From a bacterium (GTDB lineage Bacteria > SM23-31): a stretch of 64,000 bases of DNA. The notes under the pieces were generated by a model, which saw only the letters and a list, made by a program, of their open reading frames with translations, did not search any database and had not been told where the DNA came from. The position numbers were made by a program, and so were the translations under genes. The stretch covers positions 3,643,587 through 3,707,586 of the forward strand of contig OZ252239.1 of NCBI GenBank assembly GCA_965249485.1. Direction: 5' to 3'. Below, in pieces: positions 1-64,000 of this stretch; position 1 is the stretch's first letter; each line of letters begins with the position of its first letter.

Positions 1-80
1 TTTACAACGATAAAGAAGATGTGGATGCACTGATAACCGGACTGAGAAAAGCGCGGGAGTTTTTTAAATATGAGCATTGA
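1..80 (+). CDS. sufS: Cysteine desulfurase SufS, C-terminal end (partial; N-terminus lies upstream of the window)
   Basis: Frame-3 translation YNDKEDVDALITGLRKAREFFKYEH* resembles the conserved SufS C-terminus (…YNTxEEVDRLVxGLxRIxRLL). Its stop overlaps the start of the downstream sufU-like gene, which suggests operon coupling. Confidence 0.5.
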   Translation, partial: YNDKEDVDALITGLRKAREFFKYEH

Positions 81-540
81 CGGACTTGATGAATTGTATC
101 AGGATACAATTCTTGACCACTATAAAAATCCGAGGGGTAATCACACTGTCGACAGGATCGATTCGGAGAAAAATGGGTACAACCCGGTCTGCGGTGACAA
201 AGTCCGTATACAAGTACATTTCAATAATAACAGTATAGAAGATATATCGGTCGAATCGTGCGGCTGTGCGATTAGCGTCGCATCAGGATCGATGTTGGCT
301 GAGCTTCTGCCTGGAAAAAATCTAGAAGAAGTCCAGAAAATAGCCGAATCATTCCAGGATATGATGCGCGGCAAGAAGATTCCTGAGGACATTGATTTCG
401 GCGACCTTGATGTCCTTGAAGGTGTTTCAAAATACCACTCACGTGTGAAATGCGCACTTTTAGCTTGGGTTACACTTCACGACTTGATCAAGTCGTGGCA
501 GTTACAAAATATTTCATCCATACACTCTACCACAGAATGA
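70..540 (+). CDS. sufU: Fe-S cluster assembly sulfur-acceptor/scaffold SufU (NifU/IscU-like)
   Basis: 156 aa. Conserved Cys in a CGD context, a second Cys in SCGCAIS and a third in KCAL, spaced as in SufU. Sits directly after the sufS tail. Confidence 0.8.
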   Translation: MSIDGLDELYQDTILDHYKNPRGNHTVDRIDSEKNGYNPVCGDKVRIQVHFNNNSIEDISVESCGCAISVASGSMLAELLPGKNLEEVQKIAESFQDMMRGKKIPEDIDFGDLDVLEGVSKYHSRVKCALLAWVTLHDLIKSWQLQNISSIHSTTE

Positions 541-555
541 AGAAAGTGGCAGAAA

Positions 556-867
556 ATGCTTATAAATGAAGATATAGTTTTTGAAGCTTTAAAAGTCGTC
601 GTCGATCCTGAAATCGGCCTTGGTATCGTTGAACTCGGTCTCGTCTATGGAGCCGATATCGAAGATGATGGGAAAAAGGTATCCGTAAGAATGACATTGA
701 CATCACCGATGTGTCCGTACGGCCCAATGATTATTCAGCATGTTGATGAGACAATTAAAATACTCCCCGGAGTAGAAGAAACCGACGTACAGGTTATCTG
801 GGAACCGCAGTGGGATCCTCGCACAATGGCCTCCGACGAGGTAAAGGACAAGCTGGGAATCTGGTAA
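556..867 (+). CDS. DUF59/MIP18-family Fe-S assembly protein (SufT-like)
   Basis: 103 aa. Shows the DUF59 signature (VVDPEIGLGIVELGLVY … TLTSPMCPYGPMI). Preceded by an RBS and located inside the suf-like operon. Confidence 0.7.
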   Translation: MLINEDIVFEALKVVVDPEIGLGIVELGLVYGADIEDDGKKVSVRMTLTSPMCPYGPMIIQHVDETIKILPGVEETDVQVIWEPQWDPRTMASDEVKDKLGIW

Positions 868-969
868 ATTCACATATTCACTATTTTATATAGATCGATG
901 TAACCAGGATGGTCTCATTGTACTATGAGGCTGCGACTATTAATATTTATTTTACTATGGGGTTAACTC

Positions 970-2040
970 GTGAATCAAGAAACTATACTTGATGCTCTTC
1001 GGATCGTCCAGGATCCTGACTTGCGTACCGATATTGTGACACTCGGCTTTGTCAAAGACATTACTATAAACGAGGGTCATGTCTCTTTCTCTATCGAATT
1101 GACTACACCCGCATGTCCGGTCAAAGACCAGCTCAAGAGTGAAGCATATAATGCAGTTTCGGCACTTCCCGGTGTTGAAAAAGTCGATATCAATATGACA
1201 TCGAATGTCCGGGGGACGCCGCAAGCTCCAAATCAGCAAATTCTTACCGGTGTAAAAAACATAATCCCGATTGCCAGTGGCAAGGGTGGTGTCGGAAAAT
1301 CGACCGTAAGCGCTAATATAGCAGCAGCGCTCAGCGTATCCGGATCTAAAGTTGGTCTGCTCGATGCGGACATTTATGGACCTAGTATTCCACAGCTTAT
1401 GGGAGTTACTGAGCAGCCGCAAGTAACCGACAACATGATCTTGCCGCTTGAAAGTCACGGTATTAAGGTCATGTCGATGGGATTTTTCACTCAGTCTGAC
1501 CAAGCGGTTGTATGGCGCGGCCCAATGCTCGCAAAAATGATGGAACAGTTTCTCACTAATGTCGAATGGGGAGAACTCGATTATCTCATAATAGACTTAC
1601 CCCCGGGAACAGGTGATATTCAGCTGAGTCTGTGTCAGATGATCCCGCTAACCGGTTCTGCCATTGTATCGACTCCGCAAGATGTTGCTCTGAATGTTGC
1701 CCGGAAGGCGATTCTCATGTTTAACCAGCTCAATACTCCGGTGCTCGGTATTATCGAAAACATGAGTTCGTTCATCTGTTCTCACTGCGCAACAGAAGAA
1801 AAAATCTTCGGTGAAGGCGGCGGCGAAAAGGCCAGTAATGAGTTCGGCGTTCCGTTTCTTGGCAAGATCCCGTTGACAACCGATATTCGTACAACATCAG
1901 ACCAGGGAAAACCAATTGTGCTTAACAATCCTGATTCTATTGAAGCGAAAACCTTTGTATCAGTAGCGAAAAACCTTGCTGCTCAGGTGAGTATCCGCAA
2001 TCTTGCTGAAAAAGACCAAGAAGTCAAAGTTACCTTTTAG
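970..2040 (+). CDS. apbC: Mrp/ApbC/NBP35-family Fe-S cluster carrier ATPase with an N-terminal DUF59 domain
   Basis: 356 aa with a GTG start. N-terminal DUF59 motif (IVQDPDLRTDIVTLGFV … TTPACP), deviant Walker A GKGGVGKST, and the C-terminal CxxC (FICSHCATEE) typical of Mrp/ApbC. Confidence 0.9.
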   Translation: MNQETILDALRIVQDPDLRTDIVTLGFVKDITINEGHVSFSIELTTPACPVKDQLKSEAYNAVSALPGVEKVDINMTSNVRGTPQAPNQQILTGVKNIIPIASGKGGVGKSTVSANIAAALSVSGSKVGLLDADIYGPSIPQLMGVTEQPQVTDNMILPLESHGIKVMSMGFFTQSDQAVVWRGPMLAKMMEQFLTNVEWGELDYLIIDLPPGTGDIQLSLCQMIPLTGSAIVSTPQDVALNVARKAILMFNQLNTPVLGIIENMSSFICSHCATEEKIFGEGGGEKASNEFGVPFLGKIPLTTDIRTTSDQGKPIVLNNPDSIEAKTFVSVAKNLAAQVSIRNLAEKDQEVKVTF

Positions 2041-2051
2041 ATATAAGATCT

Positions 2052-2357
2052 ATGAAAACGACCTCTCCTTCTCTCACTCCCGATGAGATCGGCCGTGCGA
2101 ATGAGTGGGATGTGAAAATCAGATGGAAAGACAGCCACGAAAGTATTTATATTGCCCGTGAGCTCAGGCTCGCCTGCCCGTGTGCGGGTTGTGTTGAAGA
2201 GATGACCGGTAGGCCTCTTATCAGACCTGAACTCATTCCAAATGACGTCCAACCGCTCAAAATCAGCCTTGTTGGAAGGTATGCAATTAAGATAAACTGG
2301 AGTGACGGCCACGACACCGGTTTCTATACCTTCGAGTATCTCCGCAAAATGGGATAA
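2052..2357 (+). CDS. DUF971 family protein (gamma-butyrobetaine hydroxylase N-terminal-like; CxCxxC metal site)
   Basis: 101 aa containing the CPCAGC motif. Begins 12 nt after apbC, so is probably co-transcribed with it. Confidence 0.55.
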   Translation: MKTTSPSLTPDEIGRANEWDVKIRWKDSHESIYIARELRLACPCAGCVEEMTGRPLIRPELIPNDVQPLKISLVGRYAIKINWSDGHDTGFYTFEYLRKMG

Positions 2358-2541
2358 AGAATATCCTATATCAAATTATTTATCTTTTTAAAATTTACAG
2401 TTATTTATATTGTGTTATAAGTTATAGTTGTCTCAGTTAAACTTTACAATTGAGAAATGCTTATATTCGTTCCTCTCTTATTTAATCATTGACCTTCCTG
2501 ATTCTTCCTTCTACAACAACATCTTTTTATATTATAAGGTG

Positions 2542-2997
2542 TTAATATTTGAACTTCTTCGGAAGTAAGGCATCTACAGACCACGTCCCACCTCCGGCAA
2601 TGGACAGATAGATGGAACCAAGAAGCATTGCGAAATCGGTTCGGGCGTCATGTGCAAATTGCCAAAAACCGCTTTCGAAAAGTATAGATATTTTAGTAGA
2701 AACGATAGCGATTAGCATGATTATTATTAATGGTACAGAGGCTTTTCTGGTATACAAACCAATCAGGATCAATACACCACATAGTATTTCAAATGAACCG
2801 ACGAACGGACCTGTAAATTCCGGATATGGAATACCGATCTTGATGAAACGTCCTACTCCCCGTATCTCAGAATAGAGAAATTTCTGAATCCCTTCCGACA
2901 GAAAAACTGATCCCACCATAAGACGGATTAATATTCCGGATGATAGTATTATTTCTTCCCAATTTTTCTTATCCGTTATCATAATATGACCATCCAA
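2542..2997 (-). CDS. DoxX-family integral membrane protein
   Basis: 151 aa with 4 predicted TM helices. Hydrophobic pattern and length are typical of DoxX. Confidence 0.55.
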   Translation of the reverse strand: MDGHIMITDKKNWEEIILSSGILIRLMVGSVFLSEGIQKFLYSEIRGVGRFIKIGIPYPEFTGPFVGSFEILCGVLILIGLYTRKASVPLIIIMLIAIVSTKISILFESGFWQFAHDARTDFAMLLGSIYLSIAGGGTWSVDALLPKKFKY

Positions 2998-3098
2998 TTT
3001 AATAAAATTTCAGTACTCTTACAATTTTACGGATTGTAATATTTTCGCTTATGATCAAGATTCTTTTGTGATAAACAAGGAGATGTTATTAAAATTTT

Positions 3099-4187
3099 CT
3101 ATAAACTTCCCAAATGCACTGCCATCCTTTTACTGCTCCAGTCCTCTTTACCATGAGGACTGAAATGGCCGGCTATTTCCTCATCGCATGAAGCACAACG
3201 GTTGTTTGTGAGGTTGTAGGCACCGAGTTCATACCAGTCACGTTCTATCAACAGATTGCTACAAATCGGACAGTAGGTGCTGCTCCCCGCTTTATCATGA
3301 ACGTTCCCGGTGTATACATACCGGATACCTTTCGAAATTGCTATATCACGTGCCCTTGTTAATGTTTCCGGCGGTGTCGGTGGACGGTCTCGCAACTTAA
3401 AATCGGGATGGAATGCGGTAAAATGAAGCGGAACATCAATACCAAGCGTCCCGGAAACCCACTCGGCGAGTTCATTTAATTCAGCATCGCTGTCGTTTGC
3501 ACCGGGTATGAGAAGTGTTGTAATTTCAAACCATACATCGGTCTCATGTTTCAAGTATTTAAGAGTCTCGAGAATTGGCTCGAATTCTGCAAGACAGAGT
3601 TTTTTGTAAAATTCACTCGTGAATGCCTTTAAGTCAACATTCGCGGCATCCATGTTATCAAAAAATTCAGACCGCGCTTCTTCTGTAATATATCCAGCTG
3701 TCACAGCAACGGTTTTAATTCCGAGTTCTCTGCATGCCTGTGCGATATCGATGGCGTATTCGGCAAATATCACCGGATCATTATAAGTGAATGCAACAGA
3801 TTTACATCCAAGGCGCTGTGCTGATTGTGCAATTTTTTCCGGAGAAGCACTATCGGCAAGAGTATCGATTTCTTTCGATTTGCTAATATCCCAGTTCTGG
3901 CAAAACTTGCAGCCAAGGTTACAACCCGCTGTGCCGAATGATAGTATACTTGATCCGGGGTAAAAATGGTTGAGCGGTTTTTTTTCGACCGGATCGACAC
4001 AGAATCCGCTGCTTCTTCCATATGTTGTTAGAACCATGTTATCATTGTGGTTCATCCGAACGAAACAAAAGCCGCGCTGCCCATTGTGAATTCTGCAATA
4101 ACGGGGACAGAGGTCACATTGTATGCGTCCGTCGTCGAGACGGTGCCAGTATCGGCCGGGAAAATAGGTTGATTCGAGTGTAGACAT
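3099..4187 (-). CDS. amrS: AmmeMemoRadiSam-system radical SAM enzyme
   Basis: 362 aa. N-terminal Cys motif CDLCPRYC, followed by the radical-SAM CxxxCxxC element embedded in GCNLGCKFCQNW. Length and layout match the AmmeMemoRadiSam family, which resembles PFL-activase. Confidence 0.8.
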   Translation of the reverse strand: MSTLESTYFPGRYWHRLDDGRIQCDLCPRYCRIHNGQRGFCFVRMNHNDNMVLTTYGRSSGFCVDPVEKKPLNHFYPGSSILSFGTAGCNLGCKFCQNWDISKSKEIDTLADSASPEKIAQSAQRLGCKSVAFTYNDPVIFAEYAIDIAQACRELGIKTVAVTAGYITEEARSEFFDNMDAANVDLKAFTSEFYKKLCLAEFEPILETLKYLKHETDVWFEITTLLIPGANDSDAELNELAEWVSGTLGIDVPLHFTAFHPDFKLRDRPPTPPETLTRARDIAISKGIRYVYTGNVHDKAGSSTYCPICSNLLIERDWYELGAYNLTNNRCASCDEEIAGHFSPHGKEDWSSKRMAVHLGSL

Positions 4188-4406
4188 AGTAGGATAATAT
4201 ATAAATAATTAAGAATTTTCGTGCATTCAATAAAAAAATTTCTTATATATAGTACTGACCATCGGTATGGATTGTTTCTTTAAGCACGTTTGACGTTTAT
4301 GGGCTTCTAGAAAAGTAACCGAATGTGGTTATAAAGTCAAGAAAGCATATATTATAATATCTTGAGATTTCAATCGCTTTACTGAAATAAATGACAGGAA
4401 CATCGT

Positions 4407-4736
4407 ATGAACTTTTTCACCGAAAGTTGTAAAGAATGCAAAGCAGAAGAAAACGTACAGATGTGTCAATTCTGCCATAAGATGATCTGCTCAACGTGTT
4501 TGGAACGGCTTACATACCGGCAAGACACTCCACAATGGTTTATAGGCAAAAAAGTAAAAGATTTTACAGAGTTTCGAAACTTATACCACGAATACTGCAA
4601 AATTATTAAGAAAAAGGGCGGTAATATTCACTGCTGCGATAATTTTTTACAGGAAACTTGGACAGTCATTTCAAAACAGGTGAAACAGCTTGTACATGAC
4701 CGAGACCAGAAAGCAAGCTCCATTATTCTTAAATAA
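4407..4736 (+). CDS. Hypothetical Cys-rich small protein (three tandem CxxC pairs plus CC; zinc-ribbon-like)
   Basis: 109 aa. CxxC pairs CKEC, CQFC and CSTC, plus HCC. Sits in an AT-rich intergenic context. No recognisable family. Confidence 0.35.
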   Translation: MNFFTESCKECKAEENVQMCQFCHKMICSTCLERLTYRQDTPQWFIGKKVKDFTEFRNLYHEYCKIIKKKGGNIHCCDNFLQETWTVISKQVKQLVHDRDQKASSIILK

Positions 4737-4910
4737 CTTTATAGAGTGTTAGTATTCATACTCTGTTTATCCTGCTCTATTTTGTATCATTTCCAATACA
4801 TTACCATTTGATTTTCCTGCGTAGATTAACCTTGAAATTAATTACCTAATTTCGTAACGTAATCGGTTGTAATTCTTGTCACGAAATATAATTAAAATGT
4901 GGAGTTCAGA

Positions 4911-5498
4911 ATGAAGTGTGAAAATATCCTTATACTAATAACTGTGATAACAGTGTTCAGCGGTTGTTCATCTTCAGACACACCGCCAGCGATACAGAGT
5001 CAACGGACCATTCCTCAGATTCAGCAGGCACCTGCTGGATATTTGTTGTTTACCGTACCTGAAGAATGGACGCCGGAACAACCTGCAAGTAGTATGCGCC
5101 TTGCACAATACAGTCTACCGGGTATTGACGGTATGGCATCTGCAGAGTTGGCAGTCTTTTCTGGTATCGGCGGAACTCCTGAAGAAAACATTGAGAGATG
5201 GTATGGCCAGTTTACCCAGCCCAATGGTGGTAGCGTCGGAGAAAATGCTGAAATTGAAAAAATAACAGTCAATGACATTCCGGTTACTGTCATTTATTTT
5301 GCCGGAACCTTTTTAAAATCAAGAGCCCCAATGATGATGAGCGGCCCTGTCGACGAACTTCACGGATATGCCTTGCTTGCGGCGATAGCAGAGACACCAT
5401 CCGGTGCGTGGCATTTCAAGGCCACCGGACCGGAGAAGACTATCAACACATGGCGTGACAGTTTCAATGAATTTGTCCAATCCTTCTACATGCAGTAA
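4911..5498 (+). CDS. Hypothetical lipoprotein
   Basis: The second in-frame ATG has a GGAG RBS. It is followed by a signal peptide with lipobox VFSGC. No recognisable family. Confidence 0.5.
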   Translation: MKCENILILITVITVFSGCSSSDTPPAIQSQRTIPQIQQAPAGYLLFTVPEEWTPEQPASSMRLAQYSLPGIDGMASAELAVFSGIGGTPEENIERWYGQFTQPNGGSVGENAEIEKITVNDIPVTVIYFAGTFLKSRAPMMMSGPVDELHGYALLAAIAETPSGAWHFKATGPEKTINTWRDSFNEFVQSFYMQ

Positions 5499-5554
5499 TA
5501 TATTTCCTGTATTGACATTTAGTTTTTTTAGCTGTTGAATTGTCTATAACATAC

Positions 5555-5585
5555 AAAAAAGGGGCACAAATAAATGCCCCTTTTT
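5555..5585. terminator. Bidirectional Rho-independent terminator between convergent genes
   Basis: AAAAAA-GGGGCA-caaataaa-TGCCCC-TTTTT, a GC stem flanked by an A-run and a T-run. Confidence 0.75.
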
Positions 5586-5639
5586 AATTATCACAACTAT
5601 TTCAGTTCATCAAAATCAAGACACTCCTCATTCCCTACT

Positions 5640-7214
5640 TCACTTTTCCAGTGTTGGATATTCTATTCCGAGCTGCTCAAGATAGGAATCATACCTTGAT
5701 GGATCAAAATAGAATTCTTTTAGCATTGGACGATACCGATTCATCTTCTCTTCATTGAGATCAATTGCCGGCATATCGGATTCGCTAATGAGCGGAGTGT
5801 ATGACCCGGCTTCAGCCTGGACTGTATTGAAGTAGTCCCAAGCCTCTTCTACCAGCTCTTCTTTCAAGAGAAAATCAAGCAGCGTCATCGCAACCACTTT
5901 TGCTCCTGCTGTTGCCCCTTTATGGGCAATCGGGGTCGCCATAGAAACTGCATTTGACCAGTGATGTCCCGGCAAGCCTGAAATGTTAGATGGAAACCGA
6001 AGTGTGACGGTAGGAACTTTCCAGGACACATCACCGATATCATCGGATCCTCCACTTTGAGGCTCTTCTATCGGTTCCGGAAGTGGTTCAATCTCTGTTT
6101 TCAGTCCCTCCTGCTCATCTGCACCCATAACTTTCTGGACAGCTTTTGCGAGTGCCTGGTCGTCATCACTCCAATCCGGGAGACCGACCTCTTCAATGTT
6201 TTCATATATTGTTTCAGCAAGCGTTTTATTAAAGTGGCGCGGCCATGCAGTCCCGAGAATGCGCAATTCGACTTCTGTATCGGTCATCATCGCAGCAGCT
6301 TGTGCCATTGTATTTCCAATTTCAAAATTTTTCTTAATGCTTTCATAATCGATTTCACGGAAGTAATACCAAACCGATGCTTCTGAGGGAACGACATTCG
6401 GCTGCGAACCTCCATTGGTAATTACATAATGGGACCGTTGTAACGGTCTTAAATGCTCACGTCGGAAATTCCAGCCGCTGTTCATAAGTTCCACCGCATC
6501 GAGTGCACTTCTTCCTCTCCAGGGGGCACCTGCACCGTGTGCTGTCTGACCGGAAAAGGTGTACTCAACCGACACAAGTCCAGTCCCTGTTCCGGGACCG
6601 TATTGCACGCTCATGTTATTACTTACATGGGTAAAAATGGTGAGATCAACATCTTCGAAATATCCCGCCCTGACAAAATAGGCTTTAGTTGCAACAAGTT
6701 CCTCTGCTACTCCAGGCCATAAGATGAGTGTGCCCGACATATTCTCACGTTCCATAATTTCTTTCACAACAAGTGCAGCCGTCACATTGACAGCCTGTCC
6801 CGAATTATGCCCCTCACCGTGACCCGGCGCACCTACTATCAGAGGAGATTGGTACGCTACACCTGGTTTCTGTGATGTTTCCGGAAGCCCGTCGAAATCA
6901 CTGCCAATCGAGATTACCGGTTCTCCAGATCCCCAACGTGCAAACCACGCTGTCGGTATTCCTGCGGCATTTGTTTCAATCTCAAATCCATTATTGCTAA
7001 GAATATCTGTAATATAACGTGATGTTTCGAATTCCTGAAATCCTAGCTCACTGAAGCTGAAAATCATATCTACCATTTGTTGTGTGAATATTCTTTTGTT
7101 TTCAACGGCATCAGCAGCTTCTCGTTTCAGCTTGTTCAAATTCTGAGCAAACACTGAAACGCTCATGGCAGCTAAACAAAGAGCAATAAATAGAATACGT
7201 ATACTTCTGCTCAT
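5640..7214 (-). CDS. Secreted M20-family peptidase/amidohydrolase (AbgB-like)
   Basis: 524 aa. N-terminal signal peptide MSRSIRILFIALCLAAMSVSVFA. Metal-binding region HGEGHNSG and overall M20 dimerisation-domain layout. Confidence 0.7.
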   Translation of the reverse strand: MSRSIRILFIALCLAAMSVSVFAQNLNKLKREAADAVENKRIFTQQMVDMIFSFSELGFQEFETSRYITDILSNNGFEIETNAAGIPTAWFARWGSGEPVISIGSDFDGLPETSQKPGVAYQSPLIVGAPGHGEGHNSGQAVNVTAALVVKEIMERENMSGTLILWPGVAEELVATKAYFVRAGYFEDVDLTIFTHVSNNMSVQYGPGTGTGLVSVEYTFSGQTAHGAGAPWRGRSALDAVELMNSGWNFRREHLRPLQRSHYVITNGGSQPNVVPSEASVWYYFREIDYESIKKNFEIGNTMAQAAAMMTDTEVELRILGTAWPRHFNKTLAETIYENIEEVGLPDWSDDDQALAKAVQKVMGADEQEGLKTEIEPLPEPIEEPQSGGSDDIGDVSWKVPTVTLRFPSNISGLPGHHWSNAVSMATPIAHKGATAGAKVVAMTLLDFLLKEELVEEAWDYFNTVQAEAGSYTPLISESDMPAIDLNEEKMNRYRPMLKEFYFDPSRYDSYLEQLGIEYPTLEK

Positions 7215-7496
7215 AACAGCTCCTCCTGTATAAATTATGTATGATCTGATAATTGTATATTGAAATTATATTAATTTTCTTTTCATGGAAAAAACGATAT
7301 TGAGTACACGTAATCATGCTCTACAGACTGCTGATCCGTGCTGTGTTGTTAAATTGGTGCATTGAGGAAAGAGTAATATAGAAAATGATTTGATTATCTC
7401 AAATATTTATTTGTTCAATTCGGGAAAATGCAAGTAGGAATGCAATGATCCAAGTTATGTGAATAGCAATAAAAATATTGGTGTTATGTTGTGATG

Positions 7497-7931
7497 TTAT
7501 TTAATATAGTCAAGTTTTCCCAGAACATAAAAGGTTTGATAATAGCCGGCACTGTTGTTTTCCAGAAATGTGTGAATCCATTGGAGACGTGTCTTCTGAT
7601 CATAGCCACCGCCGTCATGTGTCCATCTGATAAAAACAGACTGGTCTGTAATCGGCAGCTGTTTTACATTGGCCATCCAGCCATACCATTTAAAAGAATT
7701 TCGCAATAAATACTGCTCGACATTAGACGTATAGAACGAACTAACCGTAAGAAAACGCTCTCTCAGGAATTCTGATATTTTGTGGAGTGTCCAGCTTCCG
7801 GCAAAATCGCCGGTGACCGGAATGATTCTGTTCTTTTTATGGAGATATCTCAGAAACTTGTAATCATCGTTACTATTAAAGGGATTTTGGTGTATCCCGC
7901 CTTCTGATCTCATGCGGAGTACTTGACCCAA
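7497..7931 (-). CDS. Hypothetical protein; possibly the frameshifted C-terminal continuation of the upstream ORF
   Basis: 144 aa ORF that overlaps the preceding ORF by 56 nt in another frame. It has only a TTG start and no RBS. Confidence 0.25.
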   Translation of the reverse strand: MGQVLRMRSEGGIHQNPFNSNDDYKFLRYLHKKNRIIPVTGDFAGSWTLHKISEFLRERFLTVSSFYTSNVEQYLLRNSFKWYGWMANVKQLPITDQSVFIRWTHDGGGYDQKTRLQWIHTFLENNSAGYYQTFYVLGKLDYIK

Positions 7932-8619
7932 AGATCGGATACCATGACCTTTTTGAACCGTTGTAAGTTATATCGATATTGTATTGATAGAAGTTTTCGA
8001 GAACTTTTCTGAGAGCATTTTTATCCCTCTCTGTCAGAGTAAAACCATACGTATTAGATAATCGGCTTTCAATTTTAGACCGTGTTGTTGTAAGCATCTG
8101 TCGGTCGGATTGTGCCGTAGAAAAAAACTCTATGATCAACTCGATATTATTATCTTTATTAAGATCAGAGGATGAGTCAAGCGGCTTAGAAAAGAGCAGA
8201 GACAAGAATTCAGCACGGGTATCAGCCAGTTCGAAGAGCACCTTATAGACAAGGTGTTGCATAGTATTTTGATGCCTGATATCGACAATAAACGCTAATT
8301 GGGGTTTTATTGCAGATATATACACGAAGTTCTGATTGGGTCCGACACCGAGGTAAACACCTCCATTCACTAAATTCTTCTCGATTGACGGCAGCACATT
8401 GAGATAAGTCAATTCATTCGATATCCAATTATCACTCGGAAAATATCCGCCATATTCTGAAAATGTTGTCACAATTTTTGAAAATTCCTTGTCAGATATG
8501 TCAGGAAAGGTCTGAGCAGTTACAGGAACTGTATAAGATATGGTGATCAACCAGAATATGAAAATGAATCGCACAAACATAGATAAGGTATTGTTGGACG
8601 TATTCATTGTTTGAGTCAT
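7876..8619 (-). CDS. Hypothetical exported protein
   Basis: 247 aa with an N-terminal TM/signal segment. No recognisable family. Confidence 0.4.
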   Translation of the reverse strand: MTQTMNTSNNTLSMFVRFIFIFWLITISYTVPVTAQTFPDISDKEFSKIVTTFSEYGGYFPSDNWISNELTYLNVLPSIEKNLVNGGVYLGVGPNQNFVYISAIKPQLAFIVDIRHQNTMQHLVYKVLFELADTRAEFLSLLFSKPLDSSSDLNKDNNIELIIEFFSTAQSDRQMLTTTRSKIESRLSNTYGFTLTERDKNALRKVLENFYQYNIDITYNGSKRSWYPIFGSSTPHEIRRRDTPKSL

Positions 8620-8754
8620 AACGCTTATACTCCTTACATATCATTCCCAACTTACCGATTAAATCATTATTTCATTTTCGGTGTAGCCTTCTTTTTACTC
8701 CTCTTTATTGCAACAATTGTATTGATTTAAATTATCCCAAAATGTTATAAGTTT

Positions 8755-9870
8755 TTATGATTCCAGATCTGTTCTTATTTTCGGGGTTTTGGGTGGTGCT
8801 TCACCCTTCAAGGAAGCAACAATACGATCGACATGAATGTGGCAGTTCTCAATAAAGAGCCGGTAGGATTTCTGTGTCCCAGCCGCGGCTGTTCCAGCTA
8901 CGTAGAGACCGGGCACCGAAGTTTCCATTGTTCTCCTGTTAAATTCAGGAACATCCCACGGATTTTTCAGTTTTGCACCCACCTTTCTGAACAAGTGCAT
9001 GTCAGCTTTATAACCGGTAAGCAGTAAAACAAAGTCAGCAGTGGTTGTTTTTGTTCTACCACTTTTGAGGCTCTTGAGTGTTACCGTTTCGTCACGTATT
9101 TCGACAGGTACGGTCTCTTTAAAGAGAGTTATTTTCTTTTGCCTGATGAGACTTTCCAACTCCGGTAGTAACCAATATTTGACATGTTTTGGATTGAATT
9201 CATCACCACGATAGCTTATGGAAACTGAAGCTCCACAGTGATAGCACCGTAGTGCTGCTTCAACTGCGGAGTTCTTGCCTCCCACGACAAGTACGAGCTG
9301 ATTAAAATATTTATGCGGATCGTCAAAAAAATGAGAGACATGTGGCAGATTTTCACCAGGAATGTTGAGCAGCTTCGGTTCGTGCATGTCTCCGATAACA
9401 AGCACCACCTTTTTTGCTCTATAACGATACTTTTTCTTTTTACGTGTTGTTATGAGGAGAAATCTATTATCACTGTTTTTTTCTATGGAATCAACCGATT
9501 CGTATGTCCGGATTTCCAGTCCGAATTGCTGCACTACCGAACGCAGATATGCAAGATACTCTTCCTTTGTACATTTGGACTGATCAACCCGGGGTATCGG
9601 TATTCCGGGAATGGCAATTCTGTCTGCAGAACTGAAAAATCGCATAAAACGTGGAAACCAACTGATAGTCTGTGCAATTTGCCCTTTGTCAAACTGAATA
9701 TAATCAATCTTTTCTTTCTTGAATGCACGTGCGAGTTCAATTCCAATTGGCCCTGCACCTACTACCGCAACATCAGTTGACGTCGGTCTAATTGTCACTT
9801 CTCCCCAATAAAACAGCAATAATAATTTTTCATCATTACCTTCAATAATGAAAAATGCATAAATTGTCAT
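8755..9870 (-). CDS. FAD/NAD(P)-binding pyridine-nucleotide-disulfide-type oxidoreductase (YpdA/thioredoxin-reductase-like)
   Basis: Rossmann motif VAVVGAGPIGIELA near the N-terminus and a second GG-containing dinucleotide motif (VVGGKNSAVEAA). The true start is probably downstream of the annotated Met. Confidence 0.6.
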   Translation of the reverse strand: MTIYAFFIIEGNDEKLLLLFYWGEVTIRPTSTDVAVVGAGPIGIELARAFKKEKIDYIQFDKGQIAQTISWFPRFMRFFSSADRIAIPGIPIPRVDQSKCTKEEYLAYLRSVVQQFGLEIRTYESVDSIEKNSDNRFLLITTRKKKKYRYRAKKVVLVIGDMHEPKLLNIPGENLPHVSHFFDDPHKYFNQLVLVVGGKNSAVEAALRCYHCGASVSISYRGDEFNPKHVKYWLLPELESLIRQKKITLFKETVPVEIRDETVTLKSLKSGRTKTTTADFVLLLTGYKADMHLFRKVGAKLKNPWDVPEFNRRTMETSVPGLYVAGTAAAGTQKSYRLFIENCHIHVDRIVASLKGEAPPKTPKIRTDLES

Positions 9871-9960
9871 TCGAATTCAAGGCAAAAAAAGACCGGTTAA
9901 AAAAGTAATCGTTTAACCGGCTGATTCAAAAGGATTTCAATACTATGAAGAAGAATTGAA

Positions 9961-11253
9961 TTATCCCGGAATAAGATTGAGAATCTCTTTTATCGGCATG
10001 CATAAATCGTTCGCTTCATAAGAACGTTCATGTTCCAATATCGATTCTGCTGTTTTAATCATAGCCGGATAGGCGCTGCGAAGAAGGTGGTTTGCATAGA
10101 TGACTATGTTCGCGCCAGCAGATGATAATTCCGACTCGGTAATAGAATTATACGTTGAAGGAACCGCTACTAACGGGACGCGATTTTCAAACTTCTTGTA
10201 TTCGTCGCAAAATTCGAGAACCTCTTGTGGAGACTTTTCCTTGCTGTGAATCATGATCCCATCCGCACCTGCTTCAATAAATGCGTGAGCCCTTTTAAGA
10301 GCATCCTGCAAGCCGGCTTTTAGAATAAGACTCTCAATACGAGCAATTATCATGAAATCGTTTGTTACCTGGGCACGTTTTCCTTCGGAAATTTTACTCG
10401 AAAAATTATCAATTGAATCTTGCGTTTGTTCAACTTCTGTACCGAACAGTGAATTTCTCTTCAAGCCAATTTTGTCTTCAATAATCACAGCAGAAACTCC
10501 CAATCGTTCCAACGTGCGTACCATGAGGATAAAATGTTCAACATATCCGCCACTGTCTCCGTCATATATGATCGGCTTTGTTGAAACTTCCAATATTTGG
10601 TTCACTACATTTAATCTGCTTGTAAAATCTCCGAACTCAATATCAGCTTTACCTTTTGCGGTTGAATCTGTCAAACTGCTGATCCACATACCATCGAATT
10701 CTTTAATTTTGTCATCTTTTGTGACTTTTGTATGTTCCACTATTAATCCGGTCAGCCCGTTATGTGCTTCTAATATTCTGGTAACCGGTTTTACTTCTAT
10801 CATTCTCCGAAGCTGTCTCATCCTTACTTCTGGTGTTGTACCAATCTCGCGTACAGCTTCCTGAAGTATTTTGGAAGACACACCCTTTGTATAGGATGGC
10901 TCTACCAGTTCTCCACCCCATTCCTTGAGCACTTCAATTACTCGTTCTCTGGTTTTACTCATAAAACCAGTTTTCCAGTCATCGCCATGCACAACATAAT
11001 CTGGCTTCATTTTCCTTAGGTTATCATCATAATCAAAAGTCTCCTGCGGTACAACGTGAGCAACACCTTTGATATTTTCGACAATTATTCTTCGCTGATC
11101 GTATGTCAAAAGAGGAAATCTGTAATGTGAGGCAATCGCTTTATCAGTTAATAAGCCAATCGTAACCTCACCTAACTTTCGAGCTTCCTGTATTATGTTT
11201 AAATGACCATGGTGTAACAAATCAGCACTAATTGCTACATAGACTTTTTTCAA
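9961..11253 (-). CDS. Bifunctional cytidylyltransferase–phosphoenolpyruvate mutase (Fom1/PntC-Ppm-like fusion), copy A, intact
   Basis: 430 aa. N-terminal ~130 aa carry the HxGH nucleotidyltransferase motif ([10 protein letters not shown]). The C-terminal ~290 aa are from the ICL/PEP-mutase family, with the PEP-mutase signature [12 protein letters not shown]. Confidence 0.8.
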
Positions 11254-11539
11254 TGTGAAACTCCAATAATATTAGAATGTCATTGAGACAAATTAAAGAA
11301 CGATTTAATAATACCACATTTTATTATTATTATAAATACGCAATACACTGAACAGAGTTTTCATCCACTGTACATTTCGCATTGTTGTGATTAAAATCAT
11401 GGAAAAAACAGCGGATTAATTCCTGTTAAATTATATAATGGTTTATAGAATATAAGACAAAAAACTATAAAACTGATTATATCACAGGAAAAATACTGTG
11501 ATATTTTTTAGTATTTTGTTTTTGTGTTTATGATTATCT

Positions 11540-11890
11540 TCATTTTATTTGTGCAGTTTTATCGCCCTCACTCAAAAGTATTTTATTCTCTTCTTGGAGA
11601 ACCTTACTAAAATATACACCAAAGATATTTAAAAATAATATTGGCCAGACATAAATATTTTGCTCAACTTTATAGATAGCTATTGTGATAAAAAATCCGA
11701 ACAGTGTAAATTCATAGAAAAGCATAGTATCAAAGACTTTTTTAAGCCAATAACCAATTGGTGTGCCTTTATCTCTAATCCTGGCAAGAGAGCCATCAAG
11801 ACAATCTAAAAAATGTTGTATTTCATTTATAACTCCAGCAATTATAAAACTTATATAGTTTGCCCGGAATATTAGATAAAATATCGTCAA
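11540..11890 (-). pseudogene. CDP-alcohol phosphatidyltransferase-family gene, N-terminally truncated paralog (copy A)
   Basis: 116 aa. Retains the DG(x2)AR(x8)G(x3)D signature (LDCLDGSLARIRDKGTPIGYWL). Lacks the ~70 N-terminal residues present in the 235-aa paralog at 16126–16833, and an upstream in-frame stop confirms the truncation. Confidence 0.5.
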
Positions 11891-12026
11891 AGCAAAAACT
11901 GTCTAAAAATTGTAATCTGATTGGGAGTTATCCGGGAATTTTTCATTAAAAGAGCAACTTTTCTTGCCGATCTTTCAAAAATATCCTTTCTTTCATCAGG
12001 AGAACCAAATATTACCGGAAATCGCA

Positions 12027-13478
12027 TTATTGTTTTTCTCCAATTAATTCAGCAAGTACTACTCTGTCATTATGGTCAAATCCTTTTAGGAGCAATAAAA
12101 TTAATGTAAATAATAAAAGTCCGAATATGATTGTTATATAATAAGAAAAAGACATCCCAAAAATCACAATCAGTATTCCAGAGGATGCCACAATCGGTTT
12201 AATCATATTTTTGAATGCCGTTATAATAAGTAATCTTATATCAGAAATGAATATCCCGGTAATGATAATTGAAATGTACGAAAATACTACTGCTAATGAT
12301 GCTCCAATGATTCCAAACGCTGGAATAAGTAAGATATTTAGTAAAATAAACAAACTCCCGCTTATTAATTCTAATACTAATGGGTACATTTGTTTATCGC
12401 TTGCTATTAAAGTTGAGTTTAAAAATACAGATACAAAAATAAATACAAGTGAAAACATCAATATCTGCGCAGGGATAACGGCCATAATATATTGCTCTTT
12501 AAAAAGGAACACAATTATATTTTCCATATATACGTAAAAATATATCATAATGGGAATTGCAAGTATAGTTAAATATTTTATGGAAAGACCAAAGACATTC
12601 ATAAATACATCACGATTTTCAATGTATTTTTTAGCAAGAACAGGTGCCAATGTAATATTAAGAATAGCAGGGATAACGGTGAATACTGCTGGGATTCTCC
12701 ATGCAACAGAAAAAAGTGCAACCTGATCCGAAGTCATATAAAATTCGATGATCAGAACAGCAACATTTAACTTGATTATATAAAAAACGGCACTTAACAA
12801 AATTGGAAATGATTTCTTGAGGAGATTAAGGAATTCCGTTATATTAATACTGAAGCGGGGCCGTGGAAATAACTTTAAATAGAAAAGAGCAATACATATA
12901 AAACCCGGTAGGTCACAAAGTCCCACAGCCAGAATTAAATAATAAAATGAGCTATTACTTGTAAAAATAATCCATATTGAAGCAAGAAATATCAATCTGC
13001 CAAGAATGTTGAATAAGACTATATACATTATCTTAAAATTAACAACATACATTATTTCCCATATTTTTCTAAATGATTTGATTTTTGCAGAAAATAAAAT
13101 AAAAGGTGTGGCGATTAAGATTAGTCTGGTAGTTTCGGAAGTGTAACCAAACTGAGAATGTAACAAAAGAAATATGCTATAAGAAATGATAATTAGTATG
13201 ATACTGAAAAGTCCAGCAAATGTGAGACAAATACCCATTAATTGTGAGGATAAAGAAGTGTTTCGTGCAATTTCTCGCTGAATAATACTCGTCATACCAA
13301 AATCAGCAAAAACAGCAAATAATGTAAGATAAGCGATAATGAAATTATACTGACCGAATTGATCTTGTGAAAGGAAACGACTCAACCAAATAAATATATA
13401 AAGCTCAATTATTCGTGTAATAATGCTTTCAGAGAGAAAAAGAAGGGAATTTTTTGCTGCAACTCTAACATGAGCCAT
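12027..13478 (-). CDS. Polysaccharide biosynthesis/export protein, MOP-superfamily Wzx-like flippase
   Basis: 483 aa with ~12–14 TM helices. N-terminal region is typical of the PST family. Confidence 0.7.
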   Translation of the reverse strand: MAHVRVAAKNSLLFLSESIITRIIELYIFIWLSRFLSQDQFGQYNFIIAYLTLFAVFADFGMTSIIQREIARNTSLSSQLMGICLTFAGLFSIILIIISYSIFLLLHSQFGYTSETTRLILIATPFILFSAKIKSFRKIWEIMYVVNFKIMYIVLFNILGRLIFLASIWIIFTSNSSFYYLILAVGLCDLPGFICIALFYLKLFPRPRFSINITEFLNLLKKSFPILLSAVFYIIKLNVAVLIIEFYMTSDQVALFSVAWRIPAVFTVIPAILNITLAPVLAKKYIENRDVFMNVFGLSIKYLTILAIPIMIYFYVYMENIIVFLFKEQYIMAVIPAQILMFSLVFIFVSVFLNSTLIASDKQMYPLVLELISGSLFILLNILLIPAFGIIGASLAVVFSYISIIITGIFISDIRLLIITAFKNMIKPIVASSGILIVIFGMSFSYYITIIFGLLLFTLILLLLKGFDHNDRVVLAELIGEKQ

Positions 13479-13598
13479 AATATAAATCTATAAATTTATT
13501 GATTAATATTGACATAATTGTGTTCAGCAATTTGAATTTAGTTAATAATTTGCTATTTCAAGAAATTAGTTTCAAATTATATGAAAAATAATTGTTAG

Positions 13599-14735
13599 TT
13601 ACATTATATCTAATAATAGTGTTTTTATTTTTTTCTTTGTTATTATTCTTGGATTATTCTTCAACCTTTGCGTATTAATGTTCTTAGCAATTTTTTCAAT
13701 GTCATAATTAGAACGTATTCCAAGTTCAGTCAGTTTTGTAGACAATCCGATATTACACATCATTTTTTTTATTTTAATCTTTATATCACTAACCCCGGTA
13801 ATATCCATTAAAGTACTCAGTTCTTTAATAACACTTTTTACATATTCTACGCCTCGAGCATCAATAACATCTTGGGATGACACATTACTATTGTAAATAA
13901 ATATTGGAGTTAAAGTAAGTGCCACTGCATGTCCATGCGGAATATTATAGTATGAGGTCATAGGATAGGAAATAGCATGTAGTGCAGTTGTTTTAGTAAT
14001 ATTGATTGCTTTTCCCGAAAGGTGAGATGCATTTAACATCACTTCAGCGGTATCCCTCGTAGGATTGTTTACCGCGCATTCAATTGTCCCTAAAATCTGT
14101 TTAATTGCTTGTTTAGAATAAATTTTTGATTCATCAGTTGAATGTATACTCCAATATGATTCAATAGCTTGGCAAAGAGCATCCATACCAGAAGCAGCCG
14201 CAACTTGTTTAGGCATATTAACACAAAACTGGGGATCTAATAGGGCAACATCAGGCTGAATACATTCATGCATAATTGAGTATTTTTTATACCCATCATA
14301 TATAACTGCAAAGTGTGTTGATTCACTACCAGAACCCGAAGTAGTTGGTATTGCTATAATAGGAACTTTTTTTTTTATAATCTTTTTATTAGATCGGATA
14401 AAATCTTGCACTCCTAAAGATTGTACAGCAAGCACACTAATCAACTTTGCCATATCTATCACACTACCACCACCGATAGCAACGATTATATCCTGATTAT
14501 CTTTTTTAAAAAGTGTTACTCCTCTTTGCACATCTTCAATTTTTGGATTAATTTCAAAATCAAAAAACTTATGAACGATGTAAGAATTTAATACTTTACT
14601 TACAACTTTTTCAGCACCGCTACTTTTAAATGAATTGTTTCCAGTAACAAGAAAAACATTTTTGCACTTAAAGGATTCAAGTATACTTTTCAAATGTATA
14701 ATACTATTATATCCTGAGATTTCTGTTTGATTCAT
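13599..14735 (-). CDS. Iron-containing (group III) alcohol dehydrogenase; candidate phosphonoacetaldehyde reductase (FomC/PhpC-like)
   Basis: 378 aa. Fe-ADH motifs GGGSVIDMAK and the His-rich metal site (HGHAVA). Located between PEP-mutase copies and the phosphonopyruvate decarboxylase. Confidence 0.7.
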   Translation of the reverse strand: MNQTEISGYNSIIHLKSILESFKCKNVFLVTGNNSFKSSGAEKVVSKVLNSYIVHKFFDFEINPKIEDVQRGVTLFKKDNQDIIVAIGGGSVIDMAKLISVLAVQSLGVQDFIRSNKKIIKKKVPIIAIPTTSGSGSESTHFAVIYDGYKKYSIMHECIQPDVALLDPQFCVNMPKQVAAASGMDALCQAIESYWSIHSTDESKIYSKQAIKQILGTIECAVNNPTRDTAEVMLNASHLSGKAINITKTTALHAISYPMTSYYNIPHGHAVALTLTPIFIYNSNVSSQDVIDARGVEYVKSVIKELSTLMDITGVSDIKIKIKKMMCNIGLSTKLTELGIRSNYDIEKIAKNINTQRLKNNPRIITKKKIKTLLLDIM

Positions 14736-14786
14736 CCGCGCTAACTCTTACATATATTATTAATAATTTAAGGAATTGTATATTAA

Positions 14787-15606
14787 TTAAGCATATAACT
14801 TGAGGAGATCATTAATTGAAATACACTTTTTTTCTGCTTCCAAAGATCGTCCATTAAGAAGAATTGTTTCAGCAGTTTTTTTCATGATTGGATATGCACT
14901 TCTAAGAAGTTGATTTGCATATATAACAATATTCACTCCTAATTCTTTTAATGCAGTTTCTGTTAGATTGTTATATTTTGTAGAAATTGCGACAAGGGGA
15001 ACCCGTTTTTCAATTTGAGAATATTCCTGATAAAATGAGAGGATTTGCTGAGGAGTTTTTTCATTACTGTGGATCATGATTCCATCTGCACCAGCCTCGA
15101 TATAAGCATGTGCTCTTTTCAAAGCACCGTTTAAATCAGATCCGTGAATTAGACTTTCAATTCGACCAATAATCATAAAATCATTTGTGATCTGAGCTTG
15201 TTTCCCTTGAGATATTTTATAATGAAAAACTTTCAATAGAATCTTGAGTTTTTTTAAAGCCAGATTTCATTAATGAATTCTTTTTTAAAACTATTTGGTC
15301 ATCAATTATGACTGCTGTAACACCCATTCGTTCTAAAGTTTTTACTATATGAACAAATTGTTCTGGATGGACACCCCTATCTCCTTCAAAAATTGTCGGT
15401 TTTGTAGACGCTTTTAAAATTTGATTGGTAGTTTCAATTCTTGAAGAAAAATCGACATGCTCAAAATCTACTTTACCTTTTGAAAGACAGACAGTTTGGT
15501 TGCTAATCCAAATTCCATCAAATTCCTTAATAATATTATCAACTGTTACTCTGGTGTTTTCAACGATTAATCCTGAAATGCCGTTATGAGCTTCTAATAT
15601 TCGCAC
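14787..15606 (-). pseudogene. PEP mutase domain remnant (copy B), disrupted by a frameshift; EDK motif changed to DDQ
   Basis: Two overlapping ORFs, 15217–15606 and 14787–15236, in different frames. Together they align end-to-end with the C-terminal PEP-mutase part of copy A. The catalytic-loop sequence reads IIDDQIVLKKNSL where copy A has [13 protein letters not shown]. Confidence 0.6.
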
Positions 15607-15633
15607 AAATTTATTGGTCTGGAGTATTTTCCT

Positions 15634-16077
15634 TTATTTTTTTACTTTAGGGTTTTGTGGGATACCTAACACTCTTATTTTTTCATTCAGCAGTGTCGAG
15701 GATATTCCAGGAGTATATGGTATCTCAACTAATTCCCCATTCCACTCTTTTAAAGTATGTATAACTCGTGCTCTAATTTCTTTCTGTACTCCAGTTTTCC
15801 AATCATCGCCATGGACAACATAGTCGGGTTTCATTTTTCTTATATTCGGAATATAATCAAGCGTTTTCTGGGGTAGAACGTTTATAACTCCTTTGATACT
15901 TTGAATAACTGTTTTTCTTTGTTCATATGACATATAAGGCAATCGTTTGTAACCTGCAATCGCTTCATCAGTCAACAATCCTATTGTTACTTCTCCCAAT
16001 TTTCGAGCATGATTGATAATATTTATATGTCCGGGATGAATGAGATCAGCACTCATTCCAACGTAAACTTTCTTCAT
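15634..16077 (-). CDS. Cytidylyltransferase domain protein (copy B), severed from its PEP-mutase domain by an in-frame TAA
   Basis: 147 aa, ~70% identical to the N-domain of copy A, with the HxGH motif IHPGHINII. The TAA at 15634–15636 is in frame with the downstream mutase remnant. The linker is homologous to the copy-A interdomain linker. Confidence 0.6.
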
Positions 16078-16125
16078 TCGAATTTTCTGTGATTATTGAA
16101 TAATGTGTTTAAATTATATTTATAA

Positions 16126-16833
16126 TTATGTATATCTTTGCTCTTTGAAGTGAAGTACTGTTAAACTTGCATACCTTAACCACTGGATTTGTCTGAAAAC
16201 GGCAATTACTATCATTGCTATTAGAAGAGGATTTATTTTAAGATATGAATAGAGTGGTTCGTAAAATATCATACAAAAATAGATAAACTGTGGGTACCAT
16301 ATAAAGATTTTAAAAATCAATTTGCTGAATTTGCTTCTTTTCTTATCCTGGATTACAATATCTTTTCTACTCCGGTTTTTTAAATTTATATATGCGTCTA
16401 AAAATATTTCTTTAAATAGAAATCCAAAAGTATTAAAAAATAACACTAACCATATTATCGGATTATTTTCGATTTTATAAATTGCTAAGGACAAAAAGAA
16501 TCCAAATAGGCTAAAATCACTAAACAACAATAAATCCACCTTCATTTCCAACCAATATCCAAATTTAGTTTCCATTTTATTTAGTCTTGCCAGTTGTCCA
16601 TCAACGCAATCTAAAAGATAGTGGAATTCACAAAGTATTCCGGCAATTATAAAATATTGATATTCTGCTTTATAAAGCAAAAAATACAGTACTATTGATA
16701 GTGGTTGTCTGAATAATGTTACATGATTAGGCTTTATCTTAGTATTTTTTAAATAATAAGCAATTTTTTTTCCGCATTTGTTAAAGACACTGACTCTGTC
16801 TGCAGGATTTCCAAAAATTGTTGGGAACTTCAT
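16126..16833 (-). CDS. CDP-alcohol phosphatidyltransferase-family membrane protein (full length, copy B)
   Basis: 235 aa. Signature LDCVDGQLARLNKMETKFGYWLE. Multiple TM helices. Confidence 0.65.
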   Translation of the reverse strand: MKFPTIFGNPADRVSVFNKCGKKIAYYLKNTKIKPNHVTLFRQPLSIVLYFLLYKAEYQYFIIAGILCEFHYLLDCVDGQLARLNKMETKFGYWLEMKVDLLLFSDFSLFGFFLSLAIYKIENNPIIWLVLFFNTFGFLFKEIFLDAYINLKNRSRKDIVIQDKKRSKFSKLIFKIFIWYPQFIYFCMIFYEPLYSYLKINPLLIAMIVIAVFRQIQWLRYASLTVLHFKEQRYT

Positions 16834-16953
16834 ATTTTCCTCAAAAATATCTATCGCATTAATTACTCAGACAATCTTGCAGAATACCAGAATCCTTGAT
16901 GACTCACAAAACTCGCAAATATTATTAAGATAAATCCCCAAAAAAAACTTAAT

Positions 16954-17514
16954 TTATATTAAAGAGTTTCTTAGTTGATCTTTTATTTTCTCTGGGGTAT
17001 GACTAACGCGTGCTATTCCCTTGATATTTCCGGATTCCACATTAATCTGCACACAGATCGGACCGTTATTACTTATGATATTTTGAAAATATCTTTCTAA
17101 CTCACTTAATTCTGAAATCGTATTTACTGATACATATCCGGAGCTTTTTGCTATATCCGCAAGGTTAATATCTGAAGTAATGGTTTTCTGCCCGCCGGTC
17201 GAGCTGTACACCTGATTGTCAAAAATTATATGGTAATAGTTTTTAAGTTGCAAAAATCCGGCTAGTGGGAAATTCCCAAGATTCATGAGTGCACTACCGT
17301 CCCCATCAAATACAAAAACCGGAATATCCGGTTTATTAAGAGCAATGCCTATTCCTATAGATGAAGCATACCCCATAGATCCGATCATATAAAAATTGTT
17401 TGCCCTGTCATTGAGCGTAAACACTTCTCGGGAAATCATTCCTGTTGTACATATGATCGGTGCATTGTCAGGTAACACTTTAAAAATAACTTGTAACGCT
17501 TCTATTTTATTCAT
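16954..17514 (-). CDS. Phosphonopyruvate (or sulfopyruvate) decarboxylase, beta subunit (TPP-binding C-terminal domain)
   Basis: 186 aa. TPP-binding GDG…N motif (VFVFDGDGSALMNLGNF). Immediately downstream of the alpha subunit. Confidence 0.7.
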   Translation of the reverse strand: MNKIEALQVIFKVLPDNAPIICTTGMISREVFTLNDRANNFYMIGSMGYASSIGIGIALNKPDIPVFVFDGDGSALMNLGNFPLAGFLQLKNYYHIIFDNQVYSSTGGQKTITSDINLADIAKSSGYVSVNTISELSELERYFQNIISNNGPICVQINVESGNIKGIARVSHTPEKIKDQLRNSLI

Positions 17515-17537
17515 GTCATTTTTAAATCAAATAATAT

Positions 17538-18026
17538 TCAGTCAATTATATTATCTTTTAAGATAGCAGCCACGGGAACCTGTTTTTCGTCCATAACTGC
17601 TATAAGCTCCGAAAAAACAGATTCAATATTATCCTTTTCGAATATTTTATAGGGTATCTTCATTAATTTCAAAAAATTTAACATCTCAGCGCCCATAATG
17701 ATGTGTTCAGGTGCGTCCTTCCCTTGATAGCCTCTCCAGGAAATGATCATGAATACTGGAATTTTGTATATTAAATTGAGAGAAGTAAGTCCATTAACCA
17801 CATTGCCAAGTCCAGAGTTTTGGATTAGTATTCCAGACCTTCTACCCGAAAAATAACCGCCCGTAGCGATTCCCAACGCCCCATCTTCTCTTGTTGCAGG
17901 GATATATGTAAAATCGGAATCGTTCTCAATTTCAATTAAAATTTTCTTGAATATCGAGCACGGAACACCGGAAAGAAATGTTAATCCGTATTTTTTTAAG
18001 TGTGAAGAAAATTCATTTGAATTCAT
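17538..18026 (-). CDS. Phosphonopyruvate (or sulfopyruvate) decarboxylase, alpha subunit (TPP-enzyme N-terminal domain)
   Basis: 162 aa of ComD/Ppd-alpha-like sequence (ATREDGALGIATGGYFSG…ILIQNSGLGN). Clusters with the PEP mutase. Confidence 0.7.
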   Translation of the reverse strand: MNSNEFSSHLKKYGLTFLSGVPCSIFKKILIEIENDSDFTYIPATREDGALGIATGGYFSGRRSGILIQNSGLGNVVNGLTSLNLIYKIPVFMIISWRGYQGKDAPEHIIMGAEMLNFLKLMKIPYKIFEKDNIESVFSELIAVMDEKQVPVAAILKDNIID

Positions 18027-18213
18027 CGCTTTATATAATAATTAATATTGATCCTATAATATAGCGTAGGTAATGAATGGTGTTAAGTGTAAAAAATAAT
18101 TGAATCAATATCAAGGATATATCACGTTCTGACCAGACATTCTGAAACAAAATCTATTTTTTTCAACATAATATTCGGGAAAGACAAGGAGAGGCAAGTA
18201 CAAGTGCTATATT

Positions 18214-19161
18214 CTAGTGTGAAGAGAATTCTTTTATGCACTGTTTGTTAAGATCAATGAAGTCGATTTCTGATAAATTCCACTTGTCATTGTAAAGACT
18301 TTCCGTAATATGATCTGGCCTGCTTGCACCATATATTGCAACATCTATATTGGAATTCCTCAATACCCATGCAACAGACAATTGCACAATCGTTAAATTA
18401 CGTTTTTGTGCAAAAATTTTTATTTTGTCTGTAATTTTAAGGTATTGTCTGAATTTTTCACCTTTAAATTCAGGTTGGTTTTGACGGCTATCGCCATTTT
18501 CAAACTTTGTTCTTGGTGTAAATTTTCCAGATAGTAACCCACGAAATAATGGGCTATATGCAAGAACTCCAATGTTTTTTTCAGCACAGAGAGGTAGTAC
18601 CTCTTCTTCAATTTCTCTTTGAAACAGATTGTATCGCACTTGAACAGTATCGAGACATCCAAGGGATATGTACTGTTTTATGTGGGATACGTCTACATTT
18701 GAAGCTCCAACATAACGTATTTTACCTGACTGTAAAAGATGCTCGAGCGCATTAACTGTATCAGAAATAGGGGTTGAATTATCCGGCCAGTGAGTTTGAT
18801 ATATGTCGATATAATCTGTATTCAATCGTTTGAGACTTTCCTCTACACTTTTCACAATATTAGTATAACTTAGATCGAATTGAGCTTTGCCTTCCTGTGT
18901 TCTTTTAACTCCTACTTTTGTAGCAATTATTACGTTTTTTCTGTTCATACTTAATGCTTCTGCTAATATGCTTTCTGAACGCCAAAATCCGTACACGTTT
19001 GCAGTATCAAAACAGTTTATTCCTATATCTAAAGCCTTATGAACTGTTGCTATAGAATCAGCTTTACTCGGAGCACCTGCGTATTCTACACCAAAATTTC
19101 CGCATCCTAATGCAATTCTTGAAACTTTTATATTAGTTGAACCTAACTGGACAAAAATCAT
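18214..19161 (-). CDS. Aldo/keto reductase family oxidoreductase
   Basis: 315 aa. AKR (α/β)8 fold signatures (GCGNFG…; IDIYQTHWPD). Confidence 0.75.
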   Translation of the reverse strand: MIFVQLGSTNIKVSRIALGCGNFGVEYAGAPSKADSIATVHKALDIGINCFDTANVYGFWRSESILAEALSMNRKNVIIATKVGVKRTQEGKAQFDLSYTNIVKSVEESLKRLNTDYIDIYQTHWPDNSTPISDTVNALEHLLQSGKIRYVGASNVDVSHIKQYISLGCLDTVQVRYNLFQREIEEEVLPLCAEKNIGVLAYSPLFRGLLSGKFTPRTKFENGDSRQNQPEFKGEKFRQYLKITDKIKIFAQKRNLTIVQLSVAWVLRNSNIDVAIYGASRPDHITESLYNDKWNLSEIDFIDLNKQCIKEFSSH

Positions 19162-19274
19162 AATATAAATTGTTTAGTAACAAATAAATCTATTATAAAA
19201 TTAATTTTATAATAGATTTATTGAATGAGTTAACTTCTTGTTGCAAAGTAGTATGGAGGGATATTATTGAGTAA

Positions 19275-19967
19275 TTATTTCATTCTACACCGTGTAGCAA
19301 TCATCTCAAAGAATATTTTTGAGATAATACCTATGCCCCCAAATTTTGATTCTCCTAATTCCCTCTGAAGATAATTTATTCCTATTTGTTTTATTACAAA
19401 TCCTTTTCTGTGCGCTTTGATGAGGCTTTCAGCATCATGAAATCCCCACTTTGACTCAAGTTTAATATCTTCAAATACTTTTGATGAATATAACTTATAA
19501 GAAAAATTTATATCCCGAAGTTTTAAATTAAATAATGATCTAACGAGCCAATTGAATACACCAGAATAAACTTTACGTTTCATACCCTCATTCCGATTTA
19601 AGCGAAATGCTGATACGATATCACATGAATTGATAATATCAAACGCTTTGAAAATATCTTGAAAATCGAATGGTTCATCAGCATCAAACAAAAAGAAGTA
19701 CTCCATCGATGCAGTGGTAATGCCAAGGGATACCGCACTTCCCATTCCTTCTCTTTGCTCTTGATGCACCACTATGACATTGTGAATTTCCCTTTCAAGA
19801 TTGTCTACAATAACTGGTGTATTGTCGGTACTGCCACTTTCAATTATAACAATCTCAAAATTTTCAATACTGTCCTGCAGAATTCTTGCTATTTTTCTGA
19901 CAACTTTATCAACATACTGTTCTTCATTATAGACTGGGAGAATAATAGACACGCTTGATTTTATCAT
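19275..19967 (-). CDS. GT2 glycosyltransferase, polyprenyl-phosphate sugar synthase-like (DPM1/ArnC-like, soluble form)
   Basis: 230 aa. N-terminal ILPVYNEE, and DxD-type motifs (FDAD). Confidence 0.65.
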   Translation of the reverse strand: MIKSSVSIILPVYNEEQYVDKVVRKIARILQDSIENFEIVIIESGSTDNTPVIVDNLEREIHNVIVVHQEQREGMGSAVSLGITTASMEYFFLFDADEPFDFQDIFKAFDIINSCDIVSAFRLNRNEGMKRKVYSGVFNWLVRSLFNLKLRDINFSYKLYSSKVFEDIKLESKWGFHDAESLIKAHRKGFVIKQIGINYLQRELGESKFGGIGIISKIFFEMIATRCRMK

Positions 19968-20038
19968 ATAAGTTCCGAAAAAATTTCCAAGAAGTTTTTC
20001 TGTATTTCAGCATGTGAATACCATTAAAGAATAAAGTA

Positions 20039-20785
20039 TTATTTACTAGAAATAATGTCAGACACACTCTCTTTATTTTTCCGGAGGATTTTATTCATTA
20101 ATGAATCGATATCTTCAACTGCTTGTTGATAATCATCCTGACGTCCTATATCCATCCAATAATCTTTACTTTCATAGGCCATAATTTTTTGTCCGCCATC
20201 TTTCATTCTTAAGAGTAAGTCTGGAAAATCCAATCGTTCACCTGCTTTGATAAAATCCAACGCTCTTGGTTCAAAATATCTTATCCCCATTCCGACTTTA
20301 TAATCAAGGATTGGCTTTTCTTTGTGCCCTTGCACTATATTATCTGAATCAACATCAATAACTCCATAATTAATATTAACTGAACGATTATGAATTGCTA
20401 ATGTCAAATCAGATTTATTACCTCTATGAAATTTTAACATTTTAACGTAATCAAGCGTTGTTAAAATATCGCCATTCATTACAAGAAATGTTTTGTTGAG
20501 ACCTCGAATTTCCTTTATCGGCCCTATAGTACCAAGAGGAATTTCTTCATCAATATATGTGATCTTCAAACCATTTATTACGCGCTTATTTCCAAAATAG
20601 GCTTTAATTATTTCAGACAAGTATCCAACCGCAAGTATTGCCTCTGTAAATCCATAAAGTGAAAGCTGCTGTAATACTATTTCTAAGATTGGAATATCTC
20701 CTAAAGGCATCAGAGGTTTTGGAAGAATTGTAGTGTATGGATAGAGACGAGTCCCACGCCCACCGGCAAGAATGACTGCTTTCAT
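20039..20785 (-). CDS. Sugar-1-phosphate nucleotidyltransferase (RfbF / glucose-1-P cytidylyltransferase-like)
   Basis: 248 aa. N-terminal MKAVILAGGRGTRLYPYTTILPKPLMP. Confidence 0.7.
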   Translation of the reverse strand: MKAVILAGGRGTRLYPYTTILPKPLMPLGDIPILEIVLQQLSLYGFTEAILAVGYLSEIIKAYFGNKRVINGLKITYIDEEIPLGTIGPIKEIRGLNKTFLVMNGDILTTLDYVKMLKFHRGNKSDLTLAIHNRSVNINYGVIDVDSDNIVQGHKEKPILDYKVGMGIRYFEPRALDFIKAGERLDFPDLLLRMKDGGQKIMAYESKDYWMDIGRQDDYQQAVEDIDSLMNKILRKNKESVSDIISSK

Positions 20786-20911
20786 ATTGCGTTAGTATCC
20801 TTTTATGGCTCACTATCCGAAACTACATGTTATAGAATTAATCGAATAGTATCATAACATTCTTTAAATTAAATCTAATAACATTTATAAAATATTCTAA
20901 TATTTACACAT

Positions 20912-21757
20912 TTACAAAATCTCTAGATGAGATTTGAGTACATCCGATGTCCTCTCCCATTTGAAATTATCCATCAGAGTTAGAAACATCTCCCGAACAT
21001 TAGGTAAATAAAAGACAAATGCAGGATTCTTAATACAGAGTTTCCTTTTGGCAATCTGAGCCTTTTGTGTAGGTGGAAATATTTGCCAATTATGTATGAA
21101 CATGTTTACAAACTGCTGAGTATCCCGAGAGCGCTCAATAAAAAATGATATAAACTTATAACCCAGTGAGTACCACAAACTGCTTCCAAATGGAATCCCA
21201 TACGTTAATAATCTTAGGTTCATATTTGAAGGGTATTCCAACCTCCCATTAAAATTTCTATAGGTAAAGAGAGAGACCGGACATTCTAATACACCATCTT
21301 TAAAAAATAAATTATTAGTTTCCCCATAAACTGATAAGCTTGAGGTAATTCCGAATTGTTTTAAATATTTATAGCCTTCTTCACAGAATACAATTGATGG
21401 TGCTTGAAACGTTGTTGGACGATATTGCTTAATAAATTCGGATGATTTATGTAACTCTGATAAAAGTGTTTCATGATTGTAAATATGTTTATGAGAGTTT
21501 GTGTGATACCCAATTTCATGTCCTTCTTTAATCAAACTTTCGATTAAGTCGGGATACCATTCTGCTATTTCAGAAACAACATACCAGGTTAATTTGATAG
21601 AACGTTTCGATAATTCGTTAAGGAGATATTCTGATTCTCTAACTATATCTTCATTATCAATTTTTTTTCTCTCGACAGAATCCAGATTTTGAAATTCCGG
21701 AATAAGGTGAACCCAGGATTCAAGATCGACTGACATTATATTACGATCAGTAGACAT
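20912..21757 (-). CDS. Polysaccharide deacetylase-family protein (NodB-like/DUF3473-like)
   Basis: 281 aa with His-containing motifs (GHEIGYHTNSHKH). Confidence 0.45.
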   Translation of the reverse strand: MSTDRNIMSVDLESWVHLIPEFQNLDSVERKKIDNEDIVRESEYLLNELSKRSIKLTWYVVSEIAEWYPDLIESLIKEGHEIGYHTNSHKHIYNHETLLSELHKSSEFIKQYRPTTFQAPSIVFCEEGYKYLKQFGITSSLSVYGETNNLFFKDGVLECPVSLFTYRNFNGRLEYPSNMNLRLLTYGIPFGSSLWYSLGYKFISFFIERSRDTQQFVNMFIHNWQIFPPTQKAQIAKRKLCIKNPAFVFYLPNVREMFLTLMDNFKWERTSDVLKSHLEIL

Positions 21758-21937
21758 GTCTTAAGTGTGTTAATTTGACAATCTGGATTAGCCAGATAGG
21801 CTTTATTATATCGACAAAAAGTCCGGTTTTCTCTACATGATTTATTTTTAATCCGCCTTCATTTGCATACTTTTAAATTTTATGGTTTGTAAATAAATTA
21901 ATTGAATTGCCTTGCAATAAGTGATAGAATTTAAAAT

Positions 21938-22273
21938 TCAAGCCCCAAAAAGACAACCTGATACTACTAATACTATAATACCATTTTCAGATAGATGGTT
22001 TATTATATTTTTAAATACATCTGAAAGAATTGTGCAAAATTCCAAAGATCCAGCATATAAGATTTTATTAAATTTTTTATTTAAACTAAAATTTTGCAAA
22101 TCAGCAACTTCTGCATTGATACCGCGAGATTGTGTATACTTCACCATCTCATGTGACAAGTCAATTCCATAAACTTCTGCACCATATTCTTTGAGTATTA
22201 ACGAATTATAGCCTGATCCACAACCGCGGTTTAATATGTTATCCCCTTCAATCGGATCAAGTAAGCGCAGCAA
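21938..22273 (-). pseudogene. Class I SAM-dependent methyltransferase fragment
   Basis: Only 111 aa. Motif I (NRGCGSGYNS) lies ~13 aa from the start, which is too short for a complete MTase. Flanked by ~180 and ~390 bp of AT-rich noncoding DNA. Confidence 0.35.
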
Positions 22274-22667
22274 AATCTTTTGTTCTGCAGCTTTTAATCT
22301 TCCAAAAAATCATTTAGCCAATTTTTGTTGATAATTATTTGCTAGTTTATCATAATACTCCATTGAGCTCATATTATTTTCTGTTGGTCACAGATCCAAG
22401 TTGTATTTTACATGAACAATAAATATACTTAAAATTAACCGGAATTGGTGAATTATTTTAATTGAATATTTATTTTTTATCCAAAGTTTCCAAAGTTTGA
22501 TAAATTTAAGAAATCTAATAGATGAAAATCTATCTTTTATATAATTGATGCAATTTAAATATGTAAATAAGCAAATATTTATACTAATTAAACCTTTTTA
22601 GCGTTATTTTATTAATCTAAAAATTGATCATTATAATTTCAAAATAAGGGATTAAGAAAAATTATTT

Positions 22668-23405
22668 ATGGAGAGTAAAGTGGCAAATAAATCACTAGTT
22701 GTAAAAATTTTATACTTTGCAAGAAATCTGAGATCTCGAAAATTGTTTAGTGTTTTAGAAACATATTGTAAAGGTAATGTCCTTGATGTAGGTGGGGGAG
22801 CATTCTTCTTAACCGCACAAAAAAAGAAATATCAAATCAAATCTTGGACAACATTAGAATACTATAAGGAAGAAAAAATTGAGACTGAAGACGAAAGATT
22901 CAGGTTCGTTCAAAGTGATGGATGCAAATTACCATTAAAGAGTGATCAATTTGAAACAGTATTGAATATTCAAGTTCTTGAGCATGTATTTGATGCAGCA
23001 GAAATGGTATACGAAATCGCTCGTGTGCTCAAACCCAATTGCTATGGAATATTTCTAATTCCTCAGACATCAACCCTGCATTGGGCTCCAAATCATTACT
23101 ATAATTTTACCCGATATTGGATACAAGAGGTTATGCAAAGAGCCAATTTAGAAATAATCGAACTTAAACCTCTTGGAGGAATCTGGACCTCAATGGCCTC
23201 TCATTTAGTCTATTTTTTTCTTCAAAGTATACGATTCCATGGAATGTCTTCGAAAGAAAATGAAAGAAAATTATTCTTTTATCTTTTATATCCAATTATG
23301 GTATTATATGCTATAATAAACATCCCAATTTGTATGATCCTGGGGTTAGGCGATTTAACAGAGGAGCCTAACAATCATCTGGTTATAGTCAGAAAAACAG
23401 TGTAG
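22668..23405 (+). CDS. Class I SAM-dependent methyltransferase with C-terminal membrane anchor
   Basis: 245 aa. Motif I VLDVGGGAFF. Two C-terminal hydrophobic helices. Confidence 0.6.
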   Translation: MESKVANKSLVVKILYFARNLRSRKLFSVLETYCKGNVLDVGGGAFFLTAQKKKYQIKSWTTLEYYKEEKIETEDERFRFVQSDGCKLPLKSDQFETVLNIQVLEHVFDAAEMVYEIARVLKPNCYGIFLIPQTSTLHWAPNHYYNFTRYWIQEVMQRANLEIIELKPLGGIWTSMASHLVYFFLQSIRFHGMSSKENERKLFFYLLYPIMVLYAIINIPICMILGLGDLTEEPNNHLVIVRKTV

Positions 23406-23416
23406 ATAAATATAAC

Positions 23417-25063
23417 TTACTGATTTTTCAAATTCAAATATACTTTATACCCTGCGTAATAGTGGTAATCACTAATCTTCTTACCATACTCAAATGAATG
23501 ACCTGTTTTAAATGCAAGGTAATAATTGTCTTTTAAATATTTATTTAAGTCTTCTCCAGGTAATTCAAATAGCCCTATAACTATTACCCGAGGAGATTCT
23601 TTGATTAGAGTCGGCATAAGATGATTATGAAAAATCTCTTCCGCTTTATCACCACTATTATAAAGTTCTCTCCAATATATATAATCAGAACCAAAAGCAT
23701 TGGGATTATCAAGAATTAAATTGAATATATCAGTATCAAAACCGGCTGTTACGATTTTATCAGTATGGTTTAAATTGTGTCGTAAAAAATCATGCGTCTT
23801 TTCCAGTGCTTCATATATTGTTTGAGATACTTTAATTCCATTTAGAGCTGGAATTGTCAGTGTTTGTTCTCTTATTTCTGGTTTAAAAATATACAAAGAG
23901 GGAATGATATAGAAGCTGAGCAATCCGATAATTAATACACTTCGAATAATAATTTTACTTTTTTTTGCAGATTCAAGATAAAACAACTTATTAACAAAAT
24001 AAAACGCCAATAGGATAGTCGTAGGTATGATTAATCCCATCTCACCGTGTCCAATGCGATTCCCTGAATAATAAAACTGCATAAAAGTCATAGGAGAAAA
24101 AACTGCTAAGGTCAGTAGGGCAAAAGCGCATGGTTTATCTCTATGTCTCAAAACATAAAAAAAAGTTAATATTCCCATTAGAAGAGGAAGGTAAAAACAC
24201 AACGAATAATATGTGTCTTTTAAAGCAAAAAATAGTGATAAGAATGATTGGGAATTAAATATGGCAATAAAATAACTGAAAAAATTAGGCCAGGAAAATG
24301 AAGCTGCATTAGATCCAAAATACGTTAAAAAGAACAGAAAATTTTTTTGCAAAATTTCCAGAGTATTTGAATAGATTATCTCGGAATATACAGGTATAAT
24401 TATGATGCATGTCCCCAACAAGAAAAGTGATATTGTTATTTTTAAGCTCCATGTATATAATTCTTTATTTAAATACCTATATATTATTAACGATAAGCAT
24501 AATGAAAGCCACATACTTATACCAATAGGAATTGGTTTCTGTAGAATTGACAAGCCTATTGCTACTCCTGAAAAAAACACCCATTTATATGTCAGTTTTT
24601 CTCTGAACTTCAGAAGAAAAAAAATCCCAAAAACTCCTCCAAAAAGTGTGAAGATATTGCTATAGCTATATATGGGTTGGAAAATCATTAAAAACGATAA
24701 TAATGCTGCCATCACGCTCCACCATAAAGATAAAAACCTGCGGCTAATTAAAAAAGATACTACTATGCAAATTGTCAATAAAAATGTCGAAGCATAGCGT
24801 ACTACAAGTAAACTAACTCCAAATATGTTGAATATAAGTGAATAAAAATATGGTCCTATTGGACCATAATGATGCCAAATGTCTTGATAAAGAGTGTAGC
24901 CCTGAAATACTCTCTTGTATGCCATTACAATTATCCCTTCATCACCAATAATTAAATCAAAGGAAATTGTCGGTATCTGACGAACAAGAAAGAGTGTCAC
25001 TAAAGTTAAGAGCGCAAACCATTCTTTTGTTATTAATTGTTTGAATTTAGAATGAAAACTCAC
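23417..25063 (-). CDS. Polytopic membrane protein, GT-C fold glycosyltransferase-like (ArnT/PMT-like)
   Basis: 548 aa with ≥10 TM helices. Has a DE-containing first extracytoplasmic loop (IIGDEGIIVMAYK) and a C-terminal soluble domain. Confidence 0.45.
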   Translation of the reverse strand: MSFHSKFKQLITKEWFALLTLVTLFLVRQIPTISFDLIIGDEGIIVMAYKRVFQGYTLYQDIWHHYGPIGPYFYSLIFNIFGVSLLVVRYASTFLLTICIVVSFLISRRFLSLWWSVMAALLSFLMIFQPIYSYSNIFTLFGGVFGIFFLLKFREKLTYKWVFFSGVAIGLSILQKPIPIGISMWLSLCLSLIIYRYLNKELYTWSLKITISLFLLGTCIIIIPVYSEIIYSNTLEILQKNFLFFLTYFGSNAASFSWPNFFSYFIAIFNSQSFLSLFFALKDTYYSLCFYLPLLMGILTFFYVLRHRDKPCAFALLTLAVFSPMTFMQFYYSGNRIGHGEMGLIIPTTILLAFYFVNKLFYLESAKKSKIIIRSVLIIGLLSFYIIPSLYIFKPEIREQTLTIPALNGIKVSQTIYEALEKTHDFLRHNLNHTDKIVTAGFDTDIFNLILDNPNAFGSDYIYWRELYNSGDKAEEIFHNHLMPTLIKESPRVIVIGLFELPGEDLNKYLKDNYYLAFKTGHSFEYGKKISDYHYYAGYKVYLNLKNQ

Positions 25064-25110
25064 AAAATATCCTGTTATATTTAATAACTACAAAAATAAA
25101 ATGTTTTTTA

Positions 25111-27525
25111 TTAATACACGGGTTCTTTTCTTATATTTGTATAAATGAGTAATACTACAATTATAAGAAGCGAAATGATCATAATGTTTTGGCTTATTTC
25201 AACAAGTAGATTTTCGAAAATAAATTTAACATTATGATTACCTTCATTCAAAAAGATCCCTTTAAACAAATAATTCGCTTTATAAACTTCTGTTTCCACA
25301 TCATTGACAAAACACTTCCAATTAACATGAAAATTCTCACTAAGTACTAAGAAGCCCGATTTTTCCAGACTAACATCCAATTCAATATTGCCTTGCATTG
25401 ACTCATAATTTACTATATTTATGTTATATTTAATTGGTTGTTCATTTTCCGTATATTCAATATTAGAATTCTCAGGAATATCCTTTTCAATTACTACAGC
25501 AGAATTTAAATCCATTTGTCCATTGAGGATTTTTTGAAGTATGCTGTTTTCATCTCTATCTATATCAAAATTGTTTCTCACATAAAACCAAGGGAGAGCA
25601 GAGCTATTGTTATAAACAAACAGATTTTCATCCTCATAAGATTTATCCAGGATTGGTACATTGATTTCCTGTGATGAAACCAAATATTTTGCGTTAACAA
25701 GTTTTGCGAAATTGAGTATGTTGTTATTATTTAAATTTGATAACATAGTGTCGTAACGTCTATTTGCGAAATCATGAAAACCAGAAACTAATACAATATC
25801 CTTATATTGAAATCGGCTTTGCAGTGGTTGATTGAGCGGCAACACACGATAGTGTGATTTGTCTGAATTTTTGATATACTCATATACAGGAATTATCTGT
25901 TCTGATGGTGGAACAATAGAAGAAACCGGATCTGTTTTTAAAAACTTCTTATCAATTCTCCAAAAATCCGCAACAAAAATTAATGATAGTATTATAGGTA
26001 GGTATAATGGATTTATTTTAGATTTTGATATCAAATAAATGAGCATTCCAACTATTAGGAAAATAAATGATGTAATGAGAAATCCTGTTGATAGTTGGGG
26101 AAGGTTGTTTGTATAAAACTGCAATTTATTTCCAGCAAGATCCTGATAAAATAATGCACGCCACGGCTCGAGTATTATCGAAGGATTAATAAATGAGATA
26201 AATAATAGACCTGCCAGCCCTATAGTAATTAGAGAGATTTTCTTAGAAATGATCACATTATCTTTATTAAGCAGATTATGCAAAACAATACTGGCAAGCA
26301 CATATGCAGAAAAAGCAGATACGAAAATCATAAATGATGGAGCACGAAACGATTTCATACCGGGTACGATATGAAACATAATATTAAATACAGGTGTCGC
26401 CGATCCGAGTGAAAAAAGTATTCCAAACATGAAAATTACGAAGAAAAACCTTACAGTTTTTATTCTTCGAAAATAAAAGGCGGACAATACTGCAAGAAAA
26501 AATACTATCCCCCCAAAATAGTCTGCATTCAATTTAAATACATTCTTCCCCCAATAATATCTCCCAGCCTCCGTGTCAAAATGCACAAATTCAGGTACAA
26601 GTAGTGATGCGATTTCTTCCGGATGCAACGACCATGATGTTGCATACTCTTGTGTTACTCCTTCACCCTGAACACCTGCTCGTTTTGATTCAGTTGTTGT
26701 ATGGAAATATTGCGGTACAAATCCTCGAGCTCCAAAGCCCAATCCTAACACAACTGCAAATGTAAAAAAAACTGTTTTTTTGATAAGTAAACGGATTTGT
26801 TTTGTGCTAAAATATTCAGATGCAACCCTGTAAATTAAATAAAAACCAAGCATGAGAAAAGAATAATGTACAAATTGGAGATGTGTGAAATAGATATCGA
26901 TCCCCATGAAAAATGCAAGCCACACAAAATACTTGATTTTACCGGTATCAAGTCCTTTTTTTAAAAAGAAGAAAAGAATAGGTAAAATTGCAATAACGCC
27001 CATTTTTGAAAAATGGCCGGCATACGTAAATGACATTGAATGTGGAGATAACTGATACCCAATAGACAATGCTGTTGCAAGAGCTTTTCCAATTTCTAAT
27101 TCCCGCAGCAATATATACATGCATATTCCGGAAAGGGATATTAAAAAGATCATAAATAAAAAGTGCACCTGATAGTCATAAAAAAATGGGATGAATATAT
27201 CAACAAATAAGATCCGTATCACTTCAGCCAAACCAATAGAAGTAGGCATTCCTCCAAGTGATGAATTCCATACAATTTGCTGTTTAAAGGGATTTATGAC
27301 ATCATTAAACGATTTCCCTTGATCACCATAACCTTGATAAGCACCATCCGTTGTAAACATGGAGTTATCAGAGATTAGCTCAGGTGCAAAATAGATAAAC
27401 GCTAAAAGAAATAAAATGATATAAAAAAAATAATCCTTAGCTAATAGTGTGTTCACGGTTCTTTGAAAAGAAGATAGCTGAACCTTTTGGGGCGATATTT
27501 TTGATTTGATATTCTTTTTTTTCAT
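25111..27525 (-). CDS. Large polytopic membrane protein, YfhO-like (putative GT-C glycosyltransferase)
   Basis: 804 aa. About 14 TM helices in the N-terminal two-thirds, followed by a ~250-aa extracytoplasmic domain. This resembles YfhO-family architecture. Confidence 0.4.
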   Translation of the reverse strand: MKKKNIKSKISPQKVQLSSFQRTVNTLLAKDYFFYIILFLLAFIYFAPELISDNSMFTTDGAYQGYGDQGKSFNDVINPFKQQIVWNSSLGGMPTSIGLAEVIRILFVDIFIPFFYDYQVHFLFMIFLISLSGICMYILLRELEIGKALATALSIGYQLSPHSMSFTYAGHFSKMGVIAILPILFFFLKKGLDTGKIKYFVWLAFFMGIDIYFTHLQFVHYSFLMLGFYLIYRVASEYFSTKQIRLLIKKTVFFTFAVVLGLGFGARGFVPQYFHTTTESKRAGVQGEGVTQEYATSWSLHPEEIASLLVPEFVHFDTEAGRYYWGKNVFKLNADYFGGIVFFLAVLSAFYFRRIKTVRFFFVIFMFGILFSLGSATPVFNIMFHIVPGMKSFRAPSFMIFVSAFSAYVLASIVLHNLLNKDNVIISKKISLITIGLAGLLFISFINPSIILEPWRALFYQDLAGNKLQFYTNNLPQLSTGFLITSFIFLIVGMLIYLISKSKINPLYLPIILSLIFVADFWRIDKKFLKTDPVSSIVPPSEQIIPVYEYIKNSDKSHYRVLPLNQPLQSRFQYKDIVLVSGFHDFANRRYDTMLSNLNNNNILNFAKLVNAKYLVSSQEINVPILDKSYEDENLFVYNNSSALPWFYVRNNFDIDRDENSILQKILNGQMDLNSAVVIEKDIPENSNIEYTENEQPIKYNINIVNYESMQGNIELDVSLEKSGFLVLSENFHVNWKCFVNDVETEVYKANYLFKGIFLNEGNHNVKFIFENLLVEISQNIMIISLLIIVVLLIYTNIRKEPVY

Positions 27526-27849
27526 AGTTTCACATTGTCAATGAAAGACATCATGCACTTCATTACTTCGACATTTGGATCTGATTTGATCCAATCGAAA
27601 ATCAAAGCAAAAAAGGATCGTTAATCTTTTATACATCTCATTTTAACAATAATCCTCGCGGTATCACATTCTTGGGAAAATTGTTGATTGATCTGGAAAT
27701 TGTTATTGCGGTAATTGGACATCTTGATAAAAAATCAAGTGATTATCAGGGGCGCACCGTGTTTTCTGTTGCTGCTGATACATCAGCATTCGCAAATCAT
27801 ACGGTTGTTTTTGAATTATAAATTTTAGATATCTCAGGGGAATCTCCAT

Positions 27850-28623
27850 CTATTTTTCAGGAAATTTCCCTGTAATAACAATATTGAAACTGAGTTTTTT
27901 TATAATTCCCGGTAAATAACCAATAATAGTATCAAACATAATTGACAATCGACTCAAAGGAACGAATATAAACTGGGGATATAAGATCACTTGTGCGAAA
28001 ATGGGCATGAAGAACCCTTGATAATCGACTGAAATTTCGGTGATACCGTGACTGGAGAAAAGATCTATCAGATATTTTTCGGAAAAAAACTGCTGGTCTT
28101 TAGAATACATCGGATCGATTATTTTACGAATAAAACGCATCAATCTTATGAGAGGATTACTCTTCTGCGGCTCAATTGCCATAAAGACGGCATTCGATTT
28201 TGCCATCCGAACAATAGAGTCCATGACATCCCCAAGTTCAGTCATGTGATGCAATGCCCCTATTGACATAACTACATCCGCGCTATTTTGAGGTAATTCA
28301 CCGGATTTAATATTGCTAGCGATAAACTCAGCTTTTTTATTACCACTATTAAATAGCTGAGCTTCTTTTATAAATTCGTCAGACTGGTCAATTCCAATAT
28401 AACGCTCATACAAACCAGCGAGATACTTTGCCGGCGCACCCACACCGCAACCGATATCCACAATCGTACCTAGCTTTGATATATTCTTTAAGACAGGTTT
28501 TAAGGCAAAAAACAATTGTTTTTTTCGAGCAATCGAGGAGGAGACAACGGAATCTTTCCTTGAGTAGCCATATGCAATATCATCAAAGAGTTTTTTATCT
28601 TGTAATTCCTGCGACATTATCAA
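27850..28623 (-). CDS. Class I SAM-dependent methyltransferase
   Basis: 257 aa. Motif I IVDIGCGVGAPAKYLA. Confidence 0.65.
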   Translation of the reverse strand: MIMSQELQDKKLFDDIAYGYSRKDSVVSSSIARKKQLFFALKPVLKNISKLGTIVDIGCGVGAPAKYLAGLYERYIGIDQSDEFIKEAQLFNSGNKKAEFIASNIKSGELPQNSADVVMSIGALHHMTELGDVMDSIVRMAKSNAVFMAIEPQKSNPLIRLMRFIRKIIDPMYSKDQQFFSEKYLIDLFSSHGITEISVDYQGFFMPIFAQVILYPQFIFVPLSRLSIMFDTIIGYLPGIIKKLSFNIVITGKFPEK

Positions 28624-28728
28624 TTCATCTACAATTTACTTAACAGTTTCAATAATAATGACTCTAACAAATCACCTGCATAATCTTTTCAAACTGCCTG
28701 TGTAACCGTTCATCCCTCAGCTTACCAC

Positions 28729-29580
28729 TTATCTCTTTCGAACAATTAAATCGGCAAGAAGGCCAAATATGATTATCATAACCGTAAACAGCGATATAAC
28801 TATCGATTTATCAGTTAATCCCTGCAAGATCACAACATCATAAGTGACCACACCACAGGATAGTATAATAAACATAAAACTTACCGGCAAAAAAACTTTT
28901 AACGGGTTGAAATAAATACTTGTCCTGATCAAAAGAAGTAAAAAATCAATTGCGTTCCGACTTTTTATCTTTGATTTACCCACTCTTTTTTTATAATCAA
29001 TGGGAATATATTTCACCTCATATTTATCACAAAGTAGAGCCATCGTAATAGTAGATGTTAGAGAAAACCCACTGGGAAGAATATGCTGATATTTCAATAA
29101 TAAATCTTTTTTAATGACCCTTAGTCCGGAATTCAGATCTGGTATTACCGTTTCAGTAAGAAAATTTGCGAATTTATTGAGAACCCATTTCGCCGGCTTT
29201 CTGATCATCGGAATATGCACCTCTTTTCCGGTGCGGGCACCGACAACCATATCGAATGCATCGGTAAAGCGGTAAAGTTCAGGTATCTTTTCATTTGGGT
29301 ATGTTCTATCAGCATCAGTAATGCCGATATGATCGAAGTGAGCTTTCTTGACGCCTGAAATGATTGACGCACCATACCCTTTGTTGAATTGGTGTTCAAC
29401 TAATTTCACATCATATTTTGCGATGGTCTCTCGAGTATTATCTGTTGATTTATCATCAACAACTAATATTTCAAAAGGAATATCTGTCGCAGACAAGATC
29501 CTTTGAACTTCCTCGATAACTGAGCCGACACTTTTTTCTTCGTTATAGGCCGGGATTATAATGCTTAAACCTTTGCTCAT
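28729..29580 (-). CDS. GT2 polyprenyl-phosphate glycosyltransferase with two C-terminal TM helices (GtrB/ArnC-like)
   Basis: 283 aa. N-terminal IIIPAYNEE, plus DDKSTD and ITDAD motifs. C-terminal TM pair is typical of bactoprenol-phosphate glycosyltransferases. Confidence 0.7.
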   Translation of the reverse strand: MSKGLSIIIPAYNEEKSVGSVIEEVQRILSATDIPFEILVVDDKSTDNTRETIAKYDVKLVEHQFNKGYGASIISGVKKAHFDHIGITDADRTYPNEKIPELYRFTDAFDMVVGARTGKEVHIPMIRKPAKWVLNKFANFLTETVIPDLNSGLRVIKKDLLLKYQHILPSGFSLTSTITMALLCDKYEVKYIPIDYKKRVGKSKIKSRNAIDFLLLLIRTSIYFNPLKVFLPVSFMFIILSCGVVTYDVVILQGLTDKSIVISLFTVMIIIFGLLADLIVRKR

Positions 29581-29582
29581 TT

Positions 29583-30523
29583 TTATAGTGTTTTCATCCA
29601 GTTATATTGTTGTTCAAGACCCTCTTCCAGAGAAACCGCGGGGCTATAATTAATAAGTTTTACTGCTTTATCAATTTCAGAATAGGTGTGTAAAACATCC
29701 CCTTTTTGCTTTTCCACATATTCGATATTAATATTATCTTTATTACACAACTTTTTCATAATGGCAAACAGGTCATTTACAGATGTTGCTCTATGACTGC
29801 CAACATTGAAACATTCATTGTCCCCGGGGTGGATTGCGCTGGCAATTGTCGCGTTAACAATATCCGTAACATAAGTAAAGTCTCTTTTCTGATTCCCATC
29901 GCCAAAAACTTTTATCGGCTTATTGTTTAAAATGTTTTTTATAAATAGATGAAAAGCCATATCCGGCCTCTGTCGCGGCCCATATACCGTAAAATATCTT
30001 AACCGGACAAAATGGGAATACCATACGCTTTGAAAAATGCGTTGCAGGTGTTTTCCGCGGCTAATTTTGTAACCCCATAAGGCGACAATGGTTTTTTGGG
30101 AGCATTTTCAGGGATGGGCAAAACATCCTGATCTCCGTAGACAGACGATGATGAAGCAAAAACAAATTTCTTTATCTTGTAATTCTTCACCTGATCTAAA
30201 AGATTATTCGTCAATAATACGTTGTTTTCAAGATAGTTATTAAAATAACTGCCCCAACTTTGACGAACTCCAGGTAAAGCGGCTAAGTGAAAAATATACT
30301 CTGTGTCTTTTAAAATATCATCCAGTCTAAACTTTAATAAATTTTCATTTAGAAATGTAAACTTCCTATTATTAAGTAAATTTTTCAGATTATCTTTTTT
30401 GATCTCGGCAGAATAGTTATCTGTAAAAGCATCAATTCCAACAACTTGAAACTTCTGATTGAGCAATTCTTCCGAAAGATGAGAGCCGATAAATCCCGCG
30501 GCTCCTGTTACCAAAGCTTTCAT
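29583..30523 (-). pseudogene. NAD-dependent epimerase/dehydratase (UDP-sugar 4-epimerase/decarboxylase-like), with a frameshift
   Basis: The N-terminal ORF (MKALVTGAAGFIGSHL…YGIPILSG*) and C-terminal ORF (MAFHLF…) are in different frames. Reading through the junction in the other frame restores the conserved LRYFTVYGPRQRPDMAFH segment. This implies a 1-nt indel near 29990–30000. Confidence 0.65.
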
Positions 30524-30742
30524 ATATTTACAATAATGAGTTTTTATTTAAACAGGAATTTTCCCTTTCAAATCTCTGCAAGATATTGTTAGGGAGTTTT
30601 TGGAATTATGACAGCAAATTAACATTTAATCCTGTCATTTGCAAAAGGAATTTGGATAAAAAAATTCATGTAAGTGCCAAAGAAATGATCCACTTGCTAA
30701 TTGTCATACATTATTTGCTTTCAGTAATAATCAGACAAATTG

Positions 30743-32392
30743 TCAAAATTCCATTGTTGAAACCAACTTTTTATGAAGCACCATTAGTAAGAACAGAATG
30801 GAGACTATCACTGTACCGGTAATAGCTTGCAGGTACCAACGATCCTGAAATATTTTAAATACCTGCACATACCATAGATCGAACCAATCAAATCCCTTCA
30901 ATGATCTCCAAAAAACCGTTCCTGTCGTGAATTTTTTAAGGTGGATATTGTATTGCATTGTCATGTCTTTGATAGCATCTTTATCAAACACAATAAGAGG
31001 AAAGTTTAATGATTCGCCTGTAGCCAACCGGTTTATCCCTGAGAATAACAAGTAATATGATCCTAATATTTGGGAATATTGGGGCATATCTATCCTTGTA
31101 TAATAATCATGAGGGGATTCCTTTACAAGAAAACGCTCATAAGCTGAAAAATTCATGACAGTGGATGGCAGCTGTATGAATAATCCTACAGTTGCCGCTA
31201 TTAAAAGTATTTTTTGGAAATTGATCTTTCCGGGAATATTACCATATTTTATTAAATAGATGACCGGAAGGCACAACACTGGTATTATTGGCACAAAATA
31301 TCGCGCCCCCCACGCGCCAAAACTTGCCCAGTGCGTTGAAAATGAGAAAAATAGTACATAAGGGATACAGGCTGAGACATAGAACAGAAACAGACCCTTA
31401 TTGTTCGCATACAATTTTCTAATACCAAAAAAAGAGAGGATGAGAATTGGATTAAAGATCAAAAGGCCTTTGCCCATACTTAAAAATATTTTTTGAAAAT
31501 TTGCGATCCCATAATAAACGTTAAACATCAACTCGGTTGATGTTGTCCCTTCCGTTCCCCGCACACTGTAGCCGGTTTGGAGAACATTGCCAAATCGCAC
31601 ATAATTATATAGCAGAAACAGTGACACTGGAATAATAAAACCAAGTATAAACTTAGCTCCGTATTGCAATACTTTATCTTTTTTGCTTTGATAAATAATG
31701 TAAAACAGGTATATGGAAAATGCCGGAAAAAGTAACACAGTATACAATTTCGTTATTAAACAGCTTCCGGTAAAGATCCCGGCATAAAGAAGCAATGAAG
31801 ATTTCCGCTCATATTCAAATTTCACGAGCGTAAATAGTGCCAGGAGAATGAATAGTGCCGCTAACGGCTCTCCAAAACCAGATTTGACGGCATAAGTAAA
31901 TAGCATTGTACCGAATGTCAGACATCCTGTTATCAGCGCAGATTTTTTATTGTCCACTTCCAGTGATTTTAGTAGAGAAAAAAATACGGTGCAGATCAGT
32001 GCCGTAACAAAAATATTTTGCATGGAAAAGAAAAATACAAGGAGAAAGTCTCTCGGAATGAATGATAAAATCTTGGTAAAAATAAGTCCAGTTCCATAAA
32101 AAAGAGAACCGACAATTATTTGACCTAATCCATGTTTGCTATATACTCTGTTATTTTGAGATGATAGGAACCGTATTTCCTCTGCAACAGCATTAAAGGA
32201 ACCTGTCAATTCACCCGCATTCTTTTCCTCAACGGAATCCCCAAGGTCAAAATTGCCGTCTTTAAAAACACTCTCAACAGTATAATAATTCCACAGCGCG
32301 TCTCCTCCAACATGACCTGGGAAAAACAGGAAATATGTCGTCAGGATAAACAGGAAAATAAGCAGTTTGGATTTATTTGCTTTTGAGATCAT
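30743..32392 (-). CDS. GT-C fold membrane glycosyltransferase, PMT/ArnT-like (GT39/GT83-like)
   Basis: 549 aa with ~11 TM helices. Has the PMT_2-like hydrophobic core and a C-terminal extracytoplasmic domain. Confidence 0.5.
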   Translation of the reverse strand: MISKANKSKLLIFLFILTTYFLFFPGHVGGDALWNYYTVESVFKDGNFDLGDSVEEKNAGELTGSFNAVAEEIRFLSSQNNRVYSKHGLGQIIVGSLFYGTGLIFTKILSFIPRDFLLVFFFSMQNIFVTALICTVFFSLLKSLEVDNKKSALITGCLTFGTMLFTYAVKSGFGEPLAALFILLALFTLVKFEYERKSSLLLYAGIFTGSCLITKLYTVLLFPAFSIYLFYIIYQSKKDKVLQYGAKFILGFIIPVSLFLLYNYVRFGNVLQTGYSVRGTEGTTSTELMFNVYYGIANFQKIFLSMGKGLLIFNPILILSFFGIRKLYANNKGLFLFYVSACIPYVLFFSFSTHWASFGAWGARYFVPIIPVLCLPVIYLIKYGNIPGKINFQKILLIAATVGLFIQLPSTVMNFSAYERFLVKESPHDYYTRIDMPQYSQILGSYYLLFSGINRLATGESLNFPLIVFDKDAIKDMTMQYNIHLKKFTTGTVFWRSLKGFDWFDLWYVQVFKIFQDRWYLQAITGTVIVSILFLLMVLHKKLVSTMEF

Positions 32393-33377
32393 ATCTCCCC
32401 AATAGATTGATTATACCGCCAATGCAGCCTTCTATAACGAATGCAAAAAATATAAGCAGCGAATAGCTGAACGCCTGATTTGCCGTGACTCCGACTGTGG
32501 CAAAAAAGAAAATGTTTCCTGATTCTCTGATGCCTATTCCATTCAGTGAAACCGGCAGCACCGTCAACATGAATATGATTGGTGAAAAAATAAAAAAGTA
32601 TCGCCAGTGAACCGTCAGGTTTGTCATTTGCGATATTGTATAAAAACTTAAATAATTAAATATCTGCATGAGAAGAGATAGGGAGAAAACGGTAAGCAAA
32701 AACTTTTTGTCTTTTTTGAACGAAACAACCGTTCGAAAGAACTTTTCAATTTTTTTTCCAATCTCCCGGAATTCAAATCGTTTTAAGATACGACATACCA
32801 TGTTCACTGTAGTTTCACGGTTAAAAAGATAGAGGACCACCATAAAAACGACCGGAACAAGCACAAGAAAAAATCGCATAGAACCAAGGAACGACAATTC
32901 GTCCATAAAAATGAGTACGACTACAAAAACCAGAAAGAAATTCGATGCAATACCTAATATCCTGTCAAATAAGATAGAAGAAAATGCCGGGGTCTTTTTT
33001 TGCTCATTTTTCGATACAATGTATGCTTTAACTATATCTCCGCCATATTGCGAGGGAAGGAACTGGCTATAAAATCTCCCTATGAAATACAGTTTAAATA
33101 CTCCTATAATATTATGATTTATATTTTGCTTTCTCAAAACACATTGCAATCGAAAGCTAATGAGCAAAATTGTTGAGAACCGGAGCAGCACAAAAGGTAC
33201 CACATACTCTACGTTTAACCTTTGAATGATCGCTGATATGCTCTTCACATCAATACTCGGATGCCACAAGATCATTGCGATGACAGCAACGCTAAAAACT
33301 ATTCTTAGTAAGTTTCCATATTTCCCGATGATCTGTTTGAGCATTATGGTCTCAGAGCAATGACAATTTACAAACAA
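32373..33377 (-). CDS. Flippase-like membrane protein (UPF0104 / lysyl-phosphatidylglycerol-synthase TM-region family)
   Basis: 334 aa with ~8 TM helices. Overlaps the downstream GT-C gene by 20 nt. This partnership is typical of GT2/GT-C glycosylation modules. Confidence 0.5.
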   Translation of the reverse strand: MFVNCHCSETIMLKQIIGKYGNLLRIVFSVAVIAMILWHPSIDVKSISAIIQRLNVEYVVPFVLLRFSTILLISFRLQCVLRKQNINHNIIGVFKLYFIGRFYSQFLPSQYGGDIVKAYIVSKNEQKKTPAFSSILFDRILGIASNFFLVFVVVLIFMDELSFLGSMRFFLVLVPVVFMVVLYLFNRETTVNMVCRILKRFEFREIGKKIEKFFRTVVSFKKDKKFLLTVFSLSLLMQIFNYLSFYTISQMTNLTVHWRYFFIFSPIIFMLTVLPVSLNGIGIRESGNIFFFATVGVTANQAFSYSLLIFFAFVIEGCIGGIINLLGRYDLKSK

Positions 33378-33813
33378 GGTAATATAACAATTTTTTGCGG
33401 GATTCTACCTAATATTATTAGAGTAAACAGAGCGCCTGAATTAAAAAACAAGCAGTACCCTCCTATATCACGCTGCAATAGTAGTATATCTGCTATATTC
33501 TGCTTGCATTTCAATTTTCTAATGAATATCATTAAGCGCTTCGGGCTTATGCAAAATTGATACTTGCTTAAGAGTAATTTTTTATGTTATGAATTCCGAT
33601 GGATCAGATCCGCCTTACGAACAACGATAGCTGGGACGGTATGCCGTCCTTGTCACCGGCAAAAAAGTAAACCGCATGAATGTATAGCAAATTTACACAG
33701 CGGTCAACATCATATATTCAGGTTGCATCATCACAATGACCCCCTGTGCCGATTTGCAAATATTTATAAATATATCCAAATAATCATCTACTGTGTTGTG
33801 TCACCTTCTGCTA

Positions 33814-33852
33814 TGTGCTAATATGTTGAAATGCTTTCAACATATTAGCACA
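33814..33852. promoter_or_regulatory. Perfect 39-bp palindrome (18-bp arms, 3-nt spacer) in a divergent promoter region; candidate operator
   Basis: TGTGCTAATATGTTGAAA-TGC-TTTCAACATATTAGCACA. Lies ~105 bp upstream of the ATG at 33958 and inside the 530-bp gap between divergently oriented genes. Confidence 0.55.
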
Positions 33853-33957
33853 ATCCGGTCAACACTTTTTGTTATCTCGAAGATCAAAACATGAGGAACA
33901 GCAACCGTGTTCCACTACTATATAATGAAACTAAAAATAGTCGGAAAGGAAAAAGCG

Positions 33958-36711
33958 ATGCAGGTCAAAAAATTTTTCACACCCTCAATTGCCGCATTGC
34001 TTTTTTGCAGTGTGCTTTTTCTAACTCCAGACACCTATGGTCAGCAGCTTGTAAACGATATCATCGGCAAGGTTCATTATCGTTCAATCGGCCCGACACG
34101 ACAGAGCGGCCGGATTGTCGATTTCGCTGTTCCGATGCAGCAGACTTACACTTACTATGTAGCAGCAGCAAACGGTGGGCTATGGAAAACTGTTAATAAC
34201 GGTACTACTTTTTTTCCACTTTTCGATCATCAAAATGTTTTTGCCATTGGCGATATTGCTGTTGCTCCAAGCGATCCGGACATTGTGTGGGTCGGCACAG
34301 GAGAAGCGAACAACAGCACCACCGATCCGTACGCCACATACTGGGGTGACGGTGTCTATAAATCGACAAACGGAGGAGTATCGTGGCGAAATATGGGACT
34401 GAAAGATACGCATCAGATTGGCCGTATAATCGTTCATCCCCAAGAACCGGACATCGTCTATGTTGCGGCACTCGGCCACCTTTATAGTGAAAATGAAGAG
34501 CGTGGAGTTTTCAAATCTACCAATGGCGGCAGGTCGTGGAAAAAATCGTTGAGTGTTGAGTATGAGGGACGACACATTAGCGTTGTCGACCTTGTGATAG
34601 ACCCGTCCGATCCCGACATCCTCTATGCATCGAGTTATGACAGAATTGCCAAGCCGTGGATGTATTATGAAGGTGGCTCCGGAAGTGGCATCCATAAATC
34701 AACCGATGGCGGAGAATCATGGTCGAAGCTTACCACAGGATTGCCGAGTGAACGTGTCGGACGAATCGGATTAGCAATTGCCAGAACAAATCCTCAAATT
34801 CTCTATGCTTATGTTTTGGAAGACAGAGACGCCGACGGACGGTATGAAAATCGAATTTTCAGGAGCGATAATGGAGGCCAGCGATGGACTCAGATGACAG
34901 ATGAGCCGGTAACCGGCGGGTCATATTTCGGGCAAATCAGAGTCAATCCGGCCAATGAAAATCATGTCTATGTTTTGAGTTACGGATCGATTCAGTCACG
35001 TGACGGCGGAAAAACCTGGAGCCGTGGTTTTAAATACGGCGGTGACAATCATGCACTCTGGATTAATCCAGAGGATCCTCGCCATATACTGCTTGGCTAT
35101 GATTATGGCCTTGCACAATCATTCGATGACGGACTCAATTGGTACCATCCAGATGAACTGCCGCTTGCCCAGTTCTATGAAATCGGCGTCGATATGGACT
35201 ATCCATACAATGTCTATGGTGGCACTCAGGATTTTGGCACATGGAAGGGGCCGAATACGAAAAAGGGACGGTTTCCAATCAGATTTGAAGACTGGGAACA
35301 TATGCTTGGCGGTGACGGCTACTATTCTCAAGTGGATCCATCCAACAACCGGTGGCTCTACGCCGAATCTCAGAATGGCGGGCTTTCGAAAGTCGACATG
35401 AAAACCGGAAAACGAAAAAATATAAAATACCGGGGTAATTCTAACCTCAGATTCAATTTCAGTGCACCCATACTCATTTCCCCGCATAACAGTAATGTCA
35501 TTTACCACGCGGCAAATATGGTGCTCCGCTCATCATTCAGAGGTGAAAGCTGGGAAGAGATCAGCCCCGATCTGACAACCAACAATTCTGATCTTCGTGA
35601 GGTTGGTCCCCTCGCTTACTGTACAATTACAACACTTGACGAGTCTCCGGTACGGCAAGGTATAGTCTGGGTCGGCACTGATGACGGAAACGTGCAGGTT
35701 ACGCAAGACGGCGGCACAACGTGGACTAAAGTGAATGATTCTATCACGGGAAATCCCGGATACTGGGTCAGCAGAGTCATTGCTTCGCATCACAATGCAG
35801 GGACAGCATATGTTTCCTACACTGGACGGAGAAGAGACGATTTCAGACCATTTGTGTATAAGACAACCGATTTCGGCCGGACATGGAAATCAATTTCCGG
35901 TAATCTGCCGGTTGATGAGCCGGTGAATGTCATCCGTGAAGACCATAAGAATCCGAATCTCTTATTCGTCGGAACTGAAAAAGCGGTACATGTGTCCATC
36001 AATGGCGGTGATAGCTGGATAAGAATGCAGAACAATATGCCAACAGCCGGCGTACAGGATCTCGTTATCCATCCACGTGAAAACGATCTTGTGGTCGGTA
36101 CCCACGGCAGGGGTTTTTACATTGCCGATATTTCTACTCTGCAAGAATTGACACCGGAAGTTCTAGCACGCAATGTGTATCTCTTTGATATCGAACCAAA
36201 AATTCAGTGGGTCATGCCAAGCCAAAAAGCAGTAAGTGCTCAGAATTTTGAAGGGGAGAACGAGCCGCACGGTGTTGTAGTGAATTACTATTTAAAAGAG
36301 CCTGTCCGTGATGGAGTCACCATCTCTATTTATCAGGGATCGACATTGCTCAATGAGTTCGCAGGACTCAGTGATGCCGGATTGAACAATGTGGAGTGGG
36401 GAATGACGAAGCGGAAACGGAAGCGGACAGATGAAGAAATCGCAATTTATGACAGGCGGCTTGCTCGCGGCAGTGGCAACGAGTTTTTCGATTATTACGA
36501 TACGGTCGATTTCTTTGGTGATGCTGATGATGAAGTCGACAAATTCGGCCGTTCGCTCCGCACCCGTGTCCATCGTAATCCGGAAATACGTGACCGTGAA
36601 TATGTACTTAACCGGGTACAACCAGGCGAATACACAATTATTCTATCAGCAAGTGGTATGGAACTCTCAAAGCAGTCGCTAATACTGAAGGACCACTGGT
36701 ACGACAAATAA
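33958..36711 (+). CDS. Secreted Asp-box (BNR) repeat protein, double β-propeller (sortilin/VPS10- or GH74-like)
   Basis: Start placed at MQVKKFF, which has an RBS and a signal peptide. Nine or more Asp-box motifs of the type S-x-D/N-G-G-x-S/T-W (STNGGVSW, STNGGRSW, STDGGESW, SDNGGQRW, SRDGGKTW, TQDGGTTW, SINGGDSW and others). Confidence 0.65.
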   Translation: MQVKKFFTPSIAALLFCSVLFLTPDTYGQQLVNDIIGKVHYRSIGPTRQSGRIVDFAVPMQQTYTYYVAAANGGLWKTVNNGTTFFPLFDHQNVFAIGDIAVAPSDPDIVWVGTGEANNSTTDPYATYWGDGVYKSTNGGVSWRNMGLKDTHQIGRIIVHPQEPDIVYVAALGHLYSENEERGVFKSTNGGRSWKKSLSVEYEGRHISVVDLVIDPSDPDILYASSYDRIAKPWMYYEGGSGSGIHKSTDGGESWSKLTTGLPSERVGRIGLAIARTNPQILYAYVLEDRDADGRYENRIFRSDNGGQRWTQMTDEPVTGGSYFGQIRVNPANENHVYVLSYGSIQSRDGGKTWSRGFKYGGDNHALWINPEDPRHILLGYDYGLAQSFDDGLNWYHPDELPLAQFYEIGVDMDYPYNVYGGTQDFGTWKGPNTKKGRFPIRFEDWEHMLGGDGYYSQVDPSNNRWLYAESQNGGLSKVDMKTGKRKNIKYRGNSNLRFNFSAPILISPHNSNVIYHAANMVLRSSFRGESWEEISPDLTTNNSDLREVGPLAYCTITTLDESPVRQGIVWVGTDDGNVQVTQDGGTTWTKVNDSITGNPGYWVSRVIASHHNAGTAYVSYTGRRRDDFRPFVYKTTDFGRTWKSISGNLPVDEPVNVIREDHKNPNLLFVGTEKAVHVSINGGDSWIRMQNNMPTAGVQDLVIHPRENDLVVGTHGRGFYIADISTLQELTPEVLARNVYLFDIEPKIQWVMPSQKAVSAQNFEGENEPHGVVVNYYLKEPVRDGVTISIYQGSTLLNEFAGLSDAGLNNVEWGMTKRKRKRTDEEIAIYDRRLARGSGNEFFDYYDTVDFFGDADDEVDKFGRSLRTRVHRNPEIRDREYVLNRVQPGEYTIILSASGMELSKQSLILKDHWYDK

Positions 36712-36889
36712 TACAATATTAAGTAAGATTAAGATTATATATAAAAATAATGATTTTTTAGCCAGATCGTACATATAGGAAAATAACATCCCTGATATTA
36801 CGTGCCTTTTTATATAGCACAGGACATTTGCGACCGTAAAAGCAATTAACTATCTATTTAGAATTATGATAATGAGGAAAAATGAAATC

Positions 36890-37966
36890 ATGAGTATAAA
36901 CCAAATATGCACTATGTGTTTATTAGTATATACACTTGTATTCATTATATCATGCGGGACGCAAACCGGACAACCGCAAGCAGATACTAGTTCTGATTGG
37001 TCTGCTGGCGATATCGAGCAGATGACACTGAAGCATATCGATGCAGTCAAAGATAAAGCGATTCGGATGTATGAAAACGATTATGGATTCTGGGAAGCGG
37101 AATTTTCAGATAACCATGTCTTGATCTATGTTCCAGGAGGTGCAATTACGATGGGTTCTGAGGAAGGTCTCGAGAATGAACGACCGCTCAGGGAGATTTT
37201 TCTCGATGGGTACTGGATGGCAAAGTATCCGGTTACAATAGCACAGTTCAGACAGTTTGTTGAGGAAACTGGCTATGTGACCGATGCGGAAAACGGTGAA
37301 GGATCGTGGCTCTTCTGGGAGGGGCGCTGGATTATCCGAATAGATGGCAACTGGAAGAACAACTATTTTGAGCAGGAAGATGACCATCCTGTGATTAGTG
37401 TGAGCTGGAATGATGCTATGGCGTTCTGCTTATGGCTGACGGAGCAGATTGGTGTCAATTTCACCCTTCCCACAGCGGCGCAGTGGGAAAAAGGAGCACG
37501 CGGCACAGACCAGCGGAAATGGCCGTGGGGTAATGAAATTCCCGACGGTACACGAGCAAATTATGCAGATATCAACTATTGGAATAAGTATGGTGATGCG
37601 CGCAGCCCCGATAAAACTATCGACGACGGGTACACCGTGACATCTCCGGTCGGTAGTTACCCGGCAGGCGCTTCACCGTACGGGCTACTGGATATGGCGG
37701 GAAATGTGTGGGAATGGAATTATGATGTTTATGATAGAGATTACTACAAAACTATGCCTGATAGAAATCCTACCGGACCTCCTGGTGACGGCAGTTATAG
37801 TCAGGACCGTGAAGACAGAGGTGGTGGCAGCTGGACAGACCGTTCGGGACATTTGACCCCGGAAGGGGGCCATAATCTCCGGTCCGCAGCACGGACAGGT
37901 GATGAGCAAAACAGCAGCGATGACCACCTTAGTTTCCGGATCGCAATCGATTTTATTGATCGGTAA
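36890..37966 (+). CDS. Formylglycine-generating-enzyme (FGE/SUMF1) domain lipoprotein
   Basis: Lipobox IISCG. FGE-sulfatase domain motifs HPVISVSWNDAMAFCLWL, TLPTAAQWEKGARG and GNVWEWNYD. Confidence 0.75.
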   Translation: MSINQICTMCLLVYTLVFIISCGTQTGQPQADTSSDWSAGDIEQMTLKHIDAVKDKAIRMYENDYGFWEAEFSDNHVLIYVPGGAITMGSEEGLENERPLREIFLDGYWMAKYPVTIAQFRQFVEETGYVTDAENGEGSWLFWEGRWIIRIDGNWKNNYFEQEDDHPVISVSWNDAMAFCLWLTEQIGVNFTLPTAAQWEKGARGTDQRKWPWGNEIPDGTRANYADINYWNKYGDARSPDKTIDDGYTVTSPVGSYPAGASPYGLLDMAGNVWEWNYDVYDRDYYKTMPDRNPTGPPGDGSYSQDREDRGGGSWTDRSGHLTPEGGHNLRSAARTGDEQNSSDDHLSFRIAIDFIDR

Positions 37967-38101
37967 AATATTTTAATTATGTAAAAACCCATTTCAATTA
38001 CTAGGTTTTTCGTTTATTCTAAATAATGTACTATATTCAGGTATTTTGGTTGATATGACACACAATGAATGATGTAAGATAATGAAATAATGTTACCGTA
38101 A

Positions 38102-38974
38102 ATGAAAAAGATGATCCTGATATTTTTCTTTTGTATTGTGCTTTTCCCGGCCCAAGTATTCTCACAAATGCCCGACCTTACAGGTGTAACGATTAACACC
38201 TATCCGGTAAACGGCCCTGTCTATATGCTTGAAGCATCCGGTGACGTTGCCGGTAATATTGCTGTGTCTGCCGGACCGGATGGTATTCTTATGGTGGATT
38301 CTCAGTTTGAACCCTTGTCTGATCTCATCAAGAAGTCTCTCGCCGACATCCAGAATGGTGATGTTGATTACATAATCAACACCCATTACCACGATGACCA
38401 CACGCACGGCAATCTGGAGTTTGGAAAAACAGGAACGGTCATCGGACACACGAACACACGGGAACTCCAGGCAGACAGACCCGAAGTCGGTCGTCCCGTT
38501 ATCACATTTAAAGATTCGCTCTCCATCCATTTCAACGGCGAAAAAATAAAACTAATCCATTTTCCCAGTTCCCATACCGGAACGGATGTTGTTATCTTTT
38601 TTACCGGTTCTAATGTCGTCCATATGGGAGATCTATTGAATTCCGGAATATGGAGTTTTCCGTTTGTAGATATTGGTTCCGGCGGTAGCATAGATGGACT
38701 ACTTAAGACAATCAGAATCCTTATTGAAATTATTCCTGAAGATGCTCAAATCATTCCCGGCCATTACGAATTGACCGACCTCGACGGATTAAAAAAAAAA
38801 AACACAATGCTTCTTGAAACCGTAGGCATTGTCAGAGCAAAGATGAACGCCGGAATGAGCCTTGGGCAAATCCAGCAGGAAGGATTTCCCAAGAAATATG
38901 ACGACTGGGGAACAGCCTATACTGATGCAAACGGGTGGATTGAAAATATTTACCGAGGACTTGAAAACAGATAG
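38102..38974 (+). CDS. Secreted MBL-fold metallo-hydrolase
   Basis: Signal peptide. HxHxDH motif (HYHDDHTHGN). Downstream His/Asp ligands. Confidence 0.75.
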   Translation: MKKMILIFFFCIVLFPAQVFSQMPDLTGVTINTYPVNGPVYMLEASGDVAGNIAVSAGPDGILMVDSQFEPLSDLIKKSLADIQNGDVDYIINTHYHDDHTHGNLEFGKTGTVIGHTNTRELQADRPEVGRPVITFKDSLSIHFNGEKIKLIHFPSSHTGTDVVIFFTGSNVVHMGDLLNSGIWSFPFVDIGSGGSIDGLLKTIRILIEIIPEDAQIIPGHYELTDLDGLKKKNTMLLETVGIVRAKMNAGMSLGQIQQEGFPKKYDDWGTAYTDANGWIENIYRGLENR

Positions 38975-39084
38975 CAGTATATAAATCTTTTTATTATCAG
39001 GTATGCTAAACGTACATTAAAATCCAGCGAAATTCGATGTTGTAGTGAGCCATAATGCAACTATTGAGGAATTGAGGCCATTCT

Positions 39085-40305
39085 ATGAGAGCAATTTTAA
39101 TCACTACCAACTGCTTATTGCTAATATTCATGAGTATTATTTCTTGTTCTACCGTACAAAATGAAACGATGAATGTTGATCTGTCCGATTTTAACTTTTA
39201 TGCACCGTCCTCAGATAAATCACCCTACCCTCTTATGAAAACAGTACCGGTTAAGAATGTTATACTGATGATTGGTGACGGTATGTCACTTACGCAAATC
39301 ACAGCCACTCGGGTCATTGTTCTTGGTGCAGACGGGAAACTCCATATCGAGCGGATGCCCGTAACCGGAATCATGAATCATTATGAAACAGATGAATTCG
39401 TGAGCGGTTCCGCGGCAACTGCTACTTCCCTTGCCACAGGATATAAAACAAATGGTGGCAAGATTGGTATGCTCCCCGGCGGACTCCCGGTTTACACAAT
39501 ACTCGAAGCAGCACGGGATAAAGGCCTCTCGACCGGACTTGTCGCTACAACAACGATTACGCATGCAACTCCGGCAGCATTTGGCGCACATGTTACCAGC
39601 AGGGATATGGAAAAAGAGATTGCAGTGCATTTTATCGAGAACAATGTCAATGTTATCCTCGGTGGTGGCAGACCGATGTTTAACGTTCAAAACAGCACTA
39701 TGCCGGACGGCAGAACAGACGGCAGAGACCTTGTTCAGGAAGCCTTGAACTTGGGATATGAATATGTGGAAACAAAAGACGAGCTAGCTTCGGCAGCTGG
39801 AGATCGAATACTCGGCTTGTTTAGTGATGGGATAATGCTCAATACCCCTCCTGAGCCGACCATTGCAGACATGACAGAAAAAGCACTCGAAGTGTTGAAT
39901 AGAAACGAGGAAGGATTTTTTCTAATGGTCGAAGGAAGCCAGATAGACTGGGGGGCACATGATAACGACCTTGCCTATACTATCCGTGAGCAGCTTCATT
40001 TCGATCTGGCAATAAAACAAGCGGTCGATTTTGCACTTAGTGACGGAGAAACACTGGTTGTTATTACAGGAGACCACGAAACAGGTGGTTTGGCAATTGT
40101 CGAGGGAACAGATGACGATTCCGGTCTGCCGGTGAGGATTCATTGGGCAAATGGTGGACATACGGGTGTTCCGCTTCCGGTATTTGCGTACGGGCCTCAT
40201 GCAGAAAAGTTTATGGGATGGTATGACAATACCGATATTCCAAAAAAAATAGCAAACATTTTGCATATTGATGATTTTCCCCGTATTATAAGTTTAAACC
40301 AATAA
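39085..40305 (+). CDS. Alkaline phosphatase (PhoA family), lipoprotein
   Basis: Lipobox IISCS. Active-site region VSGSAATATSLATGYKT aligns with E. coli DSAASATAWSTGVKT with the Ser nucleophile conserved. N-terminal MIGDGMS metal site. Confidence 0.8.
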   Translation: MRAILITTNCLLLIFMSIISCSTVQNETMNVDLSDFNFYAPSSDKSPYPLMKTVPVKNVILMIGDGMSLTQITATRVIVLGADGKLHIERMPVTGIMNHYETDEFVSGSAATATSLATGYKTNGGKIGMLPGGLPVYTILEAARDKGLSTGLVATTTITHATPAAFGAHVTSRDMEKEIAVHFIENNVNVILGGGRPMFNVQNSTMPDGRTDGRDLVQEALNLGYEYVETKDELASAAGDRILGLFSDGIMLNTPPEPTIADMTEKALEVLNRNEEGFFLMVEGSQIDWGAHDNDLAYTIREQLHFDLAIKQAVDFALSDGETLVVITGDHETGGLAIVEGTDDDSGLPVRIHWANGGHTGVPLPVFAYGPHAEKFMGWYDNTDIPKKIANILHIDDFPRIISLNQ

Positions 40306-40397
40306 TTCTCCGGTCTGTAAATCTATATCGAATTGGATTCCTAAGATATTCATATGTATTTATACAAAGCAGAAAATCATTACTGTTGATGAGGTTA

Positions 40398-41252
40398 ATA
40401 ATGAAAAAACTTTCATTTGCTTTATTCATCACATTATGTTTAGAGCTCACTTCCTGTAGCTCACAAAATCCGGGCGATACTGCCAATTCAGAAGGATCCG
40501 GCAGTCAGGAATCGTCAGGAACAGCGGAGTTTACTAAACAAGTCGATGTATTTGGTATCCATATTTATGCAACTGAGAAGACTGCGGATGAGAAGGTGAT
40601 CCATGCGGCAAATGTCACAGCAGAATATCTGGACAATGATGAAGACGGAGTTGTTGATAATCCAAAGCTGATAGAGGCTCTGGTAAGCAGAAACACTACT
40701 ATCATCATGGCATTGAATGAAGATGAATTGTCGTCGATACCAAGAAACTCCCGTCCACGAGGACAGCCTTTGTTTGACCGGGAAACACACCCGAACGGCC
40801 CAGCTGAAGGCAGATTTGATTATTCTATCGAAGAAATTCTCCATCCGATAACAGGGCGTGGTTACGCAAATGCTTATCCGGATGTTTTTGGCACTACTAA
40901 AGGAACAGAGTTGTCAAAAGCAATGGATCTGGCACGGGGCGGGTATTTTGAAGAGGTTCCTGAGCAATACCCCGAAGAAGCATGGTATACCTATTACGAC
41001 GAGACGTGCAGCTACAGATGTATGATGACAGAATATATGTATTGGTCGCTAAGCTCCATACTTGGTGCGCAAGATCTTCCCGGACGGTTAGATCAGATTG
41101 GTGATGAGTGGCCATTAAATACAAGAAAAAAAGTTGCAGCACAGGATCCGTCGATATACGCGCTTCTTACCGATCCCCAATACCATTTTCCAACCGTATT
41201 ACCGGATGGAACCTATGAAGCTGCAACATTTACGATTAAAGAATATCCTTAA
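40398..41252 (+). CDS. Hypothetical lipoprotein
   Basis: Start at MKKLSFALF…LTSC lipobox. No recognisable family. Confidence 0.45.
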   Translation: MMKKLSFALFITLCLELTSCSSQNPGDTANSEGSGSQESSGTAEFTKQVDVFGIHIYATEKTADEKVIHAANVTAEYLDNDEDGVVDNPKLIEALVSRNTTIIMALNEDELSSIPRNSRPRGQPLFDRETHPNGPAEGRFDYSIEEILHPITGRGYANAYPDVFGTTKGTELSKAMDLARGGYFEEVPEQYPEEAWYTYYDETCSYRCMMTEYMYWSLSSILGAQDLPGRLDQIGDEWPLNTRKKVAAQDPSIYALLTDPQYHFPTVLPDGTYEAATFTIKEYP

Positions 41253-41292
41253 ACCGAGTGGCCGAAATTATTGATAAATGAGCGGAGACACC

Positions 41293-42618
41293 ATGAAAAA
41301 AACGCGTATGATTCTATTGGGTACTACGCTTGCAACACTATTTTATTGTTCCGATCCTCAATCCGAGTCGGAAATGGTAGCTGTCAATTATGCAACTGTA
41401 GAAGTAAATCAGGAAATTATAGATGAAATTGAAACCATAGCAGAAAGTCCGGACGTTCGGGAGGCTTTCGGAATCATTGAGGAACTTGAATCGCAGACAC
41501 ATAATGATCTTATCGTTTTGACGGAAATTCCCGCTCCTCCATTTATGGAAGAAAAACGGGGATTACAATATGCTGCAATGCTGCGGGACGCGGGCGCTGA
41601 TGCCGTGACTATAGACCGGGTTGGAAACGTCATTGCCCTTAGACAAGGTACGACAGGCACTAGAACTGTTGCGCTCGATGGGCACCTTGATACTGTCTTT
41701 CCCGAGGGGACTGACGTAACGGTTACAGTACGGGATGATACCCTCTTTGCACCGGGAATCGGCGACGACACAAGAGGTCTCGCAGTTATTCTTGCTGTTC
41801 TGAAAGCGCTGGAAATGGCAGATATCGAAACCCGTGACGATGTTCTGTTCATCGGTACTGTCGGTGAAGAAGGACTTGGTGATCTGCGCGGTGTCAAACA
41901 ACTTTTCAGTGATGCAGGACCTGGTATTGATTCGTGGATATCGGTTGACGGTGGTGGAATCGACAGAATTTCAAACGGCGGACTCGGATCACACCGGTAC
42001 CGGGTGACTTTCCGCGGACCCGGCGGGCATTCATGGGGAGCATTCGGGCTTGGAAATCCACACCATGCGCTCGGAAGAGCAATTACCTATTTTGTCGACG
42101 AGGCTGACCAATACACTGCGTCCGGACCAAAAACTACCTACAGTATTGGTAGAATTGGCGGTGGCACATCAATCAATGCCATCCCGTTTGAATCATGGAT
42201 GGAAGTCGATATGCGTTCTATTGTGCCCGAACGGGTCGACGAGATCGATACTATCTTTCAACAGGCTGTTCAGCGTGCGCTCAATGATCAGAATGCTTTA
42301 AACCGACACGGCCCACAGCTCTCTGTTGATGTCGATATGGTCGGTAACCGACCATCCGGAATGACTGATCAGGATAATTCACTTGTTCAGCGCGCTACCG
42401 CAGCAACGTTATATTTCGGTTATGAACCTTCGATAGGCATCGGTTCTACAAATGCAAATACACCTATGGCAGCAGGTATTCCGGCTATCTCAATCGGACG
42501 GGGTGGTGTCGGCGGGGGCGGCCATTCACTCGGAGAATGGTGGCTCAATAAAGACGGCCATATTGCAATTCAGTATGTATTGACTATTCTCCTTGCAGAG
42601 GCAGGTGTCGCAGAATGA
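41293..42618 (+). CDS. M20-family metallopeptidase (peptidase-T-like), lipoprotein
   Basis: Lipobox LFYCS. M20 motifs ALDGHLDTVFPEG and GIGDDTRGLAVIL, plus GTVGEEGLG. Confidence 0.7.
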   Translation: MKKTRMILLGTTLATLFYCSDPQSESEMVAVNYATVEVNQEIIDEIETIAESPDVREAFGIIEELESQTHNDLIVLTEIPAPPFMEEKRGLQYAAMLRDAGADAVTIDRVGNVIALRQGTTGTRTVALDGHLDTVFPEGTDVTVTVRDDTLFAPGIGDDTRGLAVILAVLKALEMADIETRDDVLFIGTVGEEGLGDLRGVKQLFSDAGPGIDSWISVDGGGIDRISNGGLGSHRYRVTFRGPGGHSWGAFGLGNPHHALGRAITYFVDEADQYTASGPKTTYSIGRIGGGTSINAIPFESWMEVDMRSIVPERVDEIDTIFQQAVQRALNDQNALNRHGPQLSVDVDMVGNRPSGMTDQDNSLVQRATAATLYFGYEPSIGIGSTNANTPMAAGIPAISIGRGGVGGGGHSLGEWWLNKDGHIAIQYVLTILLAEAGVAE

Positions 42619-42712
42619 TGCAAAATTCTCCATTTCACTCCAATTGGACTAATTAATGAAATTGTTGATTGGTCATCAAGACTAAATAGTATTCCATAAA
42701 AGTATATTATAT

Positions 42713-43609
42713 ATGGCACTAAAGGTTGGCATAGTCGGCTGGGGAGATATAGCTCTCGTTCATGCAAAGTATATCAGGGCCGCCGGTGCAGAGGTGAGCG
42801 CGGTCGTATCAAGAAAAAACAAACTTGAGATCGATATTCCCGTATATCAGTTAATCGATGATATGCTCCCCCATGTCGATGCTGTTTCAGTTGCAGTCCC
42901 AAATTTTTTACACGCTTCTACTTGTCTCAAAGCCGTCCGTGCGGGAAAAGCAGTCATGGTAGAAAAGCCAATTTGTATATCGCATGAAGAATTGGATGAT
43001 CTTGAAAGAACAGTATCGCTGCAAAAATTGACGGTACATGTCGGATACCGGCTCAGATGGAACCCGACTGTTATGAAACTCAAGGAACGTGTTAAGGGGA
43101 TTCGCAAGATCAGTTGTATGTATAACCTACCAATGCAAGATCTCGATGAAAATAAAGGATGGACAACACGCTTCAGTGAAAGCGGCGGTGGATTTTTTAC
43201 ACTCGGTGTCCACTCCCTCGATCTGGCACGGTGGCTTGCAGGTGCTCGTGGTGAGAAATTAACGGACTTTACGGCTCAGGCCGAAGGTTTTGAGCCGCAT
43301 TGCGATTTTCCACTGCGTGTTCGGCTGTCAGGAAAATTGCCTTCCGGTATTGAAATCACTGCAGGGACCGATCTTCGAAGTGAATCATGCAACAGTTTCG
43401 ATATTACAATTGAAGCAGAAGAAGGAAGCTACCCAGATAATATACTTCCACCTCCCAATCCCGAAGAAGAAACAATTGAATATGGAACACTTTTTCGTAA
43501 TTTCATCAAGGCAGCAGAGCAGAACATCTGGGATGAAAACGAATGGGATGAAATCGTGCAGACCCATCGTGAACTTCTCAAAGCACGTGACATCACAAGT
43601 GGTGTATGA
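42713..43609 (+). CDS. Gfo/Idh/MocA-family NAD(P)-dependent oxidoreductase
   Basis: N-terminal Rossmann motif KVGIVGWGDIALVHA. About 300 aa. Confidence 0.65.
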   Translation: MALKVGIVGWGDIALVHAKYIRAAGAEVSAVVSRKNKLEIDIPVYQLIDDMLPHVDAVSVAVPNFLHASTCLKAVRAGKAVMVEKPICISHEELDDLERTVSLQKLTVHVGYRLRWNPTVMKLKERVKGIRKISCMYNLPMQDLDENKGWTTRFSESGGGFFTLGVHSLDLARWLAGARGEKLTDFTAQAEGFEPHCDFPLRVRLSGKLPSGIEITAGTDLRSESCNSFDITIEAEEGSYPDNILPPPNPEEETIEYGTLFRNFIKAAEQNIWDENEWDEIVQTHRELLKARDITSGV

Positions 43610-43843
43610 TTTGGATTGTTCGCTCTTTGCAATATTTATTTTTTTATTATATTTTAAAATTTAAGATGTCTGTTTCGCATTGCTCGATCGATTTTCTCTT
43701 GCATTTAACCACTCACTTCCTAAATTATAACATCGATTCATACCGTCTATTCAAAAACACCACAATTATACATTTATAATTTTCTCGAAGTATACACTAC
43801 TCATACACTACCTCTTGTTGGCAACGACATAAAAGGTTTCATC

Positions 43844-45604
43844 ATGAAGAATAACAACCATTTTCGAGCGAAAGATACCGACATTAATCGCATTGAAATC
43901 AACCGCAGAAGGTTTGTCGAATGGTGTTCTGTCCTCGGTCTCAGTTCCACCCTGCTCCCGGGAGCTCTTGCACACGCCGCTCAGGATGCCCAAACGATTA
44001 CAACGGAAATGGTGCGATCTGCAGCCCGTATTGCCGGAATTGACTTTCCAGAGAAGTATTATGAACGATTTGCGAGGATGTTAAGTAGCGAAAATGGAAT
44101 GATGTCAAATTATAAAGCAATGCAGGAATTAGACATAAAAAATAGTGAGATGCCTGCAATCGATTTTAAACCCGTACCTGCCTGGATGAATATTCCCCGC
44201 GGAAAAGGTTCATTTCAGCGAAGTAGCGTTTCAGTGTCGATGCCCGATTCGAATGAAGAGATTGCTTTTCTTCCGGTTACACATTTATCCCGTCTCATCG
44301 AATTCCAGCAAATCACTTCAACGGATTTGACAAAACTTTATTTATCCCGGTTAAAAAAGTATGATCCTATTCTTTATTGTGTGGTGAGCCTCACCGAAGA
44401 CCTGGCGCTGCAGCAAGCAAAGAAGGCCGACGCAGAAATTGCGGCAGGTGTATACAAAGGGCCGCTACACGGAATCCCTTACGGTATCAAAGACCTGTTC
44501 GCCGTTAAGGGTTACCGGACAACCTGGGGTGCATCTCTCTATAAAGACCGCTTTTTTGATGTCAATGCGTCGGTTTTTGAGATACTTTCCGAGGCTGGCG
44601 CTGTTCTGGTAGCAAAGCTCTCGACTGGAGCACTTGCGTCCGGAGCCGATTGGTTTCGAGGTACAACCAGAAATCCATGGAATCCAAAACTGAATGCATA
44701 CGGTTCCTCGGCAGGTCCCGCTTCGGCAACTTCTGGCGGACTTGTTGGTTTTGCTGTTGGGACTGAAACTGCCGGATCGATCACCTCGCCTGCATCGGCG
44801 TGCGGTCTGTCAGGTATGCGTCCGACCTATGGTAGAATCAGCAGGTATGGGTGTATGGCTCTGAGCTGGACACTCGATAAAGTCGGTCCATTGTGCAGAT
44901 CTGCCGAAGACTGTGCGATTGTTTTTAATACAATATCCGGCCCGGATGGAAAAGATAATACTGTTTATGAAGTTCCGTTTAATTGGGATGGATCGACAGA
45001 CCTGACTGGGCTCAGAATCGGGTATTGGCCGAATATTGTGGAACAAGAAGACCCTGTCGAAGAAGACCATGAAGTAACAGGCAGAAGACTTGAACTCTCC
45101 CGTCACTATGAAGGAGAAGCAGTCACAATATTCCGCTCACTCGGTGCAGAGGTCGTTCCCTTTGAGATGCCGGATATGCAGGTTGATTTATTCAGCATTC
45201 TTTTTAATGTTGAAAGTGCGGCAGCGCTCAACGAATTAACACAGAGCGGCAATCTTGATATAATGTCAGAAGCTCCTGAATCGAGCGGATATCCGTCATC
45301 ACTCCGATTCGGCCGTCTGATTCCTGCCGTCGAGTACCTTCAAGCAAACCGAATCAGATCGCGCGTAATCGAAGAGTTCAATACAGCATTGAAAGACTTC
45401 GACCTCATCATAGGCAGCAGTGTCTACCTGACAAACATCACCGGCCATCCGGAAATTAGTGTACCACACGGATTTTATGATGAGGGAATGCCCGGAACAT
45501 TGCGTCTGACAGGGACACTATTCGGAGACGATGTTATGTTGAAAGTCGCACATGCTTTTCAGTCGAAAACTGGTCATCACCGCCACCATCCGAGTATGGC
45601 ATAA
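43844..45604 (+). CDS. Amidase-signature (AS) family amidase with a Tat signal peptide
   Basis: Twin-arginine motif NRRRFVEW followed by a hydrophobic h-region and AHA cleavage site. AS signature GSSAGPASATSGGLVGFAVGTETAGSITSPAS. Predicted catalytic Lys in GIKDLF. Confidence 0.8.
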   Translation: MKNNNHFRAKDTDINRIEINRRRFVEWCSVLGLSSTLLPGALAHAAQDAQTITTEMVRSAARIAGIDFPEKYYERFARMLSSENGMMSNYKAMQELDIKNSEMPAIDFKPVPAWMNIPRGKGSFQRSSVSVSMPDSNEEIAFLPVTHLSRLIEFQQITSTDLTKLYLSRLKKYDPILYCVVSLTEDLALQQAKKADAEIAAGVYKGPLHGIPYGIKDLFAVKGYRTTWGASLYKDRFFDVNASVFEILSEAGAVLVAKLSTGALASGADWFRGTTRNPWNPKLNAYGSSAGPASATSGGLVGFAVGTETAGSITSPASACGLSGMRPTYGRISRYGCMALSWTLDKVGPLCRSAEDCAIVFNTISGPDGKDNTVYEVPFNWDGSTDLTGLRIGYWPNIVEQEDPVEEDHEVTGRRLELSRHYEGEAVTIFRSLGAEVVPFEMPDMQVDLFSILFNVESAAALNELTQSGNLDIMSEAPESSGYPSSLRFGRLIPAVEYLQANRIRSRVIEEFNTALKDFDLIIGSSVYLTNITGHPEISVPHGFYDEGMPGTLRLTGTLFGDDVMLKVAHAFQSKTGHHRHHPSMA

Positions 45605-45828
45605 ATATATAAGATTGCAAGTGACTATTTTTTATCATATCAACCGGAATCCCAATTATGAACCAGGTATCTTTCGACAAATATGAAGTGAATGGACCTA
45701 AAATCAGATTACAAAGCGTGCACTTTTAGTCAATTATTTATTAATAGCCATCTGACAATAATAATAATCAAATCCTATAACAACATCCAATTCTAAAAAG
45801 ATTGTACCGCTCACTGAGGAGGAGTCAC

Positions 45829-47667
45829 ATGCGTTCCCTTCTTTATTCAATAATATATGTAATGTTTATTTCTTTTCCCGTTTCCACACAAGAAATCAAT
45901 TCGTTTTTTTATGAAGAACTCGTAGATATTGATTTCGATTTCAGCCGCTGGCCATATCCGTTGTACGAGGAAAATGCCAAGCGTATGCATGAACTTGCAA
46001 ACCAGTATCCCGAGATTGCGACACTGCACGTGATGGGAACAACACGGGAAGGCCGGGAAATGCTCCTGATGGAAATCACCAACAAGGCAACCGGACCCGG
46101 AGAAGATAAGCCGGGGCTCTATTTTGACGGGAACATGCATGCCGGTGAAGTAAACGGCCGTCCGACGATGATGTATTTTATTGAGCGGACGCTTGCCCGT
46201 TACGGTAAAGACGAGAAAATTACCCGTCTTGTCGATACCCGTGCATATTATGTCAATCCCATGTTCGACGCTGACGGTGGCGAGAAGGTTCTTACCCGTC
46301 ACCCTTCCTGGCCGGAACATAAACCCGAACAGCACAATGGGCAAGATCTTGATGGTGACGGCTATATTACTCAGATGCGGAAAAAAGACCCGGATGGGAG
46401 ATTGTATGAGAGTAAGAGAGATCCACGGTTAATGCTCGAAATCAGAAGAAGGAATGGGGGTCGAATGAATTACCTTCCGACTACCTATTCCGATACACTC
46501 TTCTTCAATTGGGAAGAACCCGATATCGGTTGGAAACGGATTTCGGGTAAATTAGAGACTTTCGACGATCCTATAGTTCCCCATGAAGACCGGTACGCTG
46601 TCTATACGGAGGGGCAGAGTTTTTATCGGGAAGTGAGTGTCGATCCTGCACCGCAGAATTTTAACCGGGGATGGTCAGCTGAATGGGATCCCTCATTACG
46701 TTCGTCCGGGCCATTTCCCTTTTACATACCCGAACTCCGCGCTGCAGTAAAATTTATGACAGATCATAAAAACATCTATTTTTATTACAATATTAACGCT
46801 GATAATCAGGCTAAAAATTACATTGTCCGACCGCCAATGGACCACCCCTATGAATTCATGCCACCGGAGGATAATGAATTTTATGTACGTCTTGGACAGG
46901 ATTGGTCGGTCATCAGCAATGGCGATTTGTTTGAAAGTGATTGGGCAAGCCAGGAAGTAAAAGTTGGCTACTATGGCAAATCGAATCACGGATTCGGTAT
47001 CGATTGGCAGTATATGCACAACGGAATTCACGGTTTGACACCCGAATTTAACGGTGCCGGCCGTGATTACGACGGCGACAGTTATGTTACCGAATTTGAG
47101 ATCATCCGGTGGAGCGATGAGGAAAAAGGGGGGCAATACTATGTCGATTGGAAGCCGTATAATCACCCACTGCTCGGTGATGTTGAAATCGGGGGTGTCC
47201 GTGCTCTTCCGGTTGCAGTTGATGAGAGACTCAAGGCAGAATGCGAGAAACATTTTAAGTTGATGATGCATGTCTCTGAGCTTGCTCCGGTGATTAAAGT
47301 GCTTGACGTATCATCTGAGCGTCTCAGAAGGAATGAGTATAAAATCACTGCCACTATCCAGAACGAGGGGTGGCTCTCGACTTATGTGACACGGAACGCA
47401 ATGAGAATTCGCCGTGACTTCCCTATTCTTGCCGGGATCAGTATTGAAGGCGGCGAATTGATTGAGGGTGATCCGACTCAGAATATAGGCCATATTCTCG
47501 GTAAAATCGCTTATATATGGCGCTGGGGTCAGGGATATGACGAATCGACAAAGACGGTGGAATGGACGATTAGAAAGACAGGTTCAGAGCCGCTTAATGT
47601 CTCGGTCGAAGCACGTGCCCATAAAGCTGGTCGTGATATACAGCGCATTGTAATTGAAAATGAATAA
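45829..47667 (+). CDS. Secreted M14-family zinc carboxypeptidase-like protein, paralog 1, with C-terminal β-sandwich domain; third zinc ligand His replaced by Asn
   Basis: Start at MRSLLYS, which has a GAGGAGG RBS and a signal peptide. M14 HxxE (NMHAGEV). At the position where paralogs 2 and 3 have TIHTGGG/TIHSGGG this copy reads NINADNQ. C-terminal ~170 aa is homologous in all three paralogs. Confidence 0.65.
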   Translation: MRSLLYSIIYVMFISFPVSTQEINSFFYEELVDIDFDFSRWPYPLYEENAKRMHELANQYPEIATLHVMGTTREGREMLLMEITNKATGPGEDKPGLYFDGNMHAGEVNGRPTMMYFIERTLARYGKDEKITRLVDTRAYYVNPMFDADGGEKVLTRHPSWPEHKPEQHNGQDLDGDGYITQMRKKDPDGRLYESKRDPRLMLEIRRRNGGRMNYLPTTYSDTLFFNWEEPDIGWKRISGKLETFDDPIVPHEDRYAVYTEGQSFYREVSVDPAPQNFNRGWSAEWDPSLRSSGPFPFYIPELRAAVKFMTDHKNIYFYYNINADNQAKNYIVRPPMDHPYEFMPPEDNEFYVRLGQDWSVISNGDLFESDWASQEVKVGYYGKSNHGFGIDWQYMHNGIHGLTPEFNGAGRDYDGDSYVTEFEIIRWSDEEKGGQYYVDWKPYNHPLLGDVEIGGVRALPVAVDERLKAECEKHFKLMMHVSELAPVIKVLDVSSERLRRNEYKITATIQNEGWLSTYVTRNAMRIRRDFPILAGISIEGGELIEGDPTQNIGHILGKIAYIWRWGQGYDESTKTVEWTIRKTGSEPLNVSVEARAHKAGRDIQRIVIENE

Positions 47668-47733
47668 TAAATAGGTTCAAAAAATTATTAAATACTATAA
47701 AGAATATCAGCCTTAATGTAAGGAGGGCTATTC

Positions 47734-49434
47734 ATGAGATTTTACATTTTTCTTTTTGCTGCGATTCTTCTCTCAATTACGGAGACCGAGGCACAGCGAA
47801 TTGAACTTCAGGATACACAACTCTCAAAGGAGCAATTCGACTCCCGCCGGTGGCCTTATCCGCTGCATGCAGAAGAATTAGAACGGATGGAGACTCTTGC
47901 CCGGCGTTATCCGAAATTAGTCAAACTGCACAATATCGGTAAGAGCACAGGCGGTTATGATCTCTGGTTAATTGAAGTAACCAATCAGGATACCGGACCA
48001 GGTGAATCGAAACCGGCTATGTGGATGGATTCAAATCTTCATCCTGATGAACTGCCCGGACGGCGATTCCTTCGGTACTTCTATGAGAGATTACTGGCAA
48101 GCTACGGAAAGGATCCGGAAGTTACACGGCTCGTCGATACCCGAACGTACTATATACTTCCAATCCTCAATCCCGATGCTGGTGAGTGGTTTTTGACACG
48201 ACAGCCTTCCTGGCCCGGACATGAACCGGAGCGGCATGTAGGAAAAGACCTCGACGGCGACGGATACATTACACGGATGCGTGTCAAAGACTCTTCGGCC
48301 AATAACGGTTACCGCACCTACATCGAAGGACAGGATATCAATGTTGGAGTCCGCGGCGCTTATTCCCGATACCGGGAGGCGTCGGGCAATCGTGAACCAG
48401 CCGATTTTAACCGAAATTGGTCAGCGGGGTGGCGACCGGAAGAACCGGGTGCAGGGCTGTATCCGTTTTCTCTGCCGGAAGTGTATGCTGTGGCTAAATT
48501 TATATCGGAGCATAAGAACATATTCTTCCATTACACAATTCATACCGGGGGCGGCATCAAGAATTATCAGGTTCGTCCACCCTTCAACTATCCATATCAG
48601 ACTATGCACCATGAGGACAACGATTTTTATGTCCGTCTCGGGGCAATTTGGGCAATGCTGAATGAAGGCGGCCTTATGGAGAATAATTACTACAGTTATG
48701 TTTTTACCGCCGGACGGTTCGATGATGAGGGAAATCAAATGGGGTACACAGCCACTATGGCAGGGTTTGCCGGTGATTGGGCATACAGCCATATGGGTAT
48801 TCACAGCCTTACACCCGAATGTTCCGGCGTTGGTATCGATTATAATGGCGACGGTTTTATCACCCGTCAGGAAGTGATGCGGTGGAATGAAGAAGAAGAA
48901 GGGGGAAGATTTTTTGCCGAGTGGAAACCATATAACCATCCTGAGCTCGGTGAAATCGAAATCGGCGGTGATCGTGATATGCCACAATCATACGGACGCA
49001 AACTCGATCGGGATGCAGATATTCAATACAAATTACTGTTGAATGTCGCCAATCTTGCACCAGAGGTTTCACTAGTTGATGTGCAGTCCAAGCAATTGTC
49101 ACGCCGTGAATACAAAATAACTGCAACTGTGAAAAATGATGGCTGGTTAGCAACCTATGTAACACGTCAGGCAATAGCGAATAGAAAGGATTTTCCTGTT
49201 ATTATTGATCTAGACATATCTGGGGGTGAAATTGTTGATGGAGCCAGCAGGACCAATATCGGGCATCTACTGGGGAAATGGAGTGATATCCGGAATTGGG
49301 ATGAAGGTGAAGATGTGCCGTCGCAGACTGTGGAATGGACAGTCCGTTCGATAGGATCTGAACCGCTGCAAATTACGGTCAATGCCTGGGCACATAAAGG
49401 CGGATCTGATAGCAAATCAATAACACTCGAATAA
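47734..49434 (+). CDS. Secreted M14-family zinc carboxypeptidase-like protein, paralog 2
   Basis: Signal peptide. HxxE (NLHPDEL), NPDAGEW, TIHTGGG and TPE motifs. RBS AAGGAGGG. Confidence 0.7.
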   Translation: MRFYIFLFAAILLSITETEAQRIELQDTQLSKEQFDSRRWPYPLHAEELERMETLARRYPKLVKLHNIGKSTGGYDLWLIEVTNQDTGPGESKPAMWMDSNLHPDELPGRRFLRYFYERLLASYGKDPEVTRLVDTRTYYILPILNPDAGEWFLTRQPSWPGHEPERHVGKDLDGDGYITRMRVKDSSANNGYRTYIEGQDINVGVRGAYSRYREASGNREPADFNRNWSAGWRPEEPGAGLYPFSLPEVYAVAKFISEHKNIFFHYTIHTGGGIKNYQVRPPFNYPYQTMHHEDNDFYVRLGAIWAMLNEGGLMENNYYSYVFTAGRFDDEGNQMGYTATMAGFAGDWAYSHMGIHSLTPECSGVGIDYNGDGFITRQEVMRWNEEEEGGRFFAEWKPYNHPELGEIEIGGDRDMPQSYGRKLDRDADIQYKLLLNVANLAPEVSLVDVQSKQLSRREYKITATVKNDGWLATYVTRQAIANRKDFPVIIDLDISGGEIVDGASRTNIGHLLGKWSDIRNWDEGEDVPSQTVEWTVRSIGSEPLQITVNAWAHKGGSDSKSITLE

Positions 49435-49477
49435 ACATTTTACGATTATTACCGTTTTTAAATGAGGAGGATTCTCC

Positions 49478-51196
49478 ATGCGTATCGTTTTGATTATCGC
49501 GCTCTTTCTCCAGTTTACACCTCTGGAAGTATCGGCGCAATACCTCAAAAATGAACCCGTTGACGGTTTCACATATGACTACGGAAGATGGCCCTATCCG
49601 CTCAATGAAGAGGTTGGTGTACGATTGAAGGAATTGGCAGATAAATATCCGGACATCGCACGGATTCATAACCTTGGGAAAACCCGCAGGGGTAAAGACC
49701 TCTGGGTAATGGAAATTTCCAACATTAAGACCGGCCCCGGCACAACGAAACCGGGACTCTGGATGGACGGCAATATCCATGCTGGTGAGTTAACGGGTCG
49801 GCAGTATCTGCACTATTTCATCGAGCGGATGCTCTATAGCTATGGTAAAGATGATAATGTTACCCGGCTCATTGACACACGCACGTTTTATATTATGCCG
49901 GTGTTTGATGCAGACGGCGGTGATATGCTGCTGTCACGACATCCTGCCTGGCCGGGACATAATCCGAGCGACATTCCCGGAAAAGATCTCAATGGAGACG
50001 GCTACATCACACAGATGCGGGTGAAGGATGATTCCGACGAAAACGGTTACCGGTATTATCTCGAAAGTCCGGAGGTGAAGACTGGCTTCTTCTCATCTTT
50101 CCCGCCGTTTCTGAATAGAAAGATGCGTAACCGTGTGACAGGAGAACGAGAAGGTGCGGATTTTAACCGGAACTGGTCTGCCGGATGGCGTCCGCAGGAA
50201 CCTGGTGCCGGATCCCGCCCGTATTCACTTCCCGAAGTTGCCGCTGTTGCGGATTTTATCGAAGAATTTAATAATATCTATTTCACCTACACTATCCATT
50301 CCGGCGGAGGTTCACGGAGTTACATGGTACGGCCGCCGATGAATGAACCGTACGAAACAATGCCGCCAGAGGACAACCACTTTTATGTACGCTCGGGCGC
50401 TGTTTGGTCGTATCTGAGCGACGGCGGTATTATGGAGAACAACTACTACAGTTTTCTGTTCAACACGAGTGAGATAAACCCGGAGACAGGAGAACAGTAC
50501 GGATACCGGGATACAATGTACGGATTTATGGACGATTGGGCCTATATGCAAGCAGGAATACATAGTATCACACCCGAGGTAAACGGCTCAGCGCCAGATT
50601 ACAATAATGACGGATGGATTAGAGAAGATGAAATTGACAAATGGCACTGGGAAGAAAAAGACGGTCAGTATTTTTCTCCATGGACTCCATATAACCATCC
50701 GGCTCTCGGTAACGTTGAGATCGGGGGTGAGCGGGGCATTCCTCCGGCAGTTGACGGTACGCTTAAAATGCATTGTGAGCAACAGTTCGATTATCTCCTC
50801 TATATTGCCGACCTTTCTCCCCTGCTCCGTATTGCAGATGTAAGTGTTGAAGAGGTTTCACGCAGAGAATACCGTATCACCGCTTATGTCCGCAACGACG
50901 GATGGCTCTCAACTTATGTGACCCAACGCGCAATCGAAATCAAGCGTGATCTCCCGGCAGTAGCCGAAATTGAAATAAAAGGCGGTGAGTTGATTGATGA
51001 TGAATCACTTAAGCAGATCGGCCATATTAAAGGTAAACTCGTCTATATCCGATCGTGGGGCGGGGGCGATGACCAATCGACAGAGTCGGTGTCGTGGGCA
51101 GTCCGTGCAAGCGGTTCCGGGCCTATCGAAGCGACCATCAAGGCGTGGGCACCAAAAGCTGGACGTGATATACAAACACTCACTATCGATCAGTAA
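49478..51196 (+). CDS. Secreted M14-family zinc carboxypeptidase-like protein, paralog 3
   Basis: Signal peptide. HxxE (NIHAGEL), DADGGDM, TIHSGGG and TPE motifs. RBS GAGGAGG. Confidence 0.7.
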   Translation: MRIVLIIALFLQFTPLEVSAQYLKNEPVDGFTYDYGRWPYPLNEEVGVRLKELADKYPDIARIHNLGKTRRGKDLWVMEISNIKTGPGTTKPGLWMDGNIHAGELTGRQYLHYFIERMLYSYGKDDNVTRLIDTRTFYIMPVFDADGGDMLLSRHPAWPGHNPSDIPGKDLNGDGYITQMRVKDDSDENGYRYYLESPEVKTGFFSSFPPFLNRKMRNRVTGEREGADFNRNWSAGWRPQEPGAGSRPYSLPEVAAVADFIEEFNNIYFTYTIHSGGGSRSYMVRPPMNEPYETMPPEDNHFYVRSGAVWSYLSDGGIMENNYYSFLFNTSEINPETGEQYGYRDTMYGFMDDWAYMQAGIHSITPEVNGSAPDYNNDGWIREDEIDKWHWEEKDGQYFSPWTPYNHPALGNVEIGGERGIPPAVDGTLKMHCEQQFDYLLYIADLSPLLRIADVSVEEVSRREYRITAYVRNDGWLSTYVTQRAIEIKRDLPAVAEIEIKGGELIDDESLKQIGHIKGKLVYIRSWGGGDDQSTESVSWAVRASGSGPIEATIKAWAPKAGRDIQTLTIDQ

Positions 51197-51237
51197 ACTG
51201 CATGGCTCTGACCGAACGATGCTATGATGCACTTTAG

Positions 51238-51279
51238 AAAATTCTGCCCCGAATAAAGGTAATTCGGAGCAGAATTTTA
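51238..51279. terminator. Rho-independent terminator closing the amidase–M14 gene array
   Basis: AAATTCTGCCCCGAAT-aaaggta-ATTCGGAGCAGAATTT, a ~15/16-bp stem with one mismatch, followed by a short T-run. Confidence 0.6.
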
Positions 51280-51440
51280 TGTTGCAACAAGATCTTAAAT
51301 ATAATTTAAAAAGCGATCATCAGATTTACTCATTCTCAGATTGGCAATGCTTCTATAAATTACCTACGTGCGTTAATCTTTGTTCGGATTATATAATTTC
51401 TGCAAATTTGTTCTTTATTTTGCAATTAAATTTATATAAC

Positions 51441-51469
51441 TTAACAGGTTGTTTAAAATTGCCTGTTAA
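51441..51469. promoter_or_regulatory. Inverted repeat TTAACAGG-N13-CCTGTTAA upstream of the DapA-family gene
   Basis: 8-bp perfect arms ending ~24 bp upstream of the ATG at 51493. Candidate operator. Confidence 0.35.
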
Positions 51470-51492
51470 CGTTCAAAGCTTAAGAGGATTCT

Positions 51493-52386
51493 ATGAGTTT
51501 TTCTGGTATTTATCCCGTTGTTCCGACTCCATTCGATGAAGACAGTAATTTAGATGTCGAAAGCATCAAAAAACTGATTCCGCTTCTTATTGAATGTGGA
51601 GTTGACGGTCTTACGATTCTCGGAGTGATGGGTGAAGGACATAAATTGACCGATGACGGTAGAGCGCTTGTTATTGACACCTACCGGTCAAATGTGCCGA
51701 AGAATATAGATCTTATCGTTGGTGTCCGCGCTGCCGGGACAGATGCTGCTATTCATGCCGCACGAAAAGCAGAAGGGTACGGTGCAGAAGGACTGCTTGT
51801 CGGTCCTCCTTTTGTACAGCACGACGATGTCATTTATTCGTACTACAAACTGATAGCACAGTCTGTCGAAATACCGATGATCATCCACGATTATCCGGCT
51901 GAGACCGGCATTCTCATGTCGTCGGAGCTGATTACCCGGATATTCAATGATAATGACAATATTCCCTACATCAAATTAGAAGACCCACCCACCGGTGCGA
52001 AAATGGATGTGCTCAAGCATATGACCGATGGGAAAATAAAGGTATTTGGCGCACTGGGCGGGATGTTTGCTTTTGAAGAACTCGACCGCGGTGCTGTCGG
52101 TATTATGACCGGATTTGCGTATCCTGAATTTCTGGTAAAGCTTTACAATTTGTTCAATGAAGGAAAAAAAGATGAAGCGGCGCACCTGTTCTATGATATT
52201 CTCCCTTTGATTGCATTTGAGTTTCAACCGAAAATTGGTGTTTCACTCAGGAAACATATTTATGTTCAGCGAGGTGTATTCAAAACAACAAAAGTCCGGC
52301 ACCCCGGTCCCGAGGCGGATGAGAAGACAATCGAACATCTCCGCCGTGTTCAGGAACATCTCAGAGCAAAAGGTTATGATATGTAA
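51493..52386 (+). CDS. DapA/NAL-family (dihydrodipicolinate-synthase-like) Schiff-base aldolase
   Basis: 297 aa. N-terminal motif YPVVPTPFDEDSNLDVESIKKLI…GVDGLTILGVMGEG. Predicted Schiff-base Lys in IPYIKLED. Confidence 0.7.
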   Translation: MSFSGIYPVVPTPFDEDSNLDVESIKKLIPLLIECGVDGLTILGVMGEGHKLTDDGRALVIDTYRSNVPKNIDLIVGVRAAGTDAAIHAARKAEGYGAEGLLVGPPFVQHDDVIYSYYKLIAQSVEIPMIIHDYPAETGILMSSELITRIFNDNDNIPYIKLEDPPTGAKMDVLKHMTDGKIKVFGALGGMFAFEELDRGAVGIMTGFAYPEFLVKLYNLFNEGKKDEAAHLFYDILPLIAFEFQPKIGVSLRKHIYVQRGVFKTTKVRHPGPEADEKTIEHLRRVQEHLRAKGYDM

Positions 52387-52410
52387 TTGTTCCTACATAC
52401 ATAGTAAGTA

Positions 52411-52447
52411 AAAAGGTTGCCTGAATTTTTCGGGCAGCCTTTTTTTG
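52411..52447. terminator. Bidirectional Rho-independent terminator
   Basis: AGGTTGCCTG-aattttt-CGGGCAGCCT with G·U wobbles, followed by TTTTTTT. Sits between convergent genes. Confidence 0.65.
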
Positions 52448-52585
52448 TTGAAATGATCTCTTAAAAGAAGATATTTCTCTGATTTTTCAGATTAATGTGT
52501 ACTGCTTTATCACAGTGTTTTCGCAATTACTGTAGAGAGAGTGCCACGTCGCTTAGTTCCGTGCCAATGACATTGTAAAAATTAA

Positions 52586-53869
52586 CTATCCGGCTTCTTT
52601 TATGGTTTGATTATACGGCGAATCTGGAAAGTTAGGGAGGGTTGAGTTGCCATAAGGGATAACGAGTGCTTGTGCGGATTCGCCCTGTACTTCCAACGCT
52701 TTGTCAAATGCCTTCTGCACCGAATCGAAAGTTTTCATAAAAATGTTATCTTTGATTTCGTCCGGCAGGCTCGATACGAGATAAATTTCAGTGTTTTTGA
52801 AAATGTGCGCCAGCCGCGAAGCTTTGTGACGACCTAATACAAAATCGTGTTTGATCTCATCAATGAGATCGTCGAGAGGTTTATCTTCCGTCATTGCTTC
52901 CGCAAAAAGCGATTCACCAAGTCCGTCTCTACACTCTGCACACACCACAATTATCCCACCTTTTTTCAATGCGAGAATGCCGTTTTCGATGGCTTTGTTT
53001 GTCTGGTAAAGATCGATGTCTTTCGGTGCACCACCCGGCGAGATGACCACAATATCGGCAAGATCATCAATATCAATTCGAAATATATTATCAATGTATG
53101 AGATTCCTTCCCGGTGGGCTTTGTAGACATCCCCTGCAACCACTTTAATTATTTCCTTCTGGCTGTTGAGGATCGCATTGACCATGTAATCCACACCGAT
53201 TATACCGCCAATTTCGTCAAGGTCTTCACGGACCGGGTTTCCATCTATTTTACCGACTCTGGCATCATCATCAAAAGAACGCTTATGGTTCGCTTGAACG
53301 GTTTCTCTGCTGCACACTCCCGGTGCGACGGCCTTTGCTCCGCCGCTATACCCCGCAAAAAAGTGGAACTCAATATTTCCCGTGGCAATCAAAAAATCAG
53401 CATCTACCACCTCTTTGAATACTTCAATCGGTGTTCCCCGTTTTGAAGTACCAATATTCACACACTTTTCACCGTCATGATTGACACACCGGATCCGGTT
53501 GAAGATATCCTCGCCGACAAGTTTTTTCATCTCGTCATTAGTCTGTTTTCTGTGAATCCCCAGTGCAAAGACGATTGTTATCTGCTTATCAGCGACACCT
53601 GCTTCGTTGAGCTCTTCAAGGATCGGCGGCAGAAGAATATGCGAGGGTGACGGCCGGGAGATATCGCTGGCAACTATAACCACATTATCCATCGGTGAAA
53701 CAGAATTCTTTAACAGTCTGGTTCCGATTGGATTTGCCAATGCACGTTTCACTTCGCCGATGGGATCCGACACCGCTTCCACGTCACGGGGAAGCAGTGT
53801 GTCCCGGCAATTTTTGTCGGGAATGTTGATCTCTGCTGATAATTGTCCGTATTTGAGTGTGGATTTCAT
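52586..53869 (-). CDS. LarA-family (nickel-pincer-dependent lactate racemase-like) 2-hydroxyacid racemase/epimerase
   Basis: 427 aa. DUF2088-type N-domain with the ALGIHR motif. Layout and length match LarA. Confidence 0.7.
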   Translation of the reverse strand: MKSTLKYGQLSAEINIPDKNCRDTLLPRDVEAVSDPIGEVKRALANPIGTRLLKNSVSPMDNVVIVASDISRPSPSHILLPPILEELNEAGVADKQITIVFALGIHRKQTNDEMKKLVGEDIFNRIRCVNHDGEKCVNIGTSKRGTPIEVFKEVVDADFLIATGNIEFHFFAGYSGGAKAVAPGVCSRETVQANHKRSFDDDARVGKIDGNPVREDLDEIGGIIGVDYMVNAILNSQKEIIKVVAGDVYKAHREGISYIDNIFRIDIDDLADIVVISPGGAPKDIDLYQTNKAIENGILALKKGGIIVVCAECRDGLGESLFAEAMTEDKPLDDLIDEIKHDFVLGRHKASRLAHIFKNTEIYLVSSLPDEIKDNIFMKTFDSVQKAFDKALEVQGESAQALVIPYGNSTLPNFPDSPYNQTIKEAG

Positions 53870-53882
53870 GACCGCAAACTTT

Positions 53883-54770
53883 CTAATTCTTCAGCAGTTC
53901 GCTAACCATTCCGGGAATATCCGTGAGCTTATCGGCAACATGAATGCCTGCTTCAGTCAGGATTTTTTTCTTGTACTTTGCTCCGCCCTCACCGCCCGGT
54001 GAAACGATGGCACCTGCATGTCCCATACGTTTTCCTTCCGGTGCAGCTTCACCTGCAATATACGATATTACCGGTTTTTTCACATTTTCTTTAATATACG
54101 CAGCGGCGGTCTCTTCTTCATTACCCCCAATTTCGCCAAGTATCACAATTAAATCTGTTTCGGGATCGTCTTCAAACAGCGGAACAATATCAACAAATGT
54201 CGAACCCGGAATCGGATCGCCACCAACTCCAACAACGGTCGACTGACCGATACCGTTTAAAGTAAGATTATTTGATGTCTCATAGGACAGGGTTGCACTT
54301 CTGGACATAATACCTATATTACCCGGACTGTATATGATTTCCGCCATAAATCCGACCTTTGACTTTCCGGGAGCAATAATGCCGGGTGTATTCGGTCCTA
54401 TCAACGTGCAGTTTTTCTTTCGGGCATATGAATAGCAGTAATTCATATCCGCAAAGGGAACACCTTCCGCAACTGTAACTACAAGCGGCAAATCGCTATC
54501 GATTGCTTCCAATACAGCATCTTTTGTAAATTTCGGCGGTACAAACATAATTGATGTATTCGCTCCTGTTGCATTGACCGCTTCCCGAACAGTATCGAAC
54601 ACCGGGATTCCATAAACTTCTTTGCCCTTTTTCCCCGGGGTTACACCGCCGACAACCTGTGTTCCATAATCGAGCATCAATTTTCCATGAAATGTACCTT
54701 CCCGACCGGTGATACCCTGTATAATTACTTTTGTGTCTTTATCAATTAGAATGCTCACAAGTCTACTCAT
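53883..54770 (-). CDS. sucD: Succinyl-CoA synthetase alpha subunit
   Basis: Start assigned to MSRLVSILIDKDTKVIIQGITG, which matches the canonical SucD N-terminus. This ATG is embedded in the sucC stop region (GAGGATGAGTAG), giving an 8-nt overlap and translational coupling. The longer ORF-track start at 54815 is probably spurious. Confidence 0.85.
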   Translation of the reverse strand: MSRLVSILIDKDTKVIIQGITGREGTFHGKLMLDYGTQVVGGVTPGKKGKEVYGIPVFDTVREAVNATGANTSIMFVPPKFTKDAVLEAIDSDLPLVVTVAEGVPFADMNYCYSYARKKNCTLIGPNTPGIIAPGKSKVGFMAEIIYSPGNIGIMSRSATLSYETSNNLTLNGIGQSTVVGVGGDPIPGSTFVDIVPLFEDDPETDLIVILGEIGGNEEETAAAYIKENVKKPVISYIAGEAAPEGKRMGHAGAIVSPGGEGGAKYKKKILTEAGIHVADKLTDIPGMVSELLKN

Positions 54771-55899
54771 CCTCCAATAGCTTAACCGTTTTTTGCACGG
54801 CTTTTTCAAGATCAAATTCTGCTTCTATCCCGGCTTCCTTCAAAATCCTGACTCCCTCTTCTCTATTCGTTCCATTCAACCGGCAAATAATAGGAATATT
54901 TCTTGGGATCGAATCCAGCGCACCTGCCACACCGTTAGCGATTTCGTCACACCTCGTTATTCCCCCGAAGATGTTGAAAACAATCGCATTGACATCTCTA
55001 TCCTGTTTCACAACACTCACCGCACGCACCACTTTTTCCGATTTGGCACCACCGCTTAAATCGAGCATATTTGCAACATCTGTATCATATTTTTTCAGCA
55101 GATCGAGGGTGGCAATGGCAGTTCCGGCACCGTTACTAATGATTGAAACCCTGCCGCTCAGTTTGATTACGACAAATCCCGCATTCTTACCAATCAACTC
55201 GATCGGGTCTTCATCATCCTGATCCCAGTATTTCATCAGGTTTTCCTGACGATATCTGGCATTATCATCCATCTCCAGTTTCCCATCAAGCGCTACGAAT
55301 TCACCCGATTCCAACAGTGCCAGTGGATTAATTTCTACCGTCAAGCAATCGCCGTTAACATATATATCATATAAATTTCGTACGATAACCTTAAGTTGTG
55401 AGACAAGGCTTTTGTCGAAACCAACCTGTTGAGCAATGGCATTGAAGTGAAAGTTCTGGAGTCCCAGCACCGGATCGATATCGATCATCGCGATGTTTTC
55501 CGGTGATTCTTTTGCGACCTGCTCAATATCCATACCCCCTGACGGACTAAATATGATGGTCGATTTTTTCTTTTTTCTGTTTAGTGTCACACCGAGATAG
55601 AATTCCTGCTTAATAGGCGCTTTCTGTTCGATGAGGACTGTCTTGACTTTTTCGCCTTTAATATCAAATCCGATCAATTCCTCGGTTGTTGCGCGGGCTT
55701 CTTCGGGGTTCGAGGCAAATTTAATTCCCACTGCTTTTCCTCGGCCGCCCACATGAACTTGCGATTTTACGACTACGTCTTTACCCACTTTTGCAACGTA
55801 TTGTGCGGCTTCATCGGGTGTCGATACTACACATCCATCGGGAGTAGCAATTCCGTTCTCCCGAAAAATTTCTTTTACTTGGTACTCAAAAATCTTCAT
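54763..55899 (-). CDS. sucC: Succinyl-CoA synthetase beta subunit (ATP-grasp)
   Basis: 378 aa. N-terminal motif MKIFEYQVKEIFRENGI. Confidence 0.9.
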   Translation of the reverse strand: MKIFEYQVKEIFRENGIATPDGCVVSTPDEAAQYVAKVGKDVVVKSQVHVGGRGKAVGIKFASNPEEARATTEELIGFDIKGEKVKTVLIEQKAPIKQEFYLGVTLNRKKKKSTIIFSPSGGMDIEQVAKESPENIAMIDIDPVLGLQNFHFNAIAQQVGFDKSLVSQLKVIVRNLYDIYVNGDCLTVEINPLALLESGEFVALDGKLEMDDNARYRQENLMKYWDQDDEDPIELIGKNAGFVVIKLSGRVSIISNGAGTAIATLDLLKKYDTDVANMLDLSGGAKSEKVVRAVSVVKQDRDVNAIVFNIFGGITRCDEIANGVAGALDSIPRNIPIICRLNGTNREEGVRILKEAGIEAEFDLEKAVQKTVKLLEDE

Positions 55900-56483
55900 G
55901 CTACAACTTCACTTTCGATAGTAATAGGCTTCGCATTTTTCGCTAATTCGATTCCGAGCTCGAAAGCAGTTGTATTGAGTTCTTTAAACCGTGGGGGAAC
56001 CCGGTTCAAGACCGATTTTTTCATCGTTTCAAGTTTGATAAGATCGGTCATTGCCGTCAGTGTACCCAGAAATGCAATATTTGTCGGTAGTGTCGTGTCA
56101 AGCTTTTCCTTTACAAGTTGTGTAAACGGGAAGGCATAGACATTTCTCGAATCAAACGGTGGAATATCTTTCACCATAAATGAATCGACAATGACCAGAG
56201 CATCTTTTTTAATCGTTTTATAGTGCTTTGTTGTGGCTTCCTGATGAATTGTAATAAAGATATCGGGTTCCTGAACATTTAAGTCGTAGACCTCACCCCG
56301 GCTGCAGATTAGTTCACCAAGACTTGCGCCACCCCGTGCTTCGATACCGTGCGATTCAGATGTGATAACATGATAGTCTTCTTCTGCCAGAGCTTCAGCC
56401 AGAATAATACTGGCAAGTACTAATCCCTGACCACCTGATCCGCCAAACCGAATTTCAATACGTTCATGGTCTCTAAAATTCAT
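55896..56483 (-). CDS. korC: 2-oxoacid:ferredoxin oxidoreductase gamma subunit
   Basis: 195 aa. Gamma-subunit fold (GGQGLVLASIILAEA). Overlaps the adjacent genes by 4 nt. Confidence 0.8.
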   Translation of the reverse strand: MNFRDHERIEIRFGGSGGQGLVLASIILAEALAEEDYHVITSESHGIEARGGASLGELICSRGEVYDLNVQEPDIFITIHQEATTKHYKTIKKDALVIVDSFMVKDIPPFDSRNVYAFPFTQLVKEKLDTTLPTNIAFLGTLTAMTDLIKLETMKKSVLNRVPPRFKELNTTAFELGIELAKNAKPITIESEVVA

Positions 56484-57343
56484 TTCATTGCTCCTACTTC
56501 ACTAAATTCGCCCACTCCGGAATATTTTTTGTCCTCGGCTTCCTGAAATCCGGTTACTTCATCATAATGTTCAATATATTCCCGTAGCTCTACTTCGCGC
56601 AAAATTCCACGGACCAGTTTTCCCTTTAATTCTTCAGGTGATAAGCGCTCTGCCTGCCGTGGAGTAATGGTGATTTCATTCAATCTCTTCACCAAATCGA
56701 CCGTTGCCGACATCTTATTGCGCCGTCCAAAATGGGTCGGGCATGTTGTCAGGATTTCAACAACCGAAAAACCTTTATGCGCTATCGCTTTTTCGATAAT
56801 CTGGTCCAATTTCATGACACGGTACACGTCTGCCCGTGCGACAAACGTAGCACCTGCGCCGATAGCCAGTTTGCAGATATCCGATGCCTGTTCAATCATA
56901 CCATACGGCGCTGTCGAGGCAAAATATCCTTCAGCCATTGTCGGTGCGTACTGACCGCCAGTCATACCGTATATCTCATTATTAGCAACAATTGCTGTTA
57001 AATTTACATTTCTGCGGCATGCATGGATAAAATGATTTCCACCAATAGCAACTGCATCTCCATCACCCATAAAACAGAGAACATTCAATTTGGGGTTAGC
57101 AAGTTTAATTCCCTGGGCAATCGTCAATGCTCTCCCATGAGGCGTTCTAATTGATGGAAAGTTAAGATATATCGGCAAACGCCCTGCACAACCGATTGCG
57201 CAGGTCATGATAGTCTGACTCTGAACCAATTTCAGATTGTCAATGGCTCTCACCATTGCTGTCCAGGCAACACCGTGGGTACACCCGGGACAGGTGAAAT
57301 TGGGCATCATATCCATTCGTAGATATTTATCTAATTTACTCAT
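56480..57343 (-). CDS. korB: 2-oxoacid:ferredoxin oxidoreductase beta subunit (TPP-binding)
   Basis: 287 aa. Motifs CPGCTHG and GDGD. Confidence 0.85.
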   Translation of the reverse strand: MSKLDKYLRMDMMPNFTCPGCTHGVAWTAMVRAIDNLKLVQSQTIMTCAIGCAGRLPIYLNFPSIRTPHGRALTIAQGIKLANPKLNVLCFMGDGDAVAIGGNHFIHACRRNVNLTAIVANNEIYGMTGGQYAPTMAEGYFASTAPYGMIEQASDICKLAIGAGATFVARADVYRVMKLDQIIEKAIAHKGFSVVEILTTCPTHFGRRNKMSATVDLVKRLNEITITPRQAERLSPEELKGKLVRGILREVELREYIEHYDEVTGFQEAEDKKYSGVGEFSEVGAMK

Positions 57344-57357
57344 ATCTATCTCCTTAA

Positions 57358-58521
57358 TCAGCTGATAGCTTTATACTGTTTTACATTGTTGTTTACTACT
57401 TTTTCGATTTTTCCATACAGATCCTTGACGGTAATCGTATGGCTCGAAACCTTGTTGTATTGTACGACTTCCGCACGGCCTTCAATGGCTTCACGGACAA
57501 TACCGGCAACCTGACCGAGATTCATTTCCGCAACGATAATAGTATCAACTCGTTCTGCGATTGCTCTGATTTCTTTAGTGGGGAATGGCCACATGGTAAT
57601 CGGGCGGAAATATTCGACTTCAACACCATTTTCGCCAGCCATTTTTACTGCTCCTCTACCCGGCCTTGTTGTTGAACCGAATGTCACGAGTGCAATCTTC
57701 GAATTTTCTTTTTTGATATGTTCATATTGGATGATATCGTCATAATGTTGATCTAATTTGCTGTTGATTCTTGTAATACATTCCTCAATGGTAGCCGGAT
57801 TCAGATCGGGAAATCCTTTTTCACGGTGAATCATTCCGGAAATGTTATACATGTATCCGCCGCCGAGCGGAGGCAGAATTGGAATTCCTGTATCATCAAC
57901 CCGGTACGGCAGGCACTCTTCTTGAGGAGGAGCATTGCTCCGTCTATCAATAACTTCAATTTCATCCGGATCCGGAATTTCAACTGTTTCCCGCATATGC
58001 GCCAGTGTTTCATCACCCAATATGACAACCGGAACCATGTATTTTTCAGACAGATTAAAAGCCCTGACAGTTTGGTCAAACATTTCTCGTACCGTTCCGG
58101 GACAAACAGCAATCCTGGGACTTTCACCATGAGAACCCCATTTGGTCTGCATGATGTCACCCTGCTGGGGCTTCGTTGCACCACCGGTACTTGGACCAAC
58201 ACGCTGCGCATTGTAGATGACAATTGGCAGTTCAACCATGGAAGAATAACCGAGAAGTTCCTGCATTAGACTGAATCCGGGACCGCTTGTAGCAGTCATT
58301 GCTTTTTTCCCTGCTGAGGATGCACCGATAATGCAACCGATACTTGCAATTTCATCTTCCATCTGAATAAACCGTCCGCCAGCCTTGGGTAATTTTTTTG
58401 ATAATAAATGGATGACTTCGGAAGACGGTGTAATCGGGTAACCTGCAACCACCTTTACACCTGCAACAATAGCAGCTTCCGCAACTGCTTCATTTCCCGC
58501 AATCAATATTTTCTTACCCAT
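57358..58521 (-). CDS. korA: 2-oxoacid:ferredoxin oxidoreductase alpha subunit
   Basis: 387 aa. N-terminal motif GNEAVAEAAIVAGVKVVAGYPITPSSE. Confidence 0.85.
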   Translation of the reverse strand: MGKKILIAGNEAVAEAAIVAGVKVVAGYPITPSSEVIHLLSKKLPKAGGRFIQMEDEIASIGCIIGASSAGKKAMTATSGPGFSLMQELLGYSSMVELPIVIYNAQRVGPSTGGATKPQQGDIMQTKWGSHGESPRIAVCPGTVREMFDQTVRAFNLSEKYMVPVVILGDETLAHMRETVEIPDPDEIEVIDRRSNAPPQEECLPYRVDDTGIPILPPLGGGYMYNISGMIHREKGFPDLNPATIEECITRINSKLDQHYDDIIQYEHIKKENSKIALVTFGSTTRPGRGAVKMAGENGVEVEYFRPITMWPFPTKEIRAIAERVDTIIVAEMNLGQVAGIVREAIEGRAEVVQYNKVSSHTITVKDLYGKIEKVVNNNVKQYKAIS

Positions 58522-58741
58522 TGATTTTTACCTCTTCTTCTTCTAATTCCGAAGCTTTAAATACTTCAATTGCAACATTGGGACAGCGTAATTCACACAG
58601 CATACATTCTGTACATTTCTCCAGATTAATTACTTCCGGATGCCCCTCACTGTCAGGAGCCAATACTTTTGGTGCACAAAAGCTGATACATATTGAGCAT
58701 GGCAGTTTGCACCATGCTTTATTTATTCGAATCTCTGTCAT
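58514..58741 (-). CDS. korD: 2-oxoacid:ferredoxin oxidoreductase delta subunit (2×[4Fe-4S] ferredoxin)
   Basis: 75 aa with two CxxCxxCxxxCP clusters. Confidence 0.8.
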   Translation of the reverse strand: MTEIRINKAWCKLPCSICISFCAPKVLAPDSEGHPEVINLEKCTECMLCELRCPNVAIEVFKASELEEEEVKING

Positions 58742-59358
58742 AATCTATCTCCGGATTCTCTCCAGTCATGCAGTTTCCTTTTGACTTTATGTTGATTTTT
58801 ACTCAATTCCTGATCCTTATATTTAAAATTTTAGCATATTACAGAAATAAATAAAAGATTTGATTATCATCCACTCTAAATGGCAAAAACTATACCTGAA
58901 AATCAATATAACAAAAAAATACTTTTTGAGCACTTTTTCAAGGCAAATGGAAACGCAAAAACTACCCCGATTTCCGATTTTTGAGAAATTGATCAAGAAC
59001 TATTGTTAAATATAGCAAACCGTTTAATAAAAAACATATTTCCATGCTTTTTTTGATCCTAAAAGCCTTTCGCATGTCATTCTCTTGAACACAGAACACC
59101 AAATAATAGTTGCAGTAGATTCTTGTAATTTCACCAATGAATGACTGCAAATTGCAACACAATTACCGCGGTCGTGATGTACAAAATTAAACTTAAAAAA
59201 TAAACAAAAAATGGTCTTATAAAAGACACATCCTGTGTTAAATCATACACTGACCGATTTTTCTTGAATTTTATTTTTAGATTGTGCATATTATAGGTTG
59301 TTAAATTATCATACAGATCGTTATCACCTTTCCCCAAGTGCACTTAAATGATGAGAGT

Positions 59359-59625
59359 TTATTTTTCGGCAATTGATTGTTTCAAAACATTTACTATGAA
59401 GCAGTCATTTCGTTCTACAATGACCTCTCTTAATTCATATAATTTCACTGTGATTGCGGGCAGGTTTTTATAACGGTTGAGATCGATTCGGCGACAGAGT
59501 AGAGTGTGATCTTCCCGAGCGGCAAAACCCGCCTCTATCGCGGCTTCCAAATTTAGCAATACTCCTGATTTGTGAACATGCCGCGAGTTTATTGGTTTTT
59601 TTGATCGGATATCGGACGTGGTCAC
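59359..59625 (-). CDS. Hypothetical protein
   Basis: 88 aa ORF in an otherwise noncoding stretch. No recognisable family. Confidence 0.3.
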   Translation of the reverse strand: MTTSDIRSKKPINSRHVHKSGVLLNLEAAIEAGFAAREDHTLLCRRIDLNRYKNLPAITVKLYELREVIVERNDCFIVNVLKQSIAEK

Positions 59626-59736
59626 TTTAAAGTGCGTTAGAAATCCCGGTAATGTTTGTCCGGATTTTCTAAGGCTGTGCTCATTTTGACAACATTGAAA
59701 CGTACGCGAATCAGTTATAGAAAGAGGAGCTAAACT

Positions 59737-60528
59737 ATGAATTTAGGTATTCAAGGCCGAGTAGCACTAGTCGGCGCTTCCGGAGGCGGTCTGGGTCTTG
59801 CGACAGCAGTACGCCTGGCACAGGAAGGGTGTGATATTGCTCTCTGTGATTTGAAAGAAGATAAATTAGAAAAAGCATTGACAGCAGTTAAAGCAGCCAA
59901 TAGTGATGTCCGCGTTTTTTCGTATCCTGTTGATCTGACAAAAGCGGAATCGATAGAAAATCTACTGAATTCCGTTCACAATGATCTTGGTACTGTCAGT
60001 ATTCTGGTTACTAACTCAGGCGGTCCGCCTCCAGGAACATTTGATACTGCGGATGATGCTAAATGGGAGTTTGCTTATCAGCTTACCTTTATGAGTGCAG
60101 TCAGACTCATCAGAGGCGTTCTGCCCGGTATGAAAAAGCAGAAATGGGGACGTATTATTAATTTTACCTCACGTGCACTCAGAGAGCCTATCGGCAACCT
60201 CATGATTTCTAATGCGGTTAGACTCGCCGTTGCTGGTATGGCAAAAACACTTGCGAGTGAGATAGGTGGACTTGGAATCACCGTAAACAACCTGGGACCG
60301 GGACCGACAAGTACCGACCGTGCAATCGAGCTTGCCACAGCTCGTGCAGAAAAAAAAGGTATTAGCGTAGAAGAAGAGCTGGAGAATACAGCACGGAATA
60401 TTCCACGCGGCAGATTGGCATCTGCTGAAGAACAGGCCGCATCCGCTGCGTTTCTTGCATCCGATCTGGCAGGACACATTAATGGTGTTCAGCTCCTGGT
60501 TGATGGCGGTGAAACAAAAGCGCTCTAA
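59737..60528 (+). CDS. SDR-family oxidoreductase
   Basis: 263 aa. Glycine-rich cofactor motif at the N-terminus (GASGGGLG). Confidence 0.8.
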   Translation: MNLGIQGRVALVGASGGGLGLATAVRLAQEGCDIALCDLKEDKLEKALTAVKAANSDVRVFSYPVDLTKAESIENLLNSVHNDLGTVSILVTNSGGPPPGTFDTADDAKWEFAYQLTFMSAVRLIRGVLPGMKKQKWGRIINFTSRALREPIGNLMISNAVRLAVAGMAKTLASEIGGLGITVNNLGPGPTSTDRAIELATARAEKKGISVEEELENTARNIPRGRLASAEEQAASAAFLASDLAGHINGVQLLVDGGETKAL

Positions 60529-60612
60529 ACTCGAATCTATTTATAGGATTTATACGTAAATAAGATAAAAATCAACTATTACATTTGTAAAGCTTAAACA
60601 TGGAGTAGCGTT

Positions 60613-62232
60613 ATGAGATACAATGTAGAACGTCCTGCAAACGAGCCGATTCTCGAGTATAAACCGGGAAGCGCGGAACGTGCGAGCGTTAAAGTAAAGC
60701 TCGATGAATTGCTGAAAAAAGAAGTTGAAATCCCTCTTATTATCGGCGGTAAGGAGTACCGCACCGGTAATACCGTAGACTGCAGATGTCCGCACGACCA
60801 TCAACGTGTCATTGGTAAATATCACCTTGCCGATAAAAAACATGTTCAGATGGCTATCGATGCCGCATTGGCAGCACGTAAAGAGTGGGCAGCACAGTCA
60901 TGGGAAACACGAGTTGCTGTTTTCTGGAAAATGGCCGACCTGCTTGCCGGACCATATAAAGACTTGATCAATGCAGCAACTATGCTCGATCAGTCGAAAA
61001 ACATTTTCCAGGCTGAAATCGATGCAACGTGTGAACTGATTGACTTCTGGCGCTTTAACATCTACTATTACACAAAGATTCTTGAAGATCAACCACTGAA
61101 CGGTCCCGGTGTCTGGAACAGACTTCAGTACCGCGGACTCGAAGGTTTTGTGCTGGCAGTAACACCGTTTAACTTTACTTCTATCGGTGGAAACCTTCCA
61201 ACACTTCCGGCTATACCAGGTGGTGTATCACTGTGGAAACCGGCATCAAGCTCTGTGTATGCTGGTCACTTTCTGATGAAATTGTTCAAAGAAGCCGGTC
61301 TGCCGGACGGTGTTGTAAACTACATACCGGGCCCGGGTAGAGAAGTCGGTCCTGTTGTTATGAACGATCCTAACTTATCCGGCGTTCACTTTACTGGTTC
61401 AACCGAAGTGTTTCAGGGTATGTGGCATCAAATCGGAACCAACATTCATCAGTATCATAATTATCCGAGAATCGTCGGTGAAACCGGTGGTAAAGATTTC
61501 ATTTTCGTGCATTCCACAGCCAACAGAAAAGCGGTAATCGCAGCAATTATCCGCGGTTCATTTGAGTATCAGGGACAGAAATGTTCCGCAGCATCGCGCG
61601 CTTATATTTCGGAATCAGTCTGGAACGACATCAAGAACGATCTGCTCCATGAAATTTCGACAATTAAGATGGGTGATGTACTCGATTTTAGTAATTTCAT
61701 GAATGCCGTAATCGACAGAGAAGCATTCAATACAATCAAAGAGTATATCGAGTACGCAAAAGCATCCAGCGATGCCGATATCGTTTGCGGTGGTGGATGT
61801 GATGATTCAAAAGGTTACTTTGTTGAACCTACTGTGATCGTTGCAAAAGATCCGAAGTTCAAAACAATGGTTGATGAGATCTTCGGACCGGTCATGACAG
61901 TCTATATATATGATGACAACAAGTTCGAAGAGACACTGGAACTCTGCGATCAAACATCTGCCTACTCTTTGACTGGAGCAATCATTGCTCAGGACCGCTA
62001 TACAATTGAAACAGCACAGAAAGCACTTGTCCATGCAGCTGGCAACTTCTACATCAATGATAAATGTACCGGTGCAGTGGTCGGTCAGCAGCCTTTCGGC
62101 GGCAGTAGAGCATCAGGAACGAACGATAAAGCCGGAACACGGTCGAATCTCATGCGGTGGATATCAACCAGAACCATTAAAGAAACATTTGTTCCTCCGG
62201 TTGATTACCGTTATCCTTTCCTTGATGAATAA
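60613..62232 (+). CDS. rocA: L-glutamate-γ-semialdehyde / 1-pyrroline-5-carboxylate dehydrogenase (ALDH superfamily)
   Basis: 539 aa. RocA-type N-terminus and FGGSRASGTNDKAG. Confidence 0.8.
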   Translation: MRYNVERPANEPILEYKPGSAERASVKVKLDELLKKEVEIPLIIGGKEYRTGNTVDCRCPHDHQRVIGKYHLADKKHVQMAIDAALAARKEWAAQSWETRVAVFWKMADLLAGPYKDLINAATMLDQSKNIFQAEIDATCELIDFWRFNIYYYTKILEDQPLNGPGVWNRLQYRGLEGFVLAVTPFNFTSIGGNLPTLPAIPGGVSLWKPASSSVYAGHFLMKLFKEAGLPDGVVNYIPGPGREVGPVVMNDPNLSGVHFTGSTEVFQGMWHQIGTNIHQYHNYPRIVGETGGKDFIFVHSTANRKAVIAAIIRGSFEYQGQKCSAASRAYISESVWNDIKNDLLHEISTIKMGDVLDFSNFMNAVIDREAFNTIKEYIEYAKASSDADIVCGGGCDDSKGYFVEPTVIVAKDPKFKTMVDEIFGPVMTVYIYDDNKFEETLELCDQTSAYSLTGAIIAQDRYTIETAQKALVHAAGNFYINDKCTGAVVGQQPFGGSRASGTNDKAGTRSNLMRWISTRTIKETFVPPVDYRYPFLDE

Positions 62233-62254
62233 TAAGAGAAATCTCTTACTCAAA

Positions 62255-62288
62255 AAGGCCGCCTGCATAGCACGCGGCCTTTTTTTTA
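62255..62288. terminator. Bidirectional Rho-independent terminator
   Basis: AGGCCGC…GCGGCCT stem followed by TTTTTTTT. Sits between convergent genes. Confidence 0.7.
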
Positions 62289-62341
62289 TTCAGATCTGGG
62301 TTCAATCAAACTTTGGAATGATTCTGAGATTAAATCGTGTA

Positions 62342-64000
62342 TCAATTATCAGAATTCCGCTCCACATAGATTGGACTTGTCCACGCCATCTGTCCATCTT
62401 CCTGTGTCATTCGAATATAGATAGGATTGTCACCTACATGCAATTCAGTGAGCTGTAATGAAAACGAAAATTCCTGTGAATCCGGTTCATCAGGAAGCCG
62501 GTAAACCTCAATTCTTTTCTGCAGACCGCCATATTCCCATACTATGGGCTCCAGACCAATGGATTGAATCATACATGACACATTACCTTGAAGTGTCTCA
62601 ATTTCGAGTGTCCCTGTATTACTACTATCTAAAGTAATTATCATTCCGGCTTCATTGCCTGTTGTAACAGATTTCCATTCAAGTTGATTGTCCGAGATTG
62701 CTTCGAGCGGTTTGTTGACATTCCAGAAATTGACGGGTGTGACATTGTTAATAATATTACTTTGTACACGGAGTTCGCCATCCCAGTAAACTGCCCGGCC
62801 CTGGCGTCCATCTCCACGATCTTCAATACCACCCCATATTATCTTTACTCTATTTCCAAGATCTTCTTCTTGATAGGGCCGAACAGTCGAAATAACCTCC
62901 GAACCATTCTTGATCTCTACACTTTCGATAGATGAGGTTCCGGTAACACACACATACAGACGCGGTGTACCTGTGTCAGCAGAAATCACATCGCCCATCA
63001 TAGCTCTGTTTCCATCTTCTGTCACAACTTTAACTTCTATCAAGGCTCGAATTCCAGTCGTAGCGTACATATGCCGGGCTTTCACAGCATCATAAATTGT
63101 GCTGCGATCCAAATTCGGGGCAAGCACGCACGTAAGACCTCCGATTGCTCCGCCATCTGTATCCTTACTTGCACTTGGATATTCTGCACCGGGACGTACT
63201 CGGTGCCCATCTCCATTCGCAACAACACCAATACGATGACCCAACCGAAGCGCGTCCTCAACTATCCATTCGAATGTTCCCCATCCCGAATGAACTTCAA
63301 CTGCTAGTTCCAGACTGGGATCGTAGATTGAGGGTATAGTACTGTGACAGTGTTCAAATACAAAAGCCTGTGGGTTATCCTTATTCTTCAGATACTCATA
63401 TAACTCGGGAGCGGTGGACGCTTTTTGGTAGAGGGAGTTATTCTCCGGAAGAATCGGAAAATCAGTCCGGCTATGGAAAATCTCACCATTTTGAGAAGTG
63501 TAGTAGACATTCCTATGGCCGCCCATGGGCTCATATGCACTCCATTCATAGCCGGGAAATGTCAGGAATTTCCCCGGTTCATAGAATTTGTCTGCAATAT
63601 CATTAATCGCCAACCAGAAAGGATAAGTTACAAATTTATCATTTGATTGATGTGCCGAAATATCTAATAATCCATAGTCCCGTGCAAACGTATAGTAATC
63701 TTCAAGATTGCTGACATCATTTTCCTCCGACTGGCCATGAAAATCGGCCCAGTACAGGTTGAATTCCGCCGGCTCAGTCAAAACTTTTATAGGATTACTT
63801 CTTGCGGAGAGGCCTGTGTTCTTATCTTTTGCCATAATGGTTTGCACTCCAGCTTTTGGAAAACCGGAATGAACCATCTTCACAGGCTTGTCTGTGGGAT
63901 TTCCCCACTCATCCTCCAGCCTGAGATAATAGGTAAATTCTTCGTTAACCTCAATTTGCGACGGTGCAATGCAAACTGCTCTCACAGGTTTACCCGGTGT
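62342..64000 (-). CDS. Hypothetical protein, DUF3604-like / PHP-like metal-dependent hydrolase candidate (partial; N-terminus may lie beyond the window)
   Basis: ORF of at least 547 aa running to the window edge. His/Asp-rich motifs (DFHGQSEEND; HCHST; HSGWGTF). Family assignment is tentative. Confidence 0.4.
   Translation of the reverse strand, partial: TPGKPVRAVCIAPSQIEVNEEFTYYLRLEDEWGNPTDKPVKMVHSGFPKAGVQTIMAKDKNTGLSARSNPIKVLTEPAEFNLYWADFHGQSEENDVSNLEDYYTFARDYGLLDISAHQSNDKFVTYPFWLAINDIADKFYEPGKFLTFPGYEWSAYEPMGGHRNVYYTSQNGEIFHSRTDFPILPENNSLYQKASTAPELYEYLKNKDNPQAFVFEHCHSTIPSIYDPSLELAVEVHSGWGTFEWIVEDALRLGHRIGVVANGDGHRVRPGAEYPSASKDTDGGAIGGLTCVLAPNLDRSTIYDAVKARHMYATTGIRALIEVKVVTEDGNRAMMGDVISADTGTPRLYVCVTGTSSIESVEIKNGSEVISTVRPYQEEDLGNRVKIIWGGIEDRGDGRQGRAVYWDGELRVQSNIINNVTPVNFWNVNKPLEAISDNQLEWKSVTTGNEAGMIITLDSSNTGTLEIETLQGNVSCMIQSIGLEPIVWEYGGLQKRIEVYRLPDEPDSQEFSFSLQLTELHVGDNPIYIRMTQEDGQMAWTSPIYVERNSDN

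What the first reader, a model, noticed from the sequence alone, without database searches (positions are those of the whole stretch)
14787..16077. Copy-B fusion gene inactivated by an in-frame TAA in the interdomain linker, a downstream frameshift, and EDK to DDQ in the catalytic loop
The cytidylyltransferase ORF ends with TAA at 15634–15636. That TAA is exactly in frame with the GTG-initiated PEP-mutase remnant at 15606. Reading through it gives …[24 protein letters not shown], which aligns with the copy-A linker [21 protein letters not shown]. The mutase part is then split between two frames around 15217–15236. Its signature reads IIDDQIVLKKNSL against copy A's [13 protein letters not shown], so the catalytic Glu-Asp-Lys triad is altered. 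Three independent lesions argue for a genuine pseudogene, not one sequencing error. The 147-aa cytidylyltransferase could still function as a stand-alone enzyme.
Basis: seen in the sequence. Interest (0 to 1): 0.55.

Follow-up and report, generated by a model that had tools for sequence, protein, structure and literature searches.

The report
Half-dead duplicate of a phosphonate fusion gene
A second copy of a two-domain phosphonate-biosynthesis gene has lost its PEP-mutase half to a stop codon, a frameshift and decay of conserved residues, while its cytidylyltransferase half has stayed intact as a small stand-alone gene. This is an ordinary pseudogene, but a clear snapshot of a fused gene splitting.

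Summary
On the minus strand, 16077-14787 is a second copy (B) of the ~430-aa cytidylyltransferase–PEP-mutase fusion; the intact copy (A) is at 11253-9961. Copy B has an in-frame TAA (15636-15634) in the linker, a +1 frameshift (15229-15219), and DDQ in place of EDK in the EDKX5NS signature.

The mutase half is a true pseudogene.
- It breaks 22 of 103 near-invariant family columns; homologues break at most 4.
- Its profile score is z = -11.8, and it has the longest branch among 197 sequences.
- D85E, E114D, K116Q and L48Q fall at positions invariant in 195/195 homologues.
- All 160 related loci encode an uninterrupted fusion with EDKX5NS.

The 147-aa cytidylyltransferase is still constrained: it breaks 1 of 50 columns (z = -1.1). 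It is 68% identical to the Fom1 HEP-cytidylyltransferase domain, which was crystallised alone (5X3D).

Two further results:
- The CDP-alcohol transferase next to copy A is itself a multi-frameshift pseudogene, while the one next to B is intact. A duplicated two-gene module has therefore decayed reciprocally.
- Other metagenome loci carry a stand-alone cytidylyltransferase directly upstream of the Fe-alcohol dehydrogenase, the state copy B would reach by deletion.

No reads or close relatives were available. This is a known kind of event, of moderate interest.

The parts
15634..16077 (-). Copy-B cytidylyltransferase ORF (147 aa, Fom1-type, PF01467), ending in the TAA at 15636-15634. Intact and apparently still under selection.
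   Evidence: 208 bits to 5X3D; z = -1.1; 1/50 conserved columns broken; pLDDT 86.7; TM 0.92, rmsd 1.6 A, 68% identity to 5X3D.
15634..15636 (-). In-frame TAA in the interdomain linker. It sits opposite a Leu codon of copy A and of the family consensus, directly after an A7 run.
15217..15633 (-). Linker plus N-terminal half of the PEP-mutase pseudogene, in frame with the cytidylyltransferase (includes the GTG at 15606). It carries G47N (family Ser), L48Q, D85E, E114D and K116Q in Mytilus numbering.
   Evidence: (linker 5/6 and N-half 16/57 conserved columns broken).
15274..15303 (-). Degenerate signature DDQIVLKKNS in place of EDKX5NS.
   Evidence: E, D and K are each invariant in 195/195 homologues. 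All 160 related loci have EDKx5NS.
15219..15229 (-). Site of the +1 frameshift: one extra base relative to copy A, in or next to a T5 run.
   Evidence: (DNA alignment).
14787..15236 (-). C-terminal half of the PEP-mutase pseudogene, in the shifted frame (149-aa ORF).
   Evidence: PEP_mutase profile 121-240; 6/46 conserved columns broken.
9961..11253 (-). Copy A: intact 430-aa cytidylyltransferase–PEP-mutase fusion with [10 protein letters not shown]. It is the only intact PEP mutase in the window. Its cytidylyltransferase domain is an unusual but conserved variant (H43, Y44, F73, M98).
   Evidence: PepM z = -0.3; CyT z = -4.5; TIGR02320 398.5 bits against a cutoff of 319.55.
11300..12027 (-). 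Pseudogene of the CDP-alcohol phosphatidyltransferase-family gene upstream of copy A. Its pieces lie in three frames with internal stops.
   Evidence: An intact 235-aa orthologue precedes the 81%-identical fusion in L161.
16126..16833 (-). Intact CDP-alcohol phosphatidyltransferase-family gene (235 aa) directly upstream of copy B.
13599..14735 (-). Fe-dependent alcohol dehydrogenase directly downstream of the mutase remnant. Homologues are named phosphonoacetaldehyde reductase.
16954..18026 (-). Phosphonopyruvate decarboxylase encoded as two ORFs (18026-17538 and 17514-16954).
   Evidence: the two halves of TIGR03297: 124.7 + 196.8 bits.
12027..13478 (-). Wzx-like flippase between the alcohol dehydrogenase and the transferase-A pseudogene.
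   Evidence: The same flippase 3' end precedes the transferase in L161.

Best explanation
Copy B is the second copy of a duplicated two-gene module: a CDP-alcohol transferase followed by a cytidylyltransferase–PEP-mutase fusion. It sits inside a low-GC surface-glycan/phosphonate island.

Copy A already supplies PEP mutase, so selection on B's mutase domain lapsed. That domain accumulated about 20% extra amino-acid change, including changes at metal- and substrate-binding positions, plus a TTA-like-to-TAA nonsense mutation in the linker and a +1 frameshift. The N-terminal domain stayed under purifying selection. It is now a 147-aa stand-alone Fom1-type cytidylyltransferase.

The inferred pathway is:
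1. PEP to phosphonopyruvate (mutase of copy A).
2. Phosphonopyruvate to phosphonoacetaldehyde (two-ORF Ppd).
3. Phosphonoacetaldehyde to 2-hydroxyethylphosphonate (Fe-ADH).
4. 2-Hydroxyethylphosphonate to its CMP conjugate (cytidylyltransferase B, and possibly A).
5. Transfer to an acceptor (transferase B).

The reciprocal loss of transferase A completes a duplication-then-degeneration pattern.

**Shown:** the lesions, the domain-specific decay, the intact cytidylyltransferase fold, and the absence of split relatives.
**Inferred:** expression, enzyme activities, and the order of events.
For: **Lesions.**

**Domain asymmetry.**
- Identity to 120 homologues: CyT 71.5% (family 75%), linker 21% (69%), PepM 58% (72%).
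- Conserved columns broken: 1/50 in CyT against 22/103 in PepM, p = 0.0012.
- HMM scores: z = -1.1 for CyT against -11.8 for PepM.
- NJ terminal branch: 0.389 for PepM-B, rank 1 of 197.

**Active-site changes.** L48Q, D85E, E114D and K116Q lie at positions invariant in 195/195 homologues. After repair, B-PepM just reaches the TIGR02320 cutoff: 324.8 against 319.55, where copy A scores 398.5.

**No split in relatives.** None of the 160 related loci is split.

**Stand-alone viability.**
- 5X3D is the isolated Fom1 CyTase domain bound to HEP-CMP. The B model matches it at TM 0.92 and 68% identity.
- P0275 is a natural 149-aa stand-alone homologue that overlaps the start of an Fe-ADH gene on 11 contigs. 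One of these contigs (L165) also has a full fusion plus Ppd.

**Module duplication.** A transferase immediately upstream of the fusion occurs in 0 of 129 relatives with enough flank. It occurs in both window modules and in L161. Transferase A is broken across three frames.

**Errors are not rampant.** There is no frameshift in 35.3 kb of long intact ORFs that contain 246 homopolymers of >=5.
Against: - No reads and no second assembly exist. All three B fragments are singleton clusters from one 3.78-Mb contig, so the single-base frameshift, next to a T5 run, could by itself be an error.
- At least two other genes in the window are split by single-base shifts near short homopolymers (DUF7790 and an epimerase). 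The sequence may therefore carry some indel errors, or the genome may carry many pseudogenes.
- Only 1 stop is seen where 2.4-3.4 are expected under fully neutral decay (P(<=1) = 0.12-0.30). Part of the divergence may predate truncation.
- No orthologue of B closer than 63% was found, so neither dN/dS nor the age of the lesions can be measured.
- Expression and activity of the 147-aa product are untested.
Confidence: 0.8

Rival explanations
1. The whole of copy B, cytidylyltransferase included, is a dead relic. The N-terminal ORF only looks intact because it is short.
For: Copy A carries its own cytidylyltransferase domain, so B could be fully redundant. B's CyT terminal branch is fairly long (0.182, rank 8 of 197). 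No expression data exist.
Against: If the CyT domain had decayed at the mutase rate (21% of conserved columns), about 10.7 of 50 columns would be broken. Only 1 is broken, and the Fisher test against the mutase part gives p = 0.0012. The profile score lies within the family range. The HxGH and GISST motifs and K44/R45 are kept. The fold model is confident. A very recent death cannot be excluded.
Confidence: 0.1
2. The stop and the frameshift are sequencing or assembly errors, and copy B is really an intact, divergent fusion. It might be a non-catalytic or neofunctionalised mutase-like domain with a DDQ motif.
For: The frameshift lies next to a T5 run and the TAA follows an A7 run. Other single-base splits occur in the window. 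Fewer stops are seen than neutral decay predicts.
Against: A nonsense substitution is not a typical homopolymer error. There are no frameshifts in 35 kb of long ORFs carrying 246 homopolymers. Errors cannot explain 22 broken conserved columns, or the changes at Mg- and substrate-binding residues invariant in 195/195 homologues. No DDQ-type relative exists among 160 loci or among the 195 proteins compared.
Confidence: 0.06
3. Copy B is a natural multi-gene arrangement, or a recoded gene. Either the cytidylyltransferase and a split PEP mutase are separately translated and assemble, or read-through and frameshifting restore a full-length protein.
For: A gene caller listed all three pieces as proteins. 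Two-ORF versions of neighbouring enzymes exist, such as Ppd here.
Against: No relative has this arrangement. The GTG at 15606 would remove the conserved N-terminal helix. The catalytic positions are degenerate whatever the translation route. No recoding signal is evident.
Confidence: 0.03

Closest known systems
Fom1 of Streptomyces wedmorensis (bifunctional HEP cytidylyltransferase / PEP mutase) and the PF01467–PF13714 fusion class. This class makes up 23.6% of EDKX5NS-bearing PEP mutases in the RefSeq inventory (PMC6697681).
   Same: Both copies have the same N-terminal cytidylyltransferase and C-terminal PEP-mutase layout. B's cytidylyltransferase is 68% identical to the Fom1 CyTase domain structure 5X3D. 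Copy A passes TIGR02320 and has EDKX5NS.
   Different: Copy B is interrupted by a stop and a frameshift and lacks the EDK signature. Only its cytidylyltransferase half is a credible gene. The setting is a glycan/phosphonate tailoring island, not an antibiotic cluster.
Natural stand-alone Fom1-type cytidylyltransferases next to phosphonoacetaldehyde reductase (P0275 in L164-L166), and the CyTase–Fe-ADH fusion P0226 (L167-L170).
   Same: In both, a small PF01467 cytidylyltransferase lies directly upstream of the Fe-ADH. In L165 this is in a cluster that also has a full CyTase–PepM fusion and Ppd. P0275 is 54% identical to B's cytidylyltransferase.
   Different: Those loci have no mutase remnant between the two genes. 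The window still carries about 850 nt of decayed mutase there.
Gene fission by duplication followed by complementary degeneration (for example the Drosophila monkey-king genes; cited from memory, not checked here).
   Same: A duplicated multi-domain gene is present, and one copy keeps only one domain after the other decays.
   Different: This case is bacterial. The second copy (A) keeps both domains, so only one side has clearly degenerated. The complementary loss here is in the neighbouring transferase gene.
PEP mutase of Mytilus edulis (1M1B/1PYM), the structural reference for active-site residues.
   Same: The B remnant aligns over residues 15-278. It keeps D58, D87, K120, N122, S123, R159 and H190.
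   Different: D85E, E114D, K116Q, L48Q and G47N. The roles of D85 and E114 in Mg binding and of residues 46-48 in substrate binding come from my own knowledge of the published structures.

Membership tests
PEP mutase (TIGR02320 / PF13714 with EDKX5NS) | Sequence homology above the curated cutoff | tested here: inconclusive
   As encoded, there are two fragments with partial Pfam hits. After manual repair the score is 324.8 bits against a cutoff of 319.55, where copy A scores 398.5.
PEP mutase (TIGR02320 / PF13714 with EDKX5NS) | EDKX5NS signature motif | tested here: not met
   The motif is DDQIVLKKNS at 15303-15274. E and K are invariant in 195/195 homologues. The motif is present in 160/160 related loci.
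PEP mutase (TIGR02320 / PF13714 with EDKX5NS) | Uninterrupted reading frame covering the whole barrel | tested here: not met
   There is a TAA at 15636-15634 and a +1 shift at 15229-15219.
PEP mutase (TIGR02320 / PF13714 with EDKX5NS) | Conserved Mg/substrate residues (Mytilus S46-G47-L48, D58, D85, D87, E114, K120, N122, R159, H190) | tested here: not met
   L48Q, D85E and E114D, plus G47N; the others are kept.
Fom1-type cytidylyltransferase (PF01467, GCT/CCT-like) | HxGH motif, (T)xGISST motif and the conserved Lys/Arg pair after helix 2 (K44, R45) | tested here: met
   H14-P-G-H17, YTPGISST and Y43-K44-R45 are present and aligned to 5X3D, ECT and TagD.
Fom1-type cytidylyltransferase (PF01467, GCT/CCT-like) | Complete nucleotidyltransferase fold within the ORF | tested here: met
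   The model has pLDDT 86.7 and pTM 0.81. The best PDB match is 5X3D with TM 0.92 (target-normalised), rmsd 1.6 A and 68% identity.
Fom1-type cytidylyltransferase (PF01467, GCT/CCT-like) | CTP-dependent cytidylylation of 2-hydroxyethylphosphonate | not testable with these tools
   This needs an enzyme assay.
Pseudogene (domain-level) | Disabling lesions plus loss of purifying selection relative to functional homologues | tested here: met
   One stop and one frameshift; 22/103 conserved columns broken; z = -11.8; longest branch of 197.
Pseudogene (domain-level) | No functional product made | not testable with these tools
   No transcript, ribosome or proteome data are available.
Duplication–degeneration gene fission | An intact paralogue in the same genome, and shared module synteny indicating duplication | tested here: met
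   Copy A is intact. A transferase immediately upstream of the fusion is found in both window modules and in L161, but in 0 of 129 other loci.
Duplication–degeneration gene fission | Complementary loss of the other domain in the sister copy | tested here: not met
   A's cytidylyltransferase is atypical (K44Y and others; z = -4.5). But it is conserved with its 81% orthologue at dN 0.14, against 0.126 for PepM, with dS saturated. The complementary loss is in the adjacent transferase instead.

The most novel reading that the evidence does not exclude
The window shows the intermediate step by which stand-alone, and later Fe-ADH-coupled or Fe-ADH-fused, HEP cytidylyltransferase genes arise from cytidylyltransferase–PEP-mutase fusions: duplication, decay of the mutase domain, and eventual deletion of the remnant.

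On this reading the two cytidylyltransferases have also divided their labour. The copy-A domain has lost the near-invariant Lys44 (K44Y, shared with its 81% orthologue). It would then act on a different substrate, or not at all, which would make cytidylyltransferase B the pathway's canonical HEP-activating enzyme.
Probability: 0.25. Interest if true: 0.45.

Novelty: new member of a known kind. Interest (0 to 1): 0.3.

Why it matters
- **Annotation.** The three ORFs at 16077-14787 should not be read as three genes, nor as a second PEP mutase. The cluster has one working mutase (copy A) and probably two cytidylyltransferases.
- **Surveys.** pepM-based surveys of phosphonate potential filter on EDKX5NS. 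Such a filter would correctly drop copy B, while profile-only counts would not.
- **Evolution.** The locus is a dated-looking intermediate. It links the very common fused architecture to the stand-alone and ADH-coupled cytidylyltransferase architectures seen elsewhere. It also shows reciprocal gene loss inside a duplicated biosynthetic module.

None of this changes what is known about the chemistry.

Tried and rejected
**Searches that found nothing closer**
- Exact-protein look-ups for the B fragments and for copy A in the contig index found nothing. The source genome could therefore not be named, and no independent assembly could be compared.
- Genome and metagenome scans with repaired copy B found no relative above 63% identity.
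- A search with the neighbouring Fe-ADH found nothing above 53% apart from the source genome itself. No orthologue of the B module is available to date the lesions or to measure dN/dS.

**Analyses that could not decide**
- dN/dS for copy A against its 81% orthologue gave saturated dS. Only dN could be compared between the two domains.
- A neutral-decay simulation of the expected number of stop codons was inconclusive (P = 0.12-0.30).
- The promoter/terminator scan showed fewer promoter-like sites than shuffles and no terminators, so it says nothing about the expression of the pieces.
- No tRNA marks the island borders.

**Other dead ends**
- The Fom1 paper (PubMed 28727444) is not held. Roles of individual CyTase residues therefore rest on alignments to CCT, ECT and TagD, and on memory.
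- Short cytidylyltransferase hits in the representative library are partly contig-end fragments. P0322 turned out to be a poly-A frameshift case, not a clean stand-alone gene.

**Hypotheses considered and rejected**
- *Full reciprocal subfunctionalisation, with A's cytidylyltransferase dead.* Rejected because that domain is conserved with its orthologue.
- *The linker's very low identity means a scrambled frame.* Rejected because it aligns in frame with conservative R-to-K type changes.

Full report
**1. What is in the sequence**

On the minus strand, the ATG at 16077 opens a 147-aa ORF that ends with TAA at 15636-15634. Reading on in the same frame gives [18 protein letters not shown]... down to a TAA at 15219-15217. 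The rest of the protein continues in another frame as the ORF 15236-14787.

Pfam assigns the three pieces as follows:
- the 147-aa ORF to CTP_transf_like;
- the 129-aa ORF to PEP_mutase profile positions 13-113;
- the 149-aa ORF to PEP_mutase profile positions 121-240.

The intact paralogue, copy A (11253-9961, 430 aa), aligns with copy B end to end at 64% nucleotide identity. In that alignment the B stop lies opposite a Leu codon. B also carries one extra base in TTTTTCATTATAAAAT against TTTTTCG-AGTAAAAT, which places the frameshift at 15229-15219.

**2. The family**

Both copies belong to a very large family of ~432-aa fusions of PF01467 and PF13714; more than 8000 database hits were scored. 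Some sources name these proteins PEP phosphomutase / 2-hydroxyethylphosphonate cytidylyltransferase. The characterised prototype is Fom1. In a RefSeq inventory, PF01467 fusions made up 23.6% of PEP mutases that carry the EDKX5NS motif (PMC6697681).

**3. Is the mutase half really decayed?**

I aligned A and repaired B with the 120 best homologues of B. Choosing homologues by similarity to B biases the test in B's favour.

| Measure | CyTase domain | Linker | Mutase domain |
|---|---|---|---|
| Identity of B to homologues (homologue-to-homologue), | 71.5% (75%) | 21% (69%) | 58% (72%) |
| Columns >=97% conserved that B breaks, | 1 of 50 | 5 of 6 | 22 of 103 |
| Most columns broken by any single homologue, | 3 | 1 | 4 |
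| HMM score of B, trained on 60 homologues and tested on the other 60, | 252.8 (family 260 +/- 7), z = -1.1 | – | 399.4 (family 509 +/- 9), z = -11.8 |

Further points:
- Copy A breaks 5, 1 and 4 conserved columns in the three regions.
- The contrast between B's CyTase and mutase domains is significant (Fisher p = 0.0012).
- In a neighbour-joining tree of 197 sequences, B has the longest mutase branch: 0.389 against a median of 0.056.
- The rate at which B breaks conserved mutase columns (21%) is about the same as its excess divergence overall (1 - 0.58/0.72 = 19%). That is what complete loss of constraint predicts.
- Mapped onto the Mytilus enzyme (1M1B), B has G47N, L48Q, D85E, E114D and K116Q. 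It keeps D58, D87, K120, N122, S123, R159 and H190. The changed positions are invariant in 195 of 195 homologues.
- After repair, B's mutase barely reaches the NCBIfam cutoff for PEP mutase: 324.8 against 319.55, where A scores 398.5.

**4. Is a split arrangement natural?**

No. The genome and metagenome scans returned 160 loci. Every one carries a single frame-continuous, full-length match with no internal stop and with EDKx5NS. None has a second fusion copy within 10 kb.

**5. Could the lesions be sequencing errors?**

This cannot be excluded for the single-base frameshift alone. It lies beside a T5 run, and two other genes in the window are split by single-base shifts: DUF7790 at 7497-8619 and an epimerase at 29583-30523.

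Against a general error explanation:
- 35.3 kb of long ORFs with 246 homopolymers of five or more bases carry no shift.
- The TAA is a substitution, not an indel.
- Errors cannot create the residue decay described in section 3.

The three B pieces occur in only one record, a 3.78-Mb contig, so there is no independent assembly.

**6. Is the cytidylyltransferase alive?**

The evidence says yes.
- It keeps HxGH, GISST and K44/R45.
- It scores 208 bits to 5X3D, the HEP-CMP-bound CyTase domain of Fom1 crystallised on its own (entry title).
- It folds confidently: pLDDT 86.7, with only the last residues disordered.
- The model superposes on 5X3D with TM 0.92, rmsd 1.6 A and 68% identity.

Natural stand-alone relatives also exist. 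P0275 (149 aa, 54% identical) overlaps the start of an Fe-alcohol dehydrogenase gene on 11 contigs. In L165 that pair sits 4 kb from a full fusion plus Ppd. P0226 is a direct cytidylyltransferase–Fe-ADH fusion found on 9 contigs.

In the window, the same cytidylyltransferase and Fe-ADH pair is separated only by the mutase remnant.

**7. Wider context**

The locus lies in a low-GC island from about 11 to 34 kb, at 28-37% GC against 42-49% in the flanks. The island is full of glycosyltransferases, methyltransferases, a flippase and a PMT_2-family membrane protein (Pfam hit below its curated cutoff).

The minus-strand gene order is: aldo-keto reductase, Ppd (two ORFs), transferase B, cytidylyltransferase B, mutase remnant, Fe-ADH, flippase, transferase A remnant, fusion A.

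Transferase A is broken over three frames with internal stops. The first shift would be repaired by T5 to T6 near 11900.

A metagenome scaffold, L161, carries an 81%-identical orthologue of fusion A. There it is preceded by an intact 235-aa transferase and by the 3' end of the flippase gene. A transferase directly upstream of the fusion is otherwise absent: 0 of 129 relatives with enough upstream flank have it. In relatives the usual order is fusion, then Ppd directly downstream, with an Fe-ADH within 3 kb downstream. This shared rare synteny argues that modules A and B are duplicates and that they have decayed reciprocally. A kept the mutase and lost the transferase. B kept the transferase and lost the mutase.

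**8. Copy A's cytidylyltransferase**

This domain is atypical. It has H43, Y44, F73 and M98 where 186-191 of 195 homologues have Y, K, L and Q, and its profile score gives z = -4.5. The first three changes are shared with the 81% orthologue, which also lacks Q98 (it has L). The domain's dN (0.14) is close to that of the mutase domain (0.126), with dS saturated. It is therefore a conserved variant, not a dead domain.

K44 aligns with the conserved Lys of ECT, and with the Lys44-Lys46 segment of TagD (alignment). By my own manual alignment it corresponds to K122 of mammalian CCT. The catalytic importance of that residue is from memory and was not tested here. Whether A and B act on different substrates remains open.

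**9. Mechanism**

*Shown:*
- One intact PEP mutase (A).
- One intact transferase (B).
- Two cytidylyltransferase domains.
- A Ppd in two ORFs matching the two halves of TIGR03297.
- An Fe-ADH whose homologues are named phosphonoacetaldehyde reductase.

*Inferred:*
- The pathway runs PEP, phosphonopyruvate, phosphonoacetaldehyde, 2-hydroxyethylphosphonate, CMP-HEP, then transfer to a lipid or glycan acceptor and export.

*Order of events:*
- A fully neutral history predicts 2.4-3.4 stops for the observed excess divergence. One is seen (P = 0.12-0.30). Some decay may therefore have happened while the domain was still translated.

**10. Verdict**

The feature is a domain-level pseudogene inside a duplicated fusion gene, and it leaves a live stand-alone cytidylyltransferase. 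This is a known kind of event. The reciprocal decay of the module, and the match to stand-alone architectures found elsewhere, make it a tidy evolutionary intermediate of moderate interest.

Noticed in passing
window 11300-12027 (-): The CDP-alcohol phosphatidyltransferase-family gene upstream of copy A is a pseudogene. Its pieces lie in three frames with internal stops, and the first shift is at a T5 run near 11900. The orthologue in L161 is intact (235 aa).
   Followed up: yes
window 7497-8619 (-): A DUF7790 gene is split into two overlapping ORFs (profile positions 2-118 and 133-217) by a frameshift near 7900.
   Followed up: partly
window 29583-30523 (-): An NAD-dependent epimerase/dehydratase is split into 174-aa and 125-aa ORFs by a one-base deletion near ATTTTG at about 29990.
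   Followed up: partly
window ~11000-34000: A low-GC island (28-37% GC against 42-49% in the flanks) holds the phosphonate genes plus glycosyltransferases, methyltransferases, a sugar nucleotidyltransferase, a PMT_2-family membrane protein (Pfam hit below its curated cutoff) and a polysaccharide deacetylase. There is no tRNA in the window. Copy A (40% GC) sits at the island's edge.
   Followed up: partly
window 16954-18026 (-): Phosphonopyruvate decarboxylase is encoded as two ORFs in different frames, 23 nt apart. In L165 it is a single 372-aa gene. I did not determine whether this is a natural two-subunit form or another split.
   Followed up: no
window 9961-11253 (-), residues 43-44, 73, 98: Copy A's cytidylyltransferase domain has H43, Y44, F73 and M98 at near-invariant Y, K, L and Q positions. 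The first three substitutions are shared only with its 81% orthologue P0122 among 195 homologues; at position 98 P0122 has L, which also departs from Q.
   Followed up: partly
L164-L166 (P0275); L165 1-2165: A natural 149-aa stand-alone Fom1-type cytidylyltransferase overlaps the start of an Fe-ADH gene. L165 also has a full CyTase–PepM fusion and Ppd 4 kb upstream.
   Followed up: partly
L167-L170 (P0226): A 512-aa cytidylyltransferase–Fe-ADH fusion protein occurs on 9 contigs. It is preceded by another 182-aa cytidylyltransferase. No PEP mutase is visible in the fetched flanks.
   Followed up: no
L162 560-603, L163 end: In two marine (TARA) contigs, a cytidylyltransferase ORF stops in the same linker right after an A7/A8 run, and another frame continues KKIVKIL. 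The Lys/Arg-rich linker of AT-rich genomes may be a hotspot for slippage.
   Followed up: partly
L010, L024, L056, L059, L064, L130, L139, L151: Archaeal and candidate-phyla loci carry an extra stand-alone cytidylyltransferase, about 30% identical, immediately upstream of the fusion.
   Followed up: no
P0197, P0198, P0215: These proteins have two tandem Fom1-type cytidylyltransferase domains.
   Followed up: no

Follow-up and report, generated by a model that had tools for sequence, protein, structure and literature searches.

The M14 zinc carboxypeptidases described so far offer several counterparts for a group of three tandem genes found in a 64,000-nucleotide stretch of a bacterial contig (OZ252239.1, positions 3,643,587 to 3,707,586; hereafter the window), whose products are referred to here as paralogs 1 to 3. 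Carboxypeptidase T (CPT) of Thermoactinomyces vulgaris (MEROPS M14A; PDB 1OBR and mutants) is, as the paralogs appear to be, a secreted bacterial zinc carboxypeptidase, and its HxxE motif, NR pair, His and catalytic Glu all align with theirs at ~17% overall identity. The residue preceding a 'DW' motif, which sets S1′ specificity in CPT, would have the same role in the paralogs. Unlike CPT, the paralogs have no N-terminal pro-segment, and they carry a 60–130-aa DxDxDG insert between CPA positions ~127 and 144, a second EF-hand-like loop and a β-hairpin after Glu270, and an extra Ig-like C-terminal domain of ~120 aa, while their counterpart of Arg127 is unrecognisable.

CPD and the M14B (N/E) enzymes resemble the paralogs in being without a pro-segment and in having a β-sandwich domain after the catalytic domain, and single-sequence comparison with the PDB gives CPD-II and CPM among its best matches, although profile similarity is higher to M14A/CPT. 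CPD is built of three tandem carboxypeptidase units that differ in specificity or pH optimum and of which domain III is inactive (PMC5683605; PMC11266112). The triad differs from it in consisting of three separate genes rather than domains of one chain, in being catalytically intact in all three members in orthologs, and in having Ile, Gly and Asp at its S1′ pocket floors, whereas CPD is limited to basic residues. Pancreatic CPA1, CPA2 and CPB likewise form a set of co-secreted M14 paralogs with complementary S1′ pockets, partly set by residue 255 (Ile versus Asp); unlike the triad, in which specificity is read from the alignment, they are eukaryotic zymogens with pro-domains and without the C-terminal domain.

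Catalytically inactive M14 members are represented in eukaryotes by AEBP1/ACLP, CPXM1, CPXM2, CPD-III and Ecm14, and the M14 pseudopeptidases listed in a 2024 review include none from bacteria (PMC11266112). In AEBP1 and CPXM2, position 196 is occupied by Asn and Gln, respectively, while H69 and E72 are retained (Table 2, PMC11266112), which is also the ligand state of paralog 1. The eukaryotic proteins have further losses that are conserved among orthologs (R127, R145 and/or E270), whereas paralog 1 departs from the full set at one residue, a change private to its lineage, and its orthologs are intact.

Gene organisation, expression signals and export

All features given below lie on the + strand. 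The three consecutive genes encode paralog 1 (45829–47667, 612 aa), paralog 2 (47734–49434, 566 aa) and paralog 3 (49478–51196, 572 aa), and the list of open reading frames contains no frame or stop anomaly in any of them. Each gene has its own strong ribosome-binding site 4–6 nt upstream of its ATG, namely GAGGAGGAG (45816–45824), AAGGAGGG (47720–47727) and GAGGAGGA (49464–49471). Paralog 1 is taken to start at the ATG at 45829; an alternative TTG at 45802, which would add 9 aa, is disfavoured by both the ribosome-binding site and the orthologs. By sequence reading and hydropathy calculation, the N-termini begin with MR, reach 12-mer hydropathy values of 2.2–2.7 and end in cleavage-like VST/Q, TEA/Q and VSA/Q sites, so that n-region, h-region and small −3/−1 residues are all present and the proteins are predicted to be Sec-exported. 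In the AF2 model of paralog 1, residues 2–28 form an N-terminal helix at low confidence. Up to this point, the initial sequence-only reading of the array, including its three genes, their ribosome-binding sites and Sec-like leaders, stands as proposed.

Upstream of the triad lies an amidase-signature enzyme (43844–45604; Pfam PF01425, E 1.8e-70) whose leader contains a twin-arginine RRRFVE motif at residues 21–26, followed by a hydrophobic stretch and AHA/A, in agreement with the Tat export already proposed for it. It is syntenic with the triad in relatives L001 and L002 and not in L003 or L083, and because the triad occurs without the amidase in L003, L083 and L011, the enzyme was rejected as a part of the conserved module. 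An M20 peptidase gene also neighbours the triad. No Rfam family matches anywhere in the window.

A stable hairpin follows paralog 3 (51238–51278; ΔG −19.6 kcal/mol, z −4.79) and is a possible intrinsic terminator. The strong hairpin expected from the earlier assignment of a Rho-independent terminator at 51238–51279 is thus present, whereas the assignment itself is weakened by three observations: the consensus terminator scan did not flag the element; its base is A/U-rich with the U run mostly within the stem, only UUUUAUGUUG following or overlapping it; and no counterpart was found in L001, L002, L012 or L003.

M14 membership and domain architecture

All three proteins match Peptidase_M14 (PF00246) with 113, 132.6 and 141.4 bits for paralogs 1, 2 and 3 (E 3e-32 to 6e-41; 2.7e-32 for paralog 1), against a curated gathering cut-off of 21.6 bits, which establishes the proposed M14 identity. 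The paralogs share 46–48% pairwise identity. In a profile search of the PDB, CPT is the best match among solved structures (E 1.7e-28), and the AF2 model of paralog 1 (pLDDT 86.6) has CPT, CPB and CPD-II as its top Foldseek matches. No named NCBIfam family was found for any of the three, and Pfam gives no Propep_M14 match in them; the catalytic domain starts at a conserved RWPYPL (residue 40), about 18–20 residues past the predicted signal peptide.

Between CPA positions ~127 and 144, paralog 1 has a family-specific insert that opens with the EF-hand-like DxDxDG loop DLDGDGYITQMR (46345–46380). The loop ends in the family-invariant R184, has D173, G176, I180 and R184 as invariant family columns, and is kept in its type even by pseudo-M14 copies. 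CPT is stabilised by calcium, and the DxDxDG loop of the paralogs probably binds calcium as well. A second EF-hand-like loop, DYDGDSYVTEFE (47065–47100), has sub-threshold Pfam EF-hand matches at its equivalent in paralog 2.

The C-terminal part had been described as a shared domain of ~170 aa with a CARDB-like pattern. An Ig-like β-sandwich is indeed common to all three proteins; in paralog 1 it covers residues 489–609 (47293–47655) and thus only ~120 aa, the ~80 aa before it belonging to the catalytic domain (EF-hand-like loop, β-hairpin and last helix), and it has no match to CARDB (PF07705) above the gathering score. The insertion of ~60 aa ascribed to paralog 1 likewise exists in modified form, as ~50 aa in two blocks that characterise a large, catalytically intact 'long-insert' clade to which paralog 1 belongs. 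Because this clade shares it, the insertion is no mark of degeneration and was discarded as such.

The subfamily comprises 182 clusters at E≤1e-30 (50%-identity representatives). Paralogs 1 to 3 are members of an uncharacterised but ordinary bacterial M14 subfamily without a pro-segment and with DxDxDG inserts and an Ig-like tail.

Catalytic residues and the third zinc ligand

The HxxE zinc motif, the NR pair and the Glu of the TPE element are present in all three paralogs, as the HxxE and TPE motifs had been read. In paralog 1, alignment places H104 and E107 (46138–46149) at CPA H69/E72, N279-R280 (46663–46668) at N144/R145, which bind the C-terminal carboxylate of the substrate, and E406 (47044–47046) at the general base Glu270. 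Paralog 2 keeps H103, E106, N226/R227, H270 and E362, and paralog 3 keeps H101, E104, N230/R231, H274 and E367. The His196 column, which provides the third zinc ligand, thus holds H270 and H274 in paralogs 2 and 3 and N323, within NINADNQ, in paralog 1 (codon AAC, 46795–46797), so the missing histidine noticed in the sequence-only reading is real.

Two further CPA positions, Arg127 and Tyr248, remain unplaced by sequence. Arg127 falls opposite a variable K/E/N position after a conserved Trp in MAFFT, hmmsearch and hhalign alignments, with the family-invariant R184 as its candidate counterpart, and the Tyr248 region aligns with a two-residue offset to a conserved Tyr (Y382); the catalytic machinery may therefore differ in detail from that of CPA. 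A compensating zinc ligand in paralog 1 was considered and rejected, since none of its 11 window-specific substitutions yields His, Asp, Glu or Cys, and no different histidine takes over the third position.

Asn323 is private to this genome

The codon that begins at 46795 reads AAC in the window, CAC in L001 and L002, and CAT in L003; the 30-nt context is identical to that of L001 and L002 apart from this single base, a C-to-A change at 46795. Histidine is intact in three sister genomes at 93% identity, in orthologs of paralog 1 at 73%, 61% and 52%, and in all other members of the long-insert clade. P0001, P0122, P0123 and P0002 have it within an otherwise nearly invariant block (residues 301–400). 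The contig OZ244870.1, from a genome scan with the three-paralog alignment, represents a 93%-identity relative. Across the family, 122 of 124 aligned sequences have His in the His196 column, and the combination of Asn196 with all other catalytic residues in place occurs neither among the ORFs of the loci nor among 136 independent representatives; several hundred family members were covered, and no other has the Asn323 state.

The change is not accompanied by relaxed selection. The dN/dS of paralog 1 (0.156) lies within the range of paralogs 2 and 3 and neighbouring genes (0.083–0.159), a relative-rate test gives 11 versus 10 changes with no acceleration, and of its other 10 window-specific changes nine are conservative and one, L273P, falls in a low-confidence loop. 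Asn323 of paralog 1 is therefore best read as a missense allele private to this genome, an error in the consensus being the less likely reading. A single contig is the only recorded source of the exact protein, and a JGI metagenome scan with the 30-mer around 46795 matched neither allele.

A conserved triad with distinct pocket floors

By alignment to the CPA 'SIDW' segment, the floor of the S1′ pocket is Ile391 in paralog 1 (46999–47001; Ile255 in CPA, Asp255 in CPB), Gly347 in paralog 2 (48772–48774) and the CPB-like Asp352 in paralog 3 (50531–50533). The residue is conserved at clade level, the paralog 1 clade keeping I, V or T. Triads with I, G/N/P and D floors, all of them HENRHE, are present in L001, L002 and L012, which are syntenic, and in L003, L083 and L011, which have other contexts and gene orders. 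Beyond the window, the triad is seen again in four or more lineages and contexts, and each time one floor is Ile-type, one Gly/Asn/Pro-type and one Asp-type; it is old, and its members are paralogs of ancient origin. Two more family members, P0073 and P0094, are listed from the 3,779,686-bp contig that contains the window.

Based on these floor residues, complementary substrate specificities are suggested for the members of the triad, as read from one S1′ position; CPA 207, 243, 250, 253 and 268 are further S1′ determinants. An analogy is provided by CPD, whose domains have complementary specificities (PMC5683605).

Interpretation of the triad and of Asn323

The explanation that we consider probable is that the locus encodes a Sec-exported zinc carboxypeptidase triad for complementary C-terminal trimming, in which paralog 1 carries a recent H323N allele that lowers or abolishes its activity. 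The three genes are assumed from their proximity to be co-transcribed. Paralog 1, with its Ile floor, would be CPA-like and act on hydrophobic C-termini, paralog 3, with its Asp floor, would be CPB-like and act on Lys/Arg C-termini, and paralog 2, with its Gly floor, would perhaps be of broad specificity, so that the triad would trim different C-terminal residues of exported or environmental peptides. Such trimming might feed amino-acid scavenging together with the neighbouring M20 peptidase and Tat-exported amidase, a link suggested by proximity alone, and the triad also occurs away from these genes. The H323N change itself would be real and evolutionarily recent, weakening zinc binding in paralog 1, and the presence of other family paralogs may explain why it is tolerated.

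A different outcome for the same allele, which we regard as unlikely, is that Asn323 is nearly neutral, its carboxamide or a bridging water holding the metal, so that paralog 1 would be active, with a possible decrease in zinc affinity or shift in metal preference. Consistent with this, paralog 1 retains every other catalytic residue and purifying selection on its gene is undiminished, and another clade of the family has a non-His residue in this column, Asp196 together with His144 ('HERHRD.E' class); that clade, however, has the coupled N144H change, which is absent from the window. In carbonic anhydrase II, His-to-Asn/Gln ligand variants remain partly active although they bind zinc far less tightly, which also favours near neutrality. 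In some zinc or metal hydrolases, catalysis is compatible with an amide ligand, as in the active M14-fold protein Csd4, which has a strictly conserved Gln ligand (QxxE...H; PMC4220969). Against near neutrality, several hundred relatives with an intact catalytic set all have the histidine, which points to strong selection against any replacement, and the N196/Q196 proteins AEBP1 and CPXM2 are inactive, although other residues have also been lost in them (PMC11266112).

A mistake in assembly or consensus calling that produced the A at 46795, or the choice of a minority variant by the assembler, with His323 actually encoded by the organism, is rather improbable. An error would account for one base departing from 30 nt that otherwise match L001 and L002, at a site within the best-conserved stretch of the protein, which is a priori the last place to expect a real substitution; the single contig and assembly for the exact protein, the absence of either allele from the JGI scan and of the exact paralog 1 from a gene-position index would also fit. 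However, ~7% of bases differ between the window and L001 across all genes, which marks the window as a lineage of its own in which many differences are genuine; the site lies outside any homopolymer, no base was gained or lost there, the three genes are free of other frame or stop anomalies, and the fall of a random rare error on exactly this codon would be very improbable.

Distant relatives contain fully degenerate pseudo-M14 copies that have lost H69, E72, H196 and E270, and a conserved pair, with a pseudo-M14 gene directly upstream of an intact M14 gene, occurs in Bacteroidota, Planctomycetota, Gemmatimonadota, Aminicenantes and Clostridia. It could be imagined that the subfamily forms hetero-oligomers of tandem paralogs in which a subunit can drop catalysis, with paralog 1 at an early stage and kept for binding or assembly, and we consider this very unlikely. 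The sequence-only proposal that paralog 1 has already evolved into a pseudo-peptidase without catalysis, or into a binding subunit, and works with two catalytic copies hardly deserves credence and is largely refuted by the ortholog comparison: the AEBP1-like Asn (PMC11266112), the tight tandem arrangement, compatible with a complex, and the pseudo/active pairs, which make catalytically dead partners a route already taken by the family, are outweighed by the histidine in every ortholog, including the three genomes at 93% identity, by a distance of one residue from the full set where established pseudo-copies lost all four together, by unshifted dN/dS and relative rate, and by an insertion common to a large intact clade.

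Implications

A bacterial pseudo-carboxypeptidase would have extended a purely eukaryotic list; because the enzyme is normal apart from a private single-base variant, the claim ought not to be carried forward. The pairs of pseudo-M14 and active M14 genes, which lie outside the window, are a more interesting lead. For the triad itself, the conserved pocket floors suggest a division of labour in C-terminal trimming.

The M14 array and its architecture

Three tandem open reading frames on the + strand encode proteins of 612, 566 and 572 aa (paralog 1, 45829-47667; paralog 2, 47734-49434; paralog 3, 49478-51196), as the sequence-only reading had described. Each ATG is preceded by its own strong Shine-Dalgarno sequence (GAGGAGGAG, AAGGAGGG and GAGGAGGA, respectively), and all three products carry a predicted Sec-type leader, in which MR and a hydrophobic core are followed by VST|Q, TEA|Q and VSA|Q in paralogs 1, 2 and 3. 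Their assignment to M14 is confirmed by Pfam, with Peptidase_M14 matched far over threshold (E 2.7e-32, 2.8e-38 and 5.8e-41), while no NCBIfam model gives any of them a name. The proteins, which share 46-48% pairwise identity, are M14 metallocarboxypeptidases; their subfamily, so far uncharacterised, is modest in size (182 clusters at E<=1e-30).

For paralog 1, AF2 with the family alignment as input gave a confident model (pLDDT 86.6, pTM 0.88), which matched CPT, CPB, CPA and CPD-II in a Foldseek search against the PDB. A pro-segment is absent, the catalytic domain starting about 18 residues past the signal peptide. After a conserved Trp near CPA position 126, a family-specific insert begins with an invariant DLDGDGYITQMR loop and extends over 90-133 residues in the paralog 1 clade versus 58-75 in the paralog 2 and 3 clades. 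The insertion in paralog 1, previously taken as a mark of that copy, is therefore a trait of its whole clade. Each paralog contains two EF-hand-like DxDxDG loops: the first (46345-46380 in paralog 1, with equivalents in paralogs 2 and 3) is invariant family-wide, including in pseudo-copies, and the second (DYDGDSYVTEFE; 47065-47100 in paralog 1, likewise with equivalents), for which Pfam EF-hand matches are sub-threshold only, lies with a beta-hairpin downstream of Glu270.

A private substitution at the third zinc ligand

Catalytic residues were mapped against bovine CPA, CPB2 and carboxypeptidase T, with single-sequence, family-profile and hhalign alignments agreeing at most positions. In paralogs 1, 2 and 3, CPA His69 and Glu72 correspond to H104/E107, H103/E106 and H101/E104, Asn144 and Arg145 to N279/R280, N226/R227 and N230/R231, and Glu270 to E406, E362 and E367. 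The core observation of the sequence-only reading, that paralog 1 is without the third zinc-ligand His, is therefore correct: N323 stands in the His196 column, where paralogs 2 and 3 have H270 and H274. Two placements are unreliable in all three paralogs alike: CPA Arg127 meets a variable residue immediately ahead of the long insert typical of the family, and Tyr248 is offset by two positions from a conserved Tyr.

Among 5.8 billion proteins searched, 135 relatives were recovered, and His occupies the 196 column in 122 of the 124 jointly aligned sequences, the exceptions being window paralog 1 and one distant outlier with Asp. A further 136 full-length representatives, drawn from an exhaustive search, all lack Asn in this column, and among the ORFs of 82 related loci N196 never occurs together with a catalytic set that is intact elsewhere. 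The closest paralog 1 orthologs (93% and 73% identity) read NIHADNQ, those at 61% and 57% read HADHN/HSDRN, and the 100-residue block around His323 is otherwise almost invariant among orthologs, even at 73% overall identity. His323 is present in all three sister chromosomes (3.78-3.83 Mb), whose proteins are 93% identical to window paralog 1. Codon 323 is AAC in the window versus CAC in the sister loci L001 and L002 and CAT in L003, from the 73% relative. The N323 feature is a singleton point change, a single C->A at window position 46795; the 30 nt around it otherwise match L001 and L002 exactly.

The triad and its pocket floors

The three-gene set is fully syntenic in the sister genomes (L001, L002 and L012) and recurs in L003, in the 61% relative (L083) and in an Acidobacteriota MAG (L011), with gene order varying among triad-bearing loci; a neighbour-joining tree places the paralogs in three deep clades, one per paralog. 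Just before the conserved Asp-Trp, at the position of CPA Ile255 and CPB Asp255 (Thr262 in CPT, known from the engineering of that enzyme), paralogs 1, 2 and 3 have Ile, Gly and Asp, respectively. In each triad examined, one copy is I-type here, one G/N/P-type and one D-type, all copies being HENRHE at CPA H69, E72, N144, R145, H196 and E270. These sequence patterns support, but do not prove, sub-functionalisation of the paralogs by C-terminal residue preference, by analogy with pancreatic CPA and CPB and with the domains of CPD (PMC5683605). Two further subfamily members, P0073 and P0094, are listed from the same 3,779,686-bp contig outside the window, which probably brings the paralogs of this genome to five or more; the pocket-floor residues of P0073 and P0094 are Asn and Thr.

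Outside the sister genomes the triad adjoins mobile or defence genes, which suggests that the three-gene module moves horizontally. In L003 it is flanked by IS and integrase genes, with rve/HTH_Tnp_1 transposase fragments and a phage integrase at 6800-8100 and 17600-21600, and in L083 it adjoins an MmeI-type restriction system, with the restriction-modification enzyme, an ERF recombinase and ParA at 9500-14900.

Genomic surroundings in the window

The product of the gene upstream of the array has an amidase signature and a twin-arginine leader (RRRFVE) and is, as earlier read, a putative Tat-exported amidase. An M20/M28-type peptidase with a lipoprotein-like N-terminus (MKKTRMILLGTTLATLFYC...) is also encoded upstream (41278-42618), bringing the predicted exported hydrolases within 10 kb to five: this peptidase, the amidase (Tat) and the M14 triad (Sec). 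Where a terminator had been proposed after paralog 3, a stable hairpin is present at 51238-51278 (dG -19.6 kcal/mol, z -4.8), but its U run lies largely within the stem, a consensus scan did not flag it, and it is absent from the sister genomes. The gap that separates paralog 3 from the DHDPS-family gene measures 296 nt in the window (51197-51492) versus about 1.6 kb in L001 (15378-16990), where the hairpin is missing and a TfoX_N-like ORF and small ORFs are found; the two intervals do not align by blastn. At 10000-34000 the window contains a low-GC block (29-37% GC versus about 45% elsewhere), which is probably a variable cell-surface island. Its functions concern surface polysaccharides or glycoconjugates (Wzx-like flippase, GT2, PMT_2-like transferase, polysaccharide deacetylase, CDP-alcohol phosphatidyltransferase, Fe-ADH, aldo-keto reductase and LPG_synthase_TM protein).

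Selection and the status of paralog 1

When the window is compared with L001, paralogs 1, 2 and 3 have dN/dS values of 0.156, 0.083 and 0.142, and the neighbouring genes (M20, GFO, amidase and DHDPS) have values of 0.107 to 0.159. A relative-rate test of paralog 1 that took the 73% ortholog as outgroup counted 11 amino-acid changes specific to the window and 10 specific to L001 (p = 0.83). Besides H323N, nine window-specific changes are conservative (K/R, I/V, D/E, F/Y and similar) and the tenth, L273P, sits in a low-confidence loop of the AF2 model; none of them creates a potential metal ligand. As paralog 1 shows no sign of relaxed constraint, H323N is recent, functionally tolerated or not real.

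On this evidence we consider it rather probable that the window triad is a conserved set of secreted carboxypeptidases that are active and have complementary pockets; in this genome, H323N in paralog 1 would be a genuine allele of recent origin, probably with impaired zinc binding. That Asn323 is tolerated and the enzyme stays active appears unlikely; in its favour, ligand sets can vary, as in the QxxE...H motif of Csd4 (PMC4220969) and in the family's own Asp196/His144 clade. It is doubtful that the base at 46795 is an assembly or consensus error; in favour of this reading, the Asn323 allele is known from one assembly and the exact protein is recorded from one 3.78-Mb contig only. The proposal that paralog 1 is an evolved pseudo-peptidase or binding subunit is highly improbable, given that Asn323 is private, with His323 in the sister genomes, that constraint is like that of its neighbours, and that the copy is a single residue off the catalytic set whereas real pseudo-copies lose four. 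Nor, with its dN/dS and balanced relative rate, does paralog 1 look like a long-standing pseudo-enzyme.

Ligand variants and pseudo-M14 copies in the family

Other ligand sets occur among relatives. One clade of single-copy loci (L032-L034, L036, L037, L039, L043, L052, L057, L059, L061, L064, L079 and L082) has the pattern HERHRD.E, in which His196 -> Asp accompanies Asn144 -> His (e.g. 'LDLHRNYPENW', 'SLDTAVP'); judged from alignments at only 25-29% identity, its metal site may be remodelled. DENRHE, with Asp for the first zinc ligand His69 and the rest intact, appears in 7 of 136 full-length representatives (P0133-P0281) and by sequence is another natural ligand variant in the family. AEBP1 shares N196 with paralog 1, but the additional losses of R127, R145 and E270 are its own (PMC11266112).

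A tandem pair, in which a copy with a weak score lies directly upstream of an intact one, occurs at about 35 distant loci in Bacteroidota, Planctomycetota, Gemmatimonadota, Aminicenantes and Clostridia, as at L074 6183-9560 of Pararhodonellum marinum SW124 (further examples: L035, L038, L040, L044-L051, L053, L058, L062, L065-L068, L070-L073, L075 and L080). The upstream copies have lost H69, E72, H196 and E270 (typical patterns EHRNRG-P and EIRGIG-N), retain the NGDGYITxMR loop, the VEIGG motif and the C-terminal domain, and are still Peptidase_M14 by Pfam (E 1.4e-13 for the P. marinum copy). Window paralog 1 is unlike these degenerate copies, being one residue off the full catalytic set versus four lost together. 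From their sequences, the pairs look like a bacterial pseudo-M14 plus active M14 system; the M14 entries of a 2024 pseudopeptidase review are all eukaryotic, with nothing like such a bacterial pair (PMC11266112). These pairs of distant relatives, located outside the window, are the more promising lead.
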